54,450 nucleotides of DNA from a virus, in the IMG/VR virus record IMGVR_UViG_3300048089_000161. One strand, given 5' to 3'. The notes under the pieces were generated by a model. The model was not told the origin of the DNA. It saw nothing but the letters and a program-made list of their open reading frames with translations, and searched no databases. This document shows positions 1-54,450 of the stretch, piece by piece; the first letter of the stretch is position 1; every line of letters starts with the position of its first letter. The translations under genes and the position numbers were made by a program.

Positions 1-127
1 CCGCCCCCGAAAGTCCTCGGTCGCCGAGGGACAACTCGCCCTCGGATAGGAGAACCCCGATGCCATGGTTCGTCGTTGACGACAACGCCGACAGCCACCC
101 GAAGTTCGTCGCCGCCGGGAACGCGGC
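1..127. repeat. Terminal direct repeat, copy 1 (circular-assembly overlap)
   Basis: Sequence 1..127 (ccgcccccgaaagtcctcgg...gggaacgcggc) is identical to 54324..54450. Confidence 0.95.
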
Positions 128-983
128 GATCGGGCTGTGGGCGCGGACGGGCGCGTATGCGGCCCGGCACCTGACCGACGGCATCGTGCCCGGAGACATC
201 GCCAAGATGTACGGCTCGAAGCCACAGATCACGAAGCTCGTCGCGTCCGGGCTGTGGCACATGGCGGGGCACGACTGCGCTCACCCCAAGTGCCTGCAGC
301 CGGCTCGCGGCGACTTCACGATTCACGACTACTTGATCTACAACCCGTCGCGCCGCGACGTCCTCGTGAAGCGCGAGCGGGCCGCCGAGAAGAAGCGGCG
401 ACAGCGCTCGGGGCAGGATCCGCAGACGAATCGCGACGGATCCGGCAGCGATCCGTACGAGAATCGCGAAGGATTCGACGACGATTCGTCAACGAATGAC
501 GCGCCGAAAAATGACGGGCCCGCAGGTCAGGGCGCTGCGTCCCCAGGGGACGACTCGGGGACTCACGCGCGCGCGTTCCCCTCCCCTCCCCTCCCCTCCC
601 ACAAGGGGGGCGCAGGTAGAGAGTCGGCTGCAGGAGGTAGCGGGCGCGGTCGCGCACCTCTCTCTCTGATCGCCGCCGATTGGCAGCCGAGCGACGACGA
701 CGTGCAGGCGGCGCAACTCGCCCGCGCCGACGGCGGCCGCGAGCAGCTCACCGCGCAGCAACTCGACGCCGTCACCCGCAAGTTCAGGCAGCGGATGCTC
801 GACGACCAGGTGCAGGCGGCCGCATGGGGCGGGCGCTGGCAGCAGTGGGCCGAGAACGAGCGCACCGAGCAGCAGCCGGCCCCTGGCGGGAACGTCGTGC
901 AGTTCGGCGCCATGACCAAGAGCCAGCAGCAGCGCGCCGGCCTCGGCCGGCTGCGCGGTCGCCTGAGCGGAGACACCGCATGA
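60..983 (+). CDS. Putative replisome organizer / replication initiation DNA-binding protein
   Basis: 307-aa ORF. The N-terminus (MPWFVVDDNADSHPKF...GLWARTGAYAARHLTDGIVP) resembles phage/ICE replication-organizer N-domains. A low-complexity linker is followed by a C-terminal 'DWQPS...FRQRMLD...WQQW' DnaD-like tail. RBS ggataggag lies upstream. Confidence 0.55.
   Translation: MPWFVVDDNADSHPKFVAAGNAAIGLWARTGAYAARHLTDGIVPGDIAKMYGSKPQITKLVASGLWHMAGHDCAHPKCLQPARGDFTIHDYLIYNPSRRDVLVKRERAAEKKRRQRSGQDPQTNRDGSGSDPYENREGFDDDSSTNDAPKNDGPAGQGAASPGDDSGTHARAFPSPPLPSHKGGAGRESAAGGSGRGRAPLSLIAADWQPSDDDVQAAQLARADGGREQLTAQQLDAVTRKFRQRMLDDQVQAAAWGGRWQQWAENERTEQQPAPGGNVVQFGAMTKSQQQRAGLGRLRGRLSGDTA
541..668 (+). 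repeat. Copy A of a ~125-bp imperfect duplication, inside CDS 60..983, containing a (CCCCT)4 tract
   Basis: ggggac..ggggactcacgcgcgcgcgttcccctcccctcccctcccctcccacaaggggggcgcaggtagagag..caggaggtagcgggcg..cgcgcac aligns with 11802..11925. Confidence 0.8.
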
Positions 984-1639
984 GGGTCGACGAGGTCATC
1001 GACCTACTCGAACGGATCGCGCTCGTCGACGACCGCGTCGTGCGGGCCGACGAGGCGGAGCAAGAGGCGCAGGTCACGATGTGGGCCGCCGTGCTCCGCG
1101 ACGTGCCGCTGCAGTTCGCCGGCGAGGCGGTCGGCCGCCACTACGCCGAGAGTGCGTGGCCGGTCATGCCGAAGGACATCGCGAGCCGCTGGCGCGACCA
1201 CGTGCGCGACCGGCTCAGCCGGTCAACGGGCACGTTCGAGCCGACCGATCACCCCGACGTCGACCCCGACGACCGGTACGGCAACGGCTACGTCGCGGCG
1301 CTGCGCGCGCAGCGTGCCGCGGTCGCCGTCGGCGCCGCCGAGCCAGTCGGACTGCGCGAACTGCTGCCCGCCGTCGGCAGCCGGCTCGGCGGCGACCGAA
1401 CCGTCGAACTCGTGCCCGCGAACGACGAGTTCCGCGAGGCGAAACAGAGCCGGTTCCCGAGGCGCGAGCGGCCTGCCGGACCGCCCGAGAGGGCCGTGCA
1501 CTGCCCGGTGTGCGGATCCTCGCCGGGCCGCCCCTGCCGCCTGCCGGGAAGCGGCCGGGTCATGACCGGCACACACCCCTCACGCCGCGACGTGTACGAC
1601 GCCGCGCAGTCCACCGACAGCAAGGGAGATCAGCAGTGA
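980..1639 (+). CDS. Hypothetical protein with a C-terminal phage zinc-finger DNA-binding motif
   Basis: The ATG at 980 overlaps the upstream stop (ATGA). The C-terminus 'HCPVCGSSPGRPCRLPGSGRVMTGTHPSRR' matches the CxxC...GxxC...H..R actinophage zinc-finger pattern. The ORF-track entry 680..1639 carries an Arg-rich, non-genic N-terminal extension. Confidence 0.65.
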   Translation: MRVDEVIDLLERIALVDDRVVRADEAEQEAQVTMWAAVLRDVPLQFAGEAVGRHYAESAWPVMPKDIASRWRDHVRDRLSRSTGTFEPTDHPDVDPDDRYGNGYVAALRAQRAAVAVGAAEPVGLRELLPAVGSRLGGDRTVELVPANDEFREAKQSRFPRRERPAGPPERAVHCPVCGSSPGRPCRLPGSGRVMTGTHPSRRDVYDAAQSTDSKGDQQ

Positions 1640-1836
1640 AGCAACGTGATCCGCTGCTCGCCGAGTTGTACCCGACCGGCTCGTTCGGCGGGCCGCGGCC
1701 CGGCGTCCGCCGACCGGGCGAGCCCGACCCCGAGGGGCCGCGCCGCGGCGCCGAACTCGCCGCGGCGGTTGCCGAGATCGACCACGAGAACGGATACGGC
1801 GTGCACTTGCGCTACCGGCGGGCGGACGCCGCATGA
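1636..1836 (+). CDS. Hypothetical small protein (66 aa)
   Basis: The GTG at 1636 overlaps the upstream stop (GTGA). It lies in frame with the tail of ORF 1081..1836. Confidence 0.5.
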   Translation: MKQRDPLLAELYPTGSFGGPRPGVRRPGEPDPEGPRRGAELAAAVAEIDHENGYGVHLRYRRADAA

Positions 1837-1976
1837 CCGAGCCCGCCGCCGTCGGATACCTCGGAATCGCCGCCATGGTCACGACCGTGCTCGCCGCCGT
1901 GTTCCTCGTGGCTGCCGTCGTGTCCGCCGTCCTCGACAAGTGCGCCCCGCCAACCGACAAGGAAGTGCAGCGATGA
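1833..1976 (+). CDS. Small single-pass membrane protein (47 aa)
   Basis: ATGA overlaps at both ends. Translation is MTEPAAVGYLGIAAMVTTVLAAVFLVAAVVSAVLDKCAPPTDKEVQR. It is below the ORF-track length cutoff. Confidence 0.5.
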   Translation: MTEPAAVGYLGIAAMVTTVLAAVFLVAAVVSAVLDKCAPPTDKEVQR

Positions 1977-2563
1977 CCGACACCAAAATGACCGCCGTCG
2001 AGGCGCTGCTCGCATTCGCCCGCCGTGTCGTCGACGACGAGGCCGCTCGGGCACTGCTCGACGAGGCAACTCTCGAACTCACCGGGCGTCGGATCGTGCG
2101 CCCCGATCAGCAGCTCGTACCGTTGCGGTTCACCGTGCGGCGCCATCACGACGTGAGCGGAGTGAGCGGCGACGGGTCGGTCGCCGACGGCGTGCTGTGG
2201 CCCGACGGAACCGCCTCGGTGCGGTGGCGCGGCGAACATCCCTCGGCCGTGTTCTGGGATCGCGGCCGCGTGTCTGTGGAGTTCGTCCATGGGCACCAGG
2301 GCGCTACCGAGATCGTGCTCGTCGACCAGGACGAACAGCAGCTCGCCGCGCCCACGCCCACGGGCGCGGGCGATCGGGTGGTCGCCGCCCCGATGGTCGT
2401 CCGCCGGGTTCTCGAACACGCGCTGCGCCGCCCCGTTCCGTGCCCGAAGTGCGAGCGCACCGCGCAGTGCAGGTGCATCGCGGACCGCACCGACGCGCGG
2501 ATCGACACCGTGCTCGGCGCCCTCGCGCCGTGGCTCAACACCAGTACAGGCGAGGCGGCATGA
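1973..2563 (+). CDS. Hypothetical protein (196 aa)
   Basis: The ATG at 1973 is coupled to the upstream stop. The genic part of ORF 1646..2563 begins at MTDTKMTAVEALL. It contains one copy of the dispersed 24-nt motif (2349..2372). Confidence 0.7.
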   Translation: MTDTKMTAVEALLAFARRVVDDEAARALLDEATLELTGRRIVRPDQQLVPLRFTVRRHHDVSGVSGDGSVADGVLWPDGTASVRWRGEHPSAVFWDRGRVSVEFVHGHQGATEIVLVDQDEQQLAAPTPTGAGDRVVAAPMVVRRVLEHALRRPVPCPKCERTAQCRCIADRTDARIDTVLGALAPWLNTSTGEAA

Positions 2564-2775
2564 CCCCGTACGACTACGACAACTTTGCCGACCTCGACGA
2601 GGACGACATCGAGCGCCTGGAAGGACTCAGCGACGAGCAACTCGCCGCCGCAATCGAGGCGCTGCACGGCCCGCCGCAGCGCGACGACCCGCTCGACGTG
2701 TACGCGACGCCCGTCACCCGCAAGCGCAAGCCGTCCGGCGAGGGCCGCGAGTTGCACGACCTGCCGCCCTTGTAG
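2560..2775 (+). CDS. Hypothetical acidic protein (71 aa)
   Basis: ATGA overlap at 2560; begins MTPYDYDNFADLDEDDIERLEGLSDEQ. Confidence 0.65.
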   Translation: MTPYDYDNFADLDEDDIERLEGLSDEQLAAAIEALHGPPQRDDPLDVYATPVTRKRKPSGEGRELHDLPPL

Positions 2776-2809
2776 TCCCGCCCGTCATCCACAGATTGTG
2801 AGGAAACTT

Positions 2810-3190
2810 GTGGACAACTCGACCCCTGGGAAAAGCCCAACGCCCGAGGCGTATCAAGCGGCATGCGATGCGCTATGGGTGCACCGTGACCGCGCCAACG
2901 CGTACGAGGCCGGCCTCGACGCGATCCGTGCGTGGCGGCACAAGCTGCCGCACACCGCGGCGGCGGCCGAGTTCGCCGGCCTCGACACGATCCTCGACGC
3001 CCTCGTCGGATCCGCCTCGACGCCGCTGCACGTCCTGCGTAAGCCGGCGAGCCTGCAGGAAGCGGTCGGCGCGCACCGCGCCGTCATGCGCGAACGCAAT
3101 GCGGCGCTCGCAGCTACGCGGGCCGTGTGGGACTCGATCGAGGCTGCCGCGATGCGCCATATCGACCGGCACATGTCGGGCGGTCAGTGA
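2810..3190 (+). CDS. Hypothetical protein (126 aa)
   Basis: The GTG at 2810 is preceded by a gaggaa RBS. A GTG at 2798 is an alternative start. It lies in frame with ORF 2585..3190. Confidence 0.65.
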   Translation: MDNSTPGKSPTPEAYQAACDALWVHRDRANAYEAGLDAIRAWRHKLPHTAAAAEFAGLDTILDALVGSASTPLHVLRKPASLQEAVGAHRAVMRERNAALAATRAVWDSIEAAAMRHIDRHMSGGQ

Positions 3191-3429
3191 TGGCCGCTGA
3201 CAACAGGGCGTTCGAGGCACTCGCCGTACGGCTGCAGCTCGCAAGCGACCCCGGCTCGGTCGACATGCTGCTCGACACGTGGCTCGACTACCGCGACCGG
3301 GCGACCGAATGGGACGCCCGGCGATGGGGGTTCGATCCCGACCGTTGGTTCGAGCACGAGCGCGCCGAACTCGCAAGACGCGCCCGGCTGTACGTCGGAC
3401 CGCCGCCGATGGATGACGACGAGAGCTGA
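3190..3429 (+). CDS. Hypothetical protein (79 aa)
   Basis: The ATG at 3190 overlaps the upstream TGA (TGATG); begins MAADNRAFEALAVRLQL. Confidence 0.65.
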   Translation: MAADNRAFEALAVRLQLASDPGSVDMLLDTWLDYRDRATEWDARRWGFDPDRWFEHERAELARRARLYVGPPPMDDDES

Positions 3430-3528
3430 CACGACGGCGGGGCGCCCCAAGCCGGCAAGCACCGGGCGCCCCGTTCCCCTTCGCGGTGTGATCAGCCTAC
3501 GCCCCACGCACCACCAGGAGCGCTCACC

Positions 3529-4440
3529 ATGCAGCACACCGCCCGCACCCGAACCGTCCGCGACGATCTGCAGACCCTCGTCGATCACTGGGCCCACCTG
3601 CGCGCCCTGATCGACACCTCGCAGACCTCGGACACGTGGCCGCCCGCCATGGGTCACGCCGAGTACCTGCGCGCCCTCGACGACCACGACGCCGCCGAGG
3701 TGTCAGCCGAGCAGCAGCTCGCCGCAGCGATCGCGCACGCCCTCGATCACCCGCAGCAACTCGTCACCATCCGGCACCCAAGCGGCCAGCTCTACTACCG
3801 GTGCGCGCACTGCACCCACGTTGGCGAGGGGCTGCCGCACCCGGTGCGCGAGGACCGAGACCCGACGCAGCTCGGCGAGCGTCCGGTGCCGCTGCGCCTG
3901 CACGTCGCCGACGCGAGTCGTGCGATCGAGATCGCGATCTGTGGGCTCGCTGACTCGATCGCGGCCCGCGACGCCCTCGACCCCGCGGACTGGCACGGCC
4001 GGGACCGGGCGCAGCGCACCGTGCCGACCGCGGCCCGGTGGCTGCTTTCTCGGGTGACCGACAAACCGTGCTGCCCGACGCACGACGCCGAACAGGATCG
4101 GATCGCCCGGTTCGCGCGCGAAGCGGCCGACCGGCTCGACCGTGTCGTCGGGCTGCGGCGCGCGGCCGCGATCCTGCCGACGCCGTGCCCGTGGTGCGAC
4201 GGCGATCTGATCGCGCACACCGAGGGCGACGCGATCACGCGCGTCACATGCGGTACGGGCCTGGTCGACTGCGACGCCCCGGTGCCGTTCGACGTCGACC
4301 TGCGGGCGCGCGCGTGGTCGACGCCCGAGCAACTCGCCGCCCTGCAGCGTGAGATCAGCGAGGCGGCGCGGCGCCGGAAGCGGGCCGAGGCGCGGGCGCG
4401 GCAGCGAGCAGCGGCTCGCGCTCGGCAGGCAGCCGCATAG
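3529..4440 (+). CDS. Hypothetical protein with Cys clusters (possible zinc ribbon)
   Basis: 303-aa ORF with normal codon bias. It contains CxxC-type pairs (YYRCAHCTH; CPWCDG...CGTGLVDC) and a basic Arg/Ala-rich tail. Confidence 0.75.
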   Translation: MQHTARTRTVRDDLQTLVDHWAHLRALIDTSQTSDTWPPAMGHAEYLRALDDHDAAEVSAEQQLAAAIAHALDHPQQLVTIRHPSGQLYYRCAHCTHVGEGLPHPVREDRDPTQLGERPVPLRLHVADASRAIEIAICGLADSIAARDALDPADWHGRDRAQRTVPTAARWLLSRVTDKPCCPTHDAEQDRIARFAREAADRLDRVVGLRRAAAILPTPCPWCDGDLIAHTEGDAITRVTCGTGLVDCDAPVPFDVDLRARAWSTPEQLAALQREISEAARRRKRAEARARQRAAARARQAAA

Positions 4441-4462
4441 CCGCTTGCCCGGACACAACGGC

Positions 4463-4493
4463 GCCCCCGATCGCGATCGTCGCGGTCGGGGGC
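4463..4493. terminator. Hairpin between convergent genes (bidirectional terminator candidate)
   Basis: gcccccgatcgcg (4463-4475) pairs with cgcggtcgggggc (4481-4493) with one mismatch. Confidence 0.55.
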
Positions 4494-4514
4494 TCGTCGT
4501 TGGCAGGCGGTCGG

Positions 4515-4787
4515 CTACTGCTCGTCGCTCTGTAGGTCGGTGCGGGCGCCCGGCTGCAGCGGACGCGCATCCCAGTAGCGGCGCATTTCGTCGAGGTCCC
4601 ATTCGTCACGGGTGCTGCCGGGGCGGCGGCGCGGCTGCGGGAAGTCGTCATGCGTGCGTCGCCAGTTGTGCACGGTCTGGCGCGATACGCCGAGTTCGGC
4701 GGCGACTTCCAACATGTTCCCCAACCTCGGTTCCCCCTCGCCCGCGTCCCCTGTCCGCGGATCTTCCCGCTCTGGCATGGCGCTCAT
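4515..4787 (-). CDS. Helix-turn-helix DNA-binding protein, excisionase/MerR-like (HTH_17 type). It is a candidate Xis or a regulator of the transfer operon.
   Basis: 'MLEVAAELGVSRQTVHNWRRTHDDFPQP' is a typical excisionase-family HTH. The gene is divergent from the DUF2637/TraB operon. The true start may be the internal Met (MLEVAA). Confidence 0.65.
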   Translation of the reverse strand: MSAMPEREDPRTGDAGEGEPRLGNMLEVAAELGVSRQTVHNWRRTHDDFPQPRRRPGSTRDEWDLDEMRRYWDARPLQPGARTDLQSDEQ

Positions 4788-4802
4788 CCTGCCCTAACCT
4801 TG

Positions 4803-4841
4803 TTGACACTGTAAAGCAGGTTCACCTACCTTCGAACCTGC
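4803..4841 (+). promoter_or_regulatory. Candidate sigma70-like promoter with an overlapping inverted-repeat operator, upstream of the transfer operon
   Basis: TTGACA (4803-4808), an 18-nt spacer, then TACCTT (4827-4832). An 8-bp inverted repeat, GCAGGTTC (4816-4823) and GAACCTGC (4834-4841), brackets the -10 element. Confidence 0.45.
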
Positions 4842-4877
4842 ACAACGGAATGCCCCGGCCGGCGCCGCGAACGCCAC

Positions 4878-6182
4878 ATGGTCGGGGCGGACCGTGCCCC
4901 CAACCGTCAAGCAGAGGGCCGATCCGTGGCTGATAGTAACGGCGAGCGTCACACCGAACCCGAGCGTGACCGACCGCAGCTCACCGCGCTGCAGCGCAGG
5001 CTCGTCGCAGGCGTTGCCCTCGGCGCTGCCGTGATCTCCCTGATCGGGTTCATCGGTTCGTACGCCGCGGTTCGCACCCTCGCGGAAGCGAAGCGCTTCG
5101 GGGCGTTCGCACTGCTCTTCCCGATCGGTCTCGACGCCGGGATTCTCGTGCTGCTCGCCCTCGACATGTTGCTCACATGGCTGCGTATGCCGCTCGGGCT
5201 GCTGCGCCAAACCGCGTGGCTGCTCACCGCGGCGACGATCGCGTTCAACGGCGCGGCCGCGTGGCCCGATCCGATCGGCGTCGGCATGCACGCCGTGATC
5301 CCGGTTCTGTTCGTGGTCGTCGTCGAGGCGGCTAGGCACGCGATCGGGATCGCCGCGGACATCAGCGCCGCGAAGCACATGGAATCGGTACGCCTGTCGC
5401 GATGGCTGCTCGACCCGATCTCGACGTTCCGTCTGTGGCGGCGTATGAAGCTGTGGGAACTGCGGTCGTACGAGCAAGTGATCGCCCTCGAACAAGAGCG
5501 GCTGACCGAGCGCGCTCGGCTGCGGCACCGGTACGGGCGCAGGTGGCGCTCGAAGGCACCGTTCGAGGCCGTGCTCGCGCTGCGGCTCACCCGGTACGGG
5601 CGCCCCCTCGCCCCGGTCGTCGTCACCACCGCCCCGCCCGCCCCGCTGCCCGAGGCCGCGTACGAGGGCGGCTACGCCCCGGCATGGGACGAGGGCGCCT
5701 CAATGTTCGCCCCCGCCCCGCAGGGTGCCCTCGTGCTACTCGCCCCGCCCTCAACCACCCCCGAACAGAGCGCCCCGCAGCGCCCCGCCCCCGGCGTCGA
5801 GGGCGCCCCGGTCGAGCCCGCCCCGCCGAACGAGGGCGCCCCCGAACGCCCCGCCCCGGAACCCGAGGGCACCCTGCGGGCAGACGAGGGCGACGACCAG
5901 GGCGCCCCGGAGCGCCCCGCCGACGAGGACGAGACGCCCCGTGATGAGCAGCGTCCGCCGACCCGTGACGAGGTGAAGCGGAAGATCCGGGCGCTGTACG
6001 CCGAACTGAACGGCCGGCCCGGCGAGGGCGTGATCGTCAAGCTGCTCGAAGCCGAGGCCGAGCACGGCTACCCCTACACCTCCCGCCGGCACGCGCAGAA
6101 GCTGCGCGACGAGGTCGAGACGGCCGACCCGCGGCTGCTCGAACTCGGCTCGACGAACGTCCGCGCATTCACCGGTTCCTAG
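4878..6182 (+). CDS. DUF2637-like integral membrane protein with a Pro/Ala/Glu-rich C-terminal region (Spd/transfer-associated)
   Basis: Multi-TM N-terminus 'LVAGVALGAAVISLIGFIGSYAAV...ALLFPIGLDAGILVLLALDMLL' matches the DUF2637 pattern seen next to TraB in actinomycete plasmids and AICEs. A GTG at 4926 is an alternative start. Confidence 0.7.
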   Translation: MVGADRAPNRQAEGRSVADSNGERHTEPERDRPQLTALQRRLVAGVALGAAVISLIGFIGSYAAVRTLAEAKRFGAFALLFPIGLDAGILVLLALDMLLTWLRMPLGLLRQTAWLLTAATIAFNGAAAWPDPIGVGMHAVIPVLFVVVVEAARHAIGIAADISAAKHMESVRLSRWLLDPISTFRLWRRMKLWELRSYEQVIALEQERLTERARLRHRYGRRWRSKAPFEAVLALRLTRYGRPLAPVVVTTAPPAPLPEAAYEGGYAPAWDEGASMFAPAPQGALVLLAPPSTTPEQSAPQRPAPGVEGAPVEPAPPNEGAPERPAPEPEGTLRADEGDDQGAPERPADEDETPRDEQRPPTRDEVKRKIRALYAELNGRPGEGVIVKLLEAEAEHGYPYTSRRHAQKLRDEVETADPRLLELGSTNVRAFTGS

Positions 6183-6196
6183 GAAGGACACACCCC

Positions 6197-6346
6197 ATGA
6201 CCACGCCCAAGCGCGCATCTCGGGTCCGTATCAACCTGCTCGGCAGGCGCGGCGAGCAGCCGCTCAACCCGCCGCCCGACGAGCCCGTCGGCCCGCCCGC
6301 CTCGCGTGTCCGGATCAACCTCACCGGCAAGCGCCGAACCGGCTGA
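6197..6346 (+). CDS. Small basic protein (49 aa) with an internal duplication
   Basis: aggaagga RBS, then ATG at 6197. Translation is MTTPKRASRVRINLLGRRGEQPLNPPPDEPVGPPASRVRINLTGKRRTG, with 'SRVRINLxGxR' occurring twice. Confidence 0.45.
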   Translation: MTTPKRASRVRINLLGRRGEQPLNPPPDEPVGPPASRVRINLTGKRRTG

Positions 6347-6363
6347 CGTCACCCCGTCTGTGA

Positions 6364-6377
6364 CTACGACTGCAGTC
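6364..6377. repeat. 14-mer CTACGACTGCAGTC, copy 1, with palindromic core GACTGCAGTC. It sits in the loop/stem of hairpin 6356..6383.
   Basis: Direct reading. GTCTGTGAC (6356-6364) pairs with GTCACAGAC (6375-6383). Confidence 0.8.
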
Positions 6378-6440
6378 ACAGACGCAACCTGACCCCCTCT
6401 CACCAGCGCATAGGCGCACAGGGACACACCCGCGCACGAC

Positions 6441-6454
6441 CTACGACTGCAGTC
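6441..6454. repeat. 14-mer CTACGACTGCAGTC, copy 2. The 12-bp perfect palindrome CGACTGCAGTCG lies at 6444-6455, just upstream of the RBS of CDS 6475.
   Basis: Direct reading. It lies 77 bp downstream of copy 1. Confidence 0.8.
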
Positions 6455-6474
6455 GCAGTGAAGGAGACAGACCG

Positions 6475-7938
6475 GTGTCCGACACCGCAGCACCGCCCGC
6501 AGTGACCGAGGCCGCGCCCACACCACCCGACCCGGCGGCCGCCGCGCCGCCGCCCGCACCCGTACCTGCCCCGCACCCCGCCGAGGCCGAGCCGAAGCAG
6601 CGCACCCCGCGCCGCCGCGGCGTACCGATCGAGCCGCTCGTCATCGGCGCCGGAAACGGCACGGCGGTCATGGCGACCGCCGCCTATCAAGTGGCCGGAC
6701 CGATGGGGATCGCCGCGGCCGCAGGAACCGCCGCCGCCCTGACAGTCGGCGGGATCCTGCAGCGTCGCCGCACGGTTCGTACCCGCACAACGACCGGGGC
6801 GGGGCGCACGCGGGGCGGGGCGGCCGCCGCGAACCGAGGGCGGACTCGGGGCGGGGCGTCCGGCAGAGCGTCGGGGCGGGGCGGATCGGGGCGGGGCGGG
6901 TCCGGCCGCCGGGGCGGCGCCCTCGGGGCGGGCTCGGGGGCGGGTCGTACCCGGCGGGGCGCCCTCGGCCCGCTCGACGGCCGCGGGGCGGGGCGGCTCA
7001 AAACGCCCCAAACGCCCACGCCCACGGGCGCGGGCAGGCACCGCCGCCCCGGCAAGCACAAGAGCACGCCCTCGACCAGGACGCGCACGCCCCGCATCCG
7101 AAACCGGCTCGGCATGGTGCGCCCCGCCGCGAGCGCCGCCCGCCGCGGCATGGCCAACACAGGGCGCGCGCTGCGATCCACGGGGCGCGGCGTCGCGCGC
7201 ACCGCACGCGGCATCGGTCACATGGGGCGCTTTGCTGCCGCCCCTGCTCGCGCACTGTGGCGCAGGACCGAGGCGGCGCGACGAGCTGCTGCTCGCCGAG
7301 TCGTCCGCGCCGCGGGCGCGGTCTGGGATAGCGCCCTTGCCGGGCTCGCCGGTCTCACCGCGGCGTTGTGGCAACGCAGTTGGCGAGGCGGACTCGCCAC
7401 GTTGCGCGCCGTGTGGCAACGCCGGCGCCGCACCCGTGCCGCGCGTCAAGCGGCGAACGGTCCCGCCATGACCGGCCCGACGATCGCGTCGGCCCCGGCC
7501 CCGATCGCCCCGTACGTACGCCGCCCGACGACCGTCGGCGGTTCCCCCTCGAACACTGGAGGACGCATGACCGGCGGACATCACTTCCTTGCACCCGCAA
7601 TGGAAATGGAACGCATAGCGACGACGTACACGCCCGACGGCATGATGCAGGTCGGCCGCGACTTCGCGTCGCTGCCCGACGCCCTCGAACATGTCGCGAA
7701 CTCGATCAAGATCTCGACGGCGCGGGCCGACGCCGAGCAGCCGCTCGACCCTCGAATCGTCGACATCATGCAGCAGATCTACCTGTTGGAGATGAAGGCG
7801 GCACAGCTCGCCCGCGACCTCGCGCCCGCGTTCCGGAAGCTGCACGACCTCGACATCGCCCGCCTGCAGGCGCCGCGCAAGGGCCGACAGGGCGAGTCGC
7901 AGTGGGACGTGCGCGCGAACGCCGACGCGAGTCTCTGA
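6475..7938 (+). CDS. Spd-like (spread/transfer) protein with a Pro/Ala N-terminus, a TM segment and a Gly/Arg-rich low-complexity region
   Basis: The GTG at 6475 follows a gaaggag RBS. It has a hydrophobic stretch 'AVMATAAYQVAGPMGIAAAAGTAAALTVGGIL', a long RGG/RTR-rich region and a structured C-terminal domain. Its position directly upstream of the traB-like gene is typical of Streptomyces plasmid spd genes. Confidence 0.55.
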   Translation: MSDTAAPPAVTEAAPTPPDPAAAAPPPAPVPAPHPAEAEPKQRTPRRRGVPIEPLVIGAGNGTAVMATAAYQVAGPMGIAAAAGTAAALTVGGILQRRRTVRTRTTTGAGRTRGGAAAANRGRTRGGASGRASGRGGSGRGGSGRRGGALGAGSGAGRTRRGALGPLDGRGAGRLKTPQTPTPTGAGRHRRPGKHKSTPSTRTRTPRIRNRLGMVRPAASAARRGMANTGRALRSTGRGVARTARGIGHMGRFAAAPARALWRRTEAARRAAARRVVRAAGAVWDSALAGLAGLTAALWQRSWRGGLATLRAVWQRRRRTRAARQAANGPAMTGPTIASAPAPIAPYVRRPTTVGGSPSNTGGRMTGGHHFLAPAMEMERIATTYTPDGMMQVGRDFASLPDALEHVANSIKISTARADAEQPLDPRIVDIMQQIYLLEMKAAQLARDLAPAFRKLHDLDIARLQAPRKGRQGESQWDVRANADASL

Positions 7939-7949
7939 AAGGGCAGACA

Positions 7950-10067
7950 GTGCAGATCGATTGGGAATCGGGGCACGGTCCGTTCACTGCCCCGCTCAGC
8001 GCCGCCGGTTCCGCGCTCGCCGCCTCGTACGCGGCGAACGCGGCCGGCGTCTCCCCCTGGTGGGGTGCCGCGGTGGCGGGCGCCGGACTCGTCGGCTCGC
8101 ACATCGCAGGCCGGCAGTCCGGCGCGAGCCAAGGCAGCCTCGTACTCCGTGCCGCCGCATGGGTCGGCGCGGGAATGTGGTGCTCGTGGGCAATCACCGC
8201 CGGCCCGTGGACGATGAACTGCCTCGAAGCGCTCGGGGCGGGCGCGGTCGGGTTGGGCGCCGCCCTCGCCGGCAACCGCACGGCACGCCGCCGGGCCGCC
8301 GAGCAGCTCGCAGCCGAGGCGGCCGCCGTCGAGTACGCCGACGTACAGCGCAGGCACCGGGCGATCGCCGCAGACTGGGCCGCTCGTTTCTCCCGCGTGA
8401 GCGGCATCGACGGCGTGCAGGTCGTCGGCGTCGAGGTGTGGGACAGCGGCGGCATGACGCTCGAAGGGCGGTTGCCCGAGGGCGGGTACACGTGGCGCGA
8501 CATGCAGCGCTGCGGCGACGGTCTCGCTGGCGATGCGCGGCTGCCGAACGGCTGCTCGGTCGAGATCACCGAGGGCGCCGACCGCGGCTCGTTCCTCGCG
8601 AACGTCGAGACTGAGAATCAGATCGCGAGCGGGCCGACGCCGTACCCCGACGACTACTCGCCGCGATCGATGAACGACGGGCTACAGCTCGGCCGCCACA
8701 AGGACGGCAGCGAGTCGGCGCCGTGCGTCCGGGAGTTGACGGCGATCTTCACCGGCCGGAAGGGGTCGGGCAAGTCGAACCTGATGAACGTGGCGCTCGC
8801 GGGCCAACTCCGCATGATCGACGTACTCGTGTGGGTGATCGACCTCAACGGCGGCTCGCTCGCGCTGCCGTGGCTGCGCGCATGGCACAAAGCCGGGCGC
8901 CCCGGCCGGCCGCCGATCGATTGGGTCGCCGACACCCCCGAGCGCGTGCTCGCCATGGCCGAGGCGCTGCTGCGCATCGCGAAGGCCAGGAAGCCCGGAT
9001 ACGCCGATCTGCAGATCGAGGCGGACGACGACAAGATCCCCGTGAGTCCGACCGTGCCCGGCATCATCGCAAACGCCGACGAGGTTGCCGAGCTGTACTC
9101 GGGCAAGGCACGCAAGGACCCGATCCTGCGCAAGGCGGGCGACGTGCTGCTGCAGGTCGTCGAACTCGCCCGCGCTGTGGCGTGCAACGTCATCGCCTCG
9201 GCGCTGCGGGCGACGCAGGATGTGCTCGAAGAGCCGCAGCTCGTCGCGCAGTCCGGTCTCAAGATCGCCATGAAGAGCGACGAGCGAGAGATCGCGTACC
9301 TGATGGGGTGGGGCGACAGGATCTCGCCGGAAGACATGCCCGTCGCCGGTACCGGCGCGGTCAAGGTTCTCGACGACCCCGCGCGCCCGTTGGTCGTGTA
9401 CCGCATTACGCCGAGCGAGATCGCGAAGATCGTCGTCGCGACGGCCGAGTACCGGCCTGAACTCGACGAGCTGTCGCGGTCGGCGGCCGGAAAGGCGTAC
9501 GAGCAGCGGTGGGAGAACACCGAGCACCTGTTCAACGGCGCCGTACTGCCCGCACCGGCCGTCGTCGCCGTCCTCGACAAGCCCGTCGTCGAACAGTCGG
9601 CACGCGAGGGATGGACCGACCCAACCGCCGATTGGGGCAAGCCTGCCGAGCCGATCCCGACCGGCGACGCCGCGATCGCCGACGCCGACGCCGCGATGCG
9701 TCGCATTCACGAACAGATCGACGACGCGACCGCCCGCGGCGGCGACCCCGACCTCGACGCCGAGGTTCGCGGCATCTTCGAGGCGAGCGGGCTCGGCTAC
9801 ACCCCGCCCGACCTCGGCGCCGCGGTCGAGGACGTACAGCAGCCCGGCGAGGACCCGCGCAAGGCGATCGTGTTCGAGATCGTGCTCAAGTCCGGCCCGA
9901 ACGGCATCGGGCCCGAGGCGATCCGCGACGTGTTCGCCCGCCTGCACCCCGGCGTCGAAGTACCGCACGCCGCCACGATCGGCCGATGGCTCGGCCCCGA
10001 CCCTCGCGTGCACAAACCCTCTTACGGCCGCTACGCCGTACGACCCGAGAACGGAGTACAGCCGTGA
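7950..10067 (+). CDS. traB: TraB-like FtsK/SpoIIIE-family dsDNA translocase (conjugative transfer ATPase)
   Basis: The GTG at 7950 is the first start after the stop of the upstream gene. N-terminal TM helices are present. Walker A 'TGRKGSGKS' and a Walker-B-like 'VLVWVIDLNGG' are present. The C-terminus 'IVFEIVLKSGPNGIGPEAIRDVFARL...IGRWL' is winged-helix-like. The ORF-track N-terminal extension (7368..) overlaps the spd-like gene and is Arg-rich noise. Confidence 0.8.
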   Translation: MQIDWESGHGPFTAPLSAAGSALAASYAANAAGVSPWWGAAVAGAGLVGSHIAGRQSGASQGSLVLRAAAWVGAGMWCSWAITAGPWTMNCLEALGAGAVGLGAALAGNRTARRRAAEQLAAEAAAVEYADVQRRHRAIAADWAARFSRVSGIDGVQVVGVEVWDSGGMTLEGRLPEGGYTWRDMQRCGDGLAGDARLPNGCSVEITEGADRGSFLANVETENQIASGPTPYPDDYSPRSMNDGLQLGRHKDGSESAPCVRELTAIFTGRKGSGKSNLMNVALAGQLRMIDVLVWVIDLNGGSLALPWLRAWHKAGRPGRPPIDWVADTPERVLAMAEALLRIAKARKPGYADLQIEADDDKIPVSPTVPGIIANADEVAELYSGKARKDPILRKAGDVLLQVVELARAVACNVIASALRATQDVLEEPQLVAQSGLKIAMKSDEREIAYLMGWGDRISPEDMPVAGTGAVKVLDDPARPLVVYRITPSEIAKIVVATAEYRPELDELSRSAAGKAYEQRWENTEHLFNGAVLPAPAVVAVLDKPVVEQSAREGWTDPTADWGKPAEPIPTGDAAIADADAAMRRIHEQIDDATARGGDPDLDAEVRGIFEASGLGYTPPDLGAAVEDVQQPGEDPRKAIVFEIVLKSGPNGIGPEAIRDVFARLHPGVEVPHAATIGRWLGPDPRVHKPSYGRYAVRPENGVQP

Positions 10068-10384
10068 CCAGCACGGAACTTGTGCACGTCCCCCGCGCCG
10101 TCCGCCGACGCCGCTCGAACGCTCGCCGGTACATCGCCGGCGCGATCCTCGGAGTCTCCGACGTGATCCGGGGCGCCGCTCTGCTGGCGATCGGCGTCCT
10201 GTGCGCCGCGAGTGTCGACCCGCACAGCGCATGGAACCCGCACGCCCCCGCACAGGCGATAGCCGTGATCGTGCTCGCGCTGCTCGGCGTCGAGCGGATC
10301 GGGCTCGCCGTGCGCGAGCTGAGCGAGGCGATCGCACACCCCATGCCGCACACCCCGCGCCGCCCGCAGCACCCCGCGCACTGA
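10064..10384 (+). CDS. Small membrane protein (Spd-like), 106 aa
   Basis: GTGA overlap with the traB stop. It has two hydrophobic segments (IAGAILGVS..AALLAIGVLCAA; AIAVIVLALLGV). Confidence 0.6.
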   Translation: MTSTELVHVPRAVRRRRSNARRYIAGAILGVSDVIRGAALLAIGVLCAASVDPHSAWNPHAPAQAIAVIVLALLGVERIGLAVRELSEAIAHPMPHTPRRPQHPAH

Positions 10385-10406
10385 CCGCTCGCCGAAGGAC
10401 TGCCGC

Positions 10407-10883
10407 ATGTTCCCCGAGCCGTACACCAGACCGCAGACCGACGCGAGCCTCGTACCGCGCGTCGTCTCGGTCTCACAGATCACCCCTGCCGCCGAGCAGC
10501 ACCTCGCGCCCGCCCCGCCGCCCGGCATGCGGGTGATCGGGTACGTGCGGATCGACGGCATGCTGCACCCGCAGTACGGGCCCGAGTACGTACCGGCCGT
10601 GCCCATGGCGCCAGCCGCGCCGTCCGGGATCGACCCGCAGGCCCAACGCACCGCCGCGAAGGGCGTGTTCGCCGCCGGGGCGGGCGTCGGCGCGTACTTC
10701 GGCATGCAGGCGCTGCAGATCTTCGTCGACAGCCTCGTGCAGTTCCTCGCGGCCGCCGCGGTGTGCGGGCTCGTGTGGGCGCGGCCGACCGGCCGCCGGG
10801 CGGTGCGCAAGGGACCGACGTACATCAACAACAACAGCGGGTTCCTGGCAGGCTGGAAGTCACAGAACGGCCCGCGCAAGTAG
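10407..10883 (+). CDS. Membrane protein (Spd-like), 158 aa
   Basis: ATG with a gaagga RBS. It has a Pro-rich N-terminus and C-terminal TM helices (GVFAAGAGVGAYFGMQAL...FLAAAAVCGLVW). Confidence 0.65.
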   Translation: MFPEPYTRPQTDASLVPRVVSVSQITPAAEQHLAPAPPPGMRVIGYVRIDGMLHPQYGPEYVPAVPMAPAAPSGIDPQAQRTAAKGVFAAGAGVGAYFGMQALQIFVDSLVQFLAAAAVCGLVWARPTGRRAVRKGPTYINNNSGFLAGWKSQNGPRK

Positions 10884-10895
10884 CACGGAGGAACC

Positions 10896-11072
10896 ATGCC
10901 GAAGAAGATCGAACACGCGCCCGCGGGCAAGTTCATGACCCTCGACGAGATCGCGGCGTTCGTCGCCGACGCGTTCGCCGCAGGCGCCAACGGTGCCGAC
11001 GTCCCCACAGGCCGGCTGTCCTTTGGCGGAAAGCTGCAGCAGCTCGTCGTGAGCGTCGCCGACACCGAGTAG
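10896..11072 (+). CDS. Hypothetical small protein (58 aa)
   Basis: acggagga RBS and ATG at 10896; begins MPKKIEHAPAGKFMTLDEIAAFVADAF. It is the last gene before the operon terminator. Confidence 0.5.
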   Translation: MPKKIEHAPAGKFMTLDEIAAFVADAFAAGANGADVPTGRLSFGGKLQQLVVSVADTE

Positions 11073-11092
11073 CGCCTCGGCCCACCACACCC

Positions 11093-11126
11093 GCGCCCCG
11101 TACCGCACACTCGCGGCACGGGGCGC
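11093..11126 (+). terminator. GC-rich hairpin terminator at the end of the transfer operon
   Basis: gcgccccgt (11093-11101) pairs with acggggcgc (11118-11126), with an inner ccgc/gcgg pairing. Confidence 0.6.
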
Positions 11127-11195
11127 AGTCACGTCACGCGATAGCAGTTGGCTCATTTCGCGTACGCCCTGGTGTGCTGTAGGTCACCATGAATC

Positions 11196-11693
11196 GTGTC
11201 TGTGCTGACGATCGTCAACCTAGCCATTCTGGCCGCTTCGATCGGCCTCCCTATCGCTTTGTATACGCGCCACGTACGAAACCAGCCATGGGGGCCATCC
11301 CGGCGGGTGGTAGAGGGCTACATGGACAACATCCACGAGTCCCCGACACCGGCATCCGCCGGCAGTCAGGTGTGGATGCTGACAAGTGAACGCCTTTTTT
11401 CCTACGGGCTGTACCTCGTTGTCCTCGGCTGTGTGCTGGTCGTATGCCTCGGCACGTACGACCTGACCCACAGTTGGGATCAACACGGCCACCTGACGCC
11501 CCCGGACGCCCCCCAAGCGGTGACTGTCTTCCTGGCCATCCTGGCGGGCGTGACTGCAGCCCTGACAAGGCTTGCTGCCGCATACACAAAGATCATTCGC
11601 GCGCGCGGCGAAGTCGACAACGACCGCATCCGAGCGATGGCCGAAGTCGAACGGGCACGCGCAGCAAGAGAGCTGCCCAAGAAACGGCGATGA
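11196..11693 (+). CDS. Integral membrane protein, unknown function (accessory/moron candidate)
   Basis: 165-aa ORF with a GTG start in a visibly lower-GC segment. It has three or more TM helices (LTIVNLAILAASIGLPIALY; LFSYGLYLVVLGCVLVVCLG; VTVFLAILAGVTAALTRLAAA) and a basic tail. Confidence 0.6.
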   Translation: MSVLTIVNLAILAASIGLPIALYTRHVRNQPWGPSRRVVEGYMDNIHESPTPASAGSQVWMLTSERLFSYGLYLVVLGCVLVVCLGTYDLTHSWDQHGHLTPPDAPQAVTVFLAILAGVTAALTRLAAAYTKIIRARGEVDNDRIRAMAEVERARAARELPKKRR

Positions 11694-11801
11694 TTCATGA
11701 ATCGCATGCGGTTCCTCAACGATTCGCGCGCGAAAGATCGACGAATGATCACTACATCTATCGTCGATAAAAATACGTCCTAGCAGGTCAACACGATCTG
11801 T

Positions 11802-11925
11802 CCCTAGGGGACTCCCTAGGGACTCGCGTGCGCGCGTTCCCCTCCCCTCCCATATATGGGGGGGTGAAGGTAGAGAGATCGTCTACAGGTAGTAGCGGGC
11901 GAGCGCACGAACCCATCTCACTCTC
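11802..11925 (+). repeat. Copy B of the ~125-bp imperfect duplication, in a ~550-bp non-coding, lower-GC region. It is preceded by tandem CCCTAGGG(G)ACT units.
   Basis: ccctaggggactccctagggactcgcgtgcgcgcgttcccctcccctcccatatatgggggggtgaaggtagagag..caggtagtagcgggcgagcgcac. Confidence 0.8.
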
Positions 11926-12247
11926 AACACGCCGCCCTCGCTTGACTCCGGACGATCACCTGTCGCATTCTTGGCGGCAAGTCAGCCATGCCCTGACACA
12001 GAAGCCACCCGACGCCCCGCCTACCGCGGGGCGTTCGTCATTCCCCCAACAGTCGGCCGGGCACCCCACCCTCGACCGGCACGGCGCCGCCTCAACTCCC
12101 CCGAGGCGGCGCCACCCCCACTCGCGCGGGGCGGAGACAGATACGAACCATGGCGGGTTTGCTGCCCGCCCCGCGCGCTACATGCTGGCCACATCCCCCG
12201 CAACACAGGCACCATGGACCCTCGTTCAGAACTACGAGGGGGGACCC

Positions 12248-12619
12248 GTGTTCGGCAGTAAGAAGAACGACCAGGAAAAAGCCGCAGCGCGCCGCCAACG
12301 GCAGATCACCCAAGCCGCGGCGTCCGCCGGCATCACGGTCATGGGGGGAAAGTTCCGCGCTCCGAATCAGGACCCGATACCGATCGACGGCGCCCGCATG
12401 ACCATCGAGCGAGGCGAGGATGCCGGCAAGCGGGTCACCGCGACCCGAGTCCTACTGACCGGAGTGTTCGCGCTGCTGCTGAAGAAAGATCAGACGCAGT
12501 TGTTCATCACCGTCGAGAACGGCGAGCAAGTGATGATGATCCCGGTACCGGCAAAGAAGGAAGCTGCCGCGCGCGTCCTCGCGACCATGGTCAACAGCGA
12601 GGCAACCGGCGTCAGTTGA
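12248..12619 (+). CDS. Hypothetical protein (123 aa)
   Basis: The GTG at 12248 follows a gagggggg RBS. Only this 3' third of ORF 11828..12619 has genic composition (VFGSKKNDQEKAAARRQ...LFITVENGEQVMMIPVPAKKEAAARV). Confidence 0.55.
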   Translation: MFGSKKNDQEKAAARRQRQITQAAASAGITVMGGKFRAPNQDPIPIDGARMTIERGEDAGKRVTATRVLLTGVFALLLKKDQTQLFITVENGEQVMMIPVPAKKEAAARVLATMVNSEATGVS

Positions 12620-12645
12620 TCCCGCCTCGGAAAGGACCCCGTCCC

Positions 12646-12891
12646 ATGCGCGTACACCTGTCGGACGGGGTCCGCGAGGTCGAGATCACAGCCAAGGGGT
12701 ACAGCCGCAAGCAGCTCGACGACGTCGAGAACTCAGCGCTCCGCATCCTCGACGCCCTGCGCAGCGACCAACCGACCGAGCGAGGCAAGACGTTCGGGTT
12801 CGTGCCCGACGTCACCCTCGACAGCAGCGCCGAGCGCGCCGAGCCGTACGTCGACGGCCGCGACCAGGACGACGAGGACGACGACGCATGA
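12646..12891 (+). CDS. Hypothetical acidic protein (81 aa)
   Basis: The ATG at 12646 follows a ggaaagga RBS; begins MRVHLSDGVREVEITAKGYSRKQLDD. Confidence 0.6.
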   Translation: MRVHLSDGVREVEITAKGYSRKQLDDVENSALRILDALRSDQPTERGKTFGFVPDVTLDSSAERAEPYVDGRDQDDEDDDA

Positions 12892-13190
12892 GCGGCGGGT
12901 GGGTCGGCAGCACCCGGCGGGCCGAGCTGCCGCCCGACTGGTACACCGCGATCCGGCCGGCCGTGCTGCAGCGCGACGCGTACCGGTGTCGCAACCGGAT
13001 CGACGGCCGCCCGTGCGCACGCCCGGCGAACCAGGTCGACCACGTCGGCGACAAGGACGATCACCGGATCGAGATGCTGCAGGCGCTGTGCGAGGACTGT
13101 CACGCGAAGAAGAGCAGCGCGCAGGGCAACGCGGCACGGTGGGCCGTACGCATGACCCGCCCCCCGGAGCGACACCCCGGCCTGATCTGA
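12888..13190 (+). CDS. HNH endonuclease
   Basis: ATGA overlap. 'RDAYRCRN...VDHVGDKDDHRIEMLQALCEDCHAKKS' is the classic phage HNH (H-N-H/Cys-box) pattern. Confidence 0.85.
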   Translation: MSGGWVGSTRRAELPPDWYTAIRPAVLQRDAYRCRNRIDGRPCARPANQVDHVGDKDDHRIEMLQALCEDCHAKKSSAQGNAARWAVRMTRPPERHPGLI

Positions 13191-13279
13191 CCCCCCGCCC
13201 CGTATGGCGTACCCCCGGTCGCTGCGTACCCTCCCCCACGCTTCCGTGGGGAGACGGGCACGACGGCGGGAGCAAGCAC

Positions 13280-13837
13280 GTGAACAGCTTCTACGAGGAC
13301 GCAACGGCGCAAGGGTGGCTCACTCAGGCGTTCGGCGTACTGACCATGGATGACCTGTGGACTCGGCAACTCGAAACAGAACACATGTCACCCGACGAGA
13401 TGCGCGAGACAGCCGACTTCGGGGAAGCGCTAGTCGATGCCTGGCTACGGCTCACCGATGGCGGAGCCTTGAAGCCGATCGAGCAGTACATGCGCGTGTA
13501 CTCGTACCGAGCAGTCGAGACAGCTCGGCAGGTAGGTGCGACGTACATGCCGAGCGATCCAGTGGACATGCAAAAGGCTGCCGTCAAGGCATTCTCGACG
13601 CTGGTCAGCGCGAGAGAGCGCGAGGCCGGACAACTTCGATCAAAGATCGAGTCACTTCGGTCCGCCACATGGACTCCTGGCGATCTGTCACCCACTTCCC
13701 GCTGCCTGATCATCTTTGGATGCGCGGTCACCGCCTTCGCCCTGGGACAGCCGCTGATCGGTGGCCTTTTCGGCACTTGGTTCACAACGGCGGGTTGCCC
13801 AAAGTTGACCATCGGCATCATCGAAGGTGGGGGGTGA
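13280..13837 (+). CDS. Hypothetical protein with a C-terminal TM segment (185 aa)
   Basis: GTG at 13280, with a downstream ATG near MDDLW as an alternative start. It lies in a lower-GC segment. The C-terminus is 'CLIIFGCAVTAFALGQPLIGGLFGTWF'. Confidence 0.5.
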   Translation: MNSFYEDATAQGWLTQAFGVLTMDDLWTRQLETEHMSPDEMRETADFGEALVDAWLRLTDGGALKPIEQYMRVYSYRAVETARQVGATYMPSDPVDMQKAAVKAFSTLVSAREREAGQLRSKIESLRSATWTPGDLSPTSRCLIIFGCAVTAFALGQPLIGGLFGTWFTTAGCPKLTIGIIEGGG

Positions 13838-14083
13838 CTCCCCTCCCCGCCCTGCTTGGCGCTCGGGAGGTGCTGCGGGCCTGGTTCTGTACGGGTCTGG
13901 GAAAAACGGCCACGCTGCGGGGCGTGGGCGGTCCGCTGGCGGGCGGGCAGGGATGCGGCAGGCTGATTTGATGGCGCGCGGTTGAGGGGCCGCACATCGC
14001 CTCTCAGCCTGCCGCACTCCCGATACGAACCTGATGCATGCAGGTCAGAGCGCTAAAAGCGTACGCCGGGATATCATGGACCC

Positions 14084-14689
14084 ATGACGACGAGGCGCCC
14101 CTGCGAGCACTGCGACGAGCCGATGCCGATCACGGCTCGGCGGCACGCGCGGTTCTGTCGGCCGGCGTGCCGAGCTGCTGCTCATCGAGCGGCACGAGAG
14201 ATCCCGGCCGAGCTAACGAGCCGGCCGCGATGGGTCCGGCGCACCTCGCGGAAGGTTCCGGTCGCGGTCGACGGCTCGGTCGCGAGCAGCACCGACCCGG
14301 CGTCCTGGTCGCGTTACCGCGACGCCGCCCGCTCGGCTGCGGGCGTCGGGCTCGGGTTCGTCCTCGACGGCGACGGCGTCGTCTGCCTCGACCTCGATCA
14401 CTGCCTCAACGACGAGGGCACGGTCGCGGGTTGGGCGCGCAACGTCCTCGACACGGTCGACGGCTCGACGTGGGTCGAGGTGTCGCAGGGCGGCGACGGG
14501 CTGCACGTGTGGGGGCACGGCCGACTGCCGGGCAACGCGGGGCGCCGGCTACGGCTCGGCGAGGGCACGGTCGAGGTGTACGCGACCGGGCGGTACATCG
14601 CAGTCACGGGGCGGACGTTCGGCGGCACCCCGCAGCGCCTCGCCAATCTGCAGCACGTGATCGAGTGGCTGCAATCTGCCCGCGAGTAG
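14084..14689 (+). CDS. Small stand-alone archaeo-eukaryotic-primase (AEP/Prim-Pol) domain protein with an N-terminal zinc finger
   Basis: N-terminus 'CEHCDEPMP...FCRPACRAAAHR'. AEP motifs are present: 'VCLDLDHC' (DxD), 'VEVSQGGDGLHVWG' (sGxGxH) and 'VEVYATGRYIAVTG'. Confidence 0.6.
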   Translation: MTTRRPCEHCDEPMPITARRHARFCRPACRAAAHRAAREIPAELTSRPRWVRRTSRKVPVAVDGSVASSTDPASWSRYRDAARSAAGVGLGFVLDGDGVVCLDLDHCLNDEGTVAGWARNVLDTVDGSTWVEVSQGGDGLHVWGHGRLPGNAGRRLRLGEGTVEVYATGRYIAVTGRTFGGTPQRLANLQHVIEWLQSARE

Positions 14690-14714
14690 ACATGGATCTT
14701 TAGCTGCCCTGGAT

Positions 14715-15179
14715 CTAGGCGGTCTTATCACACACCATTCGGCAGCTATATGAGCAGTAGGTTCGCCCATATAGGCGGAAGCACCAAGGCCGCCCACACT
14801 CCAGATGACATGGGGCCCACGATCCAGAGCCGCCGCTACCACCTGCTGACCCCGCAGCAAAAAGCGCCGGAAGCATGTTCATCGATGACTCCGAGAATTC
14901 TGCTTGGTTCGCAGAGGCACGCTGCGAGGAACATCCACAGCCGGATGATGGAGCGCTATCGTCGAGCATTGATCCACAGTGCTTGCATTTCAGCGCCTCA
15001 GCATGGATTCGCTCCTTACACAAGGGACAGATACCCCCATGGGCCGGTAGCACCGCAGAAACACTTGATCCGCAATGCTTACACTTCGTTGCCCCCTTCC
15101 GAATTTCCTCCTTACAGAATGGACATTCCACCTGCGAGGAGTCGTCGCTTTCTGTGTTCTCTGCAGAATCATCCATCAT
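14715..15179 (-). CDS. Cys-rich protein with a tandem double zinc-ribbon N-terminus and a novel 7-Cys C-terminal tail
   Basis: 154-aa reverse-strand ORF in a markedly AT-richer island. 'CPFCKEEIRKGATKCKHCGS' and 'CPLCKERIHAEALKCKHCGS' repeats are followed by a Gly/Ser linker and 'WAPCHLECGRPWCFRLYGRTYCSYSCRMVCDKTA'. Confidence 0.6.
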   Translation of the reverse strand: MMDDSAENTESDDSSQVECPFCKEEIRKGATKCKHCGSSVSAVLPAHGGICPLCKERIHAEALKCKHCGSMLDDSAPSSGCGCSSQRASANQAEFSESSMNMLPALFAAGSAGGSGGSGSWAPCHLECGRPWCFRLYGRTYCSYSCRMVCDKTA

Positions 15180-15411
15180 TCCCCCAGTTTCCGAGCGTCG
15201 CCCTCGTCGGACTATCTCGCACAGGTTGGCATCCGTCCACAGTCAGCGCGAAGGCTTCAGTCAATCCGCTCTGCTGCCACTCCTTTAGCGTCCAAGGACC
15301 TCACTGGGCGGGACTGGCCACGTCCTCCCCTTTAACACTCGTAGCCATCAGAAAAGCGTCCTGAAACCAACCAGCAGTCTCGTATCGGCGGGGCGGAATG
15401 GAGGCACAGCC

Positions 15412-15894
15412 GTGGCAGGCAACGGACCGCCCCCGAAAGGGCGCAAGGTACGGCGCAACGCTGACTCAGTGCCGCAGACTGTGCTCCGGTGGGAGCACGC
15501 CGAGGCGCCCGAGCTGCCCGACTTCCGGATCGAGCGCGACGGCGACCTCGTCGAGTTCGTGTGGCCCGAGCGCACCCGCGAGTGGTGGCAGATGTGGATC
15601 GACTCGCCGCAGGCCGATCACTTCGGGTCGTCCGACTGGCAGTACCTACTCGACACCGCCCTGATTCACGCCCGGCTGTGGCGCGGCGATCTGACGGCCG
15701 CGGGCGAACTGCGGCTGCGCGTCGCGGCGTTCGGGGCGACGCCCGCGGACCGGGCCCGGCTGCGCATGGTGTTCGCCGAGGCGGACGGCGCCGACCAGGG
15801 GCGCGGCAGCTCGGGCGTGCCGCCGGCTCGCGAGCTGTACGGGAACCTGCGGCCGATCAACGGCGGGAAGTCCGCCGAGGGCGGCAGCGCGTAG
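15412..15894 (+). CDS. terS: Terminase small subunit
   Basis: GTG start with a ggaatggagg RBS. The N-terminus 'MAGNGPPPKGRKVRRN' is typical of actinophage small terminases. It lies directly upstream of terL. Confidence 0.8.
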   Translation: MAGNGPPPKGRKVRRNADSVPQTVLRWEHAEAPELPDFRIERDGDLVEFVWPERTREWWQMWIDSPQADHFGSSDWQYLLDTALIHARLWRGDLTAAGELRLRVAAFGATPADRARLRMVFAEADGADQGRGSSGVPPARELYGNLRPINGGKSAEGGSA

Positions 15895-15906
15895 CAAGGG
15901 GGCGTC

Positions 15907-17583
15907 ATGCCATGGCGCGGCCCGGAGTACGAGGGCGAGTTCCCGACGCTCGGTTGGTACGTCATCGACTGGATGATCGGGAATCTCGCGCAGCCCGGCC
16001 GTGACGACGGAGCGCCGTACATCCCGACGAAGGAACAGGCCGAGTTCCTGCTGCGGTACTACGAGCTGCACCCGGTGACCGGCAAGCGGGTCATTCACCG
16101 GGCGCTGCTCAGCCGGCCGCGAGGCTGGGGGAAGTCGCCGTTCGTCGGGGCGATCGCGCTCGCCGAGGCGTGTGCCGACGTCGTGCCGGACGGGTTCGAC
16201 TCGTATGGCGAGCCGGTCGGCCGGCCGTGGCACTCGATCCGTACGCCGCTCGTGCGCATCGCAGCCGTGACCGAGCAGCAGACCGACAACACGTGGATCC
16301 CGTTGTTGGAGATGGCGCGCGGGCGGTCGCTGTCGACCGACTACGGGCTCGAATGCCTCGACACCGTGATCTATCTGCCGCGCGGCGAGGTGTCTCCGAT
16401 CACCTCGTCGGCGACGTCGACCAAGGGTGACCCGGCGTGCTTCGCGTCGCTCGACCAGACCGAGGAATGGACGGCGACCAACGGCGGCGTGCGGCTCGCG
16501 AAGGTGATGCGGTTCAACGCCGCGAAGCTGGGCGGCAGCCTGATCGAGACGCCGAACGCGTACACGCCGGGTGGTGGCTCGGTCGCCGAGCAGTCGGCAT
16601 CGGACTATCAGGCGATCATCGACGGCCGGTCGCGGGCGCGAGGGATCCTCGCCGATCACCGTGAGGCGCCGCCCGAGACCGACATGACCGACGAGCAGTC
16701 CCTCGTCGCCGGCCTGCGGTACGCGTACGGCGACAGCAGCGATCACCCCGACGGGTGCGTGCTGCACGATCCGCCGTGTGGGCCCGGCTGGTCGCCGATC
16801 GAGCGGCTCACGAGCGAGTTCTACGACACGTCGAACGAGCCGCAGGATCTGCGGGCCGACTTGTTGAACCAGATCACGCACGCGGCCGACGCGTGGCTGA
16901 CCGAGCCCGAGGTGCGGGCGTCGTCCGACGTCGCCCGCGTTGTGCAGCCTGGCGACCGGATTGTGATCGGGTTCGACGGCTCGCGGAAGCGCGCGCGTGG
17001 GGTGACCGATGCGACGGCGCTGATCGGGTGCCGGCTGTCGGATGGGCACCTGTTCACGATCGGCGTGTGGGAGCAGCCCGAGCGGCCGCAGCTCGGGCCG
17101 GATGGCAAGCCGATCGAGTGGCAGGTGCCCGTCGTCGAGGTGCTCGCCGCGGTGCACGAGGCGTTCGCGACGTACGACGTGGTCGGCATGTACGCCGACC
17201 CCGCCAAGTGGGAAAGCCACGTGGCCGATTGGGAAGCGGCGTACGGGCCGCGCCTGAAGGTGCAGGCGACCCGGCAGCACCCGATCGAGTGGTGGATGAC
17301 CGGCGGTCGGTCGGTACTGATCGTGCGGGCGCTGGAGAAGTTCCACACCGCGCTCACGGAGGGCGAGTTGACGCACGACAGCTCGTCGGCGCTCGTGCGG
17401 CATCTGTGCAACGCCCGCCGTCGGCCCGGCCGTTCGGGTCTGCAGATCGGCAAGGCGCACCCCGACAGTCCGAAGAAGATCGACGCTGCGGTCGCCTCGG
17501 TCCTCGCGTGGCAGTGCCGCCTCGACGCGATCGCGAAGGGGATCACTGCCGAGGAAGAAGAGATGTTCGGCGGGACGTTCTGA
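15907..17583 (+). CDS. terL: Terminase large subunit
   Basis: 558 aa. It contains 'LLSRPRGWGKSPFVGAIAL' (Walker A-like) and a C-terminal nuclease domain. Its size and position are canonical. Confidence 0.9.
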   Translation: MPWRGPEYEGEFPTLGWYVIDWMIGNLAQPGRDDGAPYIPTKEQAEFLLRYYELHPVTGKRVIHRALLSRPRGWGKSPFVGAIALAEACADVVPDGFDSYGEPVGRPWHSIRTPLVRIAAVTEQQTDNTWIPLLEMARGRSLSTDYGLECLDTVIYLPRGEVSPITSSATSTKGDPACFASLDQTEEWTATNGGVRLAKVMRFNAAKLGGSLIETPNAYTPGGGSVAEQSASDYQAIIDGRSRARGILADHREAPPETDMTDEQSLVAGLRYAYGDSSDHPDGCVLHDPPCGPGWSPIERLTSEFYDTSNEPQDLRADLLNQITHAADAWLTEPEVRASSDVARVVQPGDRIVIGFDGSRKRARGVTDATALIGCRLSDGHLFTIGVWEQPERPQLGPDGKPIEWQVPVVEVLAAVHEAFATYDVVGMYADPAKWESHVADWEAAYGPRLKVQATRQHPIEWWMTGGRSVLIVRALEKFHTALTEGELTHDSSSALVRHLCNARRRPGRSGLQIGKAHPDSPKKIDAAVASVLAWQCRLDAIAKGITAEEEEMFGGTF

Positions 17584-17585
17584 GG

Positions 17586-18071
17586 TCAAGTCAGCAAGGT
17601 GTGAGGAGGCGGCGGCGTTTCGTCCGGCGCTTCCTTCGGGAGCGAGATGCGGACGCTGCGGTTTCGTCCGCCGACTTTCATGTGCAGCGAGTAACTCAGC
17701 GTGTAGCGCTCTCGGTAGACAAGAAGCCGGGTCGCGGGGGCCGTGAGCTTGATTGACGAGTTACCCGACAAGCGAAGCGGCAGTGCCTTGTCGAACTGTG
17801 GAGAGAACACGTCCATATGACTTCGGCGGTCGTTGTACATCCATTCGACATTGAGTCGTTCGACATCGATCGTCGTATCACCCCGCCCTGTGTTGATCAC
17901 TTCCAGTTCGAGGGCTGCTGTGTCGGGGTCCGGAGTCACGACGTTGCATTGAACCTTGACTGCCGGTCCTCCCTTGCGGAGTGCCGCCAACGCGACGCCA
18001 GCCGCGCAAACAGCGACGACAAGGGAAGCGAGTGCGATCGTCGGCGTCGCTTCGGTCGGGATGAGCTGCAT
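17586..18071 (-). CDS. Reverse-strand membrane-anchored protein (moron) between terL and portal
   Basis: 161-aa ORF on the opposite strand with lower GC. It has an N-terminal TM 'IALASLVVAVCAAGVALAAL' followed by a beta-rich domain. Confidence 0.6.
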   Translation of the reverse strand: MQLIPTEATPTIALASLVVAVCAAGVALAALRKGGPAVKVQCNVVTPDPDTAALELEVINTGRGDTTIDVERLNVEWMYNDRRSHMDVFSPQFDKALPLRLSGNSSIKLTAPATRLLVYRERYTLSYSLHMKVGGRNRSVRISLPKEAPDETPPPPHTLLT

Positions 18072-18147
18072 CGCAGCAAAGTAGCGCAGCGCGGTAGCCC
18101 GGATCCGAGATCCGTACGAAGTCGTTCACGAGAGAAGGCGGTCCGCC

Positions 18148-19572
18148 ATGCTTGACGAAACCCCGGACTCGCCGGACTGGTGGCTGTTGCGCCTCGGCCG
18201 GAAGCTGCGCAAGCGGCAGGGGCGGCTCGACGAATGGTGGCGCTACTACCGGGGCCGGCCGATGCTGCCTGAGCTGCCGAAGAACGCCGAGGCCGCTTTC
18301 GTCGACTTCCAGCGCAAGAGCCGCACGAACTTCTGCGGACTGATCGCCAACGCGTCCGTGCACCGCCTCAATGCGCTCGGCGTGACCGGCCCGGACGGCG
18401 AGCCCGACGCGAACGCCTCTCGCTGGTGGCAGGCGAACCGGCTCGACTCGCGGCAGAAACTCGTGTGGCGCGTGGCCATGGCGCAGAGCGTCGGGTACAT
18501 GTCCGTCGGCCCGCACCCCACCCGGACCGAGGAGAACGGCCGGCCCTCGCCGCTGATCACGGCCGAGCACCCGAGCGAGGCGATCGTCGAGACCGATCCG
18601 GCGACGGGCGAGCCGTACGTCGGGCTCAAGGCGCGGCACGACGACGTCGACGGCTACGGGTACGCGTGGGTGCTGTTCGACGACACCGTGTTTCCCTACC
18701 GGACGACCGAGCGCTGCTACGGGCGGCGGCTGCCGTGGGGGCCTGACTCGTGGGAGTACATCGGCAAGAGCGACCAGGGCGAGCCGCACGACCTCGGGAT
18801 GCTGCCGCTCGTCGAGTTCGCCCGCATGCCCGACTTGGGCGAGGATCCCGAGCCTGAGTTCTTCGGCGTCCTCGACATTCAGGACCGTGTGAACCTCGGC
18901 GTGTTGAACCGCATGGCGGCGTCGAGGTACTCCGGGTTCCGGCAGAAGTGGATCAAGGGGCACAAGTTCCGGAAGCGGATCGACGAGGCGACCGGGCTCA
19001 CGGTCGTTGAGCAGCCGTTCGTGCCCTCGCCGTCCGCGGTGTGGGCGAGCGAAGGGGAGAACGCACAGTTCGGGCAGCTCGACGCGACCGACCTGTCGGG
19101 GTTCCTGAAAGAGCACGAGTCGGATGTGCGCGACATGCTGATCGTGTCGCAGACTCCCGCGTACTACTACGCCGGCGACCTCGTGAACATCAGCGCCGAC
19201 ACGATCGGCGCGCTCGACATCCTGCACGTGGCGAAGATGCTCGAACACATCGCGTCGTTCGGCGAGCAGCTCGAAACCGTGATGGCGCTTGCGGCTGCGC
19301 AGGCGGGCGTTCATGCCGACTACACCGAGGCCGAGGTGCGGTGGGCGAACCCGGCGCACGTGAGTCTCGCGGTCAAGGCCGACGCCGCGACGAAGCTCAA
19401 GTCGATCGGCTACCCGCTCGACATCATCGCCGAGCAGATGGGCGAGACGCCCGCGACGGTCCGCCGAATCACGGCGGGTGCCGCCTCGCAGGCGTTGCTC
19501 GCCGCCTCGCTGCTGCCCGCGAACCCGGCGCCGACGGCGGGCAATCTGCCCGAGGACGGTACCGGTGGGTGA
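18148..19572 (+). CDS. Portal protein (SPP1 gp6-like)
   Basis: 474 aa. 'WWLLRLGRKLRKRQGRLDEWWRYYRG' is a typical actinophage portal N-terminus. It follows terL. Confidence 0.9.
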   Translation: MLDETPDSPDWWLLRLGRKLRKRQGRLDEWWRYYRGRPMLPELPKNAEAAFVDFQRKSRTNFCGLIANASVHRLNALGVTGPDGEPDANASRWWQANRLDSRQKLVWRVAMAQSVGYMSVGPHPTRTEENGRPSPLITAEHPSEAIVETDPATGEPYVGLKARHDDVDGYGYAWVLFDDTVFPYRTTERCYGRRLPWGPDSWEYIGKSDQGEPHDLGMLPLVEFARMPDLGEDPEPEFFGVLDIQDRVNLGVLNRMAASRYSGFRQKWIKGHKFRKRIDEATGLTVVEQPFVPSPSAVWASEGENAQFGQLDATDLSGFLKEHESDVRDMLIVSQTPAYYYAGDLVNISADTIGALDILHVAKMLEHIASFGEQLETVMALAAAQAGVHADYTEAEVRWANPAHVSLAVKADAATKLKSIGYPLDIIAEQMGETPATVRRITAGAASQALLAASLLPANPAPTAGNLPEDGTGG

Positions 19573-20368
19573 GGCGCTGCAGGCGGCGCTCACCGACCGG
19601 TACAGCGCCCTGTCGACGTCCCTGCGCGATCGTGTCGTGTCGTTCGCCCTCGCCGCGTTCGACAGCCTCGGCAGCTACCGCGACGCCGACGCCGCCCTGT
19701 TCATCGAGCGGGCGCTGCCGGTCGTGCTCGCTGCTCAGCAACAGATGGGCGCGATCACGGACGCGTACCTGTCGGCGATGATCGCCGACATGACGGGCGG
19801 CGCCGCCGCGCCGACCGGTGTCGTCGTCGACGAGGCGGTGCGGGGCGTCGAGCCGGCCGAGGTCTACCGGCGCCCGTTCGTCACCGCCTATACGGCGCTC
19901 TCACGCGGGACCGACTACGTCGACGCGGTCGGGCAGGCGCGTACGCGGTTGCTCAGCATCACCGAGACCGACATGCAGCTCGCCCGTACACAGGCGGCGC
20001 GGCAGTCGATGACCCGCTCGGGCGCGCAGTTCTACCGGCGCCGCATGACGGGCACCGGGAACTGCGCGTTGTGCGTGATCGCCTCAACGCAGCGGTACCG
20101 GGTCGCCGATCTGATGCCGATTCACCCCGGCTGCCACTGCGAGCCCGAGCCGCTGCCCGGCAACAAGGATCCGGGGCACGTCATCGACGAGCAGCTACTC
20201 AAAGACGCGCACGACGCGATCGCCCGGGATACCGGCCAGAGCGACGCCGGCGGCCGCGCCCCCGACTACCGGCAGTTGATCATCACTCGCGAACACGGCG
20301 AGTACGGCCCGCTGCTCGCGGTCCGCCGACAGAACTTCACCGGACCGGACGACATCCCGGCCGCGTGA
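19565..20368 (+). CDS. MuF-like minor capsid / head morphogenesis protein
   Basis: The GTG at 19565 overlaps the portal 3' end. The 'CALCVIAS...PIHPGCHCEPEP' motif is typical of SPP1 gp7/MuF family C-termini. Confidence 0.75.
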   Translation: MGEALQAALTDRYSALSTSLRDRVVSFALAAFDSLGSYRDADAALFIERALPVVLAAQQQMGAITDAYLSAMIADMTGGAAAPTGVVVDEAVRGVEPAEVYRRPFVTAYTALSRGTDYVDAVGQARTRLLSITETDMQLARTQAARQSMTRSGAQFYRRRMTGTGNCALCVIASTQRYRVADLMPIHPGCHCEPEPLPGNKDPGHVIDEQLLKDAHDAIARDTGQSDAGGRAPDYRQLIITREHGEYGPLLAVRRQNFTGPDDIPAA

Positions 20369-20426
20369 CGTACGGCGCCGACACGGCGCACCCTCGCTCA
20401 CCCCACCCGACACGGGAGACACAGCC

Positions 20427-21173
20427 ATGCGCGCACGCACCCTGCCCACCCTGCCCGGCATCGAGTCGGCATGGTCGCACCCCTACCCGACCCACCCGTT
20501 CTCGCCCGTGTTCTACGCGGACGGCGACGACAAGGGGGACGGGAAGGGCGACGACAAGGGCGGTAAGCCCGACGCCGACAAGGACGGCAAGGGCGGCAGC
20601 ACCGACGACACCAAGCCCGACACGGGCAAGGGCGACTCGGACGTCGAGAAGTGGAAGGCGCAGAGCAGGAAGCACGAGGCGCGCGCCAAGGAGAACGCCG
20701 ACGCCGCGCGCGAACTCGCTGAACTCAAGGCCGCGAACGCCACGGACAGCGAGAAGGCGATCACCGAGGCAGTGACGAAGGCGGTCGCCGAGGAACGCTC
20801 GCGCGGCGCTGCTGCCCTCGCACGGCAGGTGTTCCTCGCCGGCGCGTCCGGCCGCCTCGACAACCCGGCCGACGTCGTCGAGGACGTGAACCTGTCGAAG
20901 TACATCGACGCGAACGGCGACGTCGACGAGGACGGGCTCACGAAGCTGATCGACCGGCTCGCCCCGAAGAAGGGCGACGGCAAGGGCGACGGAGACGGCG
21001 ACGGAACCGGCGACGGCGACGGCGACCAGGACGGCGACCGCGACACGCACCGCCGACGGGGCGCCGGATACCAGGGCACGCGTCGGCGCTCGGGCGACGG
21101 CGGCAAGGGCGGCGGCATCGAGGCCGGCCGCGAGCTGTATAAGACGCTGCTCGGCGGCGGCGACAAGACCTGA
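20427..21173 (+). CDS. Scaffolding protein
   Basis: It has a coiled-coil core and highly charged GDGKGD low-complexity repeats. It sits between the MuF-like and capsid genes. Confidence 0.7.
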   Translation: MRARTLPTLPGIESAWSHPYPTHPFSPVFYADGDDKGDGKGDDKGGKPDADKDGKGGSTDDTKPDTGKGDSDVEKWKAQSRKHEARAKENADAARELAELKAANATDSEKAITEAVTKAVAEERSRGAAALARQVFLAGASGRLDNPADVVEDVNLSKYIDANGDVDEDGLTKLIDRLAPKKGDGKGDGDGDGTGDGDGDQDGDRDTHRRRGAGYQGTRRRSGDGGKGGGIEAGRELYKTLLGGGDKT

Positions 21174-21190
21174 TCCAGGAGGGATCGCAG

Positions 21191-21583
21191 ATGGACCTCA
21201 CACAGCGCACGACCACGTACGCGGGTGACGATCAGTCGTGGCTCGGCTCCGAGCACGGCACGCAAGCGACCGAGTCGATCGCACTCGACACGTCGCTGTT
21301 CACCCCGGCCACCCACTACCCCAACGGGTTTTTCGTGAGCGGCATCCCGCTCGGGAAGATCACGGTCGGCGGGAAGTACGGCCCGTACAGCGACGCCGCG
21401 AACGACGGCCGACAGACCCTCGTCGGGTTCCTGTTCGCCGCCGTCGGCGCCCCGTCGGTCAACACGATCGACCCGGCCGGCGCCCTGTTCACGCACGGCA
21501 AGGTGCGCGAGTCGCGCCTGCCGCTCGGTGCCGTCGACGCCGCCGGTAAGGCCGACGTCGCCGGCTCGATCCGGTTCGTCTGA
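21191..21583 (+). CDS. Head decoration protein (lambda gpD-like position)
   Basis: 130 aa, immediately upstream of an E-like major capsid gene, with a beta-rich composition. Confidence 0.6.
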   Translation: MDLTQRTTTYAGDDQSWLGSEHGTQATESIALDTSLFTPATHYPNGFFVSGIPLGKITVGGKYGPYSDAANDGRQTLVGFLFAAVGAPSVNTIDPAGALFTHGKVRESRLPLGAVDAAGKADVAGSIRFV

Positions 21584-21597
21584 GAGGAAGAGAAGAG

Positions 21598-22644
21598 ATG
21601 AGCTGGACTCTCGATACTGAGTTCATCGAGCCGACCGAACTCACCGGCCTTATCCGGGCGGCGCTCGCCGATCTGCAGGTGAACAAGTTCACCCTGTCGC
21701 GGTGGCTGCCGAACGTGTCCGTCGACGACATCACGTACGAGTTCCTCAAGGGCGGCGGCGGGCTCGCCGAGGCGTCGAGCTACCGCTCGTGGGACGCCGA
21801 GTCGAAGATCGGTCGGCGCGAGGGACTCGGCAAGGTCATGGGCGAGCTGCCCCCGATCTCCGAAAAGATCATGCTGAACGAGTACGACCGGCTGCGCCTG
21901 CGGAAGCTGGCCCGTGACGAGGCGCTGCCGTTCATCGCTCGTGACGCCGTCCGCCTCGCGAAGAACATCGCGGCGCGGTTCGAGGTCGGGCGCGGGCAGA
22001 CCCTCGTCAACGCCGCGATGCCGGTCGCCGAGCTGCAGCAGACGATCGACTTCGGCCGCTCGGCCGCGCACTCAGTCGTCGCCGCGACGCTGTGGTCGGA
22101 CCACACCAACGCAACGCCGCTCAGCGACCTGCAGTCGTGGGTCGCCACGTACGAGGACACCAACGGCGAGAGCCCGGCCGTGATCCTCGCGCCGAAGATC
22201 GTCGTGCAGCACATGACCATGTGCGCGCAGGTCATTCGGCAGGTCTACCCGCTGGCCCCGGCCGGCTCGGCGCCGATGGCGACGAACGACCAACTGAACG
22301 CCGTTCTCTCCTCGATGGGGCTGCCCCCGGTCGAGATCTACGACGCGCGCGTGAAGGTCGAAGGCGTCTCGACCCGGATCACTCCGGGCAACGCGCTCGC
22401 GCTGCTGCCCGAGCCCGGCTCGACGTCCGCGGCGCAGCCGACCGACCTCGGCGCGACGCTGCTCGGCACGACCGCCGAGAGTCTCGAAGACGACTACTCG
22501 CTGCAGCCCGGCGATCAGCCCGGCGTCGTCGCTGCCACGTGGAAGACGAAGGACCCGGTTCGCCTGTGGACGCACGCGGCCGCGGTCGGCATCCCGGTTC
22601 TGCGCGAGCCGAACCTCACGTTCAAGGCGCAGGTGCTCGCATGA
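21598..22644 (+). CDS. Major capsid protein (lambda gpE-like)
   Basis: 348 aa. 'TELTGLIRAALADLQVNKFTLSRWLP' and its overall length match the Phage_cap_E family pattern. Confidence 0.85.
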   Translation: MSWTLDTEFIEPTELTGLIRAALADLQVNKFTLSRWLPNVSVDDITYEFLKGGGGLAEASSYRSWDAESKIGRREGLGKVMGELPPISEKIMLNEYDRLRLRKLARDEALPFIARDAVRLAKNIAARFEVGRGQTLVNAAMPVAELQQTIDFGRSAAHSVVAATLWSDHTNATPLSDLQSWVATYEDTNGESPAVILAPKIVVQHMTMCAQVIRQVYPLAPAGSAPMATNDQLNAVLSSMGLPPVEIYDARVKVEGVSTRITPGNALALLPEPGSTSAAQPTDLGATLLGTTAESLEDDYSLQPGDQPGVVAATWKTKDPVRLWTHAAAVGIPVLREPNLTFKAQVLA

Positions 22645-22979
22645 GTCGACGACTGATCGCGTACGTGCACGTTGACGGCGTCCCGTACGGGCCCGACGAC
22701 GAGGTGCCGCCGAGGGTGGCGAAGCGGATCGGCGACCACGCGTGGACCGATGCCGATTCCGCGGCCGAAGTGCCCACGCCCACGCCCACGCCCACGGGCG
22801 CGGGCGACGGTTCGGGAGACGAGGCGCCGCCTCGTTCGGGCCGCGGCTCGGGCGTCGAGGCATGGCGGGCGTACGCCGAGCAGCACGACGTCGAGGTCGC
22901 CGCCGAGGCGAGCCGCGAGGAGATCATCGCGGCGTGCGAGGCGGCCGAACTCGTCGAGCCCGAGCAGCTGAAGGAGTAG
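22641..22979 (+). CDS. Hypothetical protein with a C-terminal HeH/SAP-like motif (112 aa)
   Basis: ATGA overlap. It carries a Pro/Thr linker with the extended copy of the dispersed motif. The C-terminus is 'EAWRAYAEQHDVEVAAEASREEIIAACEAAELV'. Confidence 0.65.
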   Translation: MSRRLIAYVHVDGVPYGPDDEVPPRVAKRIGDHAWTDADSAAEVPTPTPTPTGAGDGSGDEAPPRSGRGSGVEAWRAYAEQHDVEVAAEASREEIIAACEAAELVEPEQLKE

Positions 22980-22983
22980 GGCG

Positions 22984-23418
22984 GTGGCGGACGCGTTCGC
23001 GACGGTCACGGACTACACCGACCGCGCCGCCGTCACCCTGCCCGAGGGCAGTCCGAAGCGGAAGCAGGTCGAGGTGTACCTCGACGACGCGTCGGCGATC
23101 ATGCGGCGGCACATCCCGACCGGGCACACACCGGACGAGGCGACGCTGCGTGCGATCTGCGTCGCGGTCGTCCGGCGGGTCATGGCCAATCCGGGCGGGT
23201 ACCGGCAGCGCACGATCGGGCAGTACTCCGAGTCGCTCGGCGAGGACGGCGGGCTGTACCTCACCGAGGACGAGATCGCTCAACTGCAGCCCGAGGACGA
23301 GAGCGACCCGGACGCCGACGCCGCATACTCGGTCGGGCTGCGCGACGAGGGGCTGCCGGGTTGGCGGCCGGATCCGTGCGACTGGCAGCCGCTCGGCTGG
23401 ACTCGGGGCAGGCGGTGA
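22984..23418 (+). CDS. Head-tail connector/adaptor protein
   Basis: GTG start. 'FATVTDYTDRAAVTLPEGS...VEVYLDDASAIMRRHI' is typical of gp6-like adaptors. Confidence 0.7.
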   Translation: MADAFATVTDYTDRAAVTLPEGSPKRKQVEVYLDDASAIMRRHIPTGHTPDEATLRAICVAVVRRVMANPGGYRQRTIGQYSESLGEDGGLYLTEDEIAQLQPEDESDPDADAAYSVGLRDEGLPGWRPDPCDWQPLGWTRGRR

Positions 23419-23774
23419 TCCCCGAGGATGTACTGCCGCACCTCGTCGACGTCGAGCATCCCGGCCGGACAACCGACCGGTACGAGAACGAGGTCGACGA
23501 CTGGTCGCCGGCCGCGACGACGCACGCCGAGGTCGCCGCATGGCTGCAGCAGAACACGGGCGCCGAGGACAACGACCAGCGGTCGGCACAGATCGGCGAG
23601 TGGCTCATGGTCTGCAACCCGGTCGACACCTCGGGCAACCCGCTCACGGTGTACGGCAGCGACCGCGTGCACTGGCAGGGGCTCGACTTCGAGGTGATCG
23701 GCCCGCCCGGACCGGCGTACACCCCGGCCGAGCTGCACCACTACGAGATCAGGCTCAAGACGGTCGAGGGGTGA
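23415..23774 (+). CDS. Head closure / head-tail joining protein
   Basis: GTGA overlap; ~119 aa; position in the connector cluster. Confidence 0.6.
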   Translation: MIPEDVLPHLVDVEHPGRTTDRYENEVDDWSPAATTHAEVAAWLQQNTGAEDNDQRSAQIGEWLMVCNPVDTSGNPLTVYGSDRVHWQGLDFEVIGPPGPAYTPAELHHYEIRLKTVEG

Positions 23775-23778
23775 TCGC

Positions 23779-24057
23779 ATGGCCCGAACGAGGTTCGTCC
23801 CCAACCGCCGCGGCATCGCGAGCTTCCTGCGCGCCCCGGAGACTCGGGCGCTGATCGAGCGCAAGGTGCGGGCGATCGAGGCGGACGCGAGCGCGACGGC
23901 GCGGGCCGAGGGGTGGCGCGGCGAGTTCCGGGTCGACGTCGAGACCGGCGAGCACCGTGTTCGCGGCGCCGTCGTCGGCGACTACTCGACCCCGTACCCC
24001 GAGGTGTCACGGCGGGCACTGCTGCGCGCCCTCGACGCCGCGCGGTCGGTCGAGTGA
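23779..24057 (+). CDS. Neck/tail component (HK97 gp10-like position)
   Basis: 92 aa; called from its position in the conserved gene order. Confidence 0.55.
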   Translation: MARTRFVPNRRGIASFLRAPETRALIERKVRAIEADASATARAEGWRGEFRVDVETGEHRVRGAVVGDYSTPYPEVSRRALLRALDAARSVE

Positions 24058-24464
24058 TGGCGGCACCGGTCGAGTTCCCCGACGCCGTCGCCGTCGTCCG
24101 CACCTACCTGCAGGCGGCGCTCGACACCGCTGGTCTCGGCGTTCGGGTCGTCACCCGCGTGCCGAGCCCGCGCCCCGCCTCGTTCGTACGGATCGAGCGC
24201 GTCGGAGGCAGCCGGATCGACCGGATCACCGACCGGCCGCGGCTCGACTTCGAGTGCTGGGGGCCGGACGAGGGCGCCGTCGCCGACCTCGTGCGCGTCG
24301 CGCGGGCGCTCGTGTTCGCGATCCCAGGGTGGCGAGGTGCGGTCGCGTACGACGTCGTCGACGTCGGCGGTCCGAACACGTCGCCCGACTCCGAAAGCGG
24401 CCAGGAACGCGCCTCGTTCGCCGTCGAGGTGTCCCTGCGGGGCAAGGCGCTCGCCGCCCCCTGA
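24057..24464 (+). CDS. Tail terminator / tail completion protein
   Basis: TGATG overlap; 135 aa; immediately upstream of the major tail gene. Confidence 0.6.
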   Translation: MAAPVEFPDAVAVVRTYLQAALDTAGLGVRVVTRVPSPRPASFVRIERVGGSRIDRITDRPRLDFECWGPDEGAVADLVRVARALVFAIPGWRGAVAYDVVDVGGPNTSPDSESGQERASFAVEVSLRGKALAAP

Positions 24465-24538
24465 TCGGCTCACCCGCCACCCTGCCCACTCACCCCGAGC
24501 CGCGCGCCGGCCGGGGGTTTCCCACGGAGGGAATCAGC

Positions 24539-25195
24539 ATGTCCACACCGACCCCGGTGTCGCTCGAAACCGGGCTGCACACCGAGTACATCCGCAAGCA
24601 GCTCGTACAGGCGATCTTCGCGGCGGACATCTCGACGGCCGTGATCACGAACCCGTTCGACACCGACGGCAACCTCGTCACGATCCCGGCCGGGTTCGTG
24701 CCGATCGGCTACACCACCGACGACGGAATCAGCTTCCCGAGCGATGTGTCGATGGCCGACGTCACCTCGTCGCAGTCCTCCGAGCCGACCCGCAGCGACG
24801 TCGAAAGCGACGTGCTCACGGCGACGTGGTCGCCGCAGGAGACGAACGCGGCGACCGTCGCCATGTACGAGGGGCTGCCCCTGTCCGGCACGGGCGCGCT
24901 GCCTGCGATCGGCTCGGCCGCGTGGACGTGGGACCGGGCCAAGTCCGGGCGGAACCCGTTCCGCCGGCTGCTGTTCATCGGCCTCGACTACGGCGACGAC
25001 GGCGGAGAGATCTACGTCGTCAAGTTCATGCCGCGCGCCCGGCTCAGCGACAAGGACGACGAGACGTGGTCGCGGGCGGACCCGACGACCCGCCCGGTCA
25101 CGGTCACCGCGTACCGCGACAGCACCGTCGGCACCTCGTGCCGCAACTGGATCGACGGCCCCGGATGGCGCTCGCTCGCCCCGTCCGGCGGCTGA
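24539..25195 (+). CDS. Major tail protein
   Basis: acggaggg RBS, then ATG at 24539; 218 aa; canonical position before the G/GT chaperones. Confidence 0.8.
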   Translation: MSTPTPVSLETGLHTEYIRKQLVQAIFAADISTAVITNPFDTDGNLVTIPAGFVPIGYTTDDGISFPSDVSMADVTSSQSSEPTRSDVESDVLTATWSPQETNAATVAMYEGLPLSGTGALPAIGSAAWTWDRAKSGRNPFRRLLFIGLDYGDDGGEIYVVKFMPRARLSDKDDETWSRADPTTRPVTVTAYRDSTVGTSCRNWIDGPGWRSLAPSGG

Positions 25196-25298
25196 CGGTC
25201 CCTCATGACCGGGCGGGGGACGGCGGTTCTGGGTGAGCCCCGACCGTCCCTCGCCCTCGAACGCTCACCTGCAGCTCACCCGAGAAAGGCACACGATC

Positions 25299-25631
25299 AT
25301 GAGCAAGCCCAACAAGGCGCGGTACCGGCTGGAGACCGTGCGGCGGTCGTACGCCGAGGCGGTCGGCGGCGAACTCGTCGAGTTCGAGGTCGGCCCCGAG
25401 GACGACCCGCAGGTGTTCAGCTTCCCGCACCCGATCTTCACGCCCGACGACATGCAGCAGGATCTCAACGAGGCGAAGGGCGACGAGGCCGGCGCGCGCA
25501 TCCTGCTCGGCGACCAGTACCAGGCGTTCAAGGACGCCGGCGGCGACGTCAACGGCGTGATGCTGCTGTACGTCGGCATCCGCAACGAGGCGCAGGACAA
25601 GGTGCAGAAGGTGCGCCCTACGAGGGGGTAG
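25299..25631 (+). CDS. Tail assembly chaperone (G-like)
   Basis: ATG at 25299; 110 aa; ends at TAG 25629-25631, immediately after a GGGGG run. Confidence 0.8.
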   Translation: MSKPNKARYRLETVRRSYAEAVGGELVEFEVGPEDDPQVFSFPHPIFTPDDMQQDLNEAKGDEAGARILLGDQYQAFKDAGGDVNGVMLLYVGIRNEAQDKVQKVRPTRG

Positions 25632-26101
25632 ACCCCGACGGCGACGACGTCGTCGAGGTCTACACATACACCGCCGTCGACGTCCTCGGCGAGCAACCCG
25701 AGGCCGTCGAGGCGGACTTGATCCGGTACTACGGCAGCAGCGTCGGCAAGGGCGGGCCGCTCGCCGCCTACTGGCGAGGCGAGATCACGCTGCGACTGCT
25801 GCGCGTCCTGGTCGAGGGGCTGCCGCCGGACAGCGCTACCAACCGCGCCCACAACGGGCACGCGTGGCAGGCACTCGACTACGCGGCCGCCGACACCCGC
25901 GATCTGTTGTCGCTGCTCTTCACGGCGTTCGTGAACGCCAACCGCGACCCGAAGAAACCGCCGATGCCGTACCCCGAGCCGGGGTGGCGGCCGGGCGACC
26001 CGACGCCCGAGGAATCCGCGGCCGCGACCGAGCGGGACCGGGCAAAGGCACGGGCTGCCTACGACCACATCACATCGCAGGTGCTGCCCGGAACGGGGTG
26101 A
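25299..26101 (+). CDS. Tail assembly chaperone fusion (GT-like), made by a -1 programmed frameshift at about 25624-25628
   Basis: The downstream ORF is in the -1 frame (ORF 25205..26101 from '..PYEGVDPDGDD') and has no start or RBS of its own. The slip site a-ggg-ggt (GGG re-pairs on GGG) lies just before the G stop codon. Confidence 0.7.
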
Positions 26102-26107
26102 ATCGAC

Positions 26108-29100
26108 ATGCCGGTCGAGGTCGGTGTCGGGTACGTCAGTGTCGTTCCCGAGACGCGAGGGTTTGGCCGGCTGCTCAATCAGCAGATCAGCGGCGAGTCG
26201 GCGCGCGTCGGAACGTCTGCGGGCGAGGACGCCGGCGACGGGTTCCTCGGCGGCATGGGCGGCAAGCTGAAAGCGGGCATCGTAGGCGTGGCCGCAGGCG
26301 CGGGCGGGCTGTTCGCGGTCGGGTTCGCCGAGGCGGTCGAGCAGGACAAGGCAACCGCCAAGCTCGGCGCGTCCCTTGGGCTCACCGAGAAGGAGACCGC
26401 CCGCGCCGGGAAGATCGCGGGCAAGGTCTACGCCTCCGGGTACGGCGAGTCGATCGACCAGGTCGACGAGTCGCTCAAGTCGCTGCAGCGCAACGGCGTC
26501 GCGGCGATCAGCGCCCCGCGGAAGGAACTCGTCGGGCTCAGCAAAGACGCGCTCAACTTGGCCGACGTGTTCGACGCCGACGTCGCCGACTCGACCAAGG
26601 CCGTCGGCAAGCTGCTGAGTACGGGCCTGGTCAAGAACGCGAAGGCCGGGTTCGACCTGTTGACGGCCGGGTTCCAGTCGGGCGCCGACCAGGCCGGCGA
26701 CCTGATCGACACGGTCAACGAGTACTCGGTGCAGTGGAAAAAAGCCGGGCTGTCGGGCGCGACCGCGATCGGGCTGATCAATCAGGGGCTCAAGAGCGGT
26801 GCCCGCGACGGCGACCTCGTCGCCGACTCGATCAAGGAATTCTCGATCCGGGCGGTCGACGGGTCGACGACGACCGCGGCCGGGTTCAAGATGCTCGGGC
26901 TGTCCGCCGACGACATGGCGGGCAAGTTCGCCAAGGGCGGGAAGTCCGCGAACGGTGTCCTGCAGCTCACCCTCGACCGGCTGCGCGGCATCAAAGACCC
27001 GGTCAAGCAGGCGCAGGCCGCGACCAGCCTGTTCGGTACGCAGGCCGAGGATCTCGGTAAGGCGCTGTTCGCCCTCGACCCGAGCAAGGCGGCCGCCGGG
27101 CTCGGCAAGGTCGGCGGCGCCGCGGGCCGCATGGGTAAGCAGCTCAGCAACACCGCCTCGCACGACGTCGAGGTGTTCAAGCGGCAGGCGCTGCAGGGGC
27201 TCGCCAACTTCGCGAGCAAGTACGCGCTGCCCGCGCTGCGCGACACCGGGAAGTTCCTCGTCAAGTACGTACTGCCGCCGACGAGGACGGTCGGCGGCGC
27301 CCTCGTCTCCTACCTCGTGCCGGCCGCGCAGGCTGTCGGGACGGCGTTCGAGGCAAGCGGGGAATGGCTGCAGAAGTACGGGGCATGGCTCATCCCCGTC
27401 GGCGTCGCCGTCGTCGGTCTCACGACCGTCATGGCCGCGCAGGCGATCACGACCGGGATCACCGCGGGCGTGTTCTCGGTCTACCGCGGGGCGATCCTGC
27501 TGTGGTCGAACGCGACCCGGATCGCGACCGGCGTCGCGGCGGCGTTCAACGCCGTCACGTCGGCGAACCCGGTCGGGTTGATCATCGTCGGCGTACTCGC
27601 CCTCGTCGCGTTGCTGGTCGTCGCGTACAAGAAAAGCGACACGTTCCGCTCGATCGTCCAAGCCACGTGGTCCGGCATTAAGGCCGGTTGGGATGTGCTG
27701 TGGAACGGGGCGCTCAAGCCCGGTTTCGGCTACCTCATGACCGGACTGCGCGCGATCGGCTCGGCCGCCTCGTGGTTGTGGTCGACCGTGCTGTCGCCCG
27801 TGTTCTCGGCGATCGCCCTCGGCGCGAAGATCCTGTTTACGATCGTCGCGGTCACCGTGATCGCGCCGTGGGTACTGGCGTTCAAGACGCTGGGCGCGGT
27901 CGGCGGATGGCTGTGGAGCACCGCCCTGCAGCCTGCATTCGCCGGGATCGCGGCGGCCGCGGTGTGGCTTTGGCACGCCGGGATCGAGCCCGCCTTTCGC
28001 GGGGCGGCGACGGTCATCGGCTGGTTCTGGAGCAGCACGAAGATCGTGTTCGGCTACTTCGAGGCAGGCGCTCGGGGAGTCGCGGCGGTTGGGGTGTGGC
28101 TGTACCGAAACGGTCTGCTGCCCGTGTTCCAAGGGATCGTCACGGCCGCCGGTTGGTTCTGGACCGGTACGAAGGCTGTGTTTGGCTACTTCACGACCGG
28201 CGCTCGCGCGCTCGGCGCGGTCGGTACATGGCTGTATCGGACGGCGCTGAAGCCCGCATTCGAGGGCATCGGCTCGGCCGCCTCGTGGCTGTGGAACAAG
28301 GGCGTGAAGCCGCCGTTCGACCTGCTGAAGACCGGCATCCGACTCGTCTCGGATTCGTTCGACTCGGCGCAGAAGTCGATCGGCAAGTCGTTCGGCCGGA
28401 TCAAGGACGCCACCAAAGAGCCCGTGAACTTCGTGATCCGGTCGGTCTACTCGAACGGGATTAAAAAGGTCTGGGACGGCGTGGCCGGGTTCGTCGGGCT
28501 CGGCAAGTTGCCCGCCGCGCCGAAGCTGCTCGCGTCCGGCGGCACGGTCGGCCCGTGGGGCGCGGTCGCGCCGATGAAGGTGAACAAGCCGACCGCGATC
28601 GTCGGCGAGGGCAACCCGAGGTATCCCGAGTTCGTCATCCCGACCGACCCGCAGTACCGCAAGCGGGCGCTTGCGCTGCACGCCGCGGCAGGCACTCAGC
28701 TACTCGCCGGCGGCGGCGTGCTCGGCGACGTCGCCGACTGGGTCGGCGGCAAGGCGAAGTCGATCGGCTCGGCCGTGATGGACGGCGTCGACTTCCTCGC
28801 CAACCCCGCCAAGCTGTGGGACAAGGCGACCTCGGGTATCCGCAGCAAGATCGCGTCGATCGGTACGAGCGGTGTCGCGCAGATGGTCGGCAGGGTGCCG
28901 ACGAAGATGCTCGGCGCGCTGAAAGACAAGGTCGTCGACGCGGCGAAGTCGGCGTTCGGCGGCGGCGACGTCGGCGGGTCCGGGGTCACCCGGTGGTCGT
29001 CGGTCGTGCTGCAGGCGCTCAAGCTCGTCGGGCAGCCGGCGAGTCTGCTGCCGACCGTGCTGCGCCGCATGAACCAGGAGAGCGGCGGCAACCCCAAGGC

Positions 29101-30454
29101 GATCAACAATTGGGACGTCAACGCGAAGAACGGTGACCCGTCGCGCGGGCTCATGCAGGTGATCGGGTCGACGTTCAGTGCGTACGCGGGCAAGCTCGCG
29201 TCGCGCGGCATCTATGACCCGCTCGCCAACCTGTACGCGAGCATGCGGTACGCGCTGTCGAGGTACGGCTCGCTCGCCTCGGCGTACAACCGAGCCGGCG
29301 GGTACGCCTCGGGCGGTCGGCCTCGGGCGGGCGAACTGGCGTGGGTCGGCGAACAGGGGCCCGAACTCGTCCGATTCGGGTCGGGCAACTCGACCGTCTA
29401 CGACCACCGAACCTCGCTCGGGATGATGGCCGGGCTCGGCGTACGGGGGTTCGCGAAGGGCACGACCTCGGCGGCCGCGAAGGCTCGCAAGGAAGTGCCC
29501 GGCGATTTGGGCTCGTTCACGAAGAGTCTGACCGGCTCGGCGAGCACGATCGCGGCGGCGGCGAAGGGTCTCGCCGCCGACCTGCAGAAGACGGGCAAGA
29601 CCGGCCGGTCTCTTGCGACGCAGACGCTCGCGACGTCGGCCCGGTTGCAGGCGCTTGCCCAACAGCGTGACGCCGTCGCCTCGAAGATCGCGACCGCGCG
29701 GCAGGCTGCGGCCGACCAGAAGGGGACGGCGCAGGATTACCTCGGGCTGACGAACATCAACGGCGGGAAGATCGCCACAGTCGGTGACCTGATCTCGGGC
29801 ATGCAGACGAGGCAGTCGACGCTCGCCAACTTCCAATCGCTGATCGCGACGGCGCAGAAGAAGGGAGTCGCGCAGTCCGTCATTCAGCAGATGGTCGCCG
29901 CCGGCCCCGACAGCGGGCTCGCGCAGCTCATTTCCGGGGCGTCCGCAGGCGACATTAAAAAGATCAACTCGCTTGCTGCCTCCGGCTCGAAGCTGTCGAC
30001 GTCGTACGGCAACACCATGGCCGACGCGATGTACGACGCCGGATCCATGGCGGGCAAGGGGTTCTTGACCGGGCTGCAGGCGCAACAAGGCGCCCTGCAG
30101 AAGCAGATGACGAAGCTCGGCGACACCCTCGTCGACTCGATCGAGCACCGGCTCAAGATTCACTCGCCGAGCCGTGAGACCGAGCGGGTCGGGGCAATGG
30201 TCGGCGCGGGCGTCGTCGTCGGCACCGACAAGTCGCTCAGCGAGGTAAAGGCGGGCGCGAAGCGGCTCGGCCGGGCGGCGATCCCGCCCGTCGTGCCGAC
30301 CGCCGAGGCGATGCGCGCGGCCGGGGCGGCGTCCGGCGAGCAGTCCGGCCATACGTACAACTTCTACCCGCGCACGCTCGATATGACCGTGCGCGACCTG
30401 GAGCTGCTGCAGCGTCGACAGGACGCCCTAGCTCGCGTGGGGAGGCCGCGTTAG
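26108..30454 (+). CDS. Tape measure protein with an embedded lytic transglycosylase (SLT) domain
   Basis: 1448 aa. It has repetitive W/F-periodic hydrophobic repeats. 'MNQESGGNPKAINNWDVNAKNGDPSRGLMQVIGSTF' is the SLT catalytic Glu-Ser motif region. Confidence 0.92.
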   Translation: MPVEVGVGYVSVVPETRGFGRLLNQQISGESARVGTSAGEDAGDGFLGGMGGKLKAGIVGVAAGAGGLFAVGFAEAVEQDKATAKLGASLGLTEKETARAGKIAGKVYASGYGESIDQVDESLKSLQRNGVAAISAPRKELVGLSKDALNLADVFDADVADSTKAVGKLLSTGLVKNAKAGFDLLTAGFQSGADQAGDLIDTVNEYSVQWKKAGLSGATAIGLINQGLKSGARDGDLVADSIKEFSIRAVDGSTTTAAGFKMLGLSADDMAGKFAKGGKSANGVLQLTLDRLRGIKDPVKQAQAATSLFGTQAEDLGKALFALDPSKAAAGLGKVGGAAGRMGKQLSNTASHDVEVFKRQALQGLANFASKYALPALRDTGKFLVKYVLPPTRTVGGALVSYLVPAAQAVGTAFEASGEWLQKYGAWLIPVGVAVVGLTTVMAAQAITTGITAGVFSVYRGAILLWSNATRIATGVAAAFNAVTSANPVGLIIVGVLALVALLVVAYKKSDTFRSIVQATWSGIKAGWDVLWNGALKPGFGYLMTGLRAIGSAASWLWSTVLSPVFSAIALGAKILFTIVAVTVIAPWVLAFKTLGAVGGWLWSTALQPAFAGIAAAAVWLWHAGIEPAFRGAATVIGWFWSSTKIVFGYFEAGARGVAAVGVWLYRNGLLPVFQGIVTAAGWFWTGTKAVFGYFTTGARALGAVGTWLYRTALKPAFEGIGSAASWLWNKGVKPPFDLLKTGIRLVSDSFDSAQKSIGKSFGRIKDATKEPVNFVIRSVYSNGIKKVWDGVAGFVGLGKLPAAPKLLASGGTVGPWGAVAPMKVNKPTAIVGEGNPRYPEFVIPTDPQYRKRALALHAAAGTQLLAGGGVLGDVADWVGGKAKSIGSAVMDGVDFLANPAKLWDKATSGIRSKIASIGTSGVAQMVGRVPTKMLGALKDKVVDAAKSAFGGGDVGGSGVTRWSSVVLQALKLVGQPASLLPTVLRRMNQESGGNPKAINNWDVNAKNGDPSRGLMQVIGSTFSAYAGKLASRGIYDPLANLYASMRYALSRYGSLASAYNRAGGYASGGRPRAGELAWVGEQGPELVRFGSGNSTVYDHRTSLGMMAGLGVRGFAKGTTSAAAKARKEVPGDLGSFTKSLTGSASTIAAAAKGLAADLQKTGKTGRSLATQTLATSARLQALAQQRDAVASKIATARQAAADQKGTAQDYLGLTNINGGKIATVGDLISGMQTRQSTLANFQSLIATAQKKGVAQSVIQQMVAAGPDSGLAQLISGASAGDIKKINSLAASGSKLSTSYGNTMADAMYDAGSMAGKGFLTGLQAQQGALQKQMTKLGDTLVDSIEHRLKIHSPSRETERVGAMVGAGVVVGTDKSLSEVKAGAKRLGRAAIPPVVPTAEAMRAAGAASGEQSGHTYNFYPRTLDMTVRDLELLQRRQDALARVGRPR

Positions 30455-31417
30455 ATGCCGCTCATCACAGCGCCGGTCATCACCCCGCCCGACACCGGGG
30501 GCGGGACCGGTACGCCGGTCCCGCTTCCCGAGGTCGGGTACGCCGTCGCCACCTACACCGACCCGACGGGTACGGTCTGGTCGCTCACCGACGAGGATGC
30601 CGGCTATTTCACGCTCGTTGAGGGCGTGTCCGGGCTCGGGGCGACGTCGTACTCGCTGACTACCGACGCCCACCCTCGCGGCGGCGCCCGGCTGCGGTAT
30701 GCGCAGGCGCAGCCGCGGGCGATCGTGTGGCCGCTATACGTCTACGGCGACGACCACATGCAGTTCGTCGGCCGTTGGCGAGCGCTCGCAACGGCATTCA
30801 CGCGCACGCTGCGCGAGGGGCCCGGATGGCTGGAGATCGCGCGGCCCGACGGGACTCGCCGCCGGATCGCCGTGTACTACCAAGAGGGGTTCGAGGGGCG
30901 CGGCGCACGGGGATCCGGTGTCGTATCGGATTCGGCAGCGATCACTCTGTGGTGCGAGGACCCGTATTGGATCGACCCCGTCGAGGTGTCGGTGCACCGC
31001 GAGACCGGCGCACTGTCGAGCTTCTTCACCCCGTACCCGACGGTCTCGTCGTCGCAGGTGCTCGGGGCGACCACACTCCACAATCCGGGCGACGTCGTGG
31101 TGTGGCCGACATGGACGATCACGGGCCCGGCGAGCCTGATCACGTTCACGAACCAGGGCACGGGCGAGTCGTTCTCACTCAACCCGACAGCGGTCGGGCA
31201 CGGCGCGCTGCTCGCCGGACAACAGGTCACGATCTCCACCGACCCGCCGACGGTCCGCTATCAGGACGGGTCGAACTGGATCGGCGGGCTCAACTGGCCC
31301 GGCGCCGTGCTGTGGGGACTCTCTCCCGGCGACAACCCGGTCACCTTCCAGTTGGACGGGTCCGGACCCGGCAGCGCCGTCGACCTCGTGTTCAACCCGC
31401 GGTACGAGACCGCCTGA
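30455..31417 (+). CDS. Distal tail protein (Dit-like phage tail family protein)
   Basis: 320 aa, directly after the tape measure gene. Confidence 0.75.
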   Translation: MPLITAPVITPPDTGGGTGTPVPLPEVGYAVATYTDPTGTVWSLTDEDAGYFTLVEGVSGLGATSYSLTTDAHPRGGARLRYAQAQPRAIVWPLYVYGDDHMQFVGRWRALATAFTRTLREGPGWLEIARPDGTRRRIAVYYQEGFEGRGARGSGVVSDSAAITLWCEDPYWIDPVEVSVHRETGALSSFFTPYPTVSSSQVLGATTLHNPGDVVVWPTWTITGPASLITFTNQGTGESFSLNPTAVGHGALLAGQQVTISTDPPTVRYQDGSNWIGGLNWPGAVLWGLSPGDNPVTFQLDGSGPGSAVDLVFNPRYETA

Positions 31418-31438
31418 TCGAAAGGGGGCGGCGGTCGC

Positions 31439-32596
31439 GTGGCCGTGCAGTTGCTCATCACCGACAGAAACCTCGCCGTGCAGGGCGACCCGATCGACGG
31501 GTGGACGAACCTCGACGCGACAAAGCGATACTGCGAGCCCGGCTCGGGCAGCGTCGACGTGCCCGCGCTGCCCGAGGTCATGGCCCAACTACAGCCGGGT
31601 AACCGCCTGGTCGTCATCCGCGACGGCGCCGTATGGACAGCCGGCCCGATGGAGATCCCCGCCGACTACTCGTGGTCGGTCACCGACAATCCCGCAGGCA
31701 GGGTCACGGTCAGTTTCTCCGACGACCTCGCGACGATCGCCGGTTACATCACGTGGCCGACCCCGGCGAACACGTGGACGGCGCAACTCGCCAACACGTA
31801 CCGGACCATGACCAGCACGAACGCGGAAACGATCGTCCGTGCCCTGGTCAATGAGAACTGCGGGCCGGGTGCCCGCAGCGACCGCCGGATACCGCACCTC
31901 GCGCTCGACACGGCCGCGGGCGTCGGCACCTCGACGACCTTGAGCACGCGGTTCGAGCCGCTGCTCGACGTCTGCAGGCGCATCGCCCTCGACGGCGGGG
32001 CGATCGGGTTCCGGACCCGGCAGACAGGCGGGCAGATCCTGTTCGGCTGCTATCAGCCGCGCGATCTGACCGCGACCGCGCGGTTCAGTCAAGGTCTGGG
32101 GAACCTCCGCTCGATCCAATGGAAGCGCAGCGCGCCGACCGTCACGCATGCGCTGATCGCCGGCACCGAGCCGGACATCGGCACGTCGGGGCGCACGTAC
32201 GTCGAGGTCGCCGACACCGCGGCGGCCGGGTCCTGGTGGCGGGTCGAGAAGTACGTCGACGGCTCGGCGCAGACCGACACCGACGGCGAACTGACGCAGG
32301 CCGGCAGCGGAGAGATCTCCGCCGGCGCCGCCCCGGTCGAACTCGCGACGGTCACCGTCGACACCGACGACCTCAAGGCCGGCCGCGACTTCGATCTCGG
32401 CGACAAGGTGACCGTTGCTCTCCCGTTCGGCGTCGAGGTCGCCGACCTCGTGCGCTCGATCCAACTGCAGGCGACGCCCGAGGCGGGCGAGTACGTGACG
32501 ACCCTGGTCGGCTCGCCGGACGCGACCACCGACCCCGCGATGGTCCAAGCCATTCGCACACTGAGCCGCCGACTTGGCCGGCTCGAATCCAGATAG
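31439..32596 (+). CDS. Minor tail protein (Siphovirus Gp37-like / Tal-position protein)
   Basis: GTG start. 'LLITDRNLAVQGDPIDGWTNLDATKRY' resembles the ReqiPepy6 Gp37-like family. Confidence 0.7.
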   Translation: MAVQLLITDRNLAVQGDPIDGWTNLDATKRYCEPGSGSVDVPALPEVMAQLQPGNRLVVIRDGAVWTAGPMEIPADYSWSVTDNPAGRVTVSFSDDLATIAGYITWPTPANTWTAQLANTYRTMTSTNAETIVRALVNENCGPGARSDRRIPHLALDTAAGVGTSTTLSTRFEPLLDVCRRIALDGGAIGFRTRQTGGQILFGCYQPRDLTATARFSQGLGNLRSIQWKRSAPTVTHALIAGTEPDIGTSGRTYVEVADTAAAGSWWRVEKYVDGSAQTDTDGELTQAGSGEISAGAAPVELATVTVDTDDLKAGRDFDLGDKVTVALPFGVEVADLVRSIQLQATPEAGEYVTTLVGSPDATTDPAMVQAIRTLSRRLGRLESR

Positions 32597-32607
32597 GAGG
32601 CGCTCGC

Positions 32608-33549
32608 GTGACTCAGGACAGTTGGCCGTCACCGGCTCACAACGGTCGCGCCGTCACCGACACCGAGTACGAGAAGATCGCCGCGAGGTTCTCGGGCGAC
32701 GGCGTGTACGGCGACCCCGGCGACACGGCCGTCGCGGCTGCCGGTAACGGTCTGTCCGTGGACATCCGAGCGGGCATCTACGCCTCGGTACGCGGGCACG
32801 CATGGTCGGCCGGCACGGCGAACGTGAACCTTCCGGTCACTGCCAACACCAGCGGGCAGACGCGGGTCGATCGCGTGGTGCTCCAACTGGACCGGTCCGT
32901 ATGGACCGTTCGCGCCGTCGTCAAGCCCGGCACCCCCGGCGGCACCGCCCCCGCCCTCACTCAGGCAGTGGGAGACACAGGGGTCTACGAGGTGCCGCTC
33001 GCCACGGTCACCGTTCCGACCGGGGCGACCTCGGTCACGGTCGCCCGCGGCGAGCTGTACGTCGGCGTCCGTATCCGGCCGTGCACCTCGACGACCCGCA
33101 ACCCCACCCCGGCACCGGGCGAGATGTGTTTCGAGACGGACACCGGACGCGTCCGGGTGTGGACGGGCACGTCATGGATCGGCGTGTTCGACGACTCCGG
33201 CACGGTCCTCATCAACGCCACGATCTCCGGGTGGACGGTCACCACCGACAGCGTGCTGCAGAAGCGCAACGGCAACGTGCACCTCCGCTTGGGCAGCTTC
33301 CAGCGGACGGGCGCCGCCGTCGCGGGATCCACCGAGTCCCGCCTGCCCGTGCTCATCCCCGCCGCGTACCAGCATCCCAACCGTGATCAGTACGTCATGG
33401 CCTACACGTCCGGCGTCGAGATCAGCCGACTGATCATCTACTCGAAAGCCTCGGACCGCCCCGGTCAGGTGTGGCTCTCCAACCACCCGGCGATCGCCAA
33501 AGACGATTTCATCCTGCCGAGTTCCGGCACTAGTTGGGTGGTGGACTGA
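32608..33549 (+). CDS. Minor tail protein
   Basis: The GTG at 32608 follows an ataggagg RBS; 313 aa; begins 'WPSPAHNGRAVTDTEYEKIA', typical of actinophage minor tail proteins. Confidence 0.7.
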   Translation: MTQDSWPSPAHNGRAVTDTEYEKIAARFSGDGVYGDPGDTAVAAAGNGLSVDIRAGIYASVRGHAWSAGTANVNLPVTANTSGQTRVDRVVLQLDRSVWTVRAVVKPGTPGGTAPALTQAVGDTGVYEVPLATVTVPTGATSVTVARGELYVGVRIRPCTSTTRNPTPAPGEMCFETDTGRVRVWTGTSWIGVFDDSGTVLINATISGWTVTTDSVLQKRNGNVHLRLGSFQRTGAAVAGSTESRLPVLIPAAYQHPNRDQYVMAYTSGVEISRLIIYSKASDRPGQVWLSNHPAIAKDDFILPSSGTSWVVD

Positions 33550-33551
33550 GC

Positions 33552-35069
33552 ATGACTCGCTACGAGTACGGCGCGGGGCTCGCCGACTACGTGGTCGCCC
33601 CCGCCGACGGGCTGTGGAGAGTGGCCGGCAACGCAGTGGTCCAGTTCTACGACGCCGCGGACGCCGGTACGCCGTACACCGACCTGCAAGACGCGGGCGG
33701 CACACCGATGACCTCGGTACGCGCCGACGAGTACGGGTTCCTGCCCCGCTTCCTTGGTCCCGACAACATCACCGGCATGTGGGCGGACGCCGGCGGCACC
33801 TCCCGCGCATGGATGGAAGCGCACAACGTCACCTCGGGAGGCGGCAGTTCGGCCGAATCACCGTTGGACTGGCTGAACATCCGCGACTACGGCGCAGCGG
33901 GCGACGGGATCACCGACGACGCCCCCGCGATTCAGGCAGCGATCGCCGCGGCGAGCACGGCGGGCGGCGGCACCCTGTACGTTCCGGCCGGCCGCTACAC
34001 CCTGGGCGCCGCGCTCAACTGGGCGAGCAACGTCAACGCGATCGGCGCGGGCGACCGCGTCTCGATCCTGCAGGCGACGAACCAGAACCTCGACCTGATC
34101 ACCGGTACGGACATCAGCGGCGTCACGCTGCAGGGGCTGCAACTCTCCGGGCCCGGCAGGGGGTTCGGCAGCGGCGTGCGCTTCACGCGGTTCTCGGCGC
34201 CGTCGACCGCGAACATCACGCTCCGAGACGTGCTGATCCAAAGCATGGGCGGCGACGGCGTGTTCTGCCACGAGCTGTCGGCAAGCGTGCTGCACCGGGT
34301 GCGGGTCCGCACCTGCGGGGGCGTCGGGTTCCACCTGCAGGCGCCACAAGACACCGTGCTCGGCGGCGCGTCGACGTCCCTGATCGGCTGCTCGGCCGAG
34401 GGCAACGTCGGCGCCGGGTACTGGCTCGACGGCATGTCGTACACCAGCCTGACCGCCTGCGCCGCGATGGGATCCCCGAGCGGGTATCGGCTCGACACCT
34501 GCACGGGCGTCGCGCTCACCGGCTGCGGAGCCGAGCAGTGCACGACCGGGCTCACGGTGTACGGCGGCAAGGGCACGAACGTGAACGGGTTCGTGACCAA
34601 GGCATCCGACGGCACGTCCGTTTGGCTCACCAACAGCGCGACCGGTGTCGTCCTGGTCGGCGTCGCTGAACTGTCGCCGGGCTCGAACGCGAGCGCCTGC
34701 CTGCGTGCCGATGCCGGAACGATAGCGACCGTTCTCGGTCTGACCGCGGTCAAGGCGAACGTGCTGACGGGCACGGTCAACCGGATCGACCCTGGCGACG
34801 GCTCGCTCGTCGTCGCCGGTAGGACCGTCGTCCCGAGCGGCGGCACCGCGGCGCGCATGGGAACCGCCGTCATGGCGGCGGGCACGGTCACCGTGAACAC
34901 GACGGCGATCACCGCGACGAGCGTCGTGCAGCTCACGATCCAGACTCCCGGCGGTGCGGTCGGCTCGGTCTACGTCAACGCCCGGACGGCGGGCACCTCG
35001 TTCGTCATCAAGTCGACCTCGTCAACGGATACGTCAACGGTCGGGTGGCGCATCCTCGACCCTGCATAG
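33552..35069 (+). CDS. Tail fibre/spike with a pectate-lyase-like right-handed beta-helix (putative glycan depolymerase)
   Basis: 'LNIRDYGAAGDGITDDAPAIQAAIAAASTAGGGTLYVPAGRY' is the Pectate_lyase_3 signature. Confidence 0.75.
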   Translation: MTRYEYGAGLADYVVAPADGLWRVAGNAVVQFYDAADAGTPYTDLQDAGGTPMTSVRADEYGFLPRFLGPDNITGMWADAGGTSRAWMEAHNVTSGGGSSAESPLDWLNIRDYGAAGDGITDDAPAIQAAIAAASTAGGGTLYVPAGRYTLGAALNWASNVNAIGAGDRVSILQATNQNLDLITGTDISGVTLQGLQLSGPGRGFGSGVRFTRFSAPSTANITLRDVLIQSMGGDGVFCHELSASVLHRVRVRTCGGVGFHLQAPQDTVLGGASTSLIGCSAEGNVGAGYWLDGMSYTSLTACAAMGSPSGYRLDTCTGVALTGCGAEQCTTGLTVYGGKGTNVNGFVTKASDGTSVWLTNSATGVVLVGVAELSPGSNASACLRADAGTIATVLGLTAVKANVLTGTVNRIDPGDGSLVVAGRTVVPSGGTAARMGTAVMAAGTVTVNTTAITATSVVQLTIQTPGGAVGSVYVNARTAGTSFVIKSTSSTDTSTVGWRILDPA

Positions 35070-35078
35070 GGGGTTCCC

Positions 35079-35876
35079 ATGGTCGCCGCGATCTCGCCGC
35101 AGACCCTGATCGAACTCGGCCAGCAAGAGGCCGCGATCAAGTACCAAGAGGACTACTCGGCTGGCACGTGGACGAACCTCAACCGGTACGCGAAGGAAAC
35201 GCCCGGCATGGCGAGCTACGACGGGCAGTCGTGGTGCGTGATCGGGTTGCTGTGGCTCGCGTACCGGGCGGGTGACATCACGATCATGCCGCAGACCCCG
35301 GCGTGCGACGTCTGCGTCACGACGTACCAGTCTTGGAACCGGTGGTCATGGTTCCCGGCCGTCGGTGCGCAGGTCATGCTCGGCACGTCCGGTCAAGATC
35401 ACACCGGTCTCGTGTACCGGTACAGCGCTACTCAGATCTGGACGATCGAATTCAACAGCAACAACACCGGAGCAGCCGAGGGCGACGGCGTGTACCTGCG
35501 GGTGCGCAACAGGAGCGACGCCAACGTGTACGGCTACGGGTACCCCAAGTACGCCGCGCCGATGATCACGGCTGATCCGAACTGGGTCGACGACGCGTCG
35601 CTGATCAAGACCTCGTCGGGCACCGCCGCCGCCTACAGCCCTTATCCCGGACAGGACTGGTTCAAGGTCGGCCGTACCTCCCCGATGGTGCTCGTCGCAG
35701 CGAAACGTCTCGTCACCGTGGGCGCCGGCTCGTACACCCCGACCGCCGACATCGGCTCGGGCGACCTCACCGCGTGGGGCAACTGGCACGTCACGTGCGG
35801 ATCGCCCGGCGGCGCGTACGCCGGATACCCCAACGAAACGATCTGGCGAGCGCTGCAGGTGCCCCACAGCCACTGA
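35079..35876 (+). CDS. CHAP-domain peptidoglycan hydrolase (lysin 1)
   Basis: Catalytic Cys context 'GQSWCVIGLLW' and His context 'GQDHTGLVYRY'. Confidence 0.7.
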   Translation: MVAAISPQTLIELGQQEAAIKYQEDYSAGTWTNLNRYAKETPGMASYDGQSWCVIGLLWLAYRAGDITIMPQTPACDVCVTTYQSWNRWSWFPAVGAQVMLGTSGQDHTGLVYRYSATQIWTIEFNSNNTGAAEGDGVYLRVRNRSDANVYGYGYPKYAAPMITADPNWVDDASLIKTSSGTAAAYSPYPGQDWFKVGRTSPMVLVAAKRLVTVGAGSYTPTADIGSGDLTAWGNWHVTCGSPGGAYAGYPNETIWRALQVPHSH

Positions 35877-35903
35877 CCCCGCGGCCCAACTGCCGCACTC
35901 CGC

Positions 35904-35935
35904 ACGCCCCGAGCCGACCCGGCCGGGGCGTTTCT
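35904..35935 (+). terminator. Intrinsic terminator-like hairpin
   Basis: acgccccg (35904-35911) pairs with cggggcgt (35924-35931), followed by ttctc. Confidence 0.55.
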
Positions 35936-35961
35936 CATGCCCGAACAGAGAGGGCTCACCC

Positions 35962-36240
35962 ATGGGTGACACAGCACGGCCGATCCCCGAGCGGCTCGGC
36001 GATCAGGAAGACCAGGCGGCGCACCTCGTGCGCACCGGCAACGGCCCGACGGTCGAGGACGAGCAGCGGCTACTCGCCGAGCAGTTCGGCGCTCCGGACA
36101 TGGCCGGGTTCTACGTCGGGCCCGGTCTGGCCGACGGACTCACCGGCACAGCGGCCGACCAGGACGACGAGCCCGAGCCGGCCGTCGACGAGGGCGACGC
36201 CCCGGCCGCGGACACCGCGAAGGGGGGCGAGTCCGCATGA
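35962..36240 (+). CDS. Hypothetical acidic protein (92 aa)
   Basis: ORF with an ATG start, coupled (ATGA) to the downstream lysin. Confidence 0.55.
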   Translation: MGDTARPIPERLGDQEDQAAHLVRTGNGPTVEDEQRLLAEQFGAPDMAGFYVGPGLADGLTGTAADQDDEPEPAVDEGDAPAADTAKGGESA

Positions 36241-37052
36241 GCGTCGACACGATGATCGCGCAGGTGGAGCGCTGGATAGGGACCGGCGAGCCGAACGAGA
36301 TTCAGTCGTGGTACCGGGCCCGGAACGGCGCGGCGTACTCCGGCAACTTTGCTTGGTGCGACGCCACGATCACCCGCGCCGCCGTCGACTCGGGCGAGCA
36401 TGACGCGGTGTGCTTCGGGACCGACTTCGCGTACACCGTGGCGCACGCGCAGCGATTCAAGGAAGCGGGCGCCTGGCACGCCATGACCAATGGGATCAAG
36501 GCGAGCGGGATCCGTCGCGGCGACATCATCTTTTTCGACTGGGACGGGTCGAGCGAGATCGGCAAGATCGATCACGTCGGGATCGTCACGGGCGTCTCGG
36601 CCAACTATCAGTACGTGTTCACGATCGAGGGGAACACGAACAACGTCTGCGCGCGCAGGGCGAGGGTCGTGCACGACATCGCCGGGTTCGGCCGCCCGAA
36701 GTACAAGACGCCGCCGAAGTCGACCAGCACGAGCGGCAGTTCGGGCTCGAAGCGGCCGGTCGTGTCTCTCTCGAAACTGATCGCGGCGTTCAAGAAGGAC
36801 GCCCCGAAGAAGGGCACGCCGGTCTCGTACGAGCCGGCGATCTACGTCGAGAACGCGCTCGTCGCCGAGAAGCTGCTCGCGAAGCAGTACGCCGATGGGC
36901 ACGCCGGCACGGCCACCCGCAGCGGCTACAGCCTGTGGCAGCAGCGGTGCGGGTTCCACGGGACGCAGCCGGGCGGCGACGCCGACGGCACGCCCGGCAT
37001 GACGACGCTCAAGCGGCTCGGGCAGAAGCACGGGTTCGACGTCGTCGCCTGA
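36237..37052 (+). CDS. Endolysin: CHAP/NlpC-like amidase domain plus a C-terminal peptidoglycan-binding domain (lysin 2)
   Basis: 'GNFAWCDATITRAA' (Cys), 'KIDHVGIVTG' (His) and a C-terminal 'DADGTPGMTTLKRLGQKHGF' PG_binding_1-like repeat. Confidence 0.8.
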   Translation: MSVDTMIAQVERWIGTGEPNEIQSWYRARNGAAYSGNFAWCDATITRAAVDSGEHDAVCFGTDFAYTVAHAQRFKEAGAWHAMTNGIKASGIRRGDIIFFDWDGSSEIGKIDHVGIVTGVSANYQYVFTIEGNTNNVCARRARVVHDIAGFGRPKYKTPPKSTSTSGSSGSKRPVVSLSKLIAAFKKDAPKKGTPVSYEPAIYVENALVAEKLLAKQYADGHAGTATRSGYSLWQQRCGFHGTQPGGDADGTPGMTTLKRLGQKHGFDVVA

Positions 37053-37057
37053 CCGTT

Positions 37058-37083
37058 GCCCGGCCGCCGTTGGGCGGCCGGGC
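37058..37083 (+). terminator. Perfect 11-bp-stem hairpin between the lysin and holin-like genes
   Basis: gcccggccgcc, then gttg, then ggcggccgggc. Confidence 0.5.
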
Positions 37084-37111
37084 TCACCCACCATCGAAAG
37101 GGGGCCGGCTC

Positions 37112-37432
37112 ATGACGACCGGTCTGTTTGTCTCCGCCATGCGCACGGGCGTCCCGCTCGTCGCCGGTTGGCTGCTCACCCTCGCCGTGCGCGCGGGCGT
37201 CGAGATCGACTCGGCGACCGTCGTCGGCGCCGTGACCGTCGCGATCGCGCTCGGGTACTACCTCGTGTTCAGGCTGCTCGAAGTGGTCGGCGAGCGACTG
37301 CCGGGAACCTTCCTGCAGAACCTCGCCGGGCTGTTCCTCGGGTGGGCGCGGCCGCCGGCCTACCCCAAGTTCGAGGCGCTCGAACCGGTCGACGGCGCGC
37401 GATACCTCGGCGGCGACTCGACCAGCGGGTGA
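37112..37432 (+). CDS. Holin-like membrane protein
   Basis: 106 aa with two or three TM helices (GVPLVAGWLLTLAV; VVGAVTVAIALGYYLVF), downstream of the lysins. Confidence 0.65.
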   Translation: MTTGLFVSAMRTGVPLVAGWLLTLAVRAGVEIDSATVVGAVTVAIALGYYLVFRLLEVVGERLPGTFLQNLAGLFLGWARPPAYPKFEALEPVDGARYLGGDSTSG

Positions 37433-37483
37433 CACCGGCCTAACGGCTGTGGACACACCCCACTGCACAACCGGAGGAAGCGC

Positions 37484-37816
37484 GTGGACGCTGCGACGCT
37501 CGGCGCCGTCGGAACCATCGTCGTCGGGCTCGCAGCGGCCGCGGCCGCCATCGTCGGGCAGCGGGGCGCGAACCGCGCCTCGCAGTCCGGCGCCGTGCTC
37601 GGCGGGTACTCGACGCTCGTCGACAACCTGCAGGAAGAGCGCGACAAGCTCGGCCGACAACTCGCCGAGAACGAAGTGAAGTTGGCCGCGGCGTACGCCG
37701 AACTCGCCAGTGAGCGCGCCAACAAGGCAGCGCTGCAGGGGCAGATCACGACACTCACGACCGAGAACACGCTGCTGCGCGAACGGATCGTCGAGCTTGG
37801 AGGGCAACCCACGTGA
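37484..37816 (+). CDS. Membrane-anchored coiled-coil protein (lysis-cassette accessory)
   Basis: GTG start. An N-terminal TM '[19 protein letters not shown]' is followed by a heptad-like coiled coil. Confidence 0.6.
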
Positions 37817-38493
37817 AGCGCCGTCATGCTCAGCCGATCCTCGCGCAGCGGTGGCGGTCGCTCGCGGTCGCCGCCGTGCTGCTCGTACTGTCGGGCGCCG
37901 TCATCCTGGTGTGGCTGCGGATCGATGCCGAGGCGAACCGTGCCAACGCGCTCGCCGCCGAGGCGAACCTGCGGGGCGACGCCGTCTCGACGCTCGCAGG
38001 CGACGTGCGAGTGCTGCGGGCGCAGATCAAGGCCGACGGCAAGACGCCGGCCGCCCCGGATCCGGCCCGGGCTGTCGACGATCTGCCCGCTCGGGCCGAG
38101 GTGCCCGTACCGATCCCCGGTCCAGCGGGACCCCGCGGGCCGCAGGGCGAGCCCGGCAAGCCAGCACCCACGATCACGCCGTCGCCCGGACAGTCCGGCG
38201 CGCAGGGTGAGCCCGGCGCCACGGTGACCGGCCCGCCCGGAGCGACCGGACCGGTCGGCCCTGCGGGACCCGCCGGCCCGCCGGGCAACAACGGCACGGA
38301 CGGAAAGAACGGGACGGACGGCCGCGACGGGCAGACCTGCCCCGACGGGTACGCCCTGCAGGCACCGTCATGGGATCCCGACGCGCTCGTCTGCAGGCGC
38401 GACGGCACACCGCAGCCGAGCGATCCGTCGCCGAGTCCGACCTCGTCACAGTTGCTGCTCGGTCTGCCCGCCGAGCGCCGCCGCATCGCGTGA
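37813..38493 (+). CDS. Membrane-anchored protein with collagen-like G-X-Y repeats
   Basis: GTGA overlap. It has a TM '[19 protein letters not shown]', then '[15 protein letters not shown]...[34 protein letters not shown]'. Confidence 0.7.
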
Positions 38494-38500
38494 CAGCACT

Positions 38501-38536
38501 GCGCCCCTGTCTGGCCTCACGGCCGGGCAGGGGCGC
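38501..38536 (+). terminator. Terminator hairpin ending the late operon
   Basis: gcgcccctg (38501-38509) pairs with caggggcgc (38528-38536), plus inner pairing. Confidence 0.6.
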
Positions 38537-38559
38537 CTCTGTCGTTCCTCAACGTGACT

Positions 38560-38591
38560 GCGCCCCCCGCAACTTCAGCCGCGGGGGGCGC
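38560..38591. terminator. Second perfect 11-bp-stem hairpin, upstream of the XRE/TPR gene
   Basis: gcgccccccgc (38560-38570) pairs with gcggggggcgc (38581-38591). Confidence 0.5.
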
Positions 38592-38636
38592 ATTCGGCGT
38601 ACCGTTCTGAGTGCGACCAGAGAACGGAGTACCAGT

Positions 38637-39875
38637 ATGCCTCTCAGCACCGACGAGCACATCGGGACCCGCGTGAAGATTGCCCGGCAGGCAGCGGGCC
38701 TAACGCAAGCCGAGATGGCTGGGCTCCTCGCTCACACTGAGTCGTGGCTCGCGAACGTCGAGGCGGGCAGGATGCCGCTCGACCGCTACTCGCTGATCAC
38801 TGCAATCGCAGATCTGTGCGACGTCGACGTCGTATGGCTGCTCGGGCAGCCGTACAGGCTGCAGCGCAGCGGCGGGAACCTCGCGCACGCCCACATTCCA
38901 GCCATGCGCACCGGGCTCCGACGTACCGGACTCATCCTCTCTGGGCACCCTGGGCTCGCTCCGACGGGCGCCCCGGTGGATCTGGCCGACTTGCACAAGC
39001 GCTCGCGGAAGGCGAACGCAGCGCGGCAGGCAGCCGATCTCCCCGCCGTCGCAACGCTGCTGCCGGGAATGATCGAGGATCTCAACACAGCCCTTCTGCA
39101 GGACAGCGGCCGCGACGACGCGCTGCGCCTCATGGTGGACGCAGCCCGGACCGCCCGCATGTGCCTCAACCAACTCGGGTACCCCGATCTTGCGTGGGTC
39201 GCCGCCGAGGTCGGGGCCGGCGCCGCAACCGAACTCGACGACCCCCTCGTCAAAGCCGCTGTCGCATGGGACCGGTGCGGCGCACTACTGCATCAGGCCT
39301 CCCTACCTGAAGCCGTGGCTGTCGCCGAGGCGGCGCTGCGCGATCTCGAACCGCTCGCGTCGATGGGCAACCCGCAGCACGAGGCACTGTCGCTGCGGGG
39401 AGCGCTGCACCTGCGGGCGGCAATCGCGCACGCCCGAGGTGGTCAGGGCGTCGACGCGTGGTCGCGCATCAGCGCCGCTTTGGAAGATGCCGACCGGCTC
39501 GGAACAGGGTTCTACGACCTCGACAACCACACTGTGTTCGGCCGCGGAACTGTCGCCGTGCACGCCGCCGAGGCAGGTGTCGAGGTCGACCAGCCCGACA
39601 CCGGACTGAACAAGGTCAAGGGCGTGAAGGTCGACGAAGTGCCCAGCAAGGAACGCCAGACGCACTACAAGATCGACAAGGCGCGGGCCTACGAACGGAT
39701 GGGTCGCCGTCCGGCCGCCGTGGCGACGCTGCGTCAGGCAGCAAGCGATGCCCCGTACTACGTCCACGCGGACCCGATGGCCCGCGCGTTGGTCTCGAAC
39801 CTCGCGAGGGTCGGCGTTCCATCTCAAGCTGCAGCGCTGTCGTCCCTGATCAGGAACATGGAACTCGTCCACTGA
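38637..39875 (+). CDS. XRE-family HTH regulator with a large alpha-helical (TPR-like) C-terminal domain
   Basis: N-terminus 'IGTRVKIARQAAGLTQAEMAGLLAHTESWLANVEAGR' is a Cro/C1-type HTH. The remaining ~330 aa are helical-repeat-like. The ATG at 38637 follows an agaacggag RBS. Confidence 0.8.
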   Translation: MPLSTDEHIGTRVKIARQAAGLTQAEMAGLLAHTESWLANVEAGRMPLDRYSLITAIADLCDVDVVWLLGQPYRLQRSGGNLAHAHIPAMRTGLRRTGLILSGHPGLAPTGAPVDLADLHKRSRKANAARQAADLPAVATLLPGMIEDLNTALLQDSGRDDALRLMVDAARTARMCLNQLGYPDLAWVAAEVGAGAATELDDPLVKAAVAWDRCGALLHQASLPEAVAVAEAALRDLEPLASMGNPQHEALSLRGALHLRAAIAHARGGQGVDAWSRISAALEDADRLGTGFYDLDNHTVFGRGTVAVHAAEAGVEVDQPDTGLNKVKGVKVDEVPSKERQTHYKIDKARAYERMGRRPAAVATLRQAASDAPYYVHADPMARALVSNLARVGVPSQAAALSSLIRNMELVH

Positions 39876-39898
39876 TCGGTGCTCAACTCCCCCTCGAA

Positions 39899-39925
39899 AG
39901 CGCCCCCTAGGAAATCTAGGGGGCG
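39899..39925 (+). terminator. Perfect 11-bp-stem hairpin directly after the XRE/TPR gene
   Basis: gcgccccctag, then gaaat, then ctagggggcgc. Confidence 0.55.
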
Positions 39926-39993
39926 CGGTCGCTCACACGGTGCACGCTCAAGAGCCACGCTCCGTAAGCGAGAGATCACACGAGGGAAGTCAG

Positions 39994-40563
39994 ATGGAAG
40001 CCATCGACGCCCGACGCCCGGTCGACGCTGCGCGCATCTACCTGCGCGCCTTCAACTGGCCGATCGCGTTAGGCCACCGCTACCGGCCTCGGGCCGGCTG
40101 TACGTGCGAGAACATCGAGTGCCCCACACCCGGTGCTCACCCACTGCCCGGACCCTTCACACCCATCCCCGCCGACGACATCGAGGCGACCCTCGACACC
40201 GCGCCCGGTGCCGGAATCATCGCCGCGTGCGCCGCGTTCGACGCCCTCGTTATGCCGCGCTGGCTGGGACTGGCAACCATGGTCCCGCTCGACCGAGTGA
40301 GCCCCGTACCGTTCATCGACTGCGGTGCGTACTGCGCGTTGCTCGTACTGCCGTCCACTGGCCGCTACGCGCTCGGCGAGCAACCGCCGGCGGCAGTCAC
40401 GTTGCGAACATCCGCGCAGCAGTGGGTCGCTCTGCCACCGACGCACGGGACCCGCTGGGACCCGCCGCCTTGGCAGGAACAGACCGGCGTACGACTCCCG
40501 TTGCTGCATGGCGGTGACGTAGGTCGGCACATGCTCGCCGCTCTGAACCACGTGGGGGCATGA
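39994..40563 (+). CDS. Cassette gene 1: Prim-Pol-like N-terminal domain protein with degenerate catalytic motifs
   Basis: The ATG follows a cgagggaag RBS. 'AARIYLRAFNWPIALGHRY...CTCENIECPTPGAHP' resembles actinobacterial bifunctional primase/polymerase N-domains. The expected DxD position reads 'FDALVMP'. Confidence 0.55.
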   Translation: MEAIDARRPVDAARIYLRAFNWPIALGHRYRPRAGCTCENIECPTPGAHPLPGPFTPIPADDIEATLDTAPGAGIIAACAAFDALVMPRWLGLATMVPLDRVSPVPFIDCGAYCALLVLPSTGRYALGEQPPAAVTLRTSAQQWVALPPTHGTRWDPPPWQEQTGVRLPLLHGGDVGRHMLAALNHVGA

Positions 40564-41012
40564 TGAGTGCTCACGAAGATCACAATCTCGACTGGATCAG
40601 GGACAGCGGCGCGAGCGTGACGCAGACCCTCACGCGATGGGCCGAGGGAGGGCTCGCCGCGCTGCCCGTAGGCAAGGGATGGGACGTCGTCCGCATGGAC
40701 CGGCCGCACGGGTGGCGCACCGTGCAAGCCCTACGCAATGCGGGCGCCAAGATCGGGCCCGTCCTGCATAACGCCGACCATGTCGACGTGTTCGTGCCGG
40801 TCGGTTCGGTCGAGGATTGGGACCAAGAGGGCGCGAGGGTCGTCGCCAAGGGCGACAAGCTGCACGTACCACCACCCGCCGTCGTCGCCCCGCACACGCG
40901 GATCGCCCGCTCGTGGATCGTCCCTCCGGGCACGACGCTCACGGACGGCACGGCGCTGTACGAGGCGTACGCGGCCGCCAGCGCGAGCATGGCCATGGAC
41001 GGCAACCGATGA
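40560..41012 (+). CDS. Cassette gene 2: hypothetical protein (150 aa), distantly Prim-Pol-N-like
   Basis: ATGA-coupled. It contains 'GLAALPVGKGWDVVRMDRPHG...GPVLHNADHVDVFVPVGS'. Confidence 0.55.
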   Translation: MMSAHEDHNLDWIRDSGASVTQTLTRWAEGGLAALPVGKGWDVVRMDRPHGWRTVQALRNAGAKIGPVLHNADHVDVFVPVGSVEDWDQEGARVVAKGDKLHVPPPAVVAPHTRIARSWIVPPGTTLTDGTALYEAYAAASASMAMDGNR

Positions 41013-41500
41013 CCGCCGAGACCATGGTCACCGGGGCTGTGCCCCTCGCGACGCTCATGTCGGTCAACGTCCGCACGTGGCTGGACCACACAGATGCGGG
41101 CGAGCCGATCCCCTGTCTGATGCTCACCTGCTCGGCGCCGCAGTTCGACGAGGCCGACCCGGCCGCCATCGAGGCCAACATGCGACAGGTGGTGCAGTCG
41201 CTCGGCGCCGTCCCAGCCGGCGGCGAGTCGGTGCCCGACGTCGGCGTGCGACTGACGATCAACGGCGGCGTGGCTCGGCTGTGGTTTCTGGAGAGCGGCT
41301 ACGCGCTCAAAGTGCCGCACCCCAGATGGGTACGCGGACTCAAAGACTGCGGCGGCGCGCTGCTCGTGGTCGGGCTCGACGAGCTGTCGCAAGTCGCGTC
41401 AGTGGCCGAGGTCGACGAATACCGGGCGAACGCCCGTGCAGGCGGGCGTCTGTACCTCGCCCTCGCCCACCTCGGCCGCCCCGTTGGGGGTGCCTTGTGA
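41009..41500 (+). CDS. Cassette gene 3: hypothetical protein (163 aa)
   Basis: ATGA-coupled. No motif was recognised. Confidence 0.55.
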   Translation: MTAETMVTGAVPLATLMSVNVRTWLDHTDAGEPIPCLMLTCSAPQFDEADPAAIEANMRQVVQSLGAVPAGGESVPDVGVRLTINGGVARLWFLESGYALKVPHPRWVRGLKDCGGALLVVGLDELSQVASVAEVDEYRANARAGGRLYLALAHLGRPVGGAL

Positions 41501-42132
41501 AGGAAGCACCGGCGCGGCCCGACGTCGTGCCGTTCATCGCGCCATGGAGCGGCGAGCAGTCTCACAGGCGCAAAATGATCTACTCGGCGCGGGGCGGGAT
41601 CGCGTTCGCCGACGAGACGCCCGAGGACCGCGACCAATACGGCGTGCTCTGGAACGGCCGCGCCCTGGCGCAGGGCACAGGGCGCCCGGAGTACGCCAAC
41701 GTGCACCCGATGCGGCAGCGCGTAGCGATGGAATACCACTTGTGTCAGGTGTGCGGGGGGTCCGCCGACCGCAACTCTGACGGCATGTTGTGGCTGCTCG
41801 AAGACGACCGGGCCGCATACAAGGGTTGGCCGAACGACCTGCTCACGACGCACCCCCCGGTCTGCCTGCCGTGCGCGGGCAAGGCGGTCGAGCAGTGCCA
41901 TCACCTCGCCGGCAGCAGCGTCGCCGTGCGCGTCCGCGAGAGCGAGGTGTGTGGGGTGTACGGGCGCGTCTGGTCGCCCTCGGCGTTCGGATATCCGGTG
42001 CGGACCGCCGTCAAGGATGTAGCCGCGTACGGCACGACTGCCTCGCGCTGGATGCTCGCGGGGCAGCTCGTGCGCTCCCTGCACGGCTGCACGTTCGTCG
42101 ACCTGCAGCGCGAAGTCGCGCGTTCCCGATGA
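41497..42132 (+). CDS. Cassette gene 4: hypothetical Cys-cluster protein (211 aa)
   Basis: GTGA-coupled. 'CQVCGGSA...PPVCLPCAGKAVEQCHH' suggests a zinc site. Confidence 0.55.
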   Translation: MKEAPARPDVVPFIAPWSGEQSHRRKMIYSARGGIAFADETPEDRDQYGVLWNGRALAQGTGRPEYANVHPMRQRVAMEYHLCQVCGGSADRNSDGMLWLLEDDRAAYKGWPNDLLTTHPPVCLPCAGKAVEQCHHLAGSSVAVRVRESEVCGVYGRVWSPSAFGYPVRTAVKDVAAYGTTASRWMLAGQLVRSLHGCTFVDLQREVARSR

Positions 42133-42434
42133 CAGGGTCACCCGGCGGTCGACGTTCCCCCGAGTTTCCCGTCGGGTGGCCCGCACGATGGTTCGAATGT
42201 AGGTTCGAATCAGGTCAACGTGTTTGGCATATGCACCAATCGGGGGATCACCCCCCAGCGCCCGTTAGCGACGGCTAGACGGCGCCCCCGGACGGGCGCG
42301 GCAGGTTCCTCACGCGCGAGGTCCCGTTCCGTCCAAAGCGCGGAGTCGCGCCCTGACCGCCCCGGCTGCCCCGTAAGGTGGCGCCGGGGCGGGCTCCGTT
42401 CGGGGGCTGAGATCGCGTCAAAGTTCCAAGAATC

Positions 42435-42450
42435 TCAGGCCAAGCGCCTT
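42435..42450 (+). repeat. attP arm-type repeat TCAGGCCAAGCGCCTT, copy 1
   Basis: Perfect 16-bp direct repeat of 42620-42635. Its core GGCCAAGCGC is also present inverted at 42522-42531. Confidence 0.7.
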
Positions 42451-42514
42451 TCTTTAGTCTGGTCTGAGCCGACCAGCAAAGACGCAGGTAAGCACATCGC
42501 TAAACCTCGTACAC

Positions 42515-42556
42515 CTTCTAAGCGCTTGGCCGCAGGTTCGAGTCCTGCCGGGGGCG
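42515..42556 (+). other. attP core: 3' half of a tRNA-Arg(UCU)-like sequence (anticodon loop to discriminator). It is not a complete tRNA gene.
   Basis: cttctaa (loop, anticodon TCT), gcgct, tggcc, gcagg-ttcgagt-cctgc (T arm), cgggggc (3' acceptor strand), g. No complementary 5' acceptor strand (gcccccg) or D arm lies upstream. Confidence 0.6.
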
Positions 42557-42568
42557 CCCAACCTGTCT

Positions 42569-42593
42569 GACCAGCGGAAACGCTGGTCTTTTT
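42569..42593 (+). terminator. Rho-independent terminator just downstream of the tRNA-like core
   Basis: gaccagcg, then gaaa, then cgctggtc, followed by ttttt. Confidence 0.8.
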
Positions 42594-42619
42594 CATTTCC
42601 CTCCCTGCGCACATCGCTA

Positions 42620-42635
42620 TCAGGCCAAGCGCCTT
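42620..42635 (+). repeat. attP arm-type repeat TCAGGCCAAGCGCCTT, copy 2, preceded by the 11-bp repeat GCACATCGCTA (42609-42619, also at 42492-42502)
   Basis: Direct reading. Confidence 0.7.
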
Positions 42636-42638
42636 GAC

Positions 42639-42656
42639 TGTCCACGATCGTGGGCA
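42639..42656. promoter_or_regulatory. Operator O-int: TGTCCACGATCGTGGGCA, 13 nt upstream of the integrase ATG
   Basis: Same 18-mer as at 44695-44712, with the 12-bp perfect palindrome CCACGATCGTGG at its centre. Confidence 0.7.
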
Positions 42657-42668
42657 CATCGTATTCTC

Positions 42669-43640
42669 ATGGCAGATGAGCGCTACAACATCGGGCCCAT
42701 GGCTGCGTCATGGCTGCGTGCCCTCAAGTCGGAGAACAAGAGCGACAACACGATCCGGATCTACGCACACGCGATCAATTCGTTCGCGTGGTTCCTGCTC
42801 GACGAGGAAGACGGATACCAGCCGGTCGCCAACGAGGACGGCACTCCCGGCCGGCCCGCCCCGACCGACCTCGACGAGATACACCGCGAGCATGTGCAGG
42901 CGTACATCGCCGCGACGATCGCCCGCACCTCGGCGTCGAACGCACACAACCACTTCCGTTCGCTGAAAACCTTCTTCGGCTGGCTGCACGACGAGGAAGA
43001 GATCGACCGCACCCCCATGCGGACGATGAAGCCCCCGACGGTCACCGAGACCGAGGTACCCGTCATCACCGAGGGCGACCTCGTGAAGCTGTTCAAGGCG
43101 TGCAAGGGGAAGACGTACGCCGACCGCCGAGACACGGCGATCCTGATGCTGTTCCTCGACACGGGCGTGCGGCTGTCCGAACTCACCGACCGTAGGGTCG
43201 CCGACCTCGACCTCGACCTCATGGTGCTGCGGGTCTTGGGCAAGAAAGACAAGTGGCGATCTGTGCCGTTCGGCCGCGCGACCGCGACCGCCCTCGACCG
43301 GTACCTGCGGGCGGCCGCGAAGCACAAGGGCAAGGCGCTGCACGAGGAGATGTGGCTGTGGTGGGCCGACCGCGGGAAGGGGAATCGGCTCACCATCTGG
43401 GGTGTGGGGACCATGCTCAAGCGGCGGTGTGCCGAGGCCGGGATCGATCCGATCCACCCTCACCAGTTCCGGCACACGTTCGCGCACCTGTGGAAGGTGG
43501 GCGGCGGGAACGAGGACGACTTGATGCGTATCACCGGGTGGAGTTCGCGGCAGATGCTGTCTCGCTACGCGGCGTCGGCCGGCGCCGAGCGCGCACGCGC
43601 CGCTCATGCCCGTCTCAGTCCGGCGGATCGGATCGCCTGA
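42669..43640 (+). CDS. int: Tyrosine integrase (XerC/D-like phage integrase)
   Basis: It has an N-terminal SAM-like domain. The catalytic residue contexts are 'ILMLFLDTGVRLSEL' (R), 'HPHQFRHTFA' (HxxR) and 'WSSRQMLSRY' (Y). Confidence 0.92.
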   Translation: MADERYNIGPMAASWLRALKSENKSDNTIRIYAHAINSFAWFLLDEEDGYQPVANEDGTPGRPAPTDLDEIHREHVQAYIAATIARTSASNAHNHFRSLKTFFGWLHDEEEIDRTPMRTMKPPTVTETEVPVITEGDLVKLFKACKGKTYADRRDTAILMLFLDTGVRLSELTDRRVADLDLDLMVLRVLGKKDKWRSVPFGRATATALDRYLRAAAKHKGKALHEEMWLWWADRGKGNRLTIWGVGTMLKRRCAEAGIDPIHPHQFRHTFAHLWKVGGGNEDDLMRITGWSSRQMLSRYAASAGAERARAAHARLSPADRIA

Positions 43641-43650
43641 ACAACAACTG

Positions 43651-43692
43651 CGCCCCGGTGCCCGGCTCGTCGACGAGCCGGCTACCGGGGCG
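43651..43692. terminator. Long hairpin between convergent int and ORF 43715..43900 (bidirectional terminator)
   Basis: cgccccggt (43651-43659) pairs with accggggcg (43684-43692). This encloses the inner 20-bp perfect palindrome ccggctcgtcgacgagccgg (43662-43681; ccggctcg 43662-43669 pairs with cgagccgg 43674-43681 around tcga). Confidence 0.7.
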
Positions 43693-43714
43693 TACGTGTG
43701 CAGCCGGGCGAGGG

Positions 43715-43900
43715 TTACGGCTCTCGCTGCACTGAGAGATTGCCGACGAGTTGCGGCATGCCCAGGCACAGAAGTGCGAGTGCCGAAGCCTCGTCGATCT
43801 GTTGGGGATCGTGAGCGAGCCGGACGTACTTCCCGAAGTCGCGATACATCATCGGCACACCTCGGTCGAGTTCGACCTGCTCCACTCGCACATCTGTCAC
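43715..43900 (-). CDS. Hypothetical small protein (61 aa)
   Basis: Reverse-strand ORF between int and the repressor. No motif was recognised and coding status is uncertain. Confidence 0.35.
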   Translation of the reverse strand: MTDVRVEQVELDRGVPMMYRDFGKYVRLAHDPQQIDEASALALLCLGMPQLVGNLSVQREP

Positions 43901-44097
43901 GTGACCCCCAGTTCCCGCCGGTCGATTGAGTGCAGCACCAATCGAACCGACGTTCGATACGCGCGAGGTTCGATCACTCTACGACGAGGCAGGGTCTAAA
44001 CACAGGGCGTTTCACCTGACACGGTGTGTGATCTCGTCACCAAGAGGCGACAGGCTAAACGCGACTTCACGGAAGCATCACCCGATCGAGTGAGCGC

Positions 44098-44481
44098 TTA
44101 CCGCTCGGCGTCCCATCGCTCTGCTACCGCCTGCGCCTTATCGGTGGATCCGTCCGTGTCTCCGTCCGGACCGATCATGCGAAGCAGGACGGCCGGCGCC
44201 CCGCTCGCCAACTCGACCTCGGTGTACCCGATCACTTGCAAGTGCGCCGCGGCCGCGACGATCGCACGGTCGATCCCGAGCCCGATGGCGAGCGCGCCGA
44301 CGAGTTGAGGCGTGACGTCGTACCCCTGGTCGCGGATGATCTTCGCGACCAGGCTCTTACTCGGCGACCATCCGGTATCCGGGTCCACAGCAGCGTCCGC
44401 GAACTCTCGTGTGGACACGCGCCGCCCTACGCCGACATGCGCCTTCACGAGTTCCGTGAGCGCGTTGCGCTGCTCTGGCAT
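44098..44481 (-). CDS. Putative immunity repressor (HTH DNA-binding protein)
   Basis: 127 aa. 'RRVSTREFADAAV...SKSLVAKIIRDQGYDVTPQLVGALAIGLGID' is HTH-like. It is divergent from a cro-like gene across a 250-bp region carrying three operator copies. Confidence 0.65.
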   Translation of the reverse strand: MPEQRNALTELVKAHVGVGRRVSTREFADAAVDPDTGWSPSKSLVAKIIRDQGYDVTPQLVGALAIGLGIDRAIVAAAAHLQVIGYTEVELASGAPAVLLRMIGPDGDTDGSTDKAQAVAERWDAER

Positions 44482-44578
44482 CCCTCCGCCTCTCCAGCCT
44501 CATAAGTCCACACCCAAAACCGGGCGAACAAGCGAATTCGCAGGTCAGGGCGTACAACCATTTCGGTCTGCGAGACAT

Positions 44579-44596
44579 TGTCCACGATCGGGGGCA
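44579..44596. promoter_or_regulatory. Operator copy (TGTCCACGATCGGGGGCA, one mismatch)
   Basis: Direct reading in the repressor/cro intergenic region. Confidence 0.65.
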
Positions 44597-44648
44597 GTCA
44601 TGGGGGCTCCGGGGGCATGCTCGGCTGATTCTTAACTCCCCCATAAGG

Positions 44649-44666
44649 TGCCCACGATCGTGGACG
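44649..44666. promoter_or_regulatory. Operator copy (TGCCCACGATCGTGGACG, inverted orientation)
   Basis: Direct reading. Confidence 0.65.
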
Positions 44667-44694
44667 CCGTTCGAACGATGTGCTCTACTGAGGC

Positions 44695-44712
44695 TGTCCA
44701 CGATCGTGGGCA
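44695..44712. promoter_or_regulatory. Operator copy (TGTCCACGATCGTGGGCA), just upstream of the cro-like RBS
   Basis: Identical to 42639-42656. Confidence 0.7.
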
Positions 44713-44731
44713 GCAAAACGGAGGCTCATCC

Positions 44732-45112
44732 ATGACCCCTGCCCGGCTCCATCTGACCAGCAATCACATGCTGCGAGGACTGATGACCTGGGCGCCGGGC
44801 GGCGGCTCGCTGGATATCCGGAAGCTCGCCGACGCCGTCGGCGTCTCGAAGAGCAAGATCGGCGCACTGCTGTCGGGGGAACGCCCTTCGGTCACAAAGG
44901 ACATTGCCGACCGCATATGCGAAGTGCTCGACGTACGTCGGGACGCTCTTTTTTATGACCCACTGCCCACGCCCATGGGCGTGGGCAGTCATCCCAAGGA
45001 AGGGGCAGAACGACGTGAACACGAGCGAGCGGTCGCAACAGATGAGGTTCGCGGCTCACATGAGTTGGGCGAACACCTCGAACAGGTCGGCTCGTACCGC
45101 CGCCGCTCGTAG
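44732..45112 (+). CDS. Cro/XRE-like HTH regulator
   Basis: The ATG at 44732 follows an aacggagg RBS. 'IRKLADAVGVSKSKIGALLSGERPSVTKDIADRICEVL' is a Cro/C1 HTH. The last ~30 codons overlap the next gene out of frame. Confidence 0.65.
   Translation: MTPARLHLTSNHMLRGLMTWAPGGGSLDIRKLADAVGVSKSKIGALLSGERPSVTKDIADRICEVLDVRRDALFYDPLPTPMGVGSHPKEGAERREHERAVATDEVRGSHELGEHLEQVGSYRRRS
44963..44988. repeat. 26-bp perfect palindrome CTGCCCACGCCCATGGGCGTGGGCAG
   Basis: Self-complementary on direct reading. It lies inside the cro-like ORF and ~27 nt upstream of the GTG at 45015. Confidence 0.9.
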
Positions 45113-45341
45113 GGCGTCGCATCACACGCGGTTCGTCGACATGGCGCGAGAGAAGCACCCCGACGCGACCGAGCAGCAGATCGCACAGATCGCTGAGTCG
45201 CTGCGCAGTGCGCATTACACCGCGCTCGCCCTCAAGTCGGCGGCCGCCCGCCGCGCCAAGAGCGAGGCCACGAAGGCGAAGAAGCGGGCCGAGGCGCAGC
45301 AGCACCTCGCGAACTACCGCCCCGGCGCGGCCGCCGCCTGA
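45015..45341 (+). CDS. Hypothetical basic protein (108 aa)
   Basis: The GTG at 45015 follows an aaggaagggg RBS, with the ATG at 45045 as an alternative. 'MRFAAHMSWANTSNRSARTAAARRA...' has genic composition. The start is uncertain because of the 98-nt overlap with the cro-like ORF. Confidence 0.5.
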   Translation: MNTSERSQQMRFAAHMSWANTSNRSARTAAARRASHHTRFVDMAREKHPDATEQQIAQIAESLRSAHYTALALKSAAARRAKSEATKAKKRAEAQQHLANYRPGAAAA

Positions 45342-45437
45342 CAGACCCCGGACGCGAGTCGGGGCCGCCCGGACCGGCATCCGGAACGACCCCTGTCGGC
45401 TCGCTCCCCACTCAACACAGAAAGCGAGGCACGTGCC

Positions 45438-45791
45438 TTGAGCGCACAGGTTATCCCCCTGCGTACGGCGGAGGCTCCGACGGTCGACGCCCGGCTCACT
45501 GCGGTTGAGACGGCGATCGACTACCTGATGTTGCCGACCGTGCGGCCGCCGCTGGTCCGCGAGGACGGCGTACACGTCGTCGTCGCCGACGGCGAGCAGT
45601 TCGCTGCGTGGGTGTTCACCCTCGGCGGCGACGTGAACCGCGCGCCCGCCCTCGACGGGGCGTCGCTGTGGACGCTGCGCACCGAGACGCCGGCCCGCAG
45701 CGACGGCTCGACCGTCCGGATCCTCGTGCACGTCGCCCTCATGCACGGCGAGTTCGTGCCCGCCGAGTTCCGCAGCGAGGTGTCGGCATGA
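45438..45791 (+). CDS. Hypothetical protein (117 aa)
   Basis: TTG start per the ORF track; coupled to the next gene. Confidence 0.55.
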   Translation: MSAQVIPLRTAEAPTVDARLTAVETAIDYLMLPTVRPPLVREDGVHVVVADGEQFAAWVFTLGGDVNRAPALDGASLWTLRTETPARSDGSTVRILVHVALMHGEFVPAEFRSEVSA

Positions 45792-46291
45792 CGAACCCGA
45801 CCGTCGATCGAGCGGCCCGCATCATCGCCGCGGCGATCGTGCACGGCACCTCGACCGACCCCGCCCTCGACGCCGCGCAGGCACTCGCCGACGCGCGGCT
45901 GCTCGTTCCGGCACCCGACCCGTTCGCAAAGCCCGGCCGCAACCGGCCCGAACCGAGCCCGGCCGCTGTCGCCGCCCTCGCCGCGTGCGGCAAGGCGAAG
46001 CAGGCGGCCGACACCGCGCGGGCGCAAACCGAGGGCATGCCCGGCGAGCCCGACGTGTCCGCGGCCGGCGGCGAGGTGACATTCGTCGTCCACCCGCAGT
46101 CGGTCGCCGACTGGCGGCAGTGGACGCACGCCCTCGGTGTCGGCGACGCCCGCGGCGACTCGACCGGCGTCGCGATGGTCGTCCGCTGCACGTACGGCGG
46201 TGTCCGCGCCCGCCTCGTCGGGGTCGGCGTGCCCGCCCTGTACGGCGAGTTGCACGGCCGTCTCGACCGTCGGACGGCGGTACGGCCGTGA
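45788..46291 (+). CDS. Hypothetical protein (167 aa)
   Basis: ATGA overlap at 45788. Confidence 0.6.
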   Translation: MTNPTVDRAARIIAAAIVHGTSTDPALDAAQALADARLLVPAPDPFAKPGRNRPEPSPAAVAALAACGKAKQAADTARAQTEGMPGEPDVSAAGGEVTFVVHPQSVADWRQWTHALGVGDARGDSTGVAMVVRCTYGGVRARLVGVGVPALYGELHGRLDRRTAVRP

Positions 46292-46377
46292 GCCTCGACA
46301 ACTGGATCGCCGCCGCGATCATCGCGCTCGCCGCGATCGCTCTGCTGCTCGCTTCGTCTGCCGGGGGTTCCCAATGA
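46288..46377 (+). CDS. Tiny membrane peptide (29 aa)
   Basis: GTGA and ATGA overlaps at both ends; translation VSLDNWIAAAIIALAAIALLLASSAGGSQ. Confidence 0.4.
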   Translation: MSLDNWIAAAIIALAAIALLLASSAGGSQ

Positions 46378-46769
46378 CCAAGCCCAACGTGCCCGTTGAC
46401 GGGCCGTACCGCATCACGACCGAGCCGATCCCCACGGGCGTGACACTCGACGTCGAGCCGTTCGTGCAGCGCGTCGTGACCGACGTCGTCGAGGCGCTGC
46501 TCACCGACCGGTTCCTCGACCGGTTCGACGGGCTCGTCGACATGCAGGCGCGTGACCCGCACCTGATCGAGCGCCCCGGCGACCTCCCGTTCGAGGGGCT
46601 CGTCGACGACCTCGTCGTCGAGGTGCGCACGAAGCTGCCGGTCTACGGCGGGCAGTGCTCGCGCCTCGCCGAGCGGCTGCTCGTGCTCAGCCTCGCCGGA
46701 CAGGTGCGGTCGCTCGCCGACCGTCGTGCGGCTGCCGTCCAGCGCGCCGAGGGGGGTGCGGCGGCGTGA
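46374..46769 (+). CDS. Hypothetical protein (131 aa)
   Basis: ATGA overlap at 46374. Confidence 0.6.
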   Translation: MTKPNVPVDGPYRITTEPIPTGVTLDVEPFVQRVVTDVVEALLTDRFLDRFDGLVDMQARDPHLIERPGDLPFEGLVDDLVVEVRTKLPVYGGQCSRLAERLLVLSLAGQVRSLADRRAAAVQRAEGGAAA

Positions 46770-47428
46770 AGCAGACACACCGCGACGAGTGGCGAGTCAT
46801 GGTCACTCTCAAGCTGCGCCGCCCCGCCGACCTCGGGCTTACCGGGCTCGACGACCTCGCCGAGTTCGTTGCCCCGAGCGGGCCGATCACAATCGCCGTG
46901 CTGCCGCGCCGGCTCGGCAGCCTCGGGTTCGGCGCTGTGTCCACGAGCGACAGCCTCGTGAGCCGCGACGTCGAGGGCGACTATCGGCGCCGCTGTGAGG
47001 AGATCGCGGTCGAGCTGCGGCACCGTCCGCAGGTCGACGAGGTCACCGTGACGTGCACCGAGACGCACACGTGCTCGCACTGCCGCTTGGGGTGGGAGGT
47101 GCTCACCGCCGAAGAGGCGGCCGACACGACGTGCCGTCAGGACGAGCACAGCGTCGAGGGTGAGCCCGTCTGTTGCCGTACGGCGATCGACGAGTACCGC
47201 GCTGAGCGAGGTATCCCTCTGCTCGACGAGGGCGTCGTCGCCTACCGCAACCCCGACCGGCTCGGCGTGCTGCTGTGTCGCGAGCACGGCGAGGGGTGGG
47301 CGGGTTTGGTCCCGCTCACGTCCGACGAGCTGCCGGACGGCGGTGTGTGCACCCACGGCGACCCCGCCGACCCGAGCGACCGGTGCGGTCGCGACGTGCT
47401 GATCGTCGAAGCGGGTGAGTCCGCATGA
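46766..47428 (+). CDS. Hypothetical Cys-rich protein (220 aa)
   Basis: GTGA overlap. It has multiple Cys pairs (TCTETHTCSHC; VCCRT; LLCREHG; VCTHG...RCG). Confidence 0.6.
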   Translation: MKQTHRDEWRVMVTLKLRRPADLGLTGLDDLAEFVAPSGPITIAVLPRRLGSLGFGAVSTSDSLVSRDVEGDYRRRCEEIAVELRHRPQVDEVTVTCTETHTCSHCRLGWEVLTAEEAADTTCRQDEHSVEGEPVCCRTAIDEYRAERGIPLLDEGVVAYRNPDRLGVLLCREHGEGWAGLVPLTSDELPDGGVCTHGDPADPSDRCGRDVLIVEAGESA

Positions 47429-47847
47429 GCGCCCGCGACGTGATTGTGCACGCGCTGCGCGTCTACTACGCCGACAGCCGAGACACGAACGTCCTGGTCG
47501 ACAAGCTGCTCGCGAAGTACGACGCCGAGCGGCCGGTGAACGAGACGCTCGCCGAGGCGCGCGAGGCGGCTGCCGACCTGTTGGCGTTCGAGGCCGGCGA
47601 CCCTCACCCGTTGTGGCGGGTGATCGTGACCGACAGCGAATCGCCAGCCGGGATCGCTCCGGTCTGCACCGCCGACGGCGTCGACGACGAGCACCACATC
47701 ATCGCCGATCACTCCGACGGCCCGATGCGTGACGAAGAGGGCGTGTACGACTGCTGCCCGACGCCGCAGATCGAGACGTACTCGCCGGTTCTCTCCGCCT
47801 ACCTCGTCGAGCTGCTGAACGCCGACATCCCTGCGGGGTCGTCGTGA
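47425..47847 (+). CDS. Hypothetical protein (140 aa)
   Basis: ATGA overlap. Confidence 0.6.
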   Translation: MSARDVIVHALRVYYADSRDTNVLVDKLLAKYDAERPVNETLAEAREAAADLLAFEAGDPHPLWRVIVTDSESPAGIAPVCTADGVDDEHHIIADHSDGPMRDEEGVYDCCPTPQIETYSPVLSAYLVELLNADIPAGSS

Positions 47848-48164
47848 GCGCCCGCACCGAGGTGCACGCGGCACTCATGCGGGTCGGCTACGGGGCGGCC
47901 GCGGCCGATCGGCTGCTCGATCAGATCGAGGGCGACGCGCTCACGCGTGAGAAGGACACCCGCGGCAGCGTGCCGCAACAGGGCGAGTCCACTCACCGGC
48001 ACCCGCGCCCGTGCGAGTTCCCGACCGTGCTGCCGTGCACGTGCCCGCGCCCGTCGGCGCTGCCTGACGCGTCGTTCGTGCGTGCCCGACGGCGAGCCGG
48101 CATCGCCGCGTTCTTCCACAGTGCCCGCGACGGTCGCGCCGCGGTGTGGGCGGGGGCGGTCTGA
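47844..48164 (+). CDS. Hypothetical protein (106 aa)
   Basis: GTGA overlap. Confidence 0.55.
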   Translation: MSARTEVHAALMRVGYGAAAADRLLDQIEGDALTREKDTRGSVPQQGESTHRHPRPCEFPTVLPCTCPRPSALPDASFVRARRRAGIAAFFHSARDGRAAVWAGAV

Positions 48165-48991
48165 TGACCGATCCGAAGTGGGCGCACGACACCGAGCGGG
48201 GTCGGTACTACACCGACCCTGCCGGGGGGCCGGACCTGATCAGTGTCACGAACGCCCTGTCGAGCATCGCGAAACCGGCACTCGTGCCGTGGGCGGCGGG
48301 CCTGACCGCCGACGCCGTCATCGCCGACCCGATCACGGCCGCACGCCGGGCGCGTACCGAGCCGACAGCCCTGCGGCGCGAACTCGTCGCCGTGGCGCGG
48401 GAGTACAGCGAGCGGGCGGCCGACCTCGGCACGCGTGTGCACCTGCGGGCCGTTGCACTCGTGCTGAACACGCCGCACCCGTACGACCCCGAGGTCGAGC
48501 CGTACGCGGTGCAGCTCGCCGCGTGGTTCCGGCTGTGGCGCGTCGACTTCGAGAACGACGTCGAGGCGGTCGAGACGACCGTGATGAACCGGAAACGCGG
48601 TTACGCCGGTACGGGCGATCTGTGGCTGTGGCTGCCGACCGGCCGGTTCCGGCGGCGGCAGCTCTGGCTCATCGACTACAAGACGAGCGCGAAGAAGCCG
48701 GCGAGCACGGTGTACGACGATCAGCCGCTGCAGCTCGCTGCCCTGCGGCACGCGCCCGAGTGGCTGCTGCCGGACGACAGCAGCGAGCCGGCACCGCGGG
48801 TGCACCGTACGGCGCTGCTGAACCTGCGTCCGCGCAGTCGCCGGTTCATCGAAGTGCCATCCGACCGGGCGCAGTTCCGGGCGTTCCTCGGCGCCCTCGA
48901 AACCTCCCGCTATCTACACGACGCCCCGAGCGCGTACCCGACGGTCGACCCGCCGTGGGCGCCGGGCGTTTCCAACCGAAAGGCAGCGTGA
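48164..48991 (+). CDS. PD-(D/E)XK (Cas4/RecB-like) exonuclease
   Basis: 'GYAGTGDLWLWL' (D), 'LWLIDYKTS' (ExK-type D-x-K) and 'QLAALRHA' (QxxxY-like). Its size and context match actinophage Cas4-family exonucleases. Confidence 0.7.
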   Translation: MTDPKWAHDTERGRYYTDPAGGPDLISVTNALSSIAKPALVPWAAGLTADAVIADPITAARRARTEPTALRRELVAVAREYSERAADLGTRVHLRAVALVLNTPHPYDPEVEPYAVQLAAWFRLWRVDFENDVEAVETTVMNRKRGYAGTGDLWLWLPTGRFRRRQLWLIDYKTSAKKPASTVYDDQPLQLAALRHAPEWLLPDDSSEPAPRVHRTALLNLRPRSRRFIEVPSDRAQFRAFLGALETSRYLHDAPSAYPTVDPPWAPGVSNRKAA

Positions 48992-48994
48992 CCC

Positions 48995-50080
48995 ATGGGT
49001 TCGCGCATCATGACCATGAAGCGGCAGGCGGCCGAACTCGGCCGGATCCGCACCGGCTACAGCCGGCCCAACCCGAAGCCCAACGCGCGGCCGATCCCGG
49101 TCAAGTCCAAGACGTTCATCCTCACCTCGCACTCGCGCGAGTACATCGCCGCGGCGGCCGAGCTGTACGGCGGCCGGGTCGAGCAGTGGACGCCGCAGGG
49201 GCAGCCCGTCGCGCAGTGGCGGGTCATCACCGCGGCGACAGAACTGCGGGCGATCCTGCCCGCCGGCGACCCGCTCGACCAGTCAAACGAGATGTGGTCG
49301 GGCGGCGGCTGCTCGCGGCGCTGCGACGGCGTGACCGAGCGCCTGTCGGGCAACGCGTGCATCTGCCTTACGCAGTACGGCGAGGACTGGCACGAGCGCC
49401 CCGCCGACGAGGTGTGCCGCCCGACGTCACGCGTCGGCGTGTTCCTGCCCGATCTTCCCGACCTCGGCGTGTGGCGGGTCGAGACGAAGTCGTATTACGC
49501 GGCCGACGCGCTCGCCGGCGGGCTCGACACCGTGCTGCAGGCGACGGGCGGCAAGGGCATGATCCCCGTCCGCATGTGGATCGAGCAGCGCAAGGCACTG
49601 CGTAAGGGCAAGACGAAGCAGTTCCAAGTGATCATGATCGTGCCGTCGCTGCCAAAGCTGCGGCACGCCCTGTCGGGCCCGATCAGCACTGCCGCAGCAC
49701 TCGACCCGGCGAGCCTCAACCGCCCGGCGATCGAGGCAGCGCCCGCCGAGCGGCCCGACTACCTCGCCGAGGCACGCGGGTGCCGTACCGCCGACGACGT
49801 GATCGAGGTGTGGCGCAAGGCGAGTGACGCCGGCCACGGATCCGACGAGCTGCTCGACGATCTCAAGGCGATCGCCGCGGACATCAGCAAGGGGATCGAC
49901 CCGCGGACCGGCGAGGTCGGCGAGCAGGACGACGACGCACTCGGGCCGGACGGCGAGGGCGTGTACGACGTCGAGGTGCTCGGCGAGGGCGACGATCCCG
50001 TCGTCGAGGAACCGCCGGCCGCGCCCGCCCGGTCGTCGTGGCCTGCCGCGGCGCAGCCCGGATCGGGGGCACGCCGATGA
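48995..50080 (+). CDS. Conserved phage early protein with a 4-Cys cluster. It may belong to the phiC31 gp3 (RDF-like) family, but this is unverified.
   Basis: 'GRIRTGYSRP...KTFILTS' at the N-terminus, 'CSRRCDG...CICL...C' cluster and an acidic tail. The family assignment is from memory only. Confidence 0.35.
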   Translation: MGSRIMTMKRQAAELGRIRTGYSRPNPKPNARPIPVKSKTFILTSHSREYIAAAAELYGGRVEQWTPQGQPVAQWRVITAATELRAILPAGDPLDQSNEMWSGGGCSRRCDGVTERLSGNACICLTQYGEDWHERPADEVCRPTSRVGVFLPDLPDLGVWRVETKSYYAADALAGGLDTVLQATGGKGMIPVRMWIEQRKALRKGKTKQFQVIMIVPSLPKLRHALSGPISTAAALDPASLNRPAIEAAPAERPDYLAEARGCRTADDVIEVWRKASDAGHGSDELLDDLKAIAADISKGIDPRTGEVGEQDDDALGPDGEGVYDVEVLGEGDDPVVEEPPAAPARSSWPAAAQPGSGARR

Positions 50081-50892
50081 CGTGGTTCCTAGGCCGATGG
50101 GCCGCGTTCGACACTGAGACGACCGGCGTCGACGTCGAGAACGACCGGATCGTGACCGCCGCCGTACACGCTCGCGGCGGTGGCATCGAGCCCGAGGCCG
50201 GCGAGTGGCTCGCCGACCCCGGTATCGAGATACCCGCCGAGGCGTTCGACGTCCACAAGATCAGCACCGAGCATGCCCGCGAGCACGGCGCCCCGGCCGC
50301 GCAGGTCGTAAACGAGGTCGCGACCGAACTCGCCGCGCAAGTCGTCATGCTCGGTGCGGCGATCGTCGGGCACAACGTGTCGTACGACCTCACGCTGCTC
50401 GACCGCGAGTGCCGTCGGCACGAGCTGCCGACGCTGCACGAACGGCTCGACGGCCGCCCGCTGCACGTCATCGACACTCGGGTGCTCGATCAGCGAGCCG
50501 TGCCTTTCCGCAAGCGCGTGAGCGAGAAGCAAGGCGCGCGGCAGCTCATCACACTCGCGCAGTTCTACGGCATCCCGTGGGACGACGAGGCGGCGCACGG
50601 CTGCTCGTACGACGCGCTCGTCGCCGCGCAGGTCGCCCGCCGGATCTCAACGCTCGCGCACATGCGGCGCGGCGACTGGCCCGAGCACGTGCGCGCCGAG
50701 CGGAAGGTGTCGTTCCTGCCGTTCCGCGACCTCACGCTCGCCGAGCTGCATGCCGCACAGATCGAGTGGGCGGCCGAACAGGCGGCCGGGCTGCAAAAGC
50801 ACTTCCAGAAGACCGACCCGAACGCCGTCGTCGACGGCACATGGCCGCTGCGCCCGTGGAGCGAGCCGACCGCCGAGGGGGCACCCGCATGA
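50077..50892 (+). CDS. DnaQ-like DEDD 3'-5' exonuclease
   Basis: 'AAFDTETTGVD' (ExoI), 'IVGHNVSYDLTLL' (ExoII) and 'HGCSYDALVAAQV' (ExoIII, DEDDh). Confidence 0.85.
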   Translation: MTWFLGRWAAFDTETTGVDVENDRIVTAAVHARGGGIEPEAGEWLADPGIEIPAEAFDVHKISTEHAREHGAPAAQVVNEVATELAAQVVMLGAAIVGHNVSYDLTLLDRECRRHELPTLHERLDGRPLHVIDTRVLDQRAVPFRKRVSEKQGARQLITLAQFYGIPWDDEAAHGCSYDALVAAQVARRISTLAHMRRGDWPEHVRAERKVSFLPFRDLTLAELHAAQIEWAAEQAAGLQKHFQKTDPNAVVDGTWPLRPWSEPTAEGAPA

Positions 50893-51356
50893 CCGACCGG
50901 AACATCATCGGGTTCGACGTCGACCGCAACGGCAACGCCGCGATCGCGGTCGCGGTCGAGCGCGACGGCTCGTACACCGTGCACACCTCGGGCGTGTGCA
51001 AGTCGCTCGCCGCCGAACTGCTGCGCGGGATCGCCGCCCGACTGGACGCCGAACACGGCCCGTTCCCCTGCAGCCCGACGCAGGAACAGCACGATCGGCC
51101 GCGCGAGGACGAGCCGGCCGACGCCCGCGGCGGGCGCCTCGACCGCGACCGCGGCGTGTACCGCGACCCGCGCGGCGACTCATGGGATCTCACGCTTCTG
51201 TGGGGCGACGAGTTCGACCGCGAGTGGAAGTGGCACGGCGGTACCGACCGGCTCGGCGAGCCGATCCTGCGGGCCGACGACGGCGAGGTGCTGCCGCTCG
51301 GTCTGCTGCGCACCCTCTACGGGCCGATCACTCCGCTGTCGGGCGGTGCGGCATGA
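50889..51356 (+). CDS. Hypothetical protein (155 aa)
   Basis: ATGA overlaps at both ends. Confidence 0.6.
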   Translation: MTDRNIIGFDVDRNGNAAIAVAVERDGSYTVHTSGVCKSLAAELLRGIAARLDAEHGPFPCSPTQEQHDRPREDEPADARGGRLDRDRGVYRDPRGDSWDLTLLWGDEFDREWKWHGGTDRLGEPILRADDGEVLPLGLLRTLYGPITPLSGGAA

Positions 51357-51982
51357 CCGACATGATCCCCGGCCTGATCGCGGCCGACGAGGTGCCGCTC
51401 GACGACCGCACCGCGGCCCCGGCTGGACTGCAGGTGATCGGGCTCGACCTCTCGATCACCTCGACCGGCGTGTGCCTGCCCGACGGCTCGACGTTCCGGA
51501 TCCGGACCCGGCAGAAGGACGGCCCGCGCCGAATGACGGTCATCCGTGACCGGCTGACGATCGAGGTCGCCGAGCAGCGACCCGACCTCGCCGTGATCGA
51601 AGACCTGCCCATGAACGCGGGGCGCATGAGCCTCACGAACCTGAAGAACATGGCGTGCCTACACGGCGTCGTGCAGGCACTGCTCGTCGACGCAGGCGTG
51701 CCGTGGGCGTACGTGAACACGAAAACGCTGAAGAAGTTCGCGTGCGACAACGGCGGCGCCACCAAGCAGGACATGACGGCGGCCGCGTTCCTCGCGGCCG
51801 GCGCCACGTTCGAAAACGACGAGGGCGCCGACCAGGTCGACGCCTGGTGGCTACGCGCCGCCGCGTACGACTGGCTCGGACTGCCTCTGTTCTCGATGCC
51901 CGAGGCACAGCGCGAGGCGCTGAGTAAGGGCGATTGGCCCGACACGTACGCGCAGCGGTTCGTGATGGGGGCCGCCTCATGA
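51353..51982 (+). CDS. RuvC-like Holliday junction resolvase
   Basis: 'VIGLDLSITSTGV' (first catalytic Asp), 'LAVIEDLP' (Glu/Asp) and 'DQVDAWWLR' (C-terminal Asp pair). Confidence 0.75.
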   Translation: MTDMIPGLIAADEVPLDDRTAAPAGLQVIGLDLSITSTGVCLPDGSTFRIRTRQKDGPRRMTVIRDRLTIEVAEQRPDLAVIEDLPMNAGRMSLTNLKNMACLHGVVQALLVDAGVPWAYVNTKTLKKFACDNGGATKQDMTAAAFLAAGATFENDEGADQVDAWWLRAAAYDWLGLPLFSMPEAQREALSKGDWPDTYAQRFVMGAAS

Positions 51983-53079
51983 TCGTCGAGGGATTCGGCG
52001 GGCTCGGCGGTTGGGCTGTCGCGCTCAGCAAGCGTCGTGTGCGGCACGTCGGTATGGAAATGGACCGTGACGCGTGCGCCACGCGCGCCGCGGCCGGGCA
52101 TCCGACGATCCGGTGTGATGTGACCGCGTACCCGACCGCGCCGTTCCGCGGCCGGATCACGGGCAAGGTCGACAGCCCGGTGTGCACGCCGTACTCGCGT
52201 GCGGGTAAGGGACTCGGCAAGGTCGACAAGCCGCTCGTCGCGCAGGCGATAGACGATCTCGCGCACGGTCGGGACACGCGCGCCGAGCTGCGGACGGCAT
52301 GCGTCGACCCGCTGTCGATCCTGGCGGCCGAGCCGATGCGGTGGCACTACGACCTGCGCCCCGAGTGGATCGTGATGGAACAAGTGCCCGACGTGCTGCC
52401 GCTGTGGCAGCAGTACGTCGAGGTACTGACCGGGTGGGGGTACTCCGCGGCGGCCACCGTGATCAACGCTGCCGACTACGGGGTGCCGCAGACCCGGCGG
52501 CGGGCTGTGCTCGCAGCGTCCCGCGTCCGCGAGGTCATGTGGCCCGAGCCGACGCACTACGACCCGAGTCGCGGACACCAGTTGTGGGGTACGCCGTGGG
52601 TGTCCATGGCCGAGGCACTTACCCTGCCGCCCGGTCTGATCGTCAACACCCGCGGCGACCGCCCCAGGGACGAGAACGGTCGCGCGGCCGGCGGGAACGA
52701 GTTTCCGGCCGACGGACCGTGCCAGTCCCTGACCGGCCGTGCCCGGTCGTGGTGGGTGCTGCGGGCCGGGAATCAGGACCGGGCCACGGTGCGCGACCTC
52801 GACCAGCCTGCGCCGACCGTGGCGTTCGGCCACAACGCGGCCCGCGTCGAGTGGGTACTCATGCCGGACAGGCGCGAGCGTCGGCCGCTGTCGGTCGAAG
52901 AAGCGGCGGCGCTGCAGTCCCTCCCGCCCGCCTATCCGCTCAGCGGCAGCCGAACCTCGCAGTTCCGGCAGGTGGGCAACGCCGTGCCGCCCGTCCTGGC
53001 CGACGCTGTCATCGCAGCCGCGGTCGGCCCCCGCGCCGAGCACCTCGGCACTGACCGTCGCCTCAGGATCGCGGCATGA
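51979..53079 (+). CDS. DNA (cytosine-5) methyltransferase
   Basis: Motif I 'FGGLGG', motif IV-like 'SPVCTPYSRAG', motif VI 'MEQVPD', motif VIII 'QTRRR' and motif X 'GNAVPP'. Confidence 0.85.
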   Translation: MIVEGFGGLGGWAVALSKRRVRHVGMEMDRDACATRAAAGHPTIRCDVTAYPTAPFRGRITGKVDSPVCTPYSRAGKGLGKVDKPLVAQAIDDLAHGRDTRAELRTACVDPLSILAAEPMRWHYDLRPEWIVMEQVPDVLPLWQQYVEVLTGWGYSAAATVINAADYGVPQTRRRAVLAASRVREVMWPEPTHYDPSRGHQLWGTPWVSMAEALTLPPGLIVNTRGDRPRDENGRAAGGNEFPADGPCQSLTGRARSWWVLRAGNQDRATVRDLDQPAPTVAFGHNAARVEWVLMPDRRERRPLSVEEAAALQSLPPAYPLSGSRTSQFRQVGNAVPPVLADAVIAAAVGPRAEHLGTDRRLRIAA

Positions 53080-53282
53080 GGCGTCGCTGCGCCGCACACG
53101 GCGCAGCGACGATCCCCGGTACGGCTCCGGCGCCGCGCCGACGGACGGCCGACGAGATCAGCGCCGCTACCTCGCGGCCGGTCGCGCCGATCCCCGATCA
53201 GGGCGACCTCGTCGACCACTGGCACGAGTCCGGGCTGCTCGACGACGACGAGGTCGACGCCCTCGGCGGCGAGCAGCAGTGA
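53076..53282 (+). CDS. Hypothetical protein (68 aa)
   Basis: ATGA overlap; moderately genic composition. Confidence 0.45.
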   Translation: MRRRCAAHGAATIPGTAPAPRRRTADEISAATSRPVAPIPDQGDLVDHWHESGLLDDDEVDALGGEQQ

Positions 53283-53551
53283 GCGGGCTCGGGCCAACGA
53301 TCGGCAACCCGCGCCCCGGCTACGGGATACGGATCCGCCTCGACAGCCACAAAGCGAAGAGCCTCGCCTCGGCCGACTACTCGTGCCCCTGCGGGCACGC
53401 CGAGGACGCCACCGGATACGCCGAGGTCGAGCTGCTCGCCATCCGGTACGGCCGGCACCGCCGAGACGAGTGCCCGATCCCCGAGGTCAGACAAGAGGCC
53501 GCACGCCAGTACGAGGCGCTCAAGCGGTCCATGAAGAAGAAGAGGAAGTGA
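53279..53551 (+). CDS. Hypothetical protein (90 aa) with a CxC...C motif and a Lys-rich tail
   Basis: GTGA overlap. Contains 'YSCPCGHAEDATGYAEVELLAIRYGRHRRDECP'. Confidence 0.55.
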   Translation: MSGLGPTIGNPRPGYGIRIRLDSHKAKSLASADYSCPCGHAEDATGYAEVELLAIRYGRHRRDECPIPEVRQEAARQYEALKRSMKKKRK

Positions 53552-53557
53552 ACCACC

Positions 53558-54007
53558 ATGCCCAAGCTGGACGAAGACGCCGAGGTCGAGGTGAAGCTCG
53601 ACGGCGCCGCCGGGATGCTGCAGCAAGCGATTCCCGCGATCCTGCGCCGCGGACTGTTCGAGTCGCCCGGCGCCCGGATCGTCGCCGTCGTCGAGTTCGC
53701 GAGCACGACGTACACCGGTCACGCTGCTGGCGAGGACAAAGACCCGCAAGTGAAGCTCAGGGTCAAACTCGCCGAAGTCGCCACCGAGGGCGACCAGATG
53801 AGGCAGCTTCGCGAGGTCATGCGAGCCATGTACCGGCAGCGCAAGATGAACGGCACCCTCGACGAGATCGGTCCCGGCGCGGCCGACCTCGACGGCGTCG
53901 TCGCCGAGCTGCTCGCCGCGCACCCGACCGAGGACGAGTTCGAAGTGCACGAGGAACGCGAGCGCGCCCGCAAGCGGTCCGGCGGCCGAGTCGAGCACTA
54001 CGGGTGA
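53558..54007 (+). CDS. Hypothetical protein (149 aa)
   Basis: ATG start with good codon bias. Confidence 0.65.
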   Translation: MPKLDEDAEVEVKLDGAAGMLQQAIPAILRRGLFESPGARIVAVVEFASTTYTGHAAGEDKDPQVKLRVKLAEVATEGDQMRQLREVMRAMYRQRKMNGTLDEIGPGAADLDGVVAELLAAHPTEDEFEVHEERERARKRSGGRVEHYG

Positions 54008-54069
54008 CATACCCACCGAGCAGCAGAGGCGGCGCTCGTCGTGAGCGATGCCGCTGCGGCCGCACCGTG

Positions 54070-54372
54070 ATGCGGCAGCTCGTCGGCAACCGGGCGGCAC
54101 TCAATGTGACCGCCGACGTCGATGAGTTGACCCCTGCGGCGGCCGCGATGCTGCGCGAGCCGAACCGGCTCGACTGGTGTGTGCGCACCACTGCGGGCGG
54201 GCCCGATCTGCAGTGGGCCGACTGCCACCGACGCAAGGCGGAGTGCACCCGCCCGCACGTGATCGACCACCAGTGCACGGGCGTCCCTGTTGCCCACGCC
54301 CACGGGCGAGGGCGACAGGGACGCCGCCCCCGAAAGTCCTCGGTCGCCGAGGGACAACTCGCCCTCGGATAG
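54070..54372 (+). CDS. Hypothetical Cys-containing protein (100 aa). Its stop lies in the terminal overlap (equivalent to 47-49).
   Basis: ATG at 54070, with a GTG at 54067 as an alternative. It contains a variant of the dispersed motif (54291-54314). Confidence 0.5.
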   Translation: MRQLVGNRAALNVTADVDELTPAAAAMLREPNRLDWCVRTTAGGPDLQWADCHRRKAECTRPHVIDHQCTGVPVAHAHGRGRQGRRPRKSSVAEGQLALG

Positions 54373-54450
54373 GAGAACCCCGATGCCATGGTTCGTCGTT
54401 GACGACAACGCCGACAGCCACCCGAAGTTCGTCGCCGCCGGGAACGCGGC
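54324..54450. repeat. Terminal direct repeat, copy 2 (circular-assembly overlap). It includes the re-read 5' end of CDS 60..983, with its ATG at 54383.
   Basis: Identical to 1..127. The ATG at 54383 corresponds to the ATG at 60. Confidence 0.95.

Follow-up and report, generated by a model that had tools for sequence, protein, structure and literature searches.

How does a gene set resembling the transfer region of an actinomycete plasmid come to stand in the genome of a tailed phage, and what might it do there? The locus lies in a viral contig of 54,450 nt (hereafter the window, i.e., the whole stretch of DNA analysed). Since its first 127 nt are identical to its last 127 nt, the window is a circular contig. 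It is the circular 54.3-kb genome of a temperate VWB/SF1-like siphovirus, a Streptomyces phage. The description of a complete temperate siphovirus, given in an earlier note on this DNA, was borne out by genes for a terS-like protein, terL, portal, major capsid, tape measure, endolysin, a repressor-like protein and a tyrosine integrase. The structural genes share 78-81% nucleotide identity with those of Streptomyces phages SF1, SF3 and VWB.

Organization of the unit

The genes attributed to the unit were all found in place (Table 1), with coding-type GC3 values of 0.86-0.94. Divergent from them lies the HTH gene assigned earlier to the excisionase family. Its match to phrog_66 ('excisionase and transcriptional regulator') agrees with this assignment, and weak Pfam similarities to HTH_17, HTH_23 and MerR were seen, those to HTH_17 and MerR being sub-threshold. 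Homologues occupy the same position in three prophages (70-82% identity) and in VWB (40%), and the protein is probably a regulator of the divergent promoter region. As for the promoter/operator proposed at 4803-4841, a TTGACA hexamer (4803-4808) and an inverted repeat (AGGTTC...GAACCT) can be read there, but a consensus scan reported no sigma-70-type promoter in the intergenic region.

Table 1 Features of the putative transfer unit and its flanks in the window
Feature	Position	Strand	Evidence or remark
HTH protein, Xis/MerR-like, 90 aa	4515..4787	-	phrog_66 2.3e-10
Divergent intergenic region, putative promoter/operator	4788..4877	.	TTGACA and inverted repeat
DUF2637 polytopic membrane protein, 434 aa	4878..6182	+	Pfam DUF2637 7.6e-38
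49-aa basic ORF, doubtful gene	6197..6346	+	Internal 40-nt direct repeat
Conserved box 1, GACTGCAGTCACAG	6364..6381	.	Within hairpin-capable palindrome; 14-bp box at 6368
Conserved box 2, GACTGCAGTCGCAG	6441..6458	.	Adjoins the RBS and GTG start of p487 on their 5' side; 14-bp box at 6445
487-aa membrane protein (p487)	6475..7938	+	One TM segment, Gly/Arg-rich tract; GTG start
705-aa TraB-type (FtsK-like) dsDNA translocase	7950..10067	+	Walker A, fold, profile homology
106-aa protein	10064..10384	+	Two predicted TM helices
158-aa protein	10407..10883	+	One predicted TM helix
58-aa soluble protein, last gene of the unit	10896..11072	+	GC3 0.90
Strong GC-rich hairpin, probable terminator	11093..11126	+	Folding energy against shuffles

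The basic 49-aa peptide listed in the earlier note exists as an ORF, but it is probably not a conserved gene. The stretch 6197-6340 is absent or unconserved in alignments with eight close relatives, the DNA on both sides is conserved, and no homologue was found in any related locus compared. The ORF is apparently an insertion specific to the window genome. Of the three small membrane proteins announced, the 106-aa and 158-aa proteins have predicted TM segments, but none is predicted in the 58-aa protein, which matched no family in Pfam, PHROG or NCBIfam. The start of the 106-aa gene overlaps the translocase stop, an arrangement of translational coupling. The 158-aa protein is kept in six close relatives (60-73% identity), two of which also encode weak homologues of the 106-aa protein. 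The hairpin behind the last gene is real and strong (-31.2 kcal/mol, z = -4.04; 0/200 shuffles fold equally well) and is probably the terminator of the unit, as had been proposed, although it has no T-run.

The translocase and its membrane partners

The 705-aa protein combines four N-terminal helices, a beta-rich domain, a P-loop motor with Walker A (GRKGSGKS) and Walker B (...ADE), a disordered linker and a C-terminal winged helix in its AF2 model (pLDDT 85.6), which Foldseek matched to the FtsK motor (2e-15) and TcpA (3e-15). Across 98 diverse family members, neither the Walker A lysine K275 nor the Walker B pair D377 and E378 varies. The window protein falls below the thresholds of Pfam FtsK_SpoIIIE, NCBIfam and PDB sequence searches, and its pairwise identity to pIJ101 Tra is at noise level (E 0.16). 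In profile comparison by hhalign, the family profile aligns with pJV1 TraB at 99.3% (E 1.7e-20, C-terminus included), with the TraB-like protein of pDSM40587 at 99.2% (9e-20, TM region included) and with pIJ101 Tra at 98% (2e-13), against 97.3% for E. coli FtsK (E 2.5e-11, motor only). Model, fold search and profiles thus agree on the TraB architecture that had been read from the N-terminal TM helices, the Walker A motif and the winged-helix C-terminus. By these alignments, the translocase is homologous to proven conjugative TraB proteins, and its family is closer to the conjugation protein TraB of pJV1 than to E. coli FtsK, also outside the motor. A generic phage FtsK-like protein of the Mycobacterium/Bacillus type was considered and rejected: a canonical TraB/FtsK query matches FtsK-like proteins of Mycobacterium and Bacillus phages, but neither the window family nor pZL12. 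The comparison between plasmid TraB and phage FtsK suggested earlier therefore places the family outside the generic phage group.

The DUF2637 protein, which also matches phrog_29003 (1.5e-80), carries four hydrophobic helices at about residues 38-160, followed by a coiled region and a linker rich in Pro and Glu, and ends in a small domain; the 4-TM protein of DUF2637 type described earlier was thus recovered. It is 68% identical to gp24 of VWB, itself a DUF2637 protein (1.2e-35). Through gp24 it is, by sequence, SpdB2-like, of the kind termed an SpdB2 homologue in VWB in the literature, where such homologues are named in phages VWB and phiC31 (Thoma et al. 2015, PMC4447253). SpdB2 has been described as a pore-forming, dsDNA-binding 4-TM protein that contacts the TraB C-terminus and is required for intramycelial spreading. 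DUF2637 proteins also occur in an AICE module (5.5e-37) and on pDSM40587; pIJ101 SpdB and the 371-aa protein of pJV1 gave no DUF2637 match.

The Gly/Arg-rich TM protein described earlier is likewise present. In p487, a Pro/Ala-rich N-terminus precedes the TM segment and the long Gly/Arg-rich low-complexity region, and a conserved helical domain (about residues 360-480) forms the C-terminus. No such family exists in Pfam, PHROG or NCBIfam, and the AF2 model is all-helical with low confidence. The C-terminal domain is encoded directly 5' of the translocase gene in 18/18 IMG/VR loci and in genome loci including AICEs, and it precedes the translocase homologue in Hiyaa, P1312, pDSM40587, pAGRA3207_2 and pZL12 (pZL12.72c). 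From this invariable linkage, p487 is regarded as an obligate partner of the translocase.

These relationships bear on a possible role in segregation or partition, in which the pump would clear or distribute DNA of the phage or the host as septa close during vegetative growth or sporulation and so secure inheritance of an episomal or replicating genome, already separated compartments not being entered. The fold is that of an FtsK motor, some translocases of the phage clade also carry a canonical FtsK-gamma domain as an extra DNA-recognition domain, and in the phage literature genes of this kind are assigned to 'DNA segregation' or to development (PMC4569894, PMC13587820). Nevertheless, we consider this role quite improbable, as the family is nearer plasmid TraB, shows strict linkage to its membrane partners (SpdB2-like and p487), and forms the transfer module in AICEs, whose segregation already depends on host FtsK.

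Candidate cis-acting sites

Two conserved boxes lie between the 49-aa ORF and the p487 gene. At box 2, the run CGAC.GCAGTCGCAGTGAAGGAG is invariant, save its one variable base, in nine aligned genomes, and the exact 14-mer was found in the window at these two sites only. Throughout the temperate-phage clade the pair keeps its position; AICEs, plasmids and Hiyaavirus lack it. The pair is a candidate cis site, and box 1 a candidate operator or clt-like element. No clt-like cluster of 7-10-mers turned up, either across the window or around the 3' end of the translocase gene.

Distribution and phylogeny of the module

The resemblance to a plasmid or AICE transfer region proposed earlier is matched by actual elements. 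The trio of DUF2637, p487-like and TraB-like genes is present in 26 pMEA300-type AICEs as their sole candidate for a transfer module, in the order GntR/UTRA, DUF2637, p487-like, TraB-like, Prim-Pol, RepAM, Xis and Int, and small plasmids also bear the p487-like/TraB-like pair. On pSQ10 and pAGRA3207_2, the family member is the sole FtsK-like gene and follows a divergent GntR gene. On pDSM40587, a canonical TraB-like gene is present besides the pair, so that in some replicons the pair may be accessory and not the primary transfer motor.

As to the survey of co-occurrence with phage genes that had been suggested, the phage translocases form one clade (33 taxa, bootstrap 100). Every copy in it is intact, and its members come from at least three lineages of terminase. 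Hiyaavirus is the nearest outgroup (sister) of the temperate-phage clade (bootstrap 64), the AICE translocases form a separate clade (bootstrap 91), and the window family is monophyletic with respect to TraB of pSVH1, pSG5 and pJV1 and Tra of pIJ101 (bootstrap 98). Since the phage copies form their own clade, cross terminase families and are intact, the tree argues for long-term use of the module by phages and selection within phages, not a stray insertion.

It could still be supposed that the module is a passenger or an artefact, i.e., the remnant of an AICE or plasmid decaying inside a prophage, or a chimera of the assembly, given that VWB, SF1 and SF3 share the flanking synteny without the p487 and translocase genes. 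The distribution largely refutes this reading, to which we give hardly any credence: over 30 independent prophages and viral contigs repeat the arrangement, no ORF is broken, GC3 is of the coding type, the catalytic residues do not vary, GC content is even along the window, and no AICE Rep, Int or Kor gene adjoins the module. A function in host takeover, exclusion or defence, through a membrane ATPase complex that blocks superinfecting phage or plasmid DNA or causes Kil-type growth arrest, would be in line with the toxicity of unregulated TraB (Kil phenotype, PMC4447253) and with the translocase's match to phrog_31069 (3.2e-87), whose category is 'moron, auxiliary metabolic gene and host takeover'. 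PADLOC, however, gave no meaningful matches, and homology, synteny and phylogeny link the module to transfer modules, which makes such a function very doubtful.

Proposed role in phage spread

We lean towards the view that the unit (4878-11072) is a phage-resident actinomycete dsDNA transfer or spreading apparatus serving capsid-independent translocation of phage dsDNA, and rate its chances as somewhat better than even. Its basis is homology and architecture, the conservation of catalytic residues and of gene linkage, and the distribution and phylogeny of the module, and the extra FtsK-gamma domain of some phage-clade members is in line with it. What we infer is that the phage's own DNA is the substrate, and likewise the cis site, when and in which direction transfer takes place, and any phenotype. 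Against this view count the missing GntR Kor repressor, which controls Tra in plasmids and AICEs, the negative scan for a clt-like cluster and the sub-threshold Pfam, NCBIfam and PDB sequence searches with the translocase. The 705-aa protein would act as a TraB-type hexameric membrane translocase together with p487, the DUF2637 protein as an SpdB2-like pore-type component, and two small membrane proteins. Once a cell is infected or the prophage is induced, the C-terminal winged helix of the translocase would bind the circular or replicating phage genome at a cis site, for which the box pair 6368/6445 is the best candidate. Naked dsDNA would then be pumped through septal cross-walls into adjacent hyphal compartments, and possibly also across fused or contacting hyphae into other mycelia. 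If so, the phage would gain a capsid-independent route: a temperate phage could establish or spread lysogeny through the multicellular mycelium, and a virulent phage such as Hiyaa could widen the territory infected per adsorption.

Alternatively, the module may serve AICE-like conjugation only, the excised prophage passing from a lysogenic donor to a recipient mycelium, as with pSAM2, pMEA300 or pZL12, without any role in infection. The window has an integrase, an Xis-like HTH protein and the Tra module; AICEs use the same trio; pZL12, as cited in PMC3583192, offers a precedent; the assembly of a close relative is a circular 'plasmid' of 51.8 kb, and the window itself is a circular contig. Against this, no AICE-type Rep (RepSA, RepAM, Prim-Pol) was found among the window genes tested and no plasmid Rep or Par was detected in the window, which also lacks a GntR repressor of the Kor type usual in plasmids and AICEs and in which no clt was found. 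Moreover, the outgroup Hiyaaviruses bear the module without a recognisable integrase or repressor and with their own replication machinery; hence, it would not serve AICE-like prophage transfer only, and intramycelial spread of phage DNA fits better. We therefore regard conjugation alone as unlikely and retain spread of phage DNA as the preferred reading.

Comparison with known systems

In TraB of pSVH1, pSG5 and pJV1 and Tra of pIJ101 (Reuther 2006; Vogelmann 2011; Thoma 2015), the TM domain, FtsK-like motor and C-terminal wHTH are the same, and those systems share with the window an operon with small membrane proteins and translational coupling. Unlike them, the window family always has the extra p487 partner, and the phage shows no TRS or clt and no GntR regulator. 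The pMEA300-type AICEs of Streptomyces and Kitasatospora have the same three-gene set in the same order, with translocases 32-36% identical to that of the window. They differ in the GntR/UTRA repressor, Prim-Pol and RepAM, lack virion genes and the box pair, and their translocases branch apart from the phage clade.

Among phages, VWB is a structural-gene relative with the same synteny of p303, HTH and DUF2637 genes 5' of the terminase genes. It lacks the p487 and translocase genes, in whose place stand the unrelated gp25 and gp26, so that VWB has the Spd-like part only, whereas the window has the full motor module. Hiyaaviruses (Hiyaa, Galactica, Keanu, Spocter) have genomes of 81-83 kb with their own DNA polymerase, primase and helicases, and are apparently virulent. 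They have a syntenic block in which a membrane protein gene and a small ORF precede the p487-like and translocase genes. The translocase, annotated 'FtsK-like DNA translocase', is 35% identical to that of the window over its full length; no DUF2637 similarity was detected in the membrane protein encoded upstream.

Streptomyces plasmid-phages that carry a locus for conjugal transfer have been published, namely pZL12 (Zhong et al. 2010, J Bacteriol 192:3747) and pFP4 (Chen et al. 2012), both as cited in PMC3583192 and PMC4170104; by indirect citation, traA-traC of pZL12 are genes 71c-73c. SpdB2 homologues in VWB and phiC31 and "FtsK-like" phage annotations were likewise already on record. Like the window, pZL12 combines a tailed-phage genome with an FtsK-like transfer locus and two adjacent genes, and the order 71c-73c is syntenic with the window module. 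pZL12.71c belongs to the translocase family (25% identity, 3e-16), and the C-terminal motif of p487 recurs in pZL12.72c (8e-5). The DUF2637 position is taken by a polytopic membrane protein, pZL12.73c, which aligns with the window protein at only E 0.012 and has no Pfam DUF2637 match. A canonical TraB query detected no further FtsK-like gene in pZL12. The two replicons differ in kind, pZL12 being a 90-kb autonomously replicating plasmid with repA, parAB and P1-like packaging and the window a VWB-like phage of 54 kb that encodes a tyrosine integrase, and their translocases, only about 25% identical, fall in different parts of the tree. Even so, pZL12 is the one experimental precedent for a second, capsid-free mode of phage spread.

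The phage genome

The earlier note had read the region 4515-11126 as a plasmid-type TraB/Spd module within a complete temperate phage, and the phage part of this reading is borne out. A PHROG scan located virion, packaging, lysis, repressor and integrase genes in the window, and the structural region shares 78-81% nucleotide identity with the temperate Streptomyces phages SF1, SF3 and VWB. Therefore, the replicon is a complete temperate siphovirus genome. Its G+C content is about 70%. Nucleotides 1-127 are identical to nucleotides 54324-54450, which indicates a circularly closed assembly with a k-mer overlap and 54,323 unique bases. The circular contig represents either a free circular or a terminally redundant phage genome. 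Moreover, a 274-aa protein on a JGI contig of 53,741 bp (P0276) matches, at 100% identity, the C-terminal 56% of p487, the 487-aa Gly/Arg-rich membrane protein of the module. Hence, a near-identical phage genome is present in a JGI metagenome, where a start further downstream was chosen for the gene.

Features of the window discussed in the text
Feature	Position	Strand	Product	Basis
Divergent Xis/MerR-type HTH gene	4515-4787		90 aa	
DUF2637 gene	4878-6182	+	434 aa	Pfam
Small ORF	6197-6346		49 aa	
GACNGCAGTCRCAG, box 1	6368-6381			
GACNGCAGTCRCAG, box 2	6445-6458			
p487 gene	6475-7938	+	487 aa	
Translocase gene	7950-10067	+	705 aa	
terS-like	15469-15894			PHROG scan
terL	15907-17583			PHROG scan
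Portal	18148-19572			PHROG scan
Major capsid protein	21598-22644			PHROG scan
Tape measure protein	26108-30454		1448 aa	PHROG scan
Endolysin	36237-37052			PHROG scan
Repressor-like regulator	38370-39875			PHROG scan
GCGCTTGGCC, three copies	42438-42624			k-mer scan
Tyrosine integrase	42669-43640			PHROG scan
GATCGTGGA(C), three copies	44580-44697			k-mer scan
Gp3-like directionality factor	48995-50080			PF18897, 3e-46

Several other features of this genome were recorded. The top PHROG match of the tape measure protein is the 'endolysin' family phrog_971 (8e-200), which suggests that the protein may carry a cell-wall-hydrolase domain. A Gp3-like recombination directionality factor domain, a type familiar from the serine-integrase phage phiC31, coexists with the tyrosine integrase and with the separate Xis-like HTH gene. 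Two short repeats, possibly arm-type or operator sites, flank the integrase gene: GCGCTTGGCC just upstream and GATCGTGGA(C) roughly 1 kb downstream.

The proposed transfer unit

All ORFs that the earlier note assigned to the unit are present where it had placed them, with GC3 values of 0.86-0.94. The divergent gene encodes an Xis/MerR-type HTH protein, and a GntR-type Kor/TraR regulator is absent from this position, whereas the relatives on plasmids and on integrative and conjugative elements of actinomycetes (AICEs) carry GntR/UTRA genes. Some details have to be amended. The basic 49-aa peptide does correspond to an ORF, but the roughly 150 bp holding it are missing from eight close relatives, so this stretch looks like a local insertion or duplication and not a conserved gene. 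The ORF contains a 40-nt direct repeat, and the peptide ASRVRINL is encoded twice. Among the three small proteins described as membrane proteins, the 58-aa one has no transmembrane (TM) segment. The promoter proposed at 4803-4841 is a putative one, and the proposed terminator forms a strong hairpin (-31.2 kcal/mol, z = -4.0) but lacks a T-run.

The 705-aa translocase

Searches with the 705-aa protein in Pfam, NCBIfam and PDB sequences returned no match. The affinity to conjugative Tra proteins, for which a BLASTP or profile comparison had been proposed, was not recovered by BLASTP (E 0.16 for pIJ101 Tra; E 0.004 for the TraB-like protein of plasmid pDSM40587). Since pairwise tests thus carry no information, profiles and folds were compared instead. 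The AlphaFold2 model, computed from 63 homologues (pLDDT 85.6), begins with Ala/Gly/Trp-rich helices at residues 13-31, 38-56, 61-84 and from 89, forming a predicted transmembrane domain. A beta-rich domain (157-250), a P-loop ATPase (260-500), a disordered linker and a C-terminal winged-helix domain (637-697; three helices and a strand, pLDDT >90) follow. In Foldseek, the core matched the FtsK motor (6t8b/2ius; E ~2e-15, ~405 columns) and TcpA (3e-15), the FtsK-like coupling protein of pCW3. The 705-aa protein has both Walker motifs, A and B, and K275, D377 and E378 are invariant across 98 diverse members. Clustered at 50%, the family comprises 689 representatives, almost all of them about 700 aa long and with alignments starting at residue 2-10. 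The Pfam model FtsK_SpoIIIE is passed by just 8 of 64 relatives and by the member on plasmid pSQ10, but not by the window protein.

Profile comparison (hhalign) of the translocase family with reference translocases (profile A3 for pJV1 TraB and pIJ101 Tra)
Target	Probability	E-value	Columns	Extent
pJV1 TraB	99.3%	1.7e-20	459	Reaches C-terminal winged helix, through residue 671/678
pDSM40587 TraB-like protein	99.2%	9e-20	411	Begins in TM region, column 74
pIJ101 Tra	98%	2.3e-13	296	Pre-ATPase domain and motor
E. coli FtsK, C-terminal half	97.3%	2.5e-11	262	Motor only

The profile comparison did recover the relationship that BLASTP had missed. Together with the modelled succession of N-terminal helices, Walker motor and winged helix, it agrees with the TraB architecture first proposed. 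Judged by fold and profile, the protein is a divergent TraB-type translocase and not a generic FtsK. Phage papers class FtsK-like translocase genes as replication, segregation or development genes, and a segregation role was considered here as well. In its simple FtsK-like form it is argued against by the homology to TraB extending beyond the motor and by the occurrence of the same module in AICEs. Variants of about 790 aa within the phage clade (P0008, P0021, P0079, P0082, P0083 and P0087) have a canonical FtsK-gamma domain (PF09397) appended past their own C-terminal winged helix.

The proposed membrane partners

The 434-aa protein matches Pfam DUF2637 (E 7.6e-38, residues 46-200) and has four hydrophobic segments, as expected of the DUF2637-type protein with four TM helices that had been proposed. 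Phage VWB is reported to encode an SpdB2 homologue (PMC4447253). Its gp24 is a DUF2637 protein (1.2e-35), 68% identical to that of the window, which would link the latter indirectly to SpdB2. No DUF2637 match was obtained in pIJ101 SpdB or in the 371-aa protein of pJV1.

p487 has a single TM segment and an extended Gly/Arg tract. Its C-terminal domain is encoded directly upstream of the translocase homologue in all relatives examined, namely Hiyaa, Thermobifida phage P1312, pDSM40587, pAGRA3207_2, pZL12 (72c), 18 of 18 IMG/VR loci and the genome loci. A fold search with this domain was dropped, as the model was of too low confidence (AF2 pLDDT 57.6). In the Hiyaa record (MK279841.1), the p487-like ORF (34% identity to the window protein over 238 aa) lies on the plus strand at ~67218-69281 (17218-19281 of the extracted locus, L011) and overlaps gp101 as well as gp100, which is annotated on the minus strand. 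The Galactica record has a plus-strand gene there, and the gp100/gp101 calls are probably a mis-annotation.

Distribution and phylogeny

When one genome of each species was scanned, 38 loci were obtained, all from Streptomyces, Kitasatospora or Streptacidiphilus. Prophages account for 12 of them (45-79% identity). Where tested, terminase and portal genes lie 5-8 kb downstream, and the terminases belong to three different PHROGs. The other 26 are textbook pMEA300-type AICEs (32-36% identity), in which a divergent GntR/UTRA gene is followed by small ORFs, DUF2637, p487-like and translocase genes, Prim-Pol, RepAM (DUF3631), Xis (HTH_17) and a tyrosine integrase. RepAM was assigned by PF12307 (Ghinet et al. 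2011; PMC3218068). The window shares an integrase, an Xis-like HTH gene and a Tra protein with such elements, but it also has a full virion, packaging and lysis module. Neither AICE Rep proteins (RepSA, RepAM, Prim-Pol) nor plasmid Rep/Par proteins were found among the 10 early window genes scanned. The element is, therefore, a phage and not an AICE.

The family is also found on plasmids. Two small plasmids, pSQ10 and pAGRA3207_2, have no FtsK-like gene besides the family member, which is placed downstream of a GntR gene of divergent orientation. In the plasmid-phage pZL12, genes 73c-72c-71c are syntenic with the trio, with detectable homology for 71c and 72c, and a canonical TraB query found no other FtsK-like gene in the pZL12 record. 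The nearest match in the plasmid database (68% identity) is NZ_CP108596.1. Another close homologue lies in a chromosomally integrated prophage, and other relatives are likewise integrated. A megablast search of the module against the phage collection gave no match. The Hiyaaviruses (Hiyaa, Galactica, Keanu and Spocter) carry the module together with their own DNA polymerase, primase and helicases, and no integrase or repressor is annotated or detectable in them.

Two of these records deserve separate description. NZ_CP108596.1 is listed in PLSDB as 'plasmid unnamed1' of Streptomyces sp. NBC_01177 (51,758 bp, circular) but is actually a complete phage genome, with terS, terL, portal, capsid, tape measure protein, LysM endolysin, serine recombinase and the transfer module described here. 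It represents either a prophage kept as an episome or an induced phage whose assembly closed into a circle. The linear 29-kb plasmid pDSM40587 of S. mobaraensis encodes two FtsK-like translocases (loci 4962-7070 and 11707-15983). The TraB-like gene passes Pfam FtsK_SpoIIIE and lies downstream of a GntR gene, with a DUF2637 gene following. The second is a family member paired with a p487-like protein whose C-terminal domain is duplicated.

In a neighbour-joining tree of the motor region (68 taxa, 100 bootstraps), a branch with bootstrap 98 sets the whole family apart from pJV1 TraB and from the TraB-like protein of pDSM40587. The copies on AICEs make up one clade (91). All those of temperate phages, prophages and IMG/VR make up a second (33 taxa, 100), to which Hiyaavirus is sister (64). 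The tree leaves the plasmids, P1312 and pZL12 without resolved placement. The phage clade is old, its copies are intact, and it extends over several lineages of phages, which argues for a function within phage biology and not for recent AICE insertions. The possibility that the module is a passenger or an artefact was also considered; its wide distribution and intact genes argue against it.

Candidate cis sites

When the entire window, and the region 3' of the gene in 19 loci, were scanned for k-mers, no clt-like cluster of non-coding 7-10-mers emerged. In the window, they returned only coding low-complexity repeats. Between the DUF2637 and p487 genes, however, GACNGCAGTCRCAG occurs twice, 77 bp apart, within the stretches 6364-6381 and 6441-6458. 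The window has no other exact copy, and an alignment of nine genomes shows the two to be almost invariant. The boxes keep their position in members of the phage clade down to about 47% translocase identity and are absent from AICEs, plasmids and Hiyaavirus. The pair could be an internal operator or a clt/translocase recognition site. An RNA hairpin was rejected as the main reading of box 1, as its 3' half is invariant while its 5' half varies without compensation; furthermore, box 2 is non-palindromic in most relatives. Direct or inverted repeats of 10-12 bp lie directly 3' of the translocase gene in pDSM40587 (L008, 15984-16095), pSQ10 (L006, 10936-11010) and P1312 (L002, 8562-8645). They are possible clt sites or terminators, and the window has no comparable repeats.

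Proposed function

TraB hexamers form a membrane channel, recognize clt via the C-terminal wHTH and pump unprocessed dsDNA (Reuther 2006; Vogelmann 2011; Thoma 2015; PMC4447253). SpdB2 is an oligomeric, pore-forming protein with four TM helices that binds dsDNA and the TraB C-terminus, and intramycelial spreading requires it (PMC4447253). The window encodes the full set of motor and partners, not merely an Spd-like part. We therefore infer that the unit would carry phage dsDNA, free of capsids, through septal cross-walls and perhaps from one mycelium to another.

Two further roles were weighed. Conjugation of the prophage in the manner of an AICE is made conceivable by pZL12, which shows that conjugal transfer is possible. 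As the sole role it is disfavoured, since the Hiyaaviruses bear the module with no detectable integrase or repressor and have replication genes of their own. For this reason, a general spread of phage DNA in the mycelium is favoured, and the two are not exclusive. For a defence or exclusion role, PADLOC returned marginal P-loop and HTH matches only, and nothing meaningful.

Taken as a whole, the proposal is that a large clade of Streptomyces siphoviruses, comprising integrative temperate phages and their apparently virulent Hiyaavirus sister group, domesticated an AICE-type TraB/SpdB2 pump. Naked genomes would pass through septal cross-walls and between hyphae in a DNase-insensitive manner, as a second, capsid-independent means of transmission peculiar to multicellular hosts, directed by the phage-clade-specific GACNGCAGTCRCAG box pair as candidate cis site. 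We put this forward tentatively, as an account whose chances fall somewhat short of even.

Significance and comparison with known systems

If true, phages of mycelial bacteria would spread from cell to cell without virions, and the boundary between phages and conjugative elements would be blurred. This would help to explain how a prophage fills a multinucleate, compartmentalised mycelium and reaches the spores, and how a single infection passes beyond the compartment of entry. It would also bear on how plaque and pock phenotypes are read, on how much horizontal gene transfer is estimated to occur among antibiotic producers, and on how phage-derived Streptomyces vectors are designed. AICE and phage surveys based on Pfam FtsK_SpoIIIE probably miss this TraB clade, because it escapes that model. 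Material for testing exists in the isolated phages Hiyaa and Galactica and in sequenced lysogens.

Parts of this picture are already known. Conjugative Streptomyces plasmid-phages have been reported with pZL12 (2010) and pFP4 (2012) (PMC3583192; PMC4170104). SpdB2 homologues are known in actinophages (PMC4447253), and the annotation 'FtsK-like DNA translocase' exists for Hiyaavirus and P1312 (PMC4569894). Judging by the literature consulted, four points appear to be new: the three-gene module (SpdB2-like protein, p487 and a Pfam-invisible TraB clade) common to phages and AICEs, with the pair also on plasmids; the large phage-specific translocase clade including integrative temperate siphoviruses; its apparently virulent Hiyaavirus sister group; and the conserved box pair specific to the phage clade.

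VWB, SF1 and SF3 are the structural relatives of the window, and VWB even shares its upstream synteny (p303, HTH and DUF2637), but all three are without p487 and the translocase. Like a plasmid-phage, the window combines virion genes and a tra locus on one replicon. Plasmid-phages of the pZL12/pFP4 type are autonomous repA/parAB replicons without integration. The window has a tyrosine integrase but, like its relative NZ_CP108596.1, is a circular contig.

Follow-up and report, generated by a model that had tools for sequence, protein, structure and literature searches.

A mosaic, regulator-linked gene cassette beside attP in a temperate Streptomyces siphovirus and its possible kinship with WhiJ/AbaA-type loci

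In a temperate Streptomyces siphovirus, represented by a window of 54,450 nucleotides (the whole stretch of DNA analyzed; IMG/VR record IMGVR_UViG_3300048089_000161), the end next to attP carries five genes, here designated reg and g1 to g4, which are not a fixed unit but a mosaic of two recurrent sub-modules, namely, reg plus g1 (with or without g2) and g2 plus g3 plus g4. The components of this locus are genuine and conserved and occur widely among actinomycetes. Based on gene neighborhoods and analogy, we tentatively read the assemblage as a lysogen-expressed, regulator-controlled, and seemingly non-enzymatic accessory signaling cassette related to the WhiJ/AbaA loci, an interpretation to which we accord somewhat less than even credence. 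By the same analogy, it is most likely not a classical toxin-based defense system. The observation made in a first-pass annotation of this DNA is confirmed, while its interpretation, in terms of either a novel anti-phage or exclusion system or a sensor-controlled decision module, is partly supported; the link to actinomycete WhiJ/BldB/AbaA-type loci had been missed.

All five genes are present on the plus strand, with coding-type GC3 values of 0.79 to 0.88. Genes g1 to g4 span positions 39994 to 42132 and are joined, as originally described, by stop/start overlaps (ATGA at 40560-63, ATGA at 41009-12, and GTGA at 41497-500), the start codon of g4 being GTG. The lysis genes, with a CHAP endolysin gene at 36237-37052, are located upstream, while the attP core region (42530-42569, plus strand) and, outside the cassette, a tyrosine integrase gene (42669-43640, plus strand; Phage_integrase, 1.6e-24; phrog_1) are located downstream. 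The placement of attP follows from the point at which homology to integrated prophages stops (42557-42569), just past a segment (42530-42556, read from the sequence) that looks like the T-arm and 3′ acceptor strand of a tRNA, with blastn homology to prophages L004, L009, and L010 ending at 42560, 42569, and 42557, respectively; no full tRNA is present. The position of attP and that of the cargo, as proposed previously, are upheld; accessory cargo genes (“morons”) have their slot here. The cassette lies outside the replication, lysis, and core immunity machinery of the phage, whose own replication initiator is encoded at 3-983, with an exonuclease and a methyltransferase encoded elsewhere and a likely immunity pair (44098-44481, minus strand, and 44648-45112, plus strand, HTH_31) adjoining the integrase gene.

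The preceding late/lysis transcription unit ends in a hairpin (38501-38536, plus strand; 16-bp stem, -38.2 kcal/mol, z = -5.5) which is positioned 3′ of a collagen-repeat gene (37813-38493) and within DNA common to related prophages, the homology of which reaches approximately position 38550. Both hairpins reported earlier to bracket the regulator gene possess perfect 11-bp stems. The first is found 5′ of reg (38560-38591, plus strand; 10-nt loop, -30.8 kcal/mol, z = -4.2), and none of 200 shuffles folded equally well; the second, a terminator-like hairpin in the reg-g1 gap, occupies 39900-39926 (plus strand; 5-nt loop, -28.5 kcal/mol, z = -5.0), the coordinates given formerly being one base off. 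This reg-g1 hairpin is not a product of chance; of 18 homologous loci, 15 have it, 68 to 92 nt before g1, and its stem has undergone compensatory changes. The operon ends in a further hairpin directly 3′ of the g4 stop codon (42135-42182, plus strand), with a 14-bp outer stem in the MFE as well as the centroid structure predicted for 42133-42280.

The product of reg (38637-39875) is a 412-aa XRE-family HTH regulator (HTH_31, 1.3e-11; full-length match to phrog_5823, 1.2e-65) with a TPR-like helical C-terminal domain, in agreement with the HTH plus helical-repeat architecture originally proposed. Its family profile matched XRE repressors over positions 1 to 90 and consensus-TPR proteins over positions 300 to 360, the TPR matches (up to 6 of 14 family members) being weak but recurrent. 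The palindrome CGTTCT-N12-AGAACG at 38603-38626, which overlaps a conserved -10-like element (TAsCGT, 38600-38605) and the GGAG ribosome-binding site, is a probable autoregulatory operator of reg. Binding by reg is suggested by conservation, as 11 further fetched loci carry the palindrome, exact and with spacers of 11 to 14 nt, at the equivalent place 5′ of their reg orthologue, amid flanking DNA that diverges; the window holds a single exact copy. The palindrome is not repeated in front of g1, and control of the g1-g4 operon by reg is consequently not demonstrated through a shared operator. A conserved promoter-proximal block, GnCAC-N4-CGTA-N2-CGA-N3-ATCAC, together with the g1 ribosome-binding site (39954-39989, plus strand; invariant columns in an alignment of five reg-g1 intergenic regions), is presumed to represent the promoter/regulatory site of this operon.

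In the RNPP/AimR regulators (PlcR, ComR, Rgg, and AimR), too, the XRE HTH is N-terminal and a helical-repeat domain comes after it, and carriage by a temperate phage is shared with AimR, so that a peptide communication module setting the lysis-lysogeny choice could be envisaged. This appears extremely unlikely. PlcR and ComR were among the reg profile matches over the HTH only, the resemblance to TPRs is weak, the host belongs to the actinomycetes, the reg family is also found at non-phage chromosomal loci, and a separate immunity region adjoins the integrase gene. Furthermore, no small peptide ORF is present beside reg or between reg and g1, where the 118-nt spacer consists of the hairpin and promoter only, and the invariant partner of reg is the 189-aa cytoplasmic g1 protein.

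That protein (39994-40563) is confidently modeled with a primase-polymerase (AEP) fold (AF2 pLDDT 89.5, pTM 0.86), its catalytic motifs being degenerate as judged from sequence and predicted fold. The top Foldseek matches were pRN1 prim-pol structures (prob 0.98, TM 0.52), the matches 1rni, 9aam, and 3m1m spanning prob 0.95-0.98 and TM 0.48-0.54, and Pfam Prim-Pol was touched by 4 of 33 g1 relatives. In the family alignment, the motifs FDAxxxP, TGRY, and V(E/T)xR stand where AEPs have DxD, sGxH, and D, while the most conserved part of the family is NWPIALGHRY...CTCENIECPTPGAHP; g1 additionally carries a CxC-x4-C-x5-H knuckle. Because D83 and D156 are invariant, an unusual active site is possible. 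The adjacent g2 (40560-41012) encodes a truncated protein of 150 aa (phrog_38395), paralogous to the AEP core of g1 and devoid of cysteines and of the catalytic acidic pair; the two families were aligned by hhalign at 91.6% (E 8.1e-7, 105 columns), and one g2 family member matches Pfam Prim-Pol at 3.2e-7. The suggestions that g1 is a prim-pol-like protein with degenerate motifs and g2 a degenerate copy thereof have, therefore, been borne out.

With the AEP prim-pols (Prim-Pol PF09250; e.g., pRN1 ORF904 and AICE/plasmid RepPP), g1 shares its predicted fold and Cys/His knuckle, and a few relatives score weakly on PF09250, the window's proteins falling below the Pfam threshold. In contrast to these enzymes, motifs I (DxD/E), II (His), and III (Asp) are all replaced in the window's proteins upon sequence inspection, the proteins are only 150 to 190 aa in length and lack a helicase, C-terminal primase, or other C-terminal domain, and they are always tied to an XRE regulator rather than to a replicon. 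The AEP fold, weaker Foldseek matches of g1 to RepB′ and the SV40 origin-binding domain, and the label “DNA primase/polymerase” given to relatives by some sources could indicate that g1 and g2 serve phage/prophage replication or partition as primase-polymerase or origin-binding proteins. We regard such a function as very improbable, because the phage has its own initiator in the early region and the cassette is situated beside attP, past the lysis genes; the degenerate motifs also speak against it, as do chromosomes in which the reg-g1 pair stands by itself and not in the context of a replicon.

The 163-aa acidic protein encoded by g3 (41009-41500; phrog_12213, 6.8e-27) resembles DUF5949 below the cut-off (5.7e-4), and no relation to DUF6415 or to g2 was found. 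Its family comprises 38 clusters, confined to Streptomyces, and g3 always adjoins g4. The latter (41497-42132) encodes a confidently modeled, 211-aa zinc-type Cys-rich protein (AF2 pLDDT 91.2, pTM 0.84; phrog_30088, 2.3e-48) with C83, C86, H119, C123, C126, and C134 as predicted zinc residues; the CxxC...CxxC...C cluster described before does exist and is conserved (C83-x2-C86, C123-x2-C126, and C134). In keeping with the first-pass annotation, neither protein could be assigned a nameable function, the predicted g4 fold having no Foldseek match in PDB or BFVD. The nearly invariant H119-x3-C123-x2-C126 corresponds to the signature of zinc-containing anti-sigma factors (ZAS; RsrA, ChrR, and RslA), and g4 occurs in loci with anti-sigma-kinase-like HATPase_c_2 proteins; however, the g4 model is β-strand-rich rather than a four-helix anti-sigma domain and Foldseek finds no ZAS structure, and the resemblance is taken as a motif-level lead only. 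The g4 family contains 1,086 representative clusters at 50% identity and, in Kitasatospora and Lentzea, is vertically inherited at chromosomal positions that are syntenic, which argues for a cellular regulatory role over a purely mobile weapon.

Gene neighborhoods confirmed the mosaic structure, and the four genes do not constitute the fixed system that their tight coupling had been thought to imply. A reg orthologue is positioned directly 5′ of g1, at a distance of 170 to 200 bp, in all 18 loci, and these g1-adjacent regulators are 75 to 80% identical to the window's reg; the regulators of otherwise ~80%-identical prophages without g1 are only 27 to 30% identical to it. Conversely, g2, g3, and g4 are present in most related prophages, accompanied by unrelated regulator alleles, and g1 occurs together with g4 in only 4 of approximately 100 g4-bearing loci surveyed. 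The arrangement reg-g2-g3-g4 was found in 7 of 10 g4-carrying IMG/VR contigs, often at the contig end, and in prophages L006, L010, and L012, while L009 possesses reg-g2-g3-g4 plus g1. Minimal two-gene forms also occur, as reg and g1 alone (L088) and as divergent reg/g4 pairs. The modules occur in several copies per genome and are carried on phages, next to KilB, and on a plasmid of 24 kb. Fast regulator diversification, mosaicism, multiple copies per genome, and prophage/plasmid carriage are traits which fit conflict systems equally well.

The two-gene forms, the putative autoregulatory palindrome, and the combination of an XRE-HTH protein with an adjacent small partner, classic for antitoxins and proposed as such for XRE-DUF397 pairs (PMC2701414, PMC7159879), would be compatible with an addiction module in which reg is an autoregulating antitoxin/repressor and one of g1 to g4 a growth-arresting toxin stabilizing the prophage or plasmid. 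This is considered improbable: the conserved terminator parts reg from the operon, which are thus not co-transcribed as in type II operons, reg, at 412 aa, is large and contains a domain of sensor type, none of the proteins has a recognizable toxin fold, and the S. coelicolor XRE-DUF397 pairs tested behaved as regulators rather than toxin-antitoxin systems (PMC6262351, PMC10364602).

As in the defense “morons” of actinobacteriophages (e.g., mycobacteriophage cluster N/A), the cassette occupies the slot that follows the lysis genes and adjoins attP/integrase, a typical place for prophage defense genes, and forms an independent promoter-gene-terminator unit which varies between otherwise similar prophages. 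It could accordingly represent a new prophage/plasmid-borne exclusion or anti-phage system, in which the XRE/TPR protein would sense infection and the dead prim-pols, with g3 and g4, would bind the replication intermediates or primases of phages, plasmids, or integrative conjugative elements that enter the cell and would poison or flag them. The mosaic, fast-diverging, multicopy modules and their plasmid and KilB associations favor this possibility, as do the potential of an AEP fold to mimic or titrate replication factors and the translational coupling, which suggests a complex. We nevertheless judge it rather unlikely. Genes g1 to g4 have no PADLOC match and resemble none of the described systems in sequence or domains, nor do they have any NCBIfam family; no nuclease, NTPase, NADase, pore, toxin, enzyme, or other effector domain was seen in the cassette, and no membrane segment was detected in g1 to g4 (maximum Kyte-Doolittle 19-residue score of ≤1.6). 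The PADLOC and effector-domain results are a lack of support for defense, not a refutation of it. In addition, the g4 orthologues of Kitasatospora and Lentzea are located beside apparent housekeeping genes rather than in defense islands, and the phenotypes of the closest studied neighborhoods, WhiJ/BldB/AbaA, are developmental, not antiviral (PMC10294661, PMC10364602).

The relationship to the latter loci underlies the signaling interpretation. Relatives of g1 and g4 adjoin WhiJ-type XRE regulators, DUF397, DUF6415, and AbaA-like HATPase_c_2 proteins. Among 85 loci with g4 relatives, the neighbors included HTH_31+DUF5753 regulators (20), DUF397 (12), DUF6879 (9), and two classes of HTH-TPR regulators (29 and 14), and a large XRE regulator is encoded within 5 kb of the g4 relative in at least 52. 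Fusions of g1 to DUF6415 (P0072), of DUF6415 to g4 (P0245), and of DUF6415 to HATPase_c_2, the last directly 3′ of g1 on a plasmid, tie the families together. True WhiJ-type loci may contain relatives of g4, DUF6415, and HATPase_c_2, as in L007, in which DUF397 and HTH_31+DUF5753 genes are followed by divergent HATPase_c_2 and DUF6415 genes, further genes, and, last, g4; in phage Gilgamesh, an integrase gene, a gene resembling reg, and one for HATPase_c_2 are present, with a g4-like gene farther downstream. The characterized WhiJ/BldB/AbaA/IosA loci encode XRE-controlled development regulators with small outputs lacking a recognizable fold, IosA (the WhiJ9 output) being likewise small and without structural relative (PMC10294661). 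They thus share with the cassette an XRE (HTH_31) regulator beside small cytoplasmic proteins of no recognized fold and many paralogous copies per genome. They differ in that the C terminus of the window's reg is TPR-like rather than DUF5753, the window lacks all of the domains that define a WhiJ locus, namely, DUF5753, DUF397 (BldB-like), and HATPase_c_2 (AbaA-like), the partners are pseudo-primases and a zinc protein, and the locus is phage-carried.

In the signaling model, reg would be produced from its own hairpin-bounded unit and would repress itself via CGTTCT-N12-AGAACG over its own promoter and ribosome-binding site, while a distinct promoter, within the 67 nt past the reg terminator, would drive four translationally coupled, soluble, and seemingly non-enzymatic proteins, i.e., the degenerate prim-pol paralogues g1 and g2, the DUF5949-like g3, and the zinc-binding g4 of unmatched fold. 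Since reg and g1 are always inherited together, g1 is proposed to be the cognate partner of reg; reg would control the g1 promoter, and g1 would feed back on reg or deliver its signal, with g2 to g4 presumably acting not as catalysts but through binding to other molecules (DNA or proteins). Both sub-modules appear to be drawn from a large actinomycete pool of XRE-linked cassettes, which would include the WhiJ/BldB/AbaA loci by virtue of shared DUF6415, HATPase_c_2, DUF397, and DUF5753 neighbors and domain fusions. By analogy, the cassette may serve as a lysogen-expressed switch which alters how the host is regulated, in its development or its stress physiology, and which may also affect what becomes of competing mobile elements.

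The window probably represents the entire, unintegrated genome of a temperate phage and, as its first open reading frame (ORF) begins at base 3 and a g3 protein identical to its own is recorded for a 54,481-bp JGI contig, it is probably a whole contig which has been arbitrarily opened. That first ORF (positions 3 to 983) is assigned by PHROG as a replication-initiator gene and is followed by the structural genes, a CHAP endolysin gene (36237 to 37052), and a gene encoding a collagen-repeat protein (37813 to 38493). The collagen-repeat protein carries the PHROG label "collagen-like minor tail" and an N-terminal hydrophobic segment, while its gene is located 3' of the endolysin and small holin-like genes, outside the tail genes, a position which is kept in related prophages. 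Beyond the cassette discussed here, the window harbors a tyrosine integrase gene (42669 to 43640), a putative immunity region beside it that consists of a divergent pair of small genes (44098 to 44481 on the minus strand and 44648 to 45112, the latter matching HTH_31), and genes encoding an exonuclease, a Gp3-like protein, and a methyltransferase. The Gp3-like protein (48992 to 50080; PF18897, E value of 3e-46) belongs to the family of recombination directionality factors of serine integrases, and its presence in a phage with a tyrosine integrase suggests that this family has another role here.

The cassette comprises reg (38637 to 39875), which encodes a regulator of 412 amino acids (aa), and a four-gene operon located 3' of it: g1 (39994 to 40563; 189 aa) and g2 (40560 to 41012; 150 aa), which are primase-polymerase-like, g3 (41009 to 41500; 163 aa), which is DUF5949-like, and g4 (41497 to 42132; 211 aa), which begins with a GTG codon and specifies a cysteine-rich, zinc-type protein. 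All five ORFs display coding-type codon-position GC content (GC3 of 0.79 to 0.88), and g1 to g4 are linked by ATGA, ATGA, and GTGA stop/start overlaps. The two hairpins reported in the first-pass annotation to bracket reg are genuine when folded against shuffled sequences, each possessing a perfect 11-bp stem (38560 to 38591 and 39900 to 39926; z scores of −4.2 and −5.0, neither fold being equaled in 200 shuffles), and only the coordinates of the second required a one-base correction. A further hairpin (38501 to 38536) terminates the late operon, and another (42135 to 42182) lies 3' of g4. The late-operon hairpin stretch (38500 to 38545) shares 93.5% identity over 46 nt with the lytic Streptomyces flavovirens phages SF1 and SF3, which was the sole blastn match of the cassette region to the phage collection. 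Rfam, applied in permissive mode to positions 38000 to 45200, returned sub-threshold chance matches only; a sigma-70 promoter scan was uninformative in this high-GC organism, and the U-tract terminator rule of the scan missed the Streptomyces-type hairpins.

DNA homology to three integrated Streptomyces prophages (L004, L009, and L010) extends through g4 and ends at 42557 to 42569, directly after a fragment resembling a tRNA T-arm and 3' acceptor strand (42530 to 42556), which marks the attP core (42530 to 42569). A full tRNA was found neither in the window nor beside attR in these prophages, the 3' fragment alone being present, as is expected of an element that integrates at the 3' end of a tRNA gene. 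Since the prophage homology ends there, the cassette constitutes the final element before attR in the lysogen, in which it would be expressed. The distance from g4 to the contig end is no more than about 100 to 1,000 bp in several IMG/VR contigs.

The N-terminal region of Reg contains a clear XRE helix-turn-helix (HTH_31, 1.3e-11), the protein matches phrog_5823 over its full length, and its family profile matches SinR, 434, P22 C2, and other XRE repressors over positions 1 to 90. This part of the HTH and TPR architecture previously assigned to the protein therefore stands, while the TPR part is unproven, as its matches are weak: consensus-TPR proteins of the PDB (1.5e-5, positions 300 to 360), TPR_7 at 0.13 for Reg itself, and TPR_12 in 6 of 14 relatives. 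For Reg, phmmer and profile searches against PDB sequences returned generic XRE HTH and weak TPR matches only, and "HTH plus TPR-like" is a fair description of the predicted protein. A palindrome, CGTTCT-N12-AGAACG (38603 to 38626), is located eleven nucleotides 5' of the reg start codon as a single exact copy in the window, and recurs in the same place 5' of the reg orthologue in 11 further loci that were fetched, where the flanking DNA is divergent. As it overlaps a conserved -10-like element (TAsCGT) and a GGAG ribosome-binding site, it represents a candidate autoregulatory operator through which Reg would repress itself; Reg would also control the g1 promoter, and a search 5' of g1 identified no second copy of the palindrome. 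Reg was considered, and rejected, as the main phage immunity repressor, a role which better fits the divergent pair beside the integrase gene, the reg family being found also outside phages. Peptide signaling of the RNPP/AimR type, which the first-pass annotation had raised while noting no obvious small peptide gene nearby, is hardly credible: neither 38494 to 38636 nor 39876 to 39993 contains a coding ORF, and the gene which adjoins reg is g1 in all 18 g1 loci compared.

The g1 family (57 clusters at 90% identity) is represented in Streptomyces and Kitasatospora, and a metagenome scan retrieved six short loci only. The AF2 model of the g1 product (pLDDT of 89.5; pTM of 0.86) returned three structures of the pRN1 ORF904 prim-pol as its first three Foldseek matches in the PDB (1rni, 9aam, and 3m1m; probability of 0.95 to 0.98; TMq of 0.48 to 0.54), followed by a sharp drop in probability (≤0.08), which shows that the modeled protein has the AEP/prim-pol catalytic-domain fold. 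The g1 product of the window itself has no Pfam match at an E value of ≤1, and thus misses the threshold of the Prim-Pol family (PF09250), which is matched by 4 of 33 g1 relatives (best E value of 3.8e-4). In the family alignment, an invariant GCTC-x4-C-x2-PGAHP knuckle is probably a zinc site, while F-D83-A-x-x-x-P, T-G-R-Y, and V-(E/T)-x-R occupy what we take to be the places of the canonical DxD, sGxH, and D motifs, the positions having been equated by reading the alignment against the established motifs rather than by structural superposition. D83 and D156 alone are invariant here, and inspection of the alignment revealed neither the catalytic acidic triad (DxD/E, D) nor the motif II histidine. 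The earlier view of g1 as a prim-pol N-domain which lacks DxD is thus borne out by the fold match and the replacement of the canonical motifs, as is that of g2 as a further degenerate copy, because the two families align by hhalign (91.6%; E value of 8.1e-7; 105 columns), one g2 relative matches PF09250 at 3.2e-7, and the g2 HMM also detects g1 proteins. These profile comparisons show homology of g2 to the AEP core of g1, and the two are predicted, from sequence, to be catalytically dead primase-polymerase paralogues. The phmmer and profile searches of g1 to g4 against PDB sequences returned no functional match. A replication or partition role for the cassette is considered very improbable.

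The product of g3 matches phrog_12213, with DUF5949 below threshold, and its family (38 clusters) is restricted to Streptomyces; g3 adjoins g4 in every case in which mapped loci or consecutive locus tags revealed the neighborhood. By hhalign, it bears no relation to g2, nor to the DUF6415 protein encoded in the same slot of sister prophages, an identity which was consequently rejected. The g4 family is far larger, with 1,086 representative clusters at 50% identity in an exhaustive HMM search, nearly all of them stand-alone proteins of 190 to 250 aa. A GTDB scan recovered 418 genomic copies among Streptomyces, Kitasatospora, Lentzea, Actinophytocola, Nocardia, and Pseudonocardiaceae, some genomes harboring multiple copies, and the relatives of this phrog_30088 protein include VWB gp57, TurkishDelight gp47, and Gilgamesh gp38. 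The family conserves C83-x2-C86, H119-x3-C123-x2-C126, and C134, and the confident AF2 model of the g4 product (pLDDT of 91.2; pTM of 0.84) has no structural neighbor by Foldseek in the PDB or BFVD (best E value of 0.07; TM of <0.2). Two identities suggested by the cysteine pattern were examined. The nearly invariant HxxxCxxC signature of zinc anti-sigma (ZAS) domains is present (H119, C123, and C126; residues 119 to 126, at positions 41851 to 41874), but the model is beta-rich, whereas the anti-sigma domain is helical, and no ZAS structure was matched by Foldseek. The CxxC...CxxC spacing likewise resembles that of HNH/His-Me nucleases, an identity which was rejected, as the protein has neither the catalytic His/Asn pattern nor a structural match. 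Certain g4 relatives occur in loci with anti-sigma-kinase-like HATPase_c_2 genes. None of the g1 to g4 products contains a membrane segment or signal-like hydrophobic stretch, and those of g2 to g4 would act through binding rather than catalysis.

Comparison of the fetched loci indicated that the cassette is a mosaic of two sub-modules. The first follows the order operator, reg, terminator, g1, and often g2: a reg orthologue is located 170 to 200 bp 5' of g1, on the same strand, in each of the 18 g1 loci whose upstream sequence is long enough, which come from chromosomes and prophages and also include a 24-kb plasmid and a KilB-adjacent locus, and a g2-like gene is found 3' of g1 in 9 of 19 mapped g1 loci. 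Fifteen of the 18 loci retain the hairpin between reg and g1, at an unvarying distance and with compensatory changes in its stem. The regulators adjacent to g1 share 75 to 80% identity with that of the window, and the g1 proteins themselves about 45 to 58%; g1 would be the functional partner of reg. The second sub-module consists of g2, g3, and g4 behind a different regulator allele, with only 27 to 30% identity to Reg, and its reg-g2-g3-g4 arrangement occurs in 7 of 10 g4-bearing IMG/VR contigs and in prophages L006, L010, and L012; the flanks of these loci share about 75 to 82% DNA identity with the window, whose positions 38550 to 40587 (reg and g1) have no DNA counterpart in these loci. 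In many genomes, reg and g4 form a divergent pair on their own. As g1 accompanies g4 only in the window, in its two near-identical relatives, L009 and an IMG/VR contig (L091/L107), and in a metagenome contig (L105), the four-gene system suggested in the first-pass annotation is too strong a description, and the units which persist are reg with g1, and g2 with g3 and g4 (or simply reg with g4).

Individual loci illustrate further arrangements. In a Streptomyces canus prophage (L089, 7604 to 8722), reg-g1 is followed by a g2-like gene, DUF6415, and a radical-SAM protein gene, and in the 24-kb plasmid (L090, 6627 to 7418) by a DUF6415-HATPase_c_2 fusion. The nearest prophage relative, that of Streptomyces sp. 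NBC_00986 (L009; 94 to 96% DNA identity), carries a 1.85-kb insertion (4540 to 6390, corresponding to window positions 39892 to 39897) exactly 5' of the hairpin between reg and g1, bounded by a CTAGA duplication and containing two minus-strand ORFs (402 and 190 aa) without Pfam match. It is probably an IS-like element which parts reg from its own terminator and g1.

A toxin-antitoxin-like addiction module would be expected to form one cotranscribed, autoregulated operon, and the conserved terminator hairpin which parts reg from g1, together with the lack of a toxin family match in Pfam, PADLOC, or NCBIfam, renders such a module improbable. The main rival to the interpretation that we propose is a new exclusion or defense system built on pseudo-primases, which is favored by the genomic slot of the cassette, its mosaicism, and its carriage by mobile elements. 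Set against it are the conserved chromosomal orthologues of g4 and the missing effector: g1 to g4 have no match in NCBIfam or, at an E value of ≤1, in PADLOC-DB v2, where reg has generic HTH matches only, and no recognized effector or defense domain was found in the cassette with either resource. This rival is, on balance, considered rather unlikely.

Streptomyces genomes encode dozens of WhiJ/BldB/AbaA-type XRE cassettes, which affect sporulation and antibiotic production. At least 52 of 85 nonredundant g4 loci harbor a large XRE regulator within 5 kb of g4. Across all 85 loci, the neighbors of g4 include a reg-type regulator (29 loci), HTH_31 plus DUF5753 of the WhiJ type (20 loci), another HTH-TPR regulator type (14 loci), DUF397 of the BldB type (12 loci), and DUF6879 (9 loci). 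The chromosomal locus L007 presents DUF397 and HTH_31 plus DUF5753 and, divergently, HATPase_c_2, DUF6415, an unassigned gene, DUF6302, and g4. The families are further joined by fusions of g1 to DUF6415 (P0072) and of DUF6415 to g4 (P0245), by the plasmid-borne fusion of DUF6415 to HATPase_c_2 directly 3' of g1, and by phage Gilgamesh, in which an integrase gene is followed by a reg-like gene, an HATPase_c_2 gene (gp34), and, three genes on, a g4-like gene. Compared with a WhiJ-type locus, the window shares HTH_31 but lacks DUF5753 in Reg (0 of 14 family members match it), a BldB-like DUF397 gene, and an AbaA-like HATPase_c_2 gene, the last being present in the relatives L007, L090, and Gilgamesh (gp34).

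WhiJ paralogues are XRE regulators which control adjacent abaA or iosA genes and are modulated by BldB (DUF397) paralogues, with the small output IosA being without structural relative (PMC10294661). The XRE-DUF397 pairs which have been tested behave as regulators of antibiotic production and differentiation and not as toxin-antitoxin systems (PMC6262351, PMC10364602), while comparative work has proposed a toxin-antitoxin or conflict origin for such pairs (PMC2701414, PMC7159879). In the present data set, g4 orthologues are syntenic in the chromosomes of Kitasatospora (L020, L025, L030, L040, and L075) and Lentzea (L066, L078, and L083), adjoining, as called by inspection, a class-I aminoacyl-tRNA synthetase-like gene in the former and acyl-CoA dehydrogenase-like and PurK-like genes in the latter. 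This synteny beside housekeeping-like genes is indicative of vertical inheritance and of a cellular role for g4 in these genera; three of the Kitasatospora loci (L020, L025, and L030) contain a divergent reg/g4 pair, while the other two (L040 and L075) are syntenic with no detectable regulator. We tentatively propose, with somewhat less than even confidence, that the cassette represents a variant, carried by a phage, of the XRE-controlled signaling cassettes of actinomycetes; it would contribute to the lysogenic conversion of regulation in the host and might, in addition, act on competing mobile elements. A further, distinctly unlikely reading holds that the tandem of dead prim-pols, the zinc protein of new fold, and the XRE/TPR sensor constitute an unrecognized, mobile-element-borne exclusion class of actinomycetes, which would mimic or titrate the machinery with which incoming phages, plasmids, or AICEs initiate replication; if so, loci of the WhiJ/BldB/AbaA type, long deemed developmental regulators, would be domesticated relatives of a conflict system.

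An XRE regulator with small partners in many paralogous copies is already known from actinomycetes, if poorly understood. The pairing of such a regulator with a pseudo-primase and the fold of g4 appear to be undescribed in the searchable literature, which, including work on Streptomyces prophage defense and on inactive prim-pol/XRE proteins, yielded nothing on the DUF6415, DUF6302, and DUF5949 families; none of the four g1 to g4 products has an above-threshold Pfam assignment or a described function. The pool of WhiJ-type cassettes reaches past chromosomes into temperate phages and plasmids, and contains undescribed families, namely, two of pseudo-primases and one of zinc proteins with around 1,000 clusters and a confident model without solved-structure match. 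The unit of operator, regulator, terminator, and partner is compact, and its candidate operator and invariant partner (18 of 18 loci) make the cassette a well-defined and experimentally tractable lead. If a regulatory or decoy function of the pseudo-primases is borne out, they would represent a new use of the AEP fold, and the phage-borne version could reveal the purpose of such cassettes, be it lysogenic conversion of host development, mobile-element exclusion, or both.
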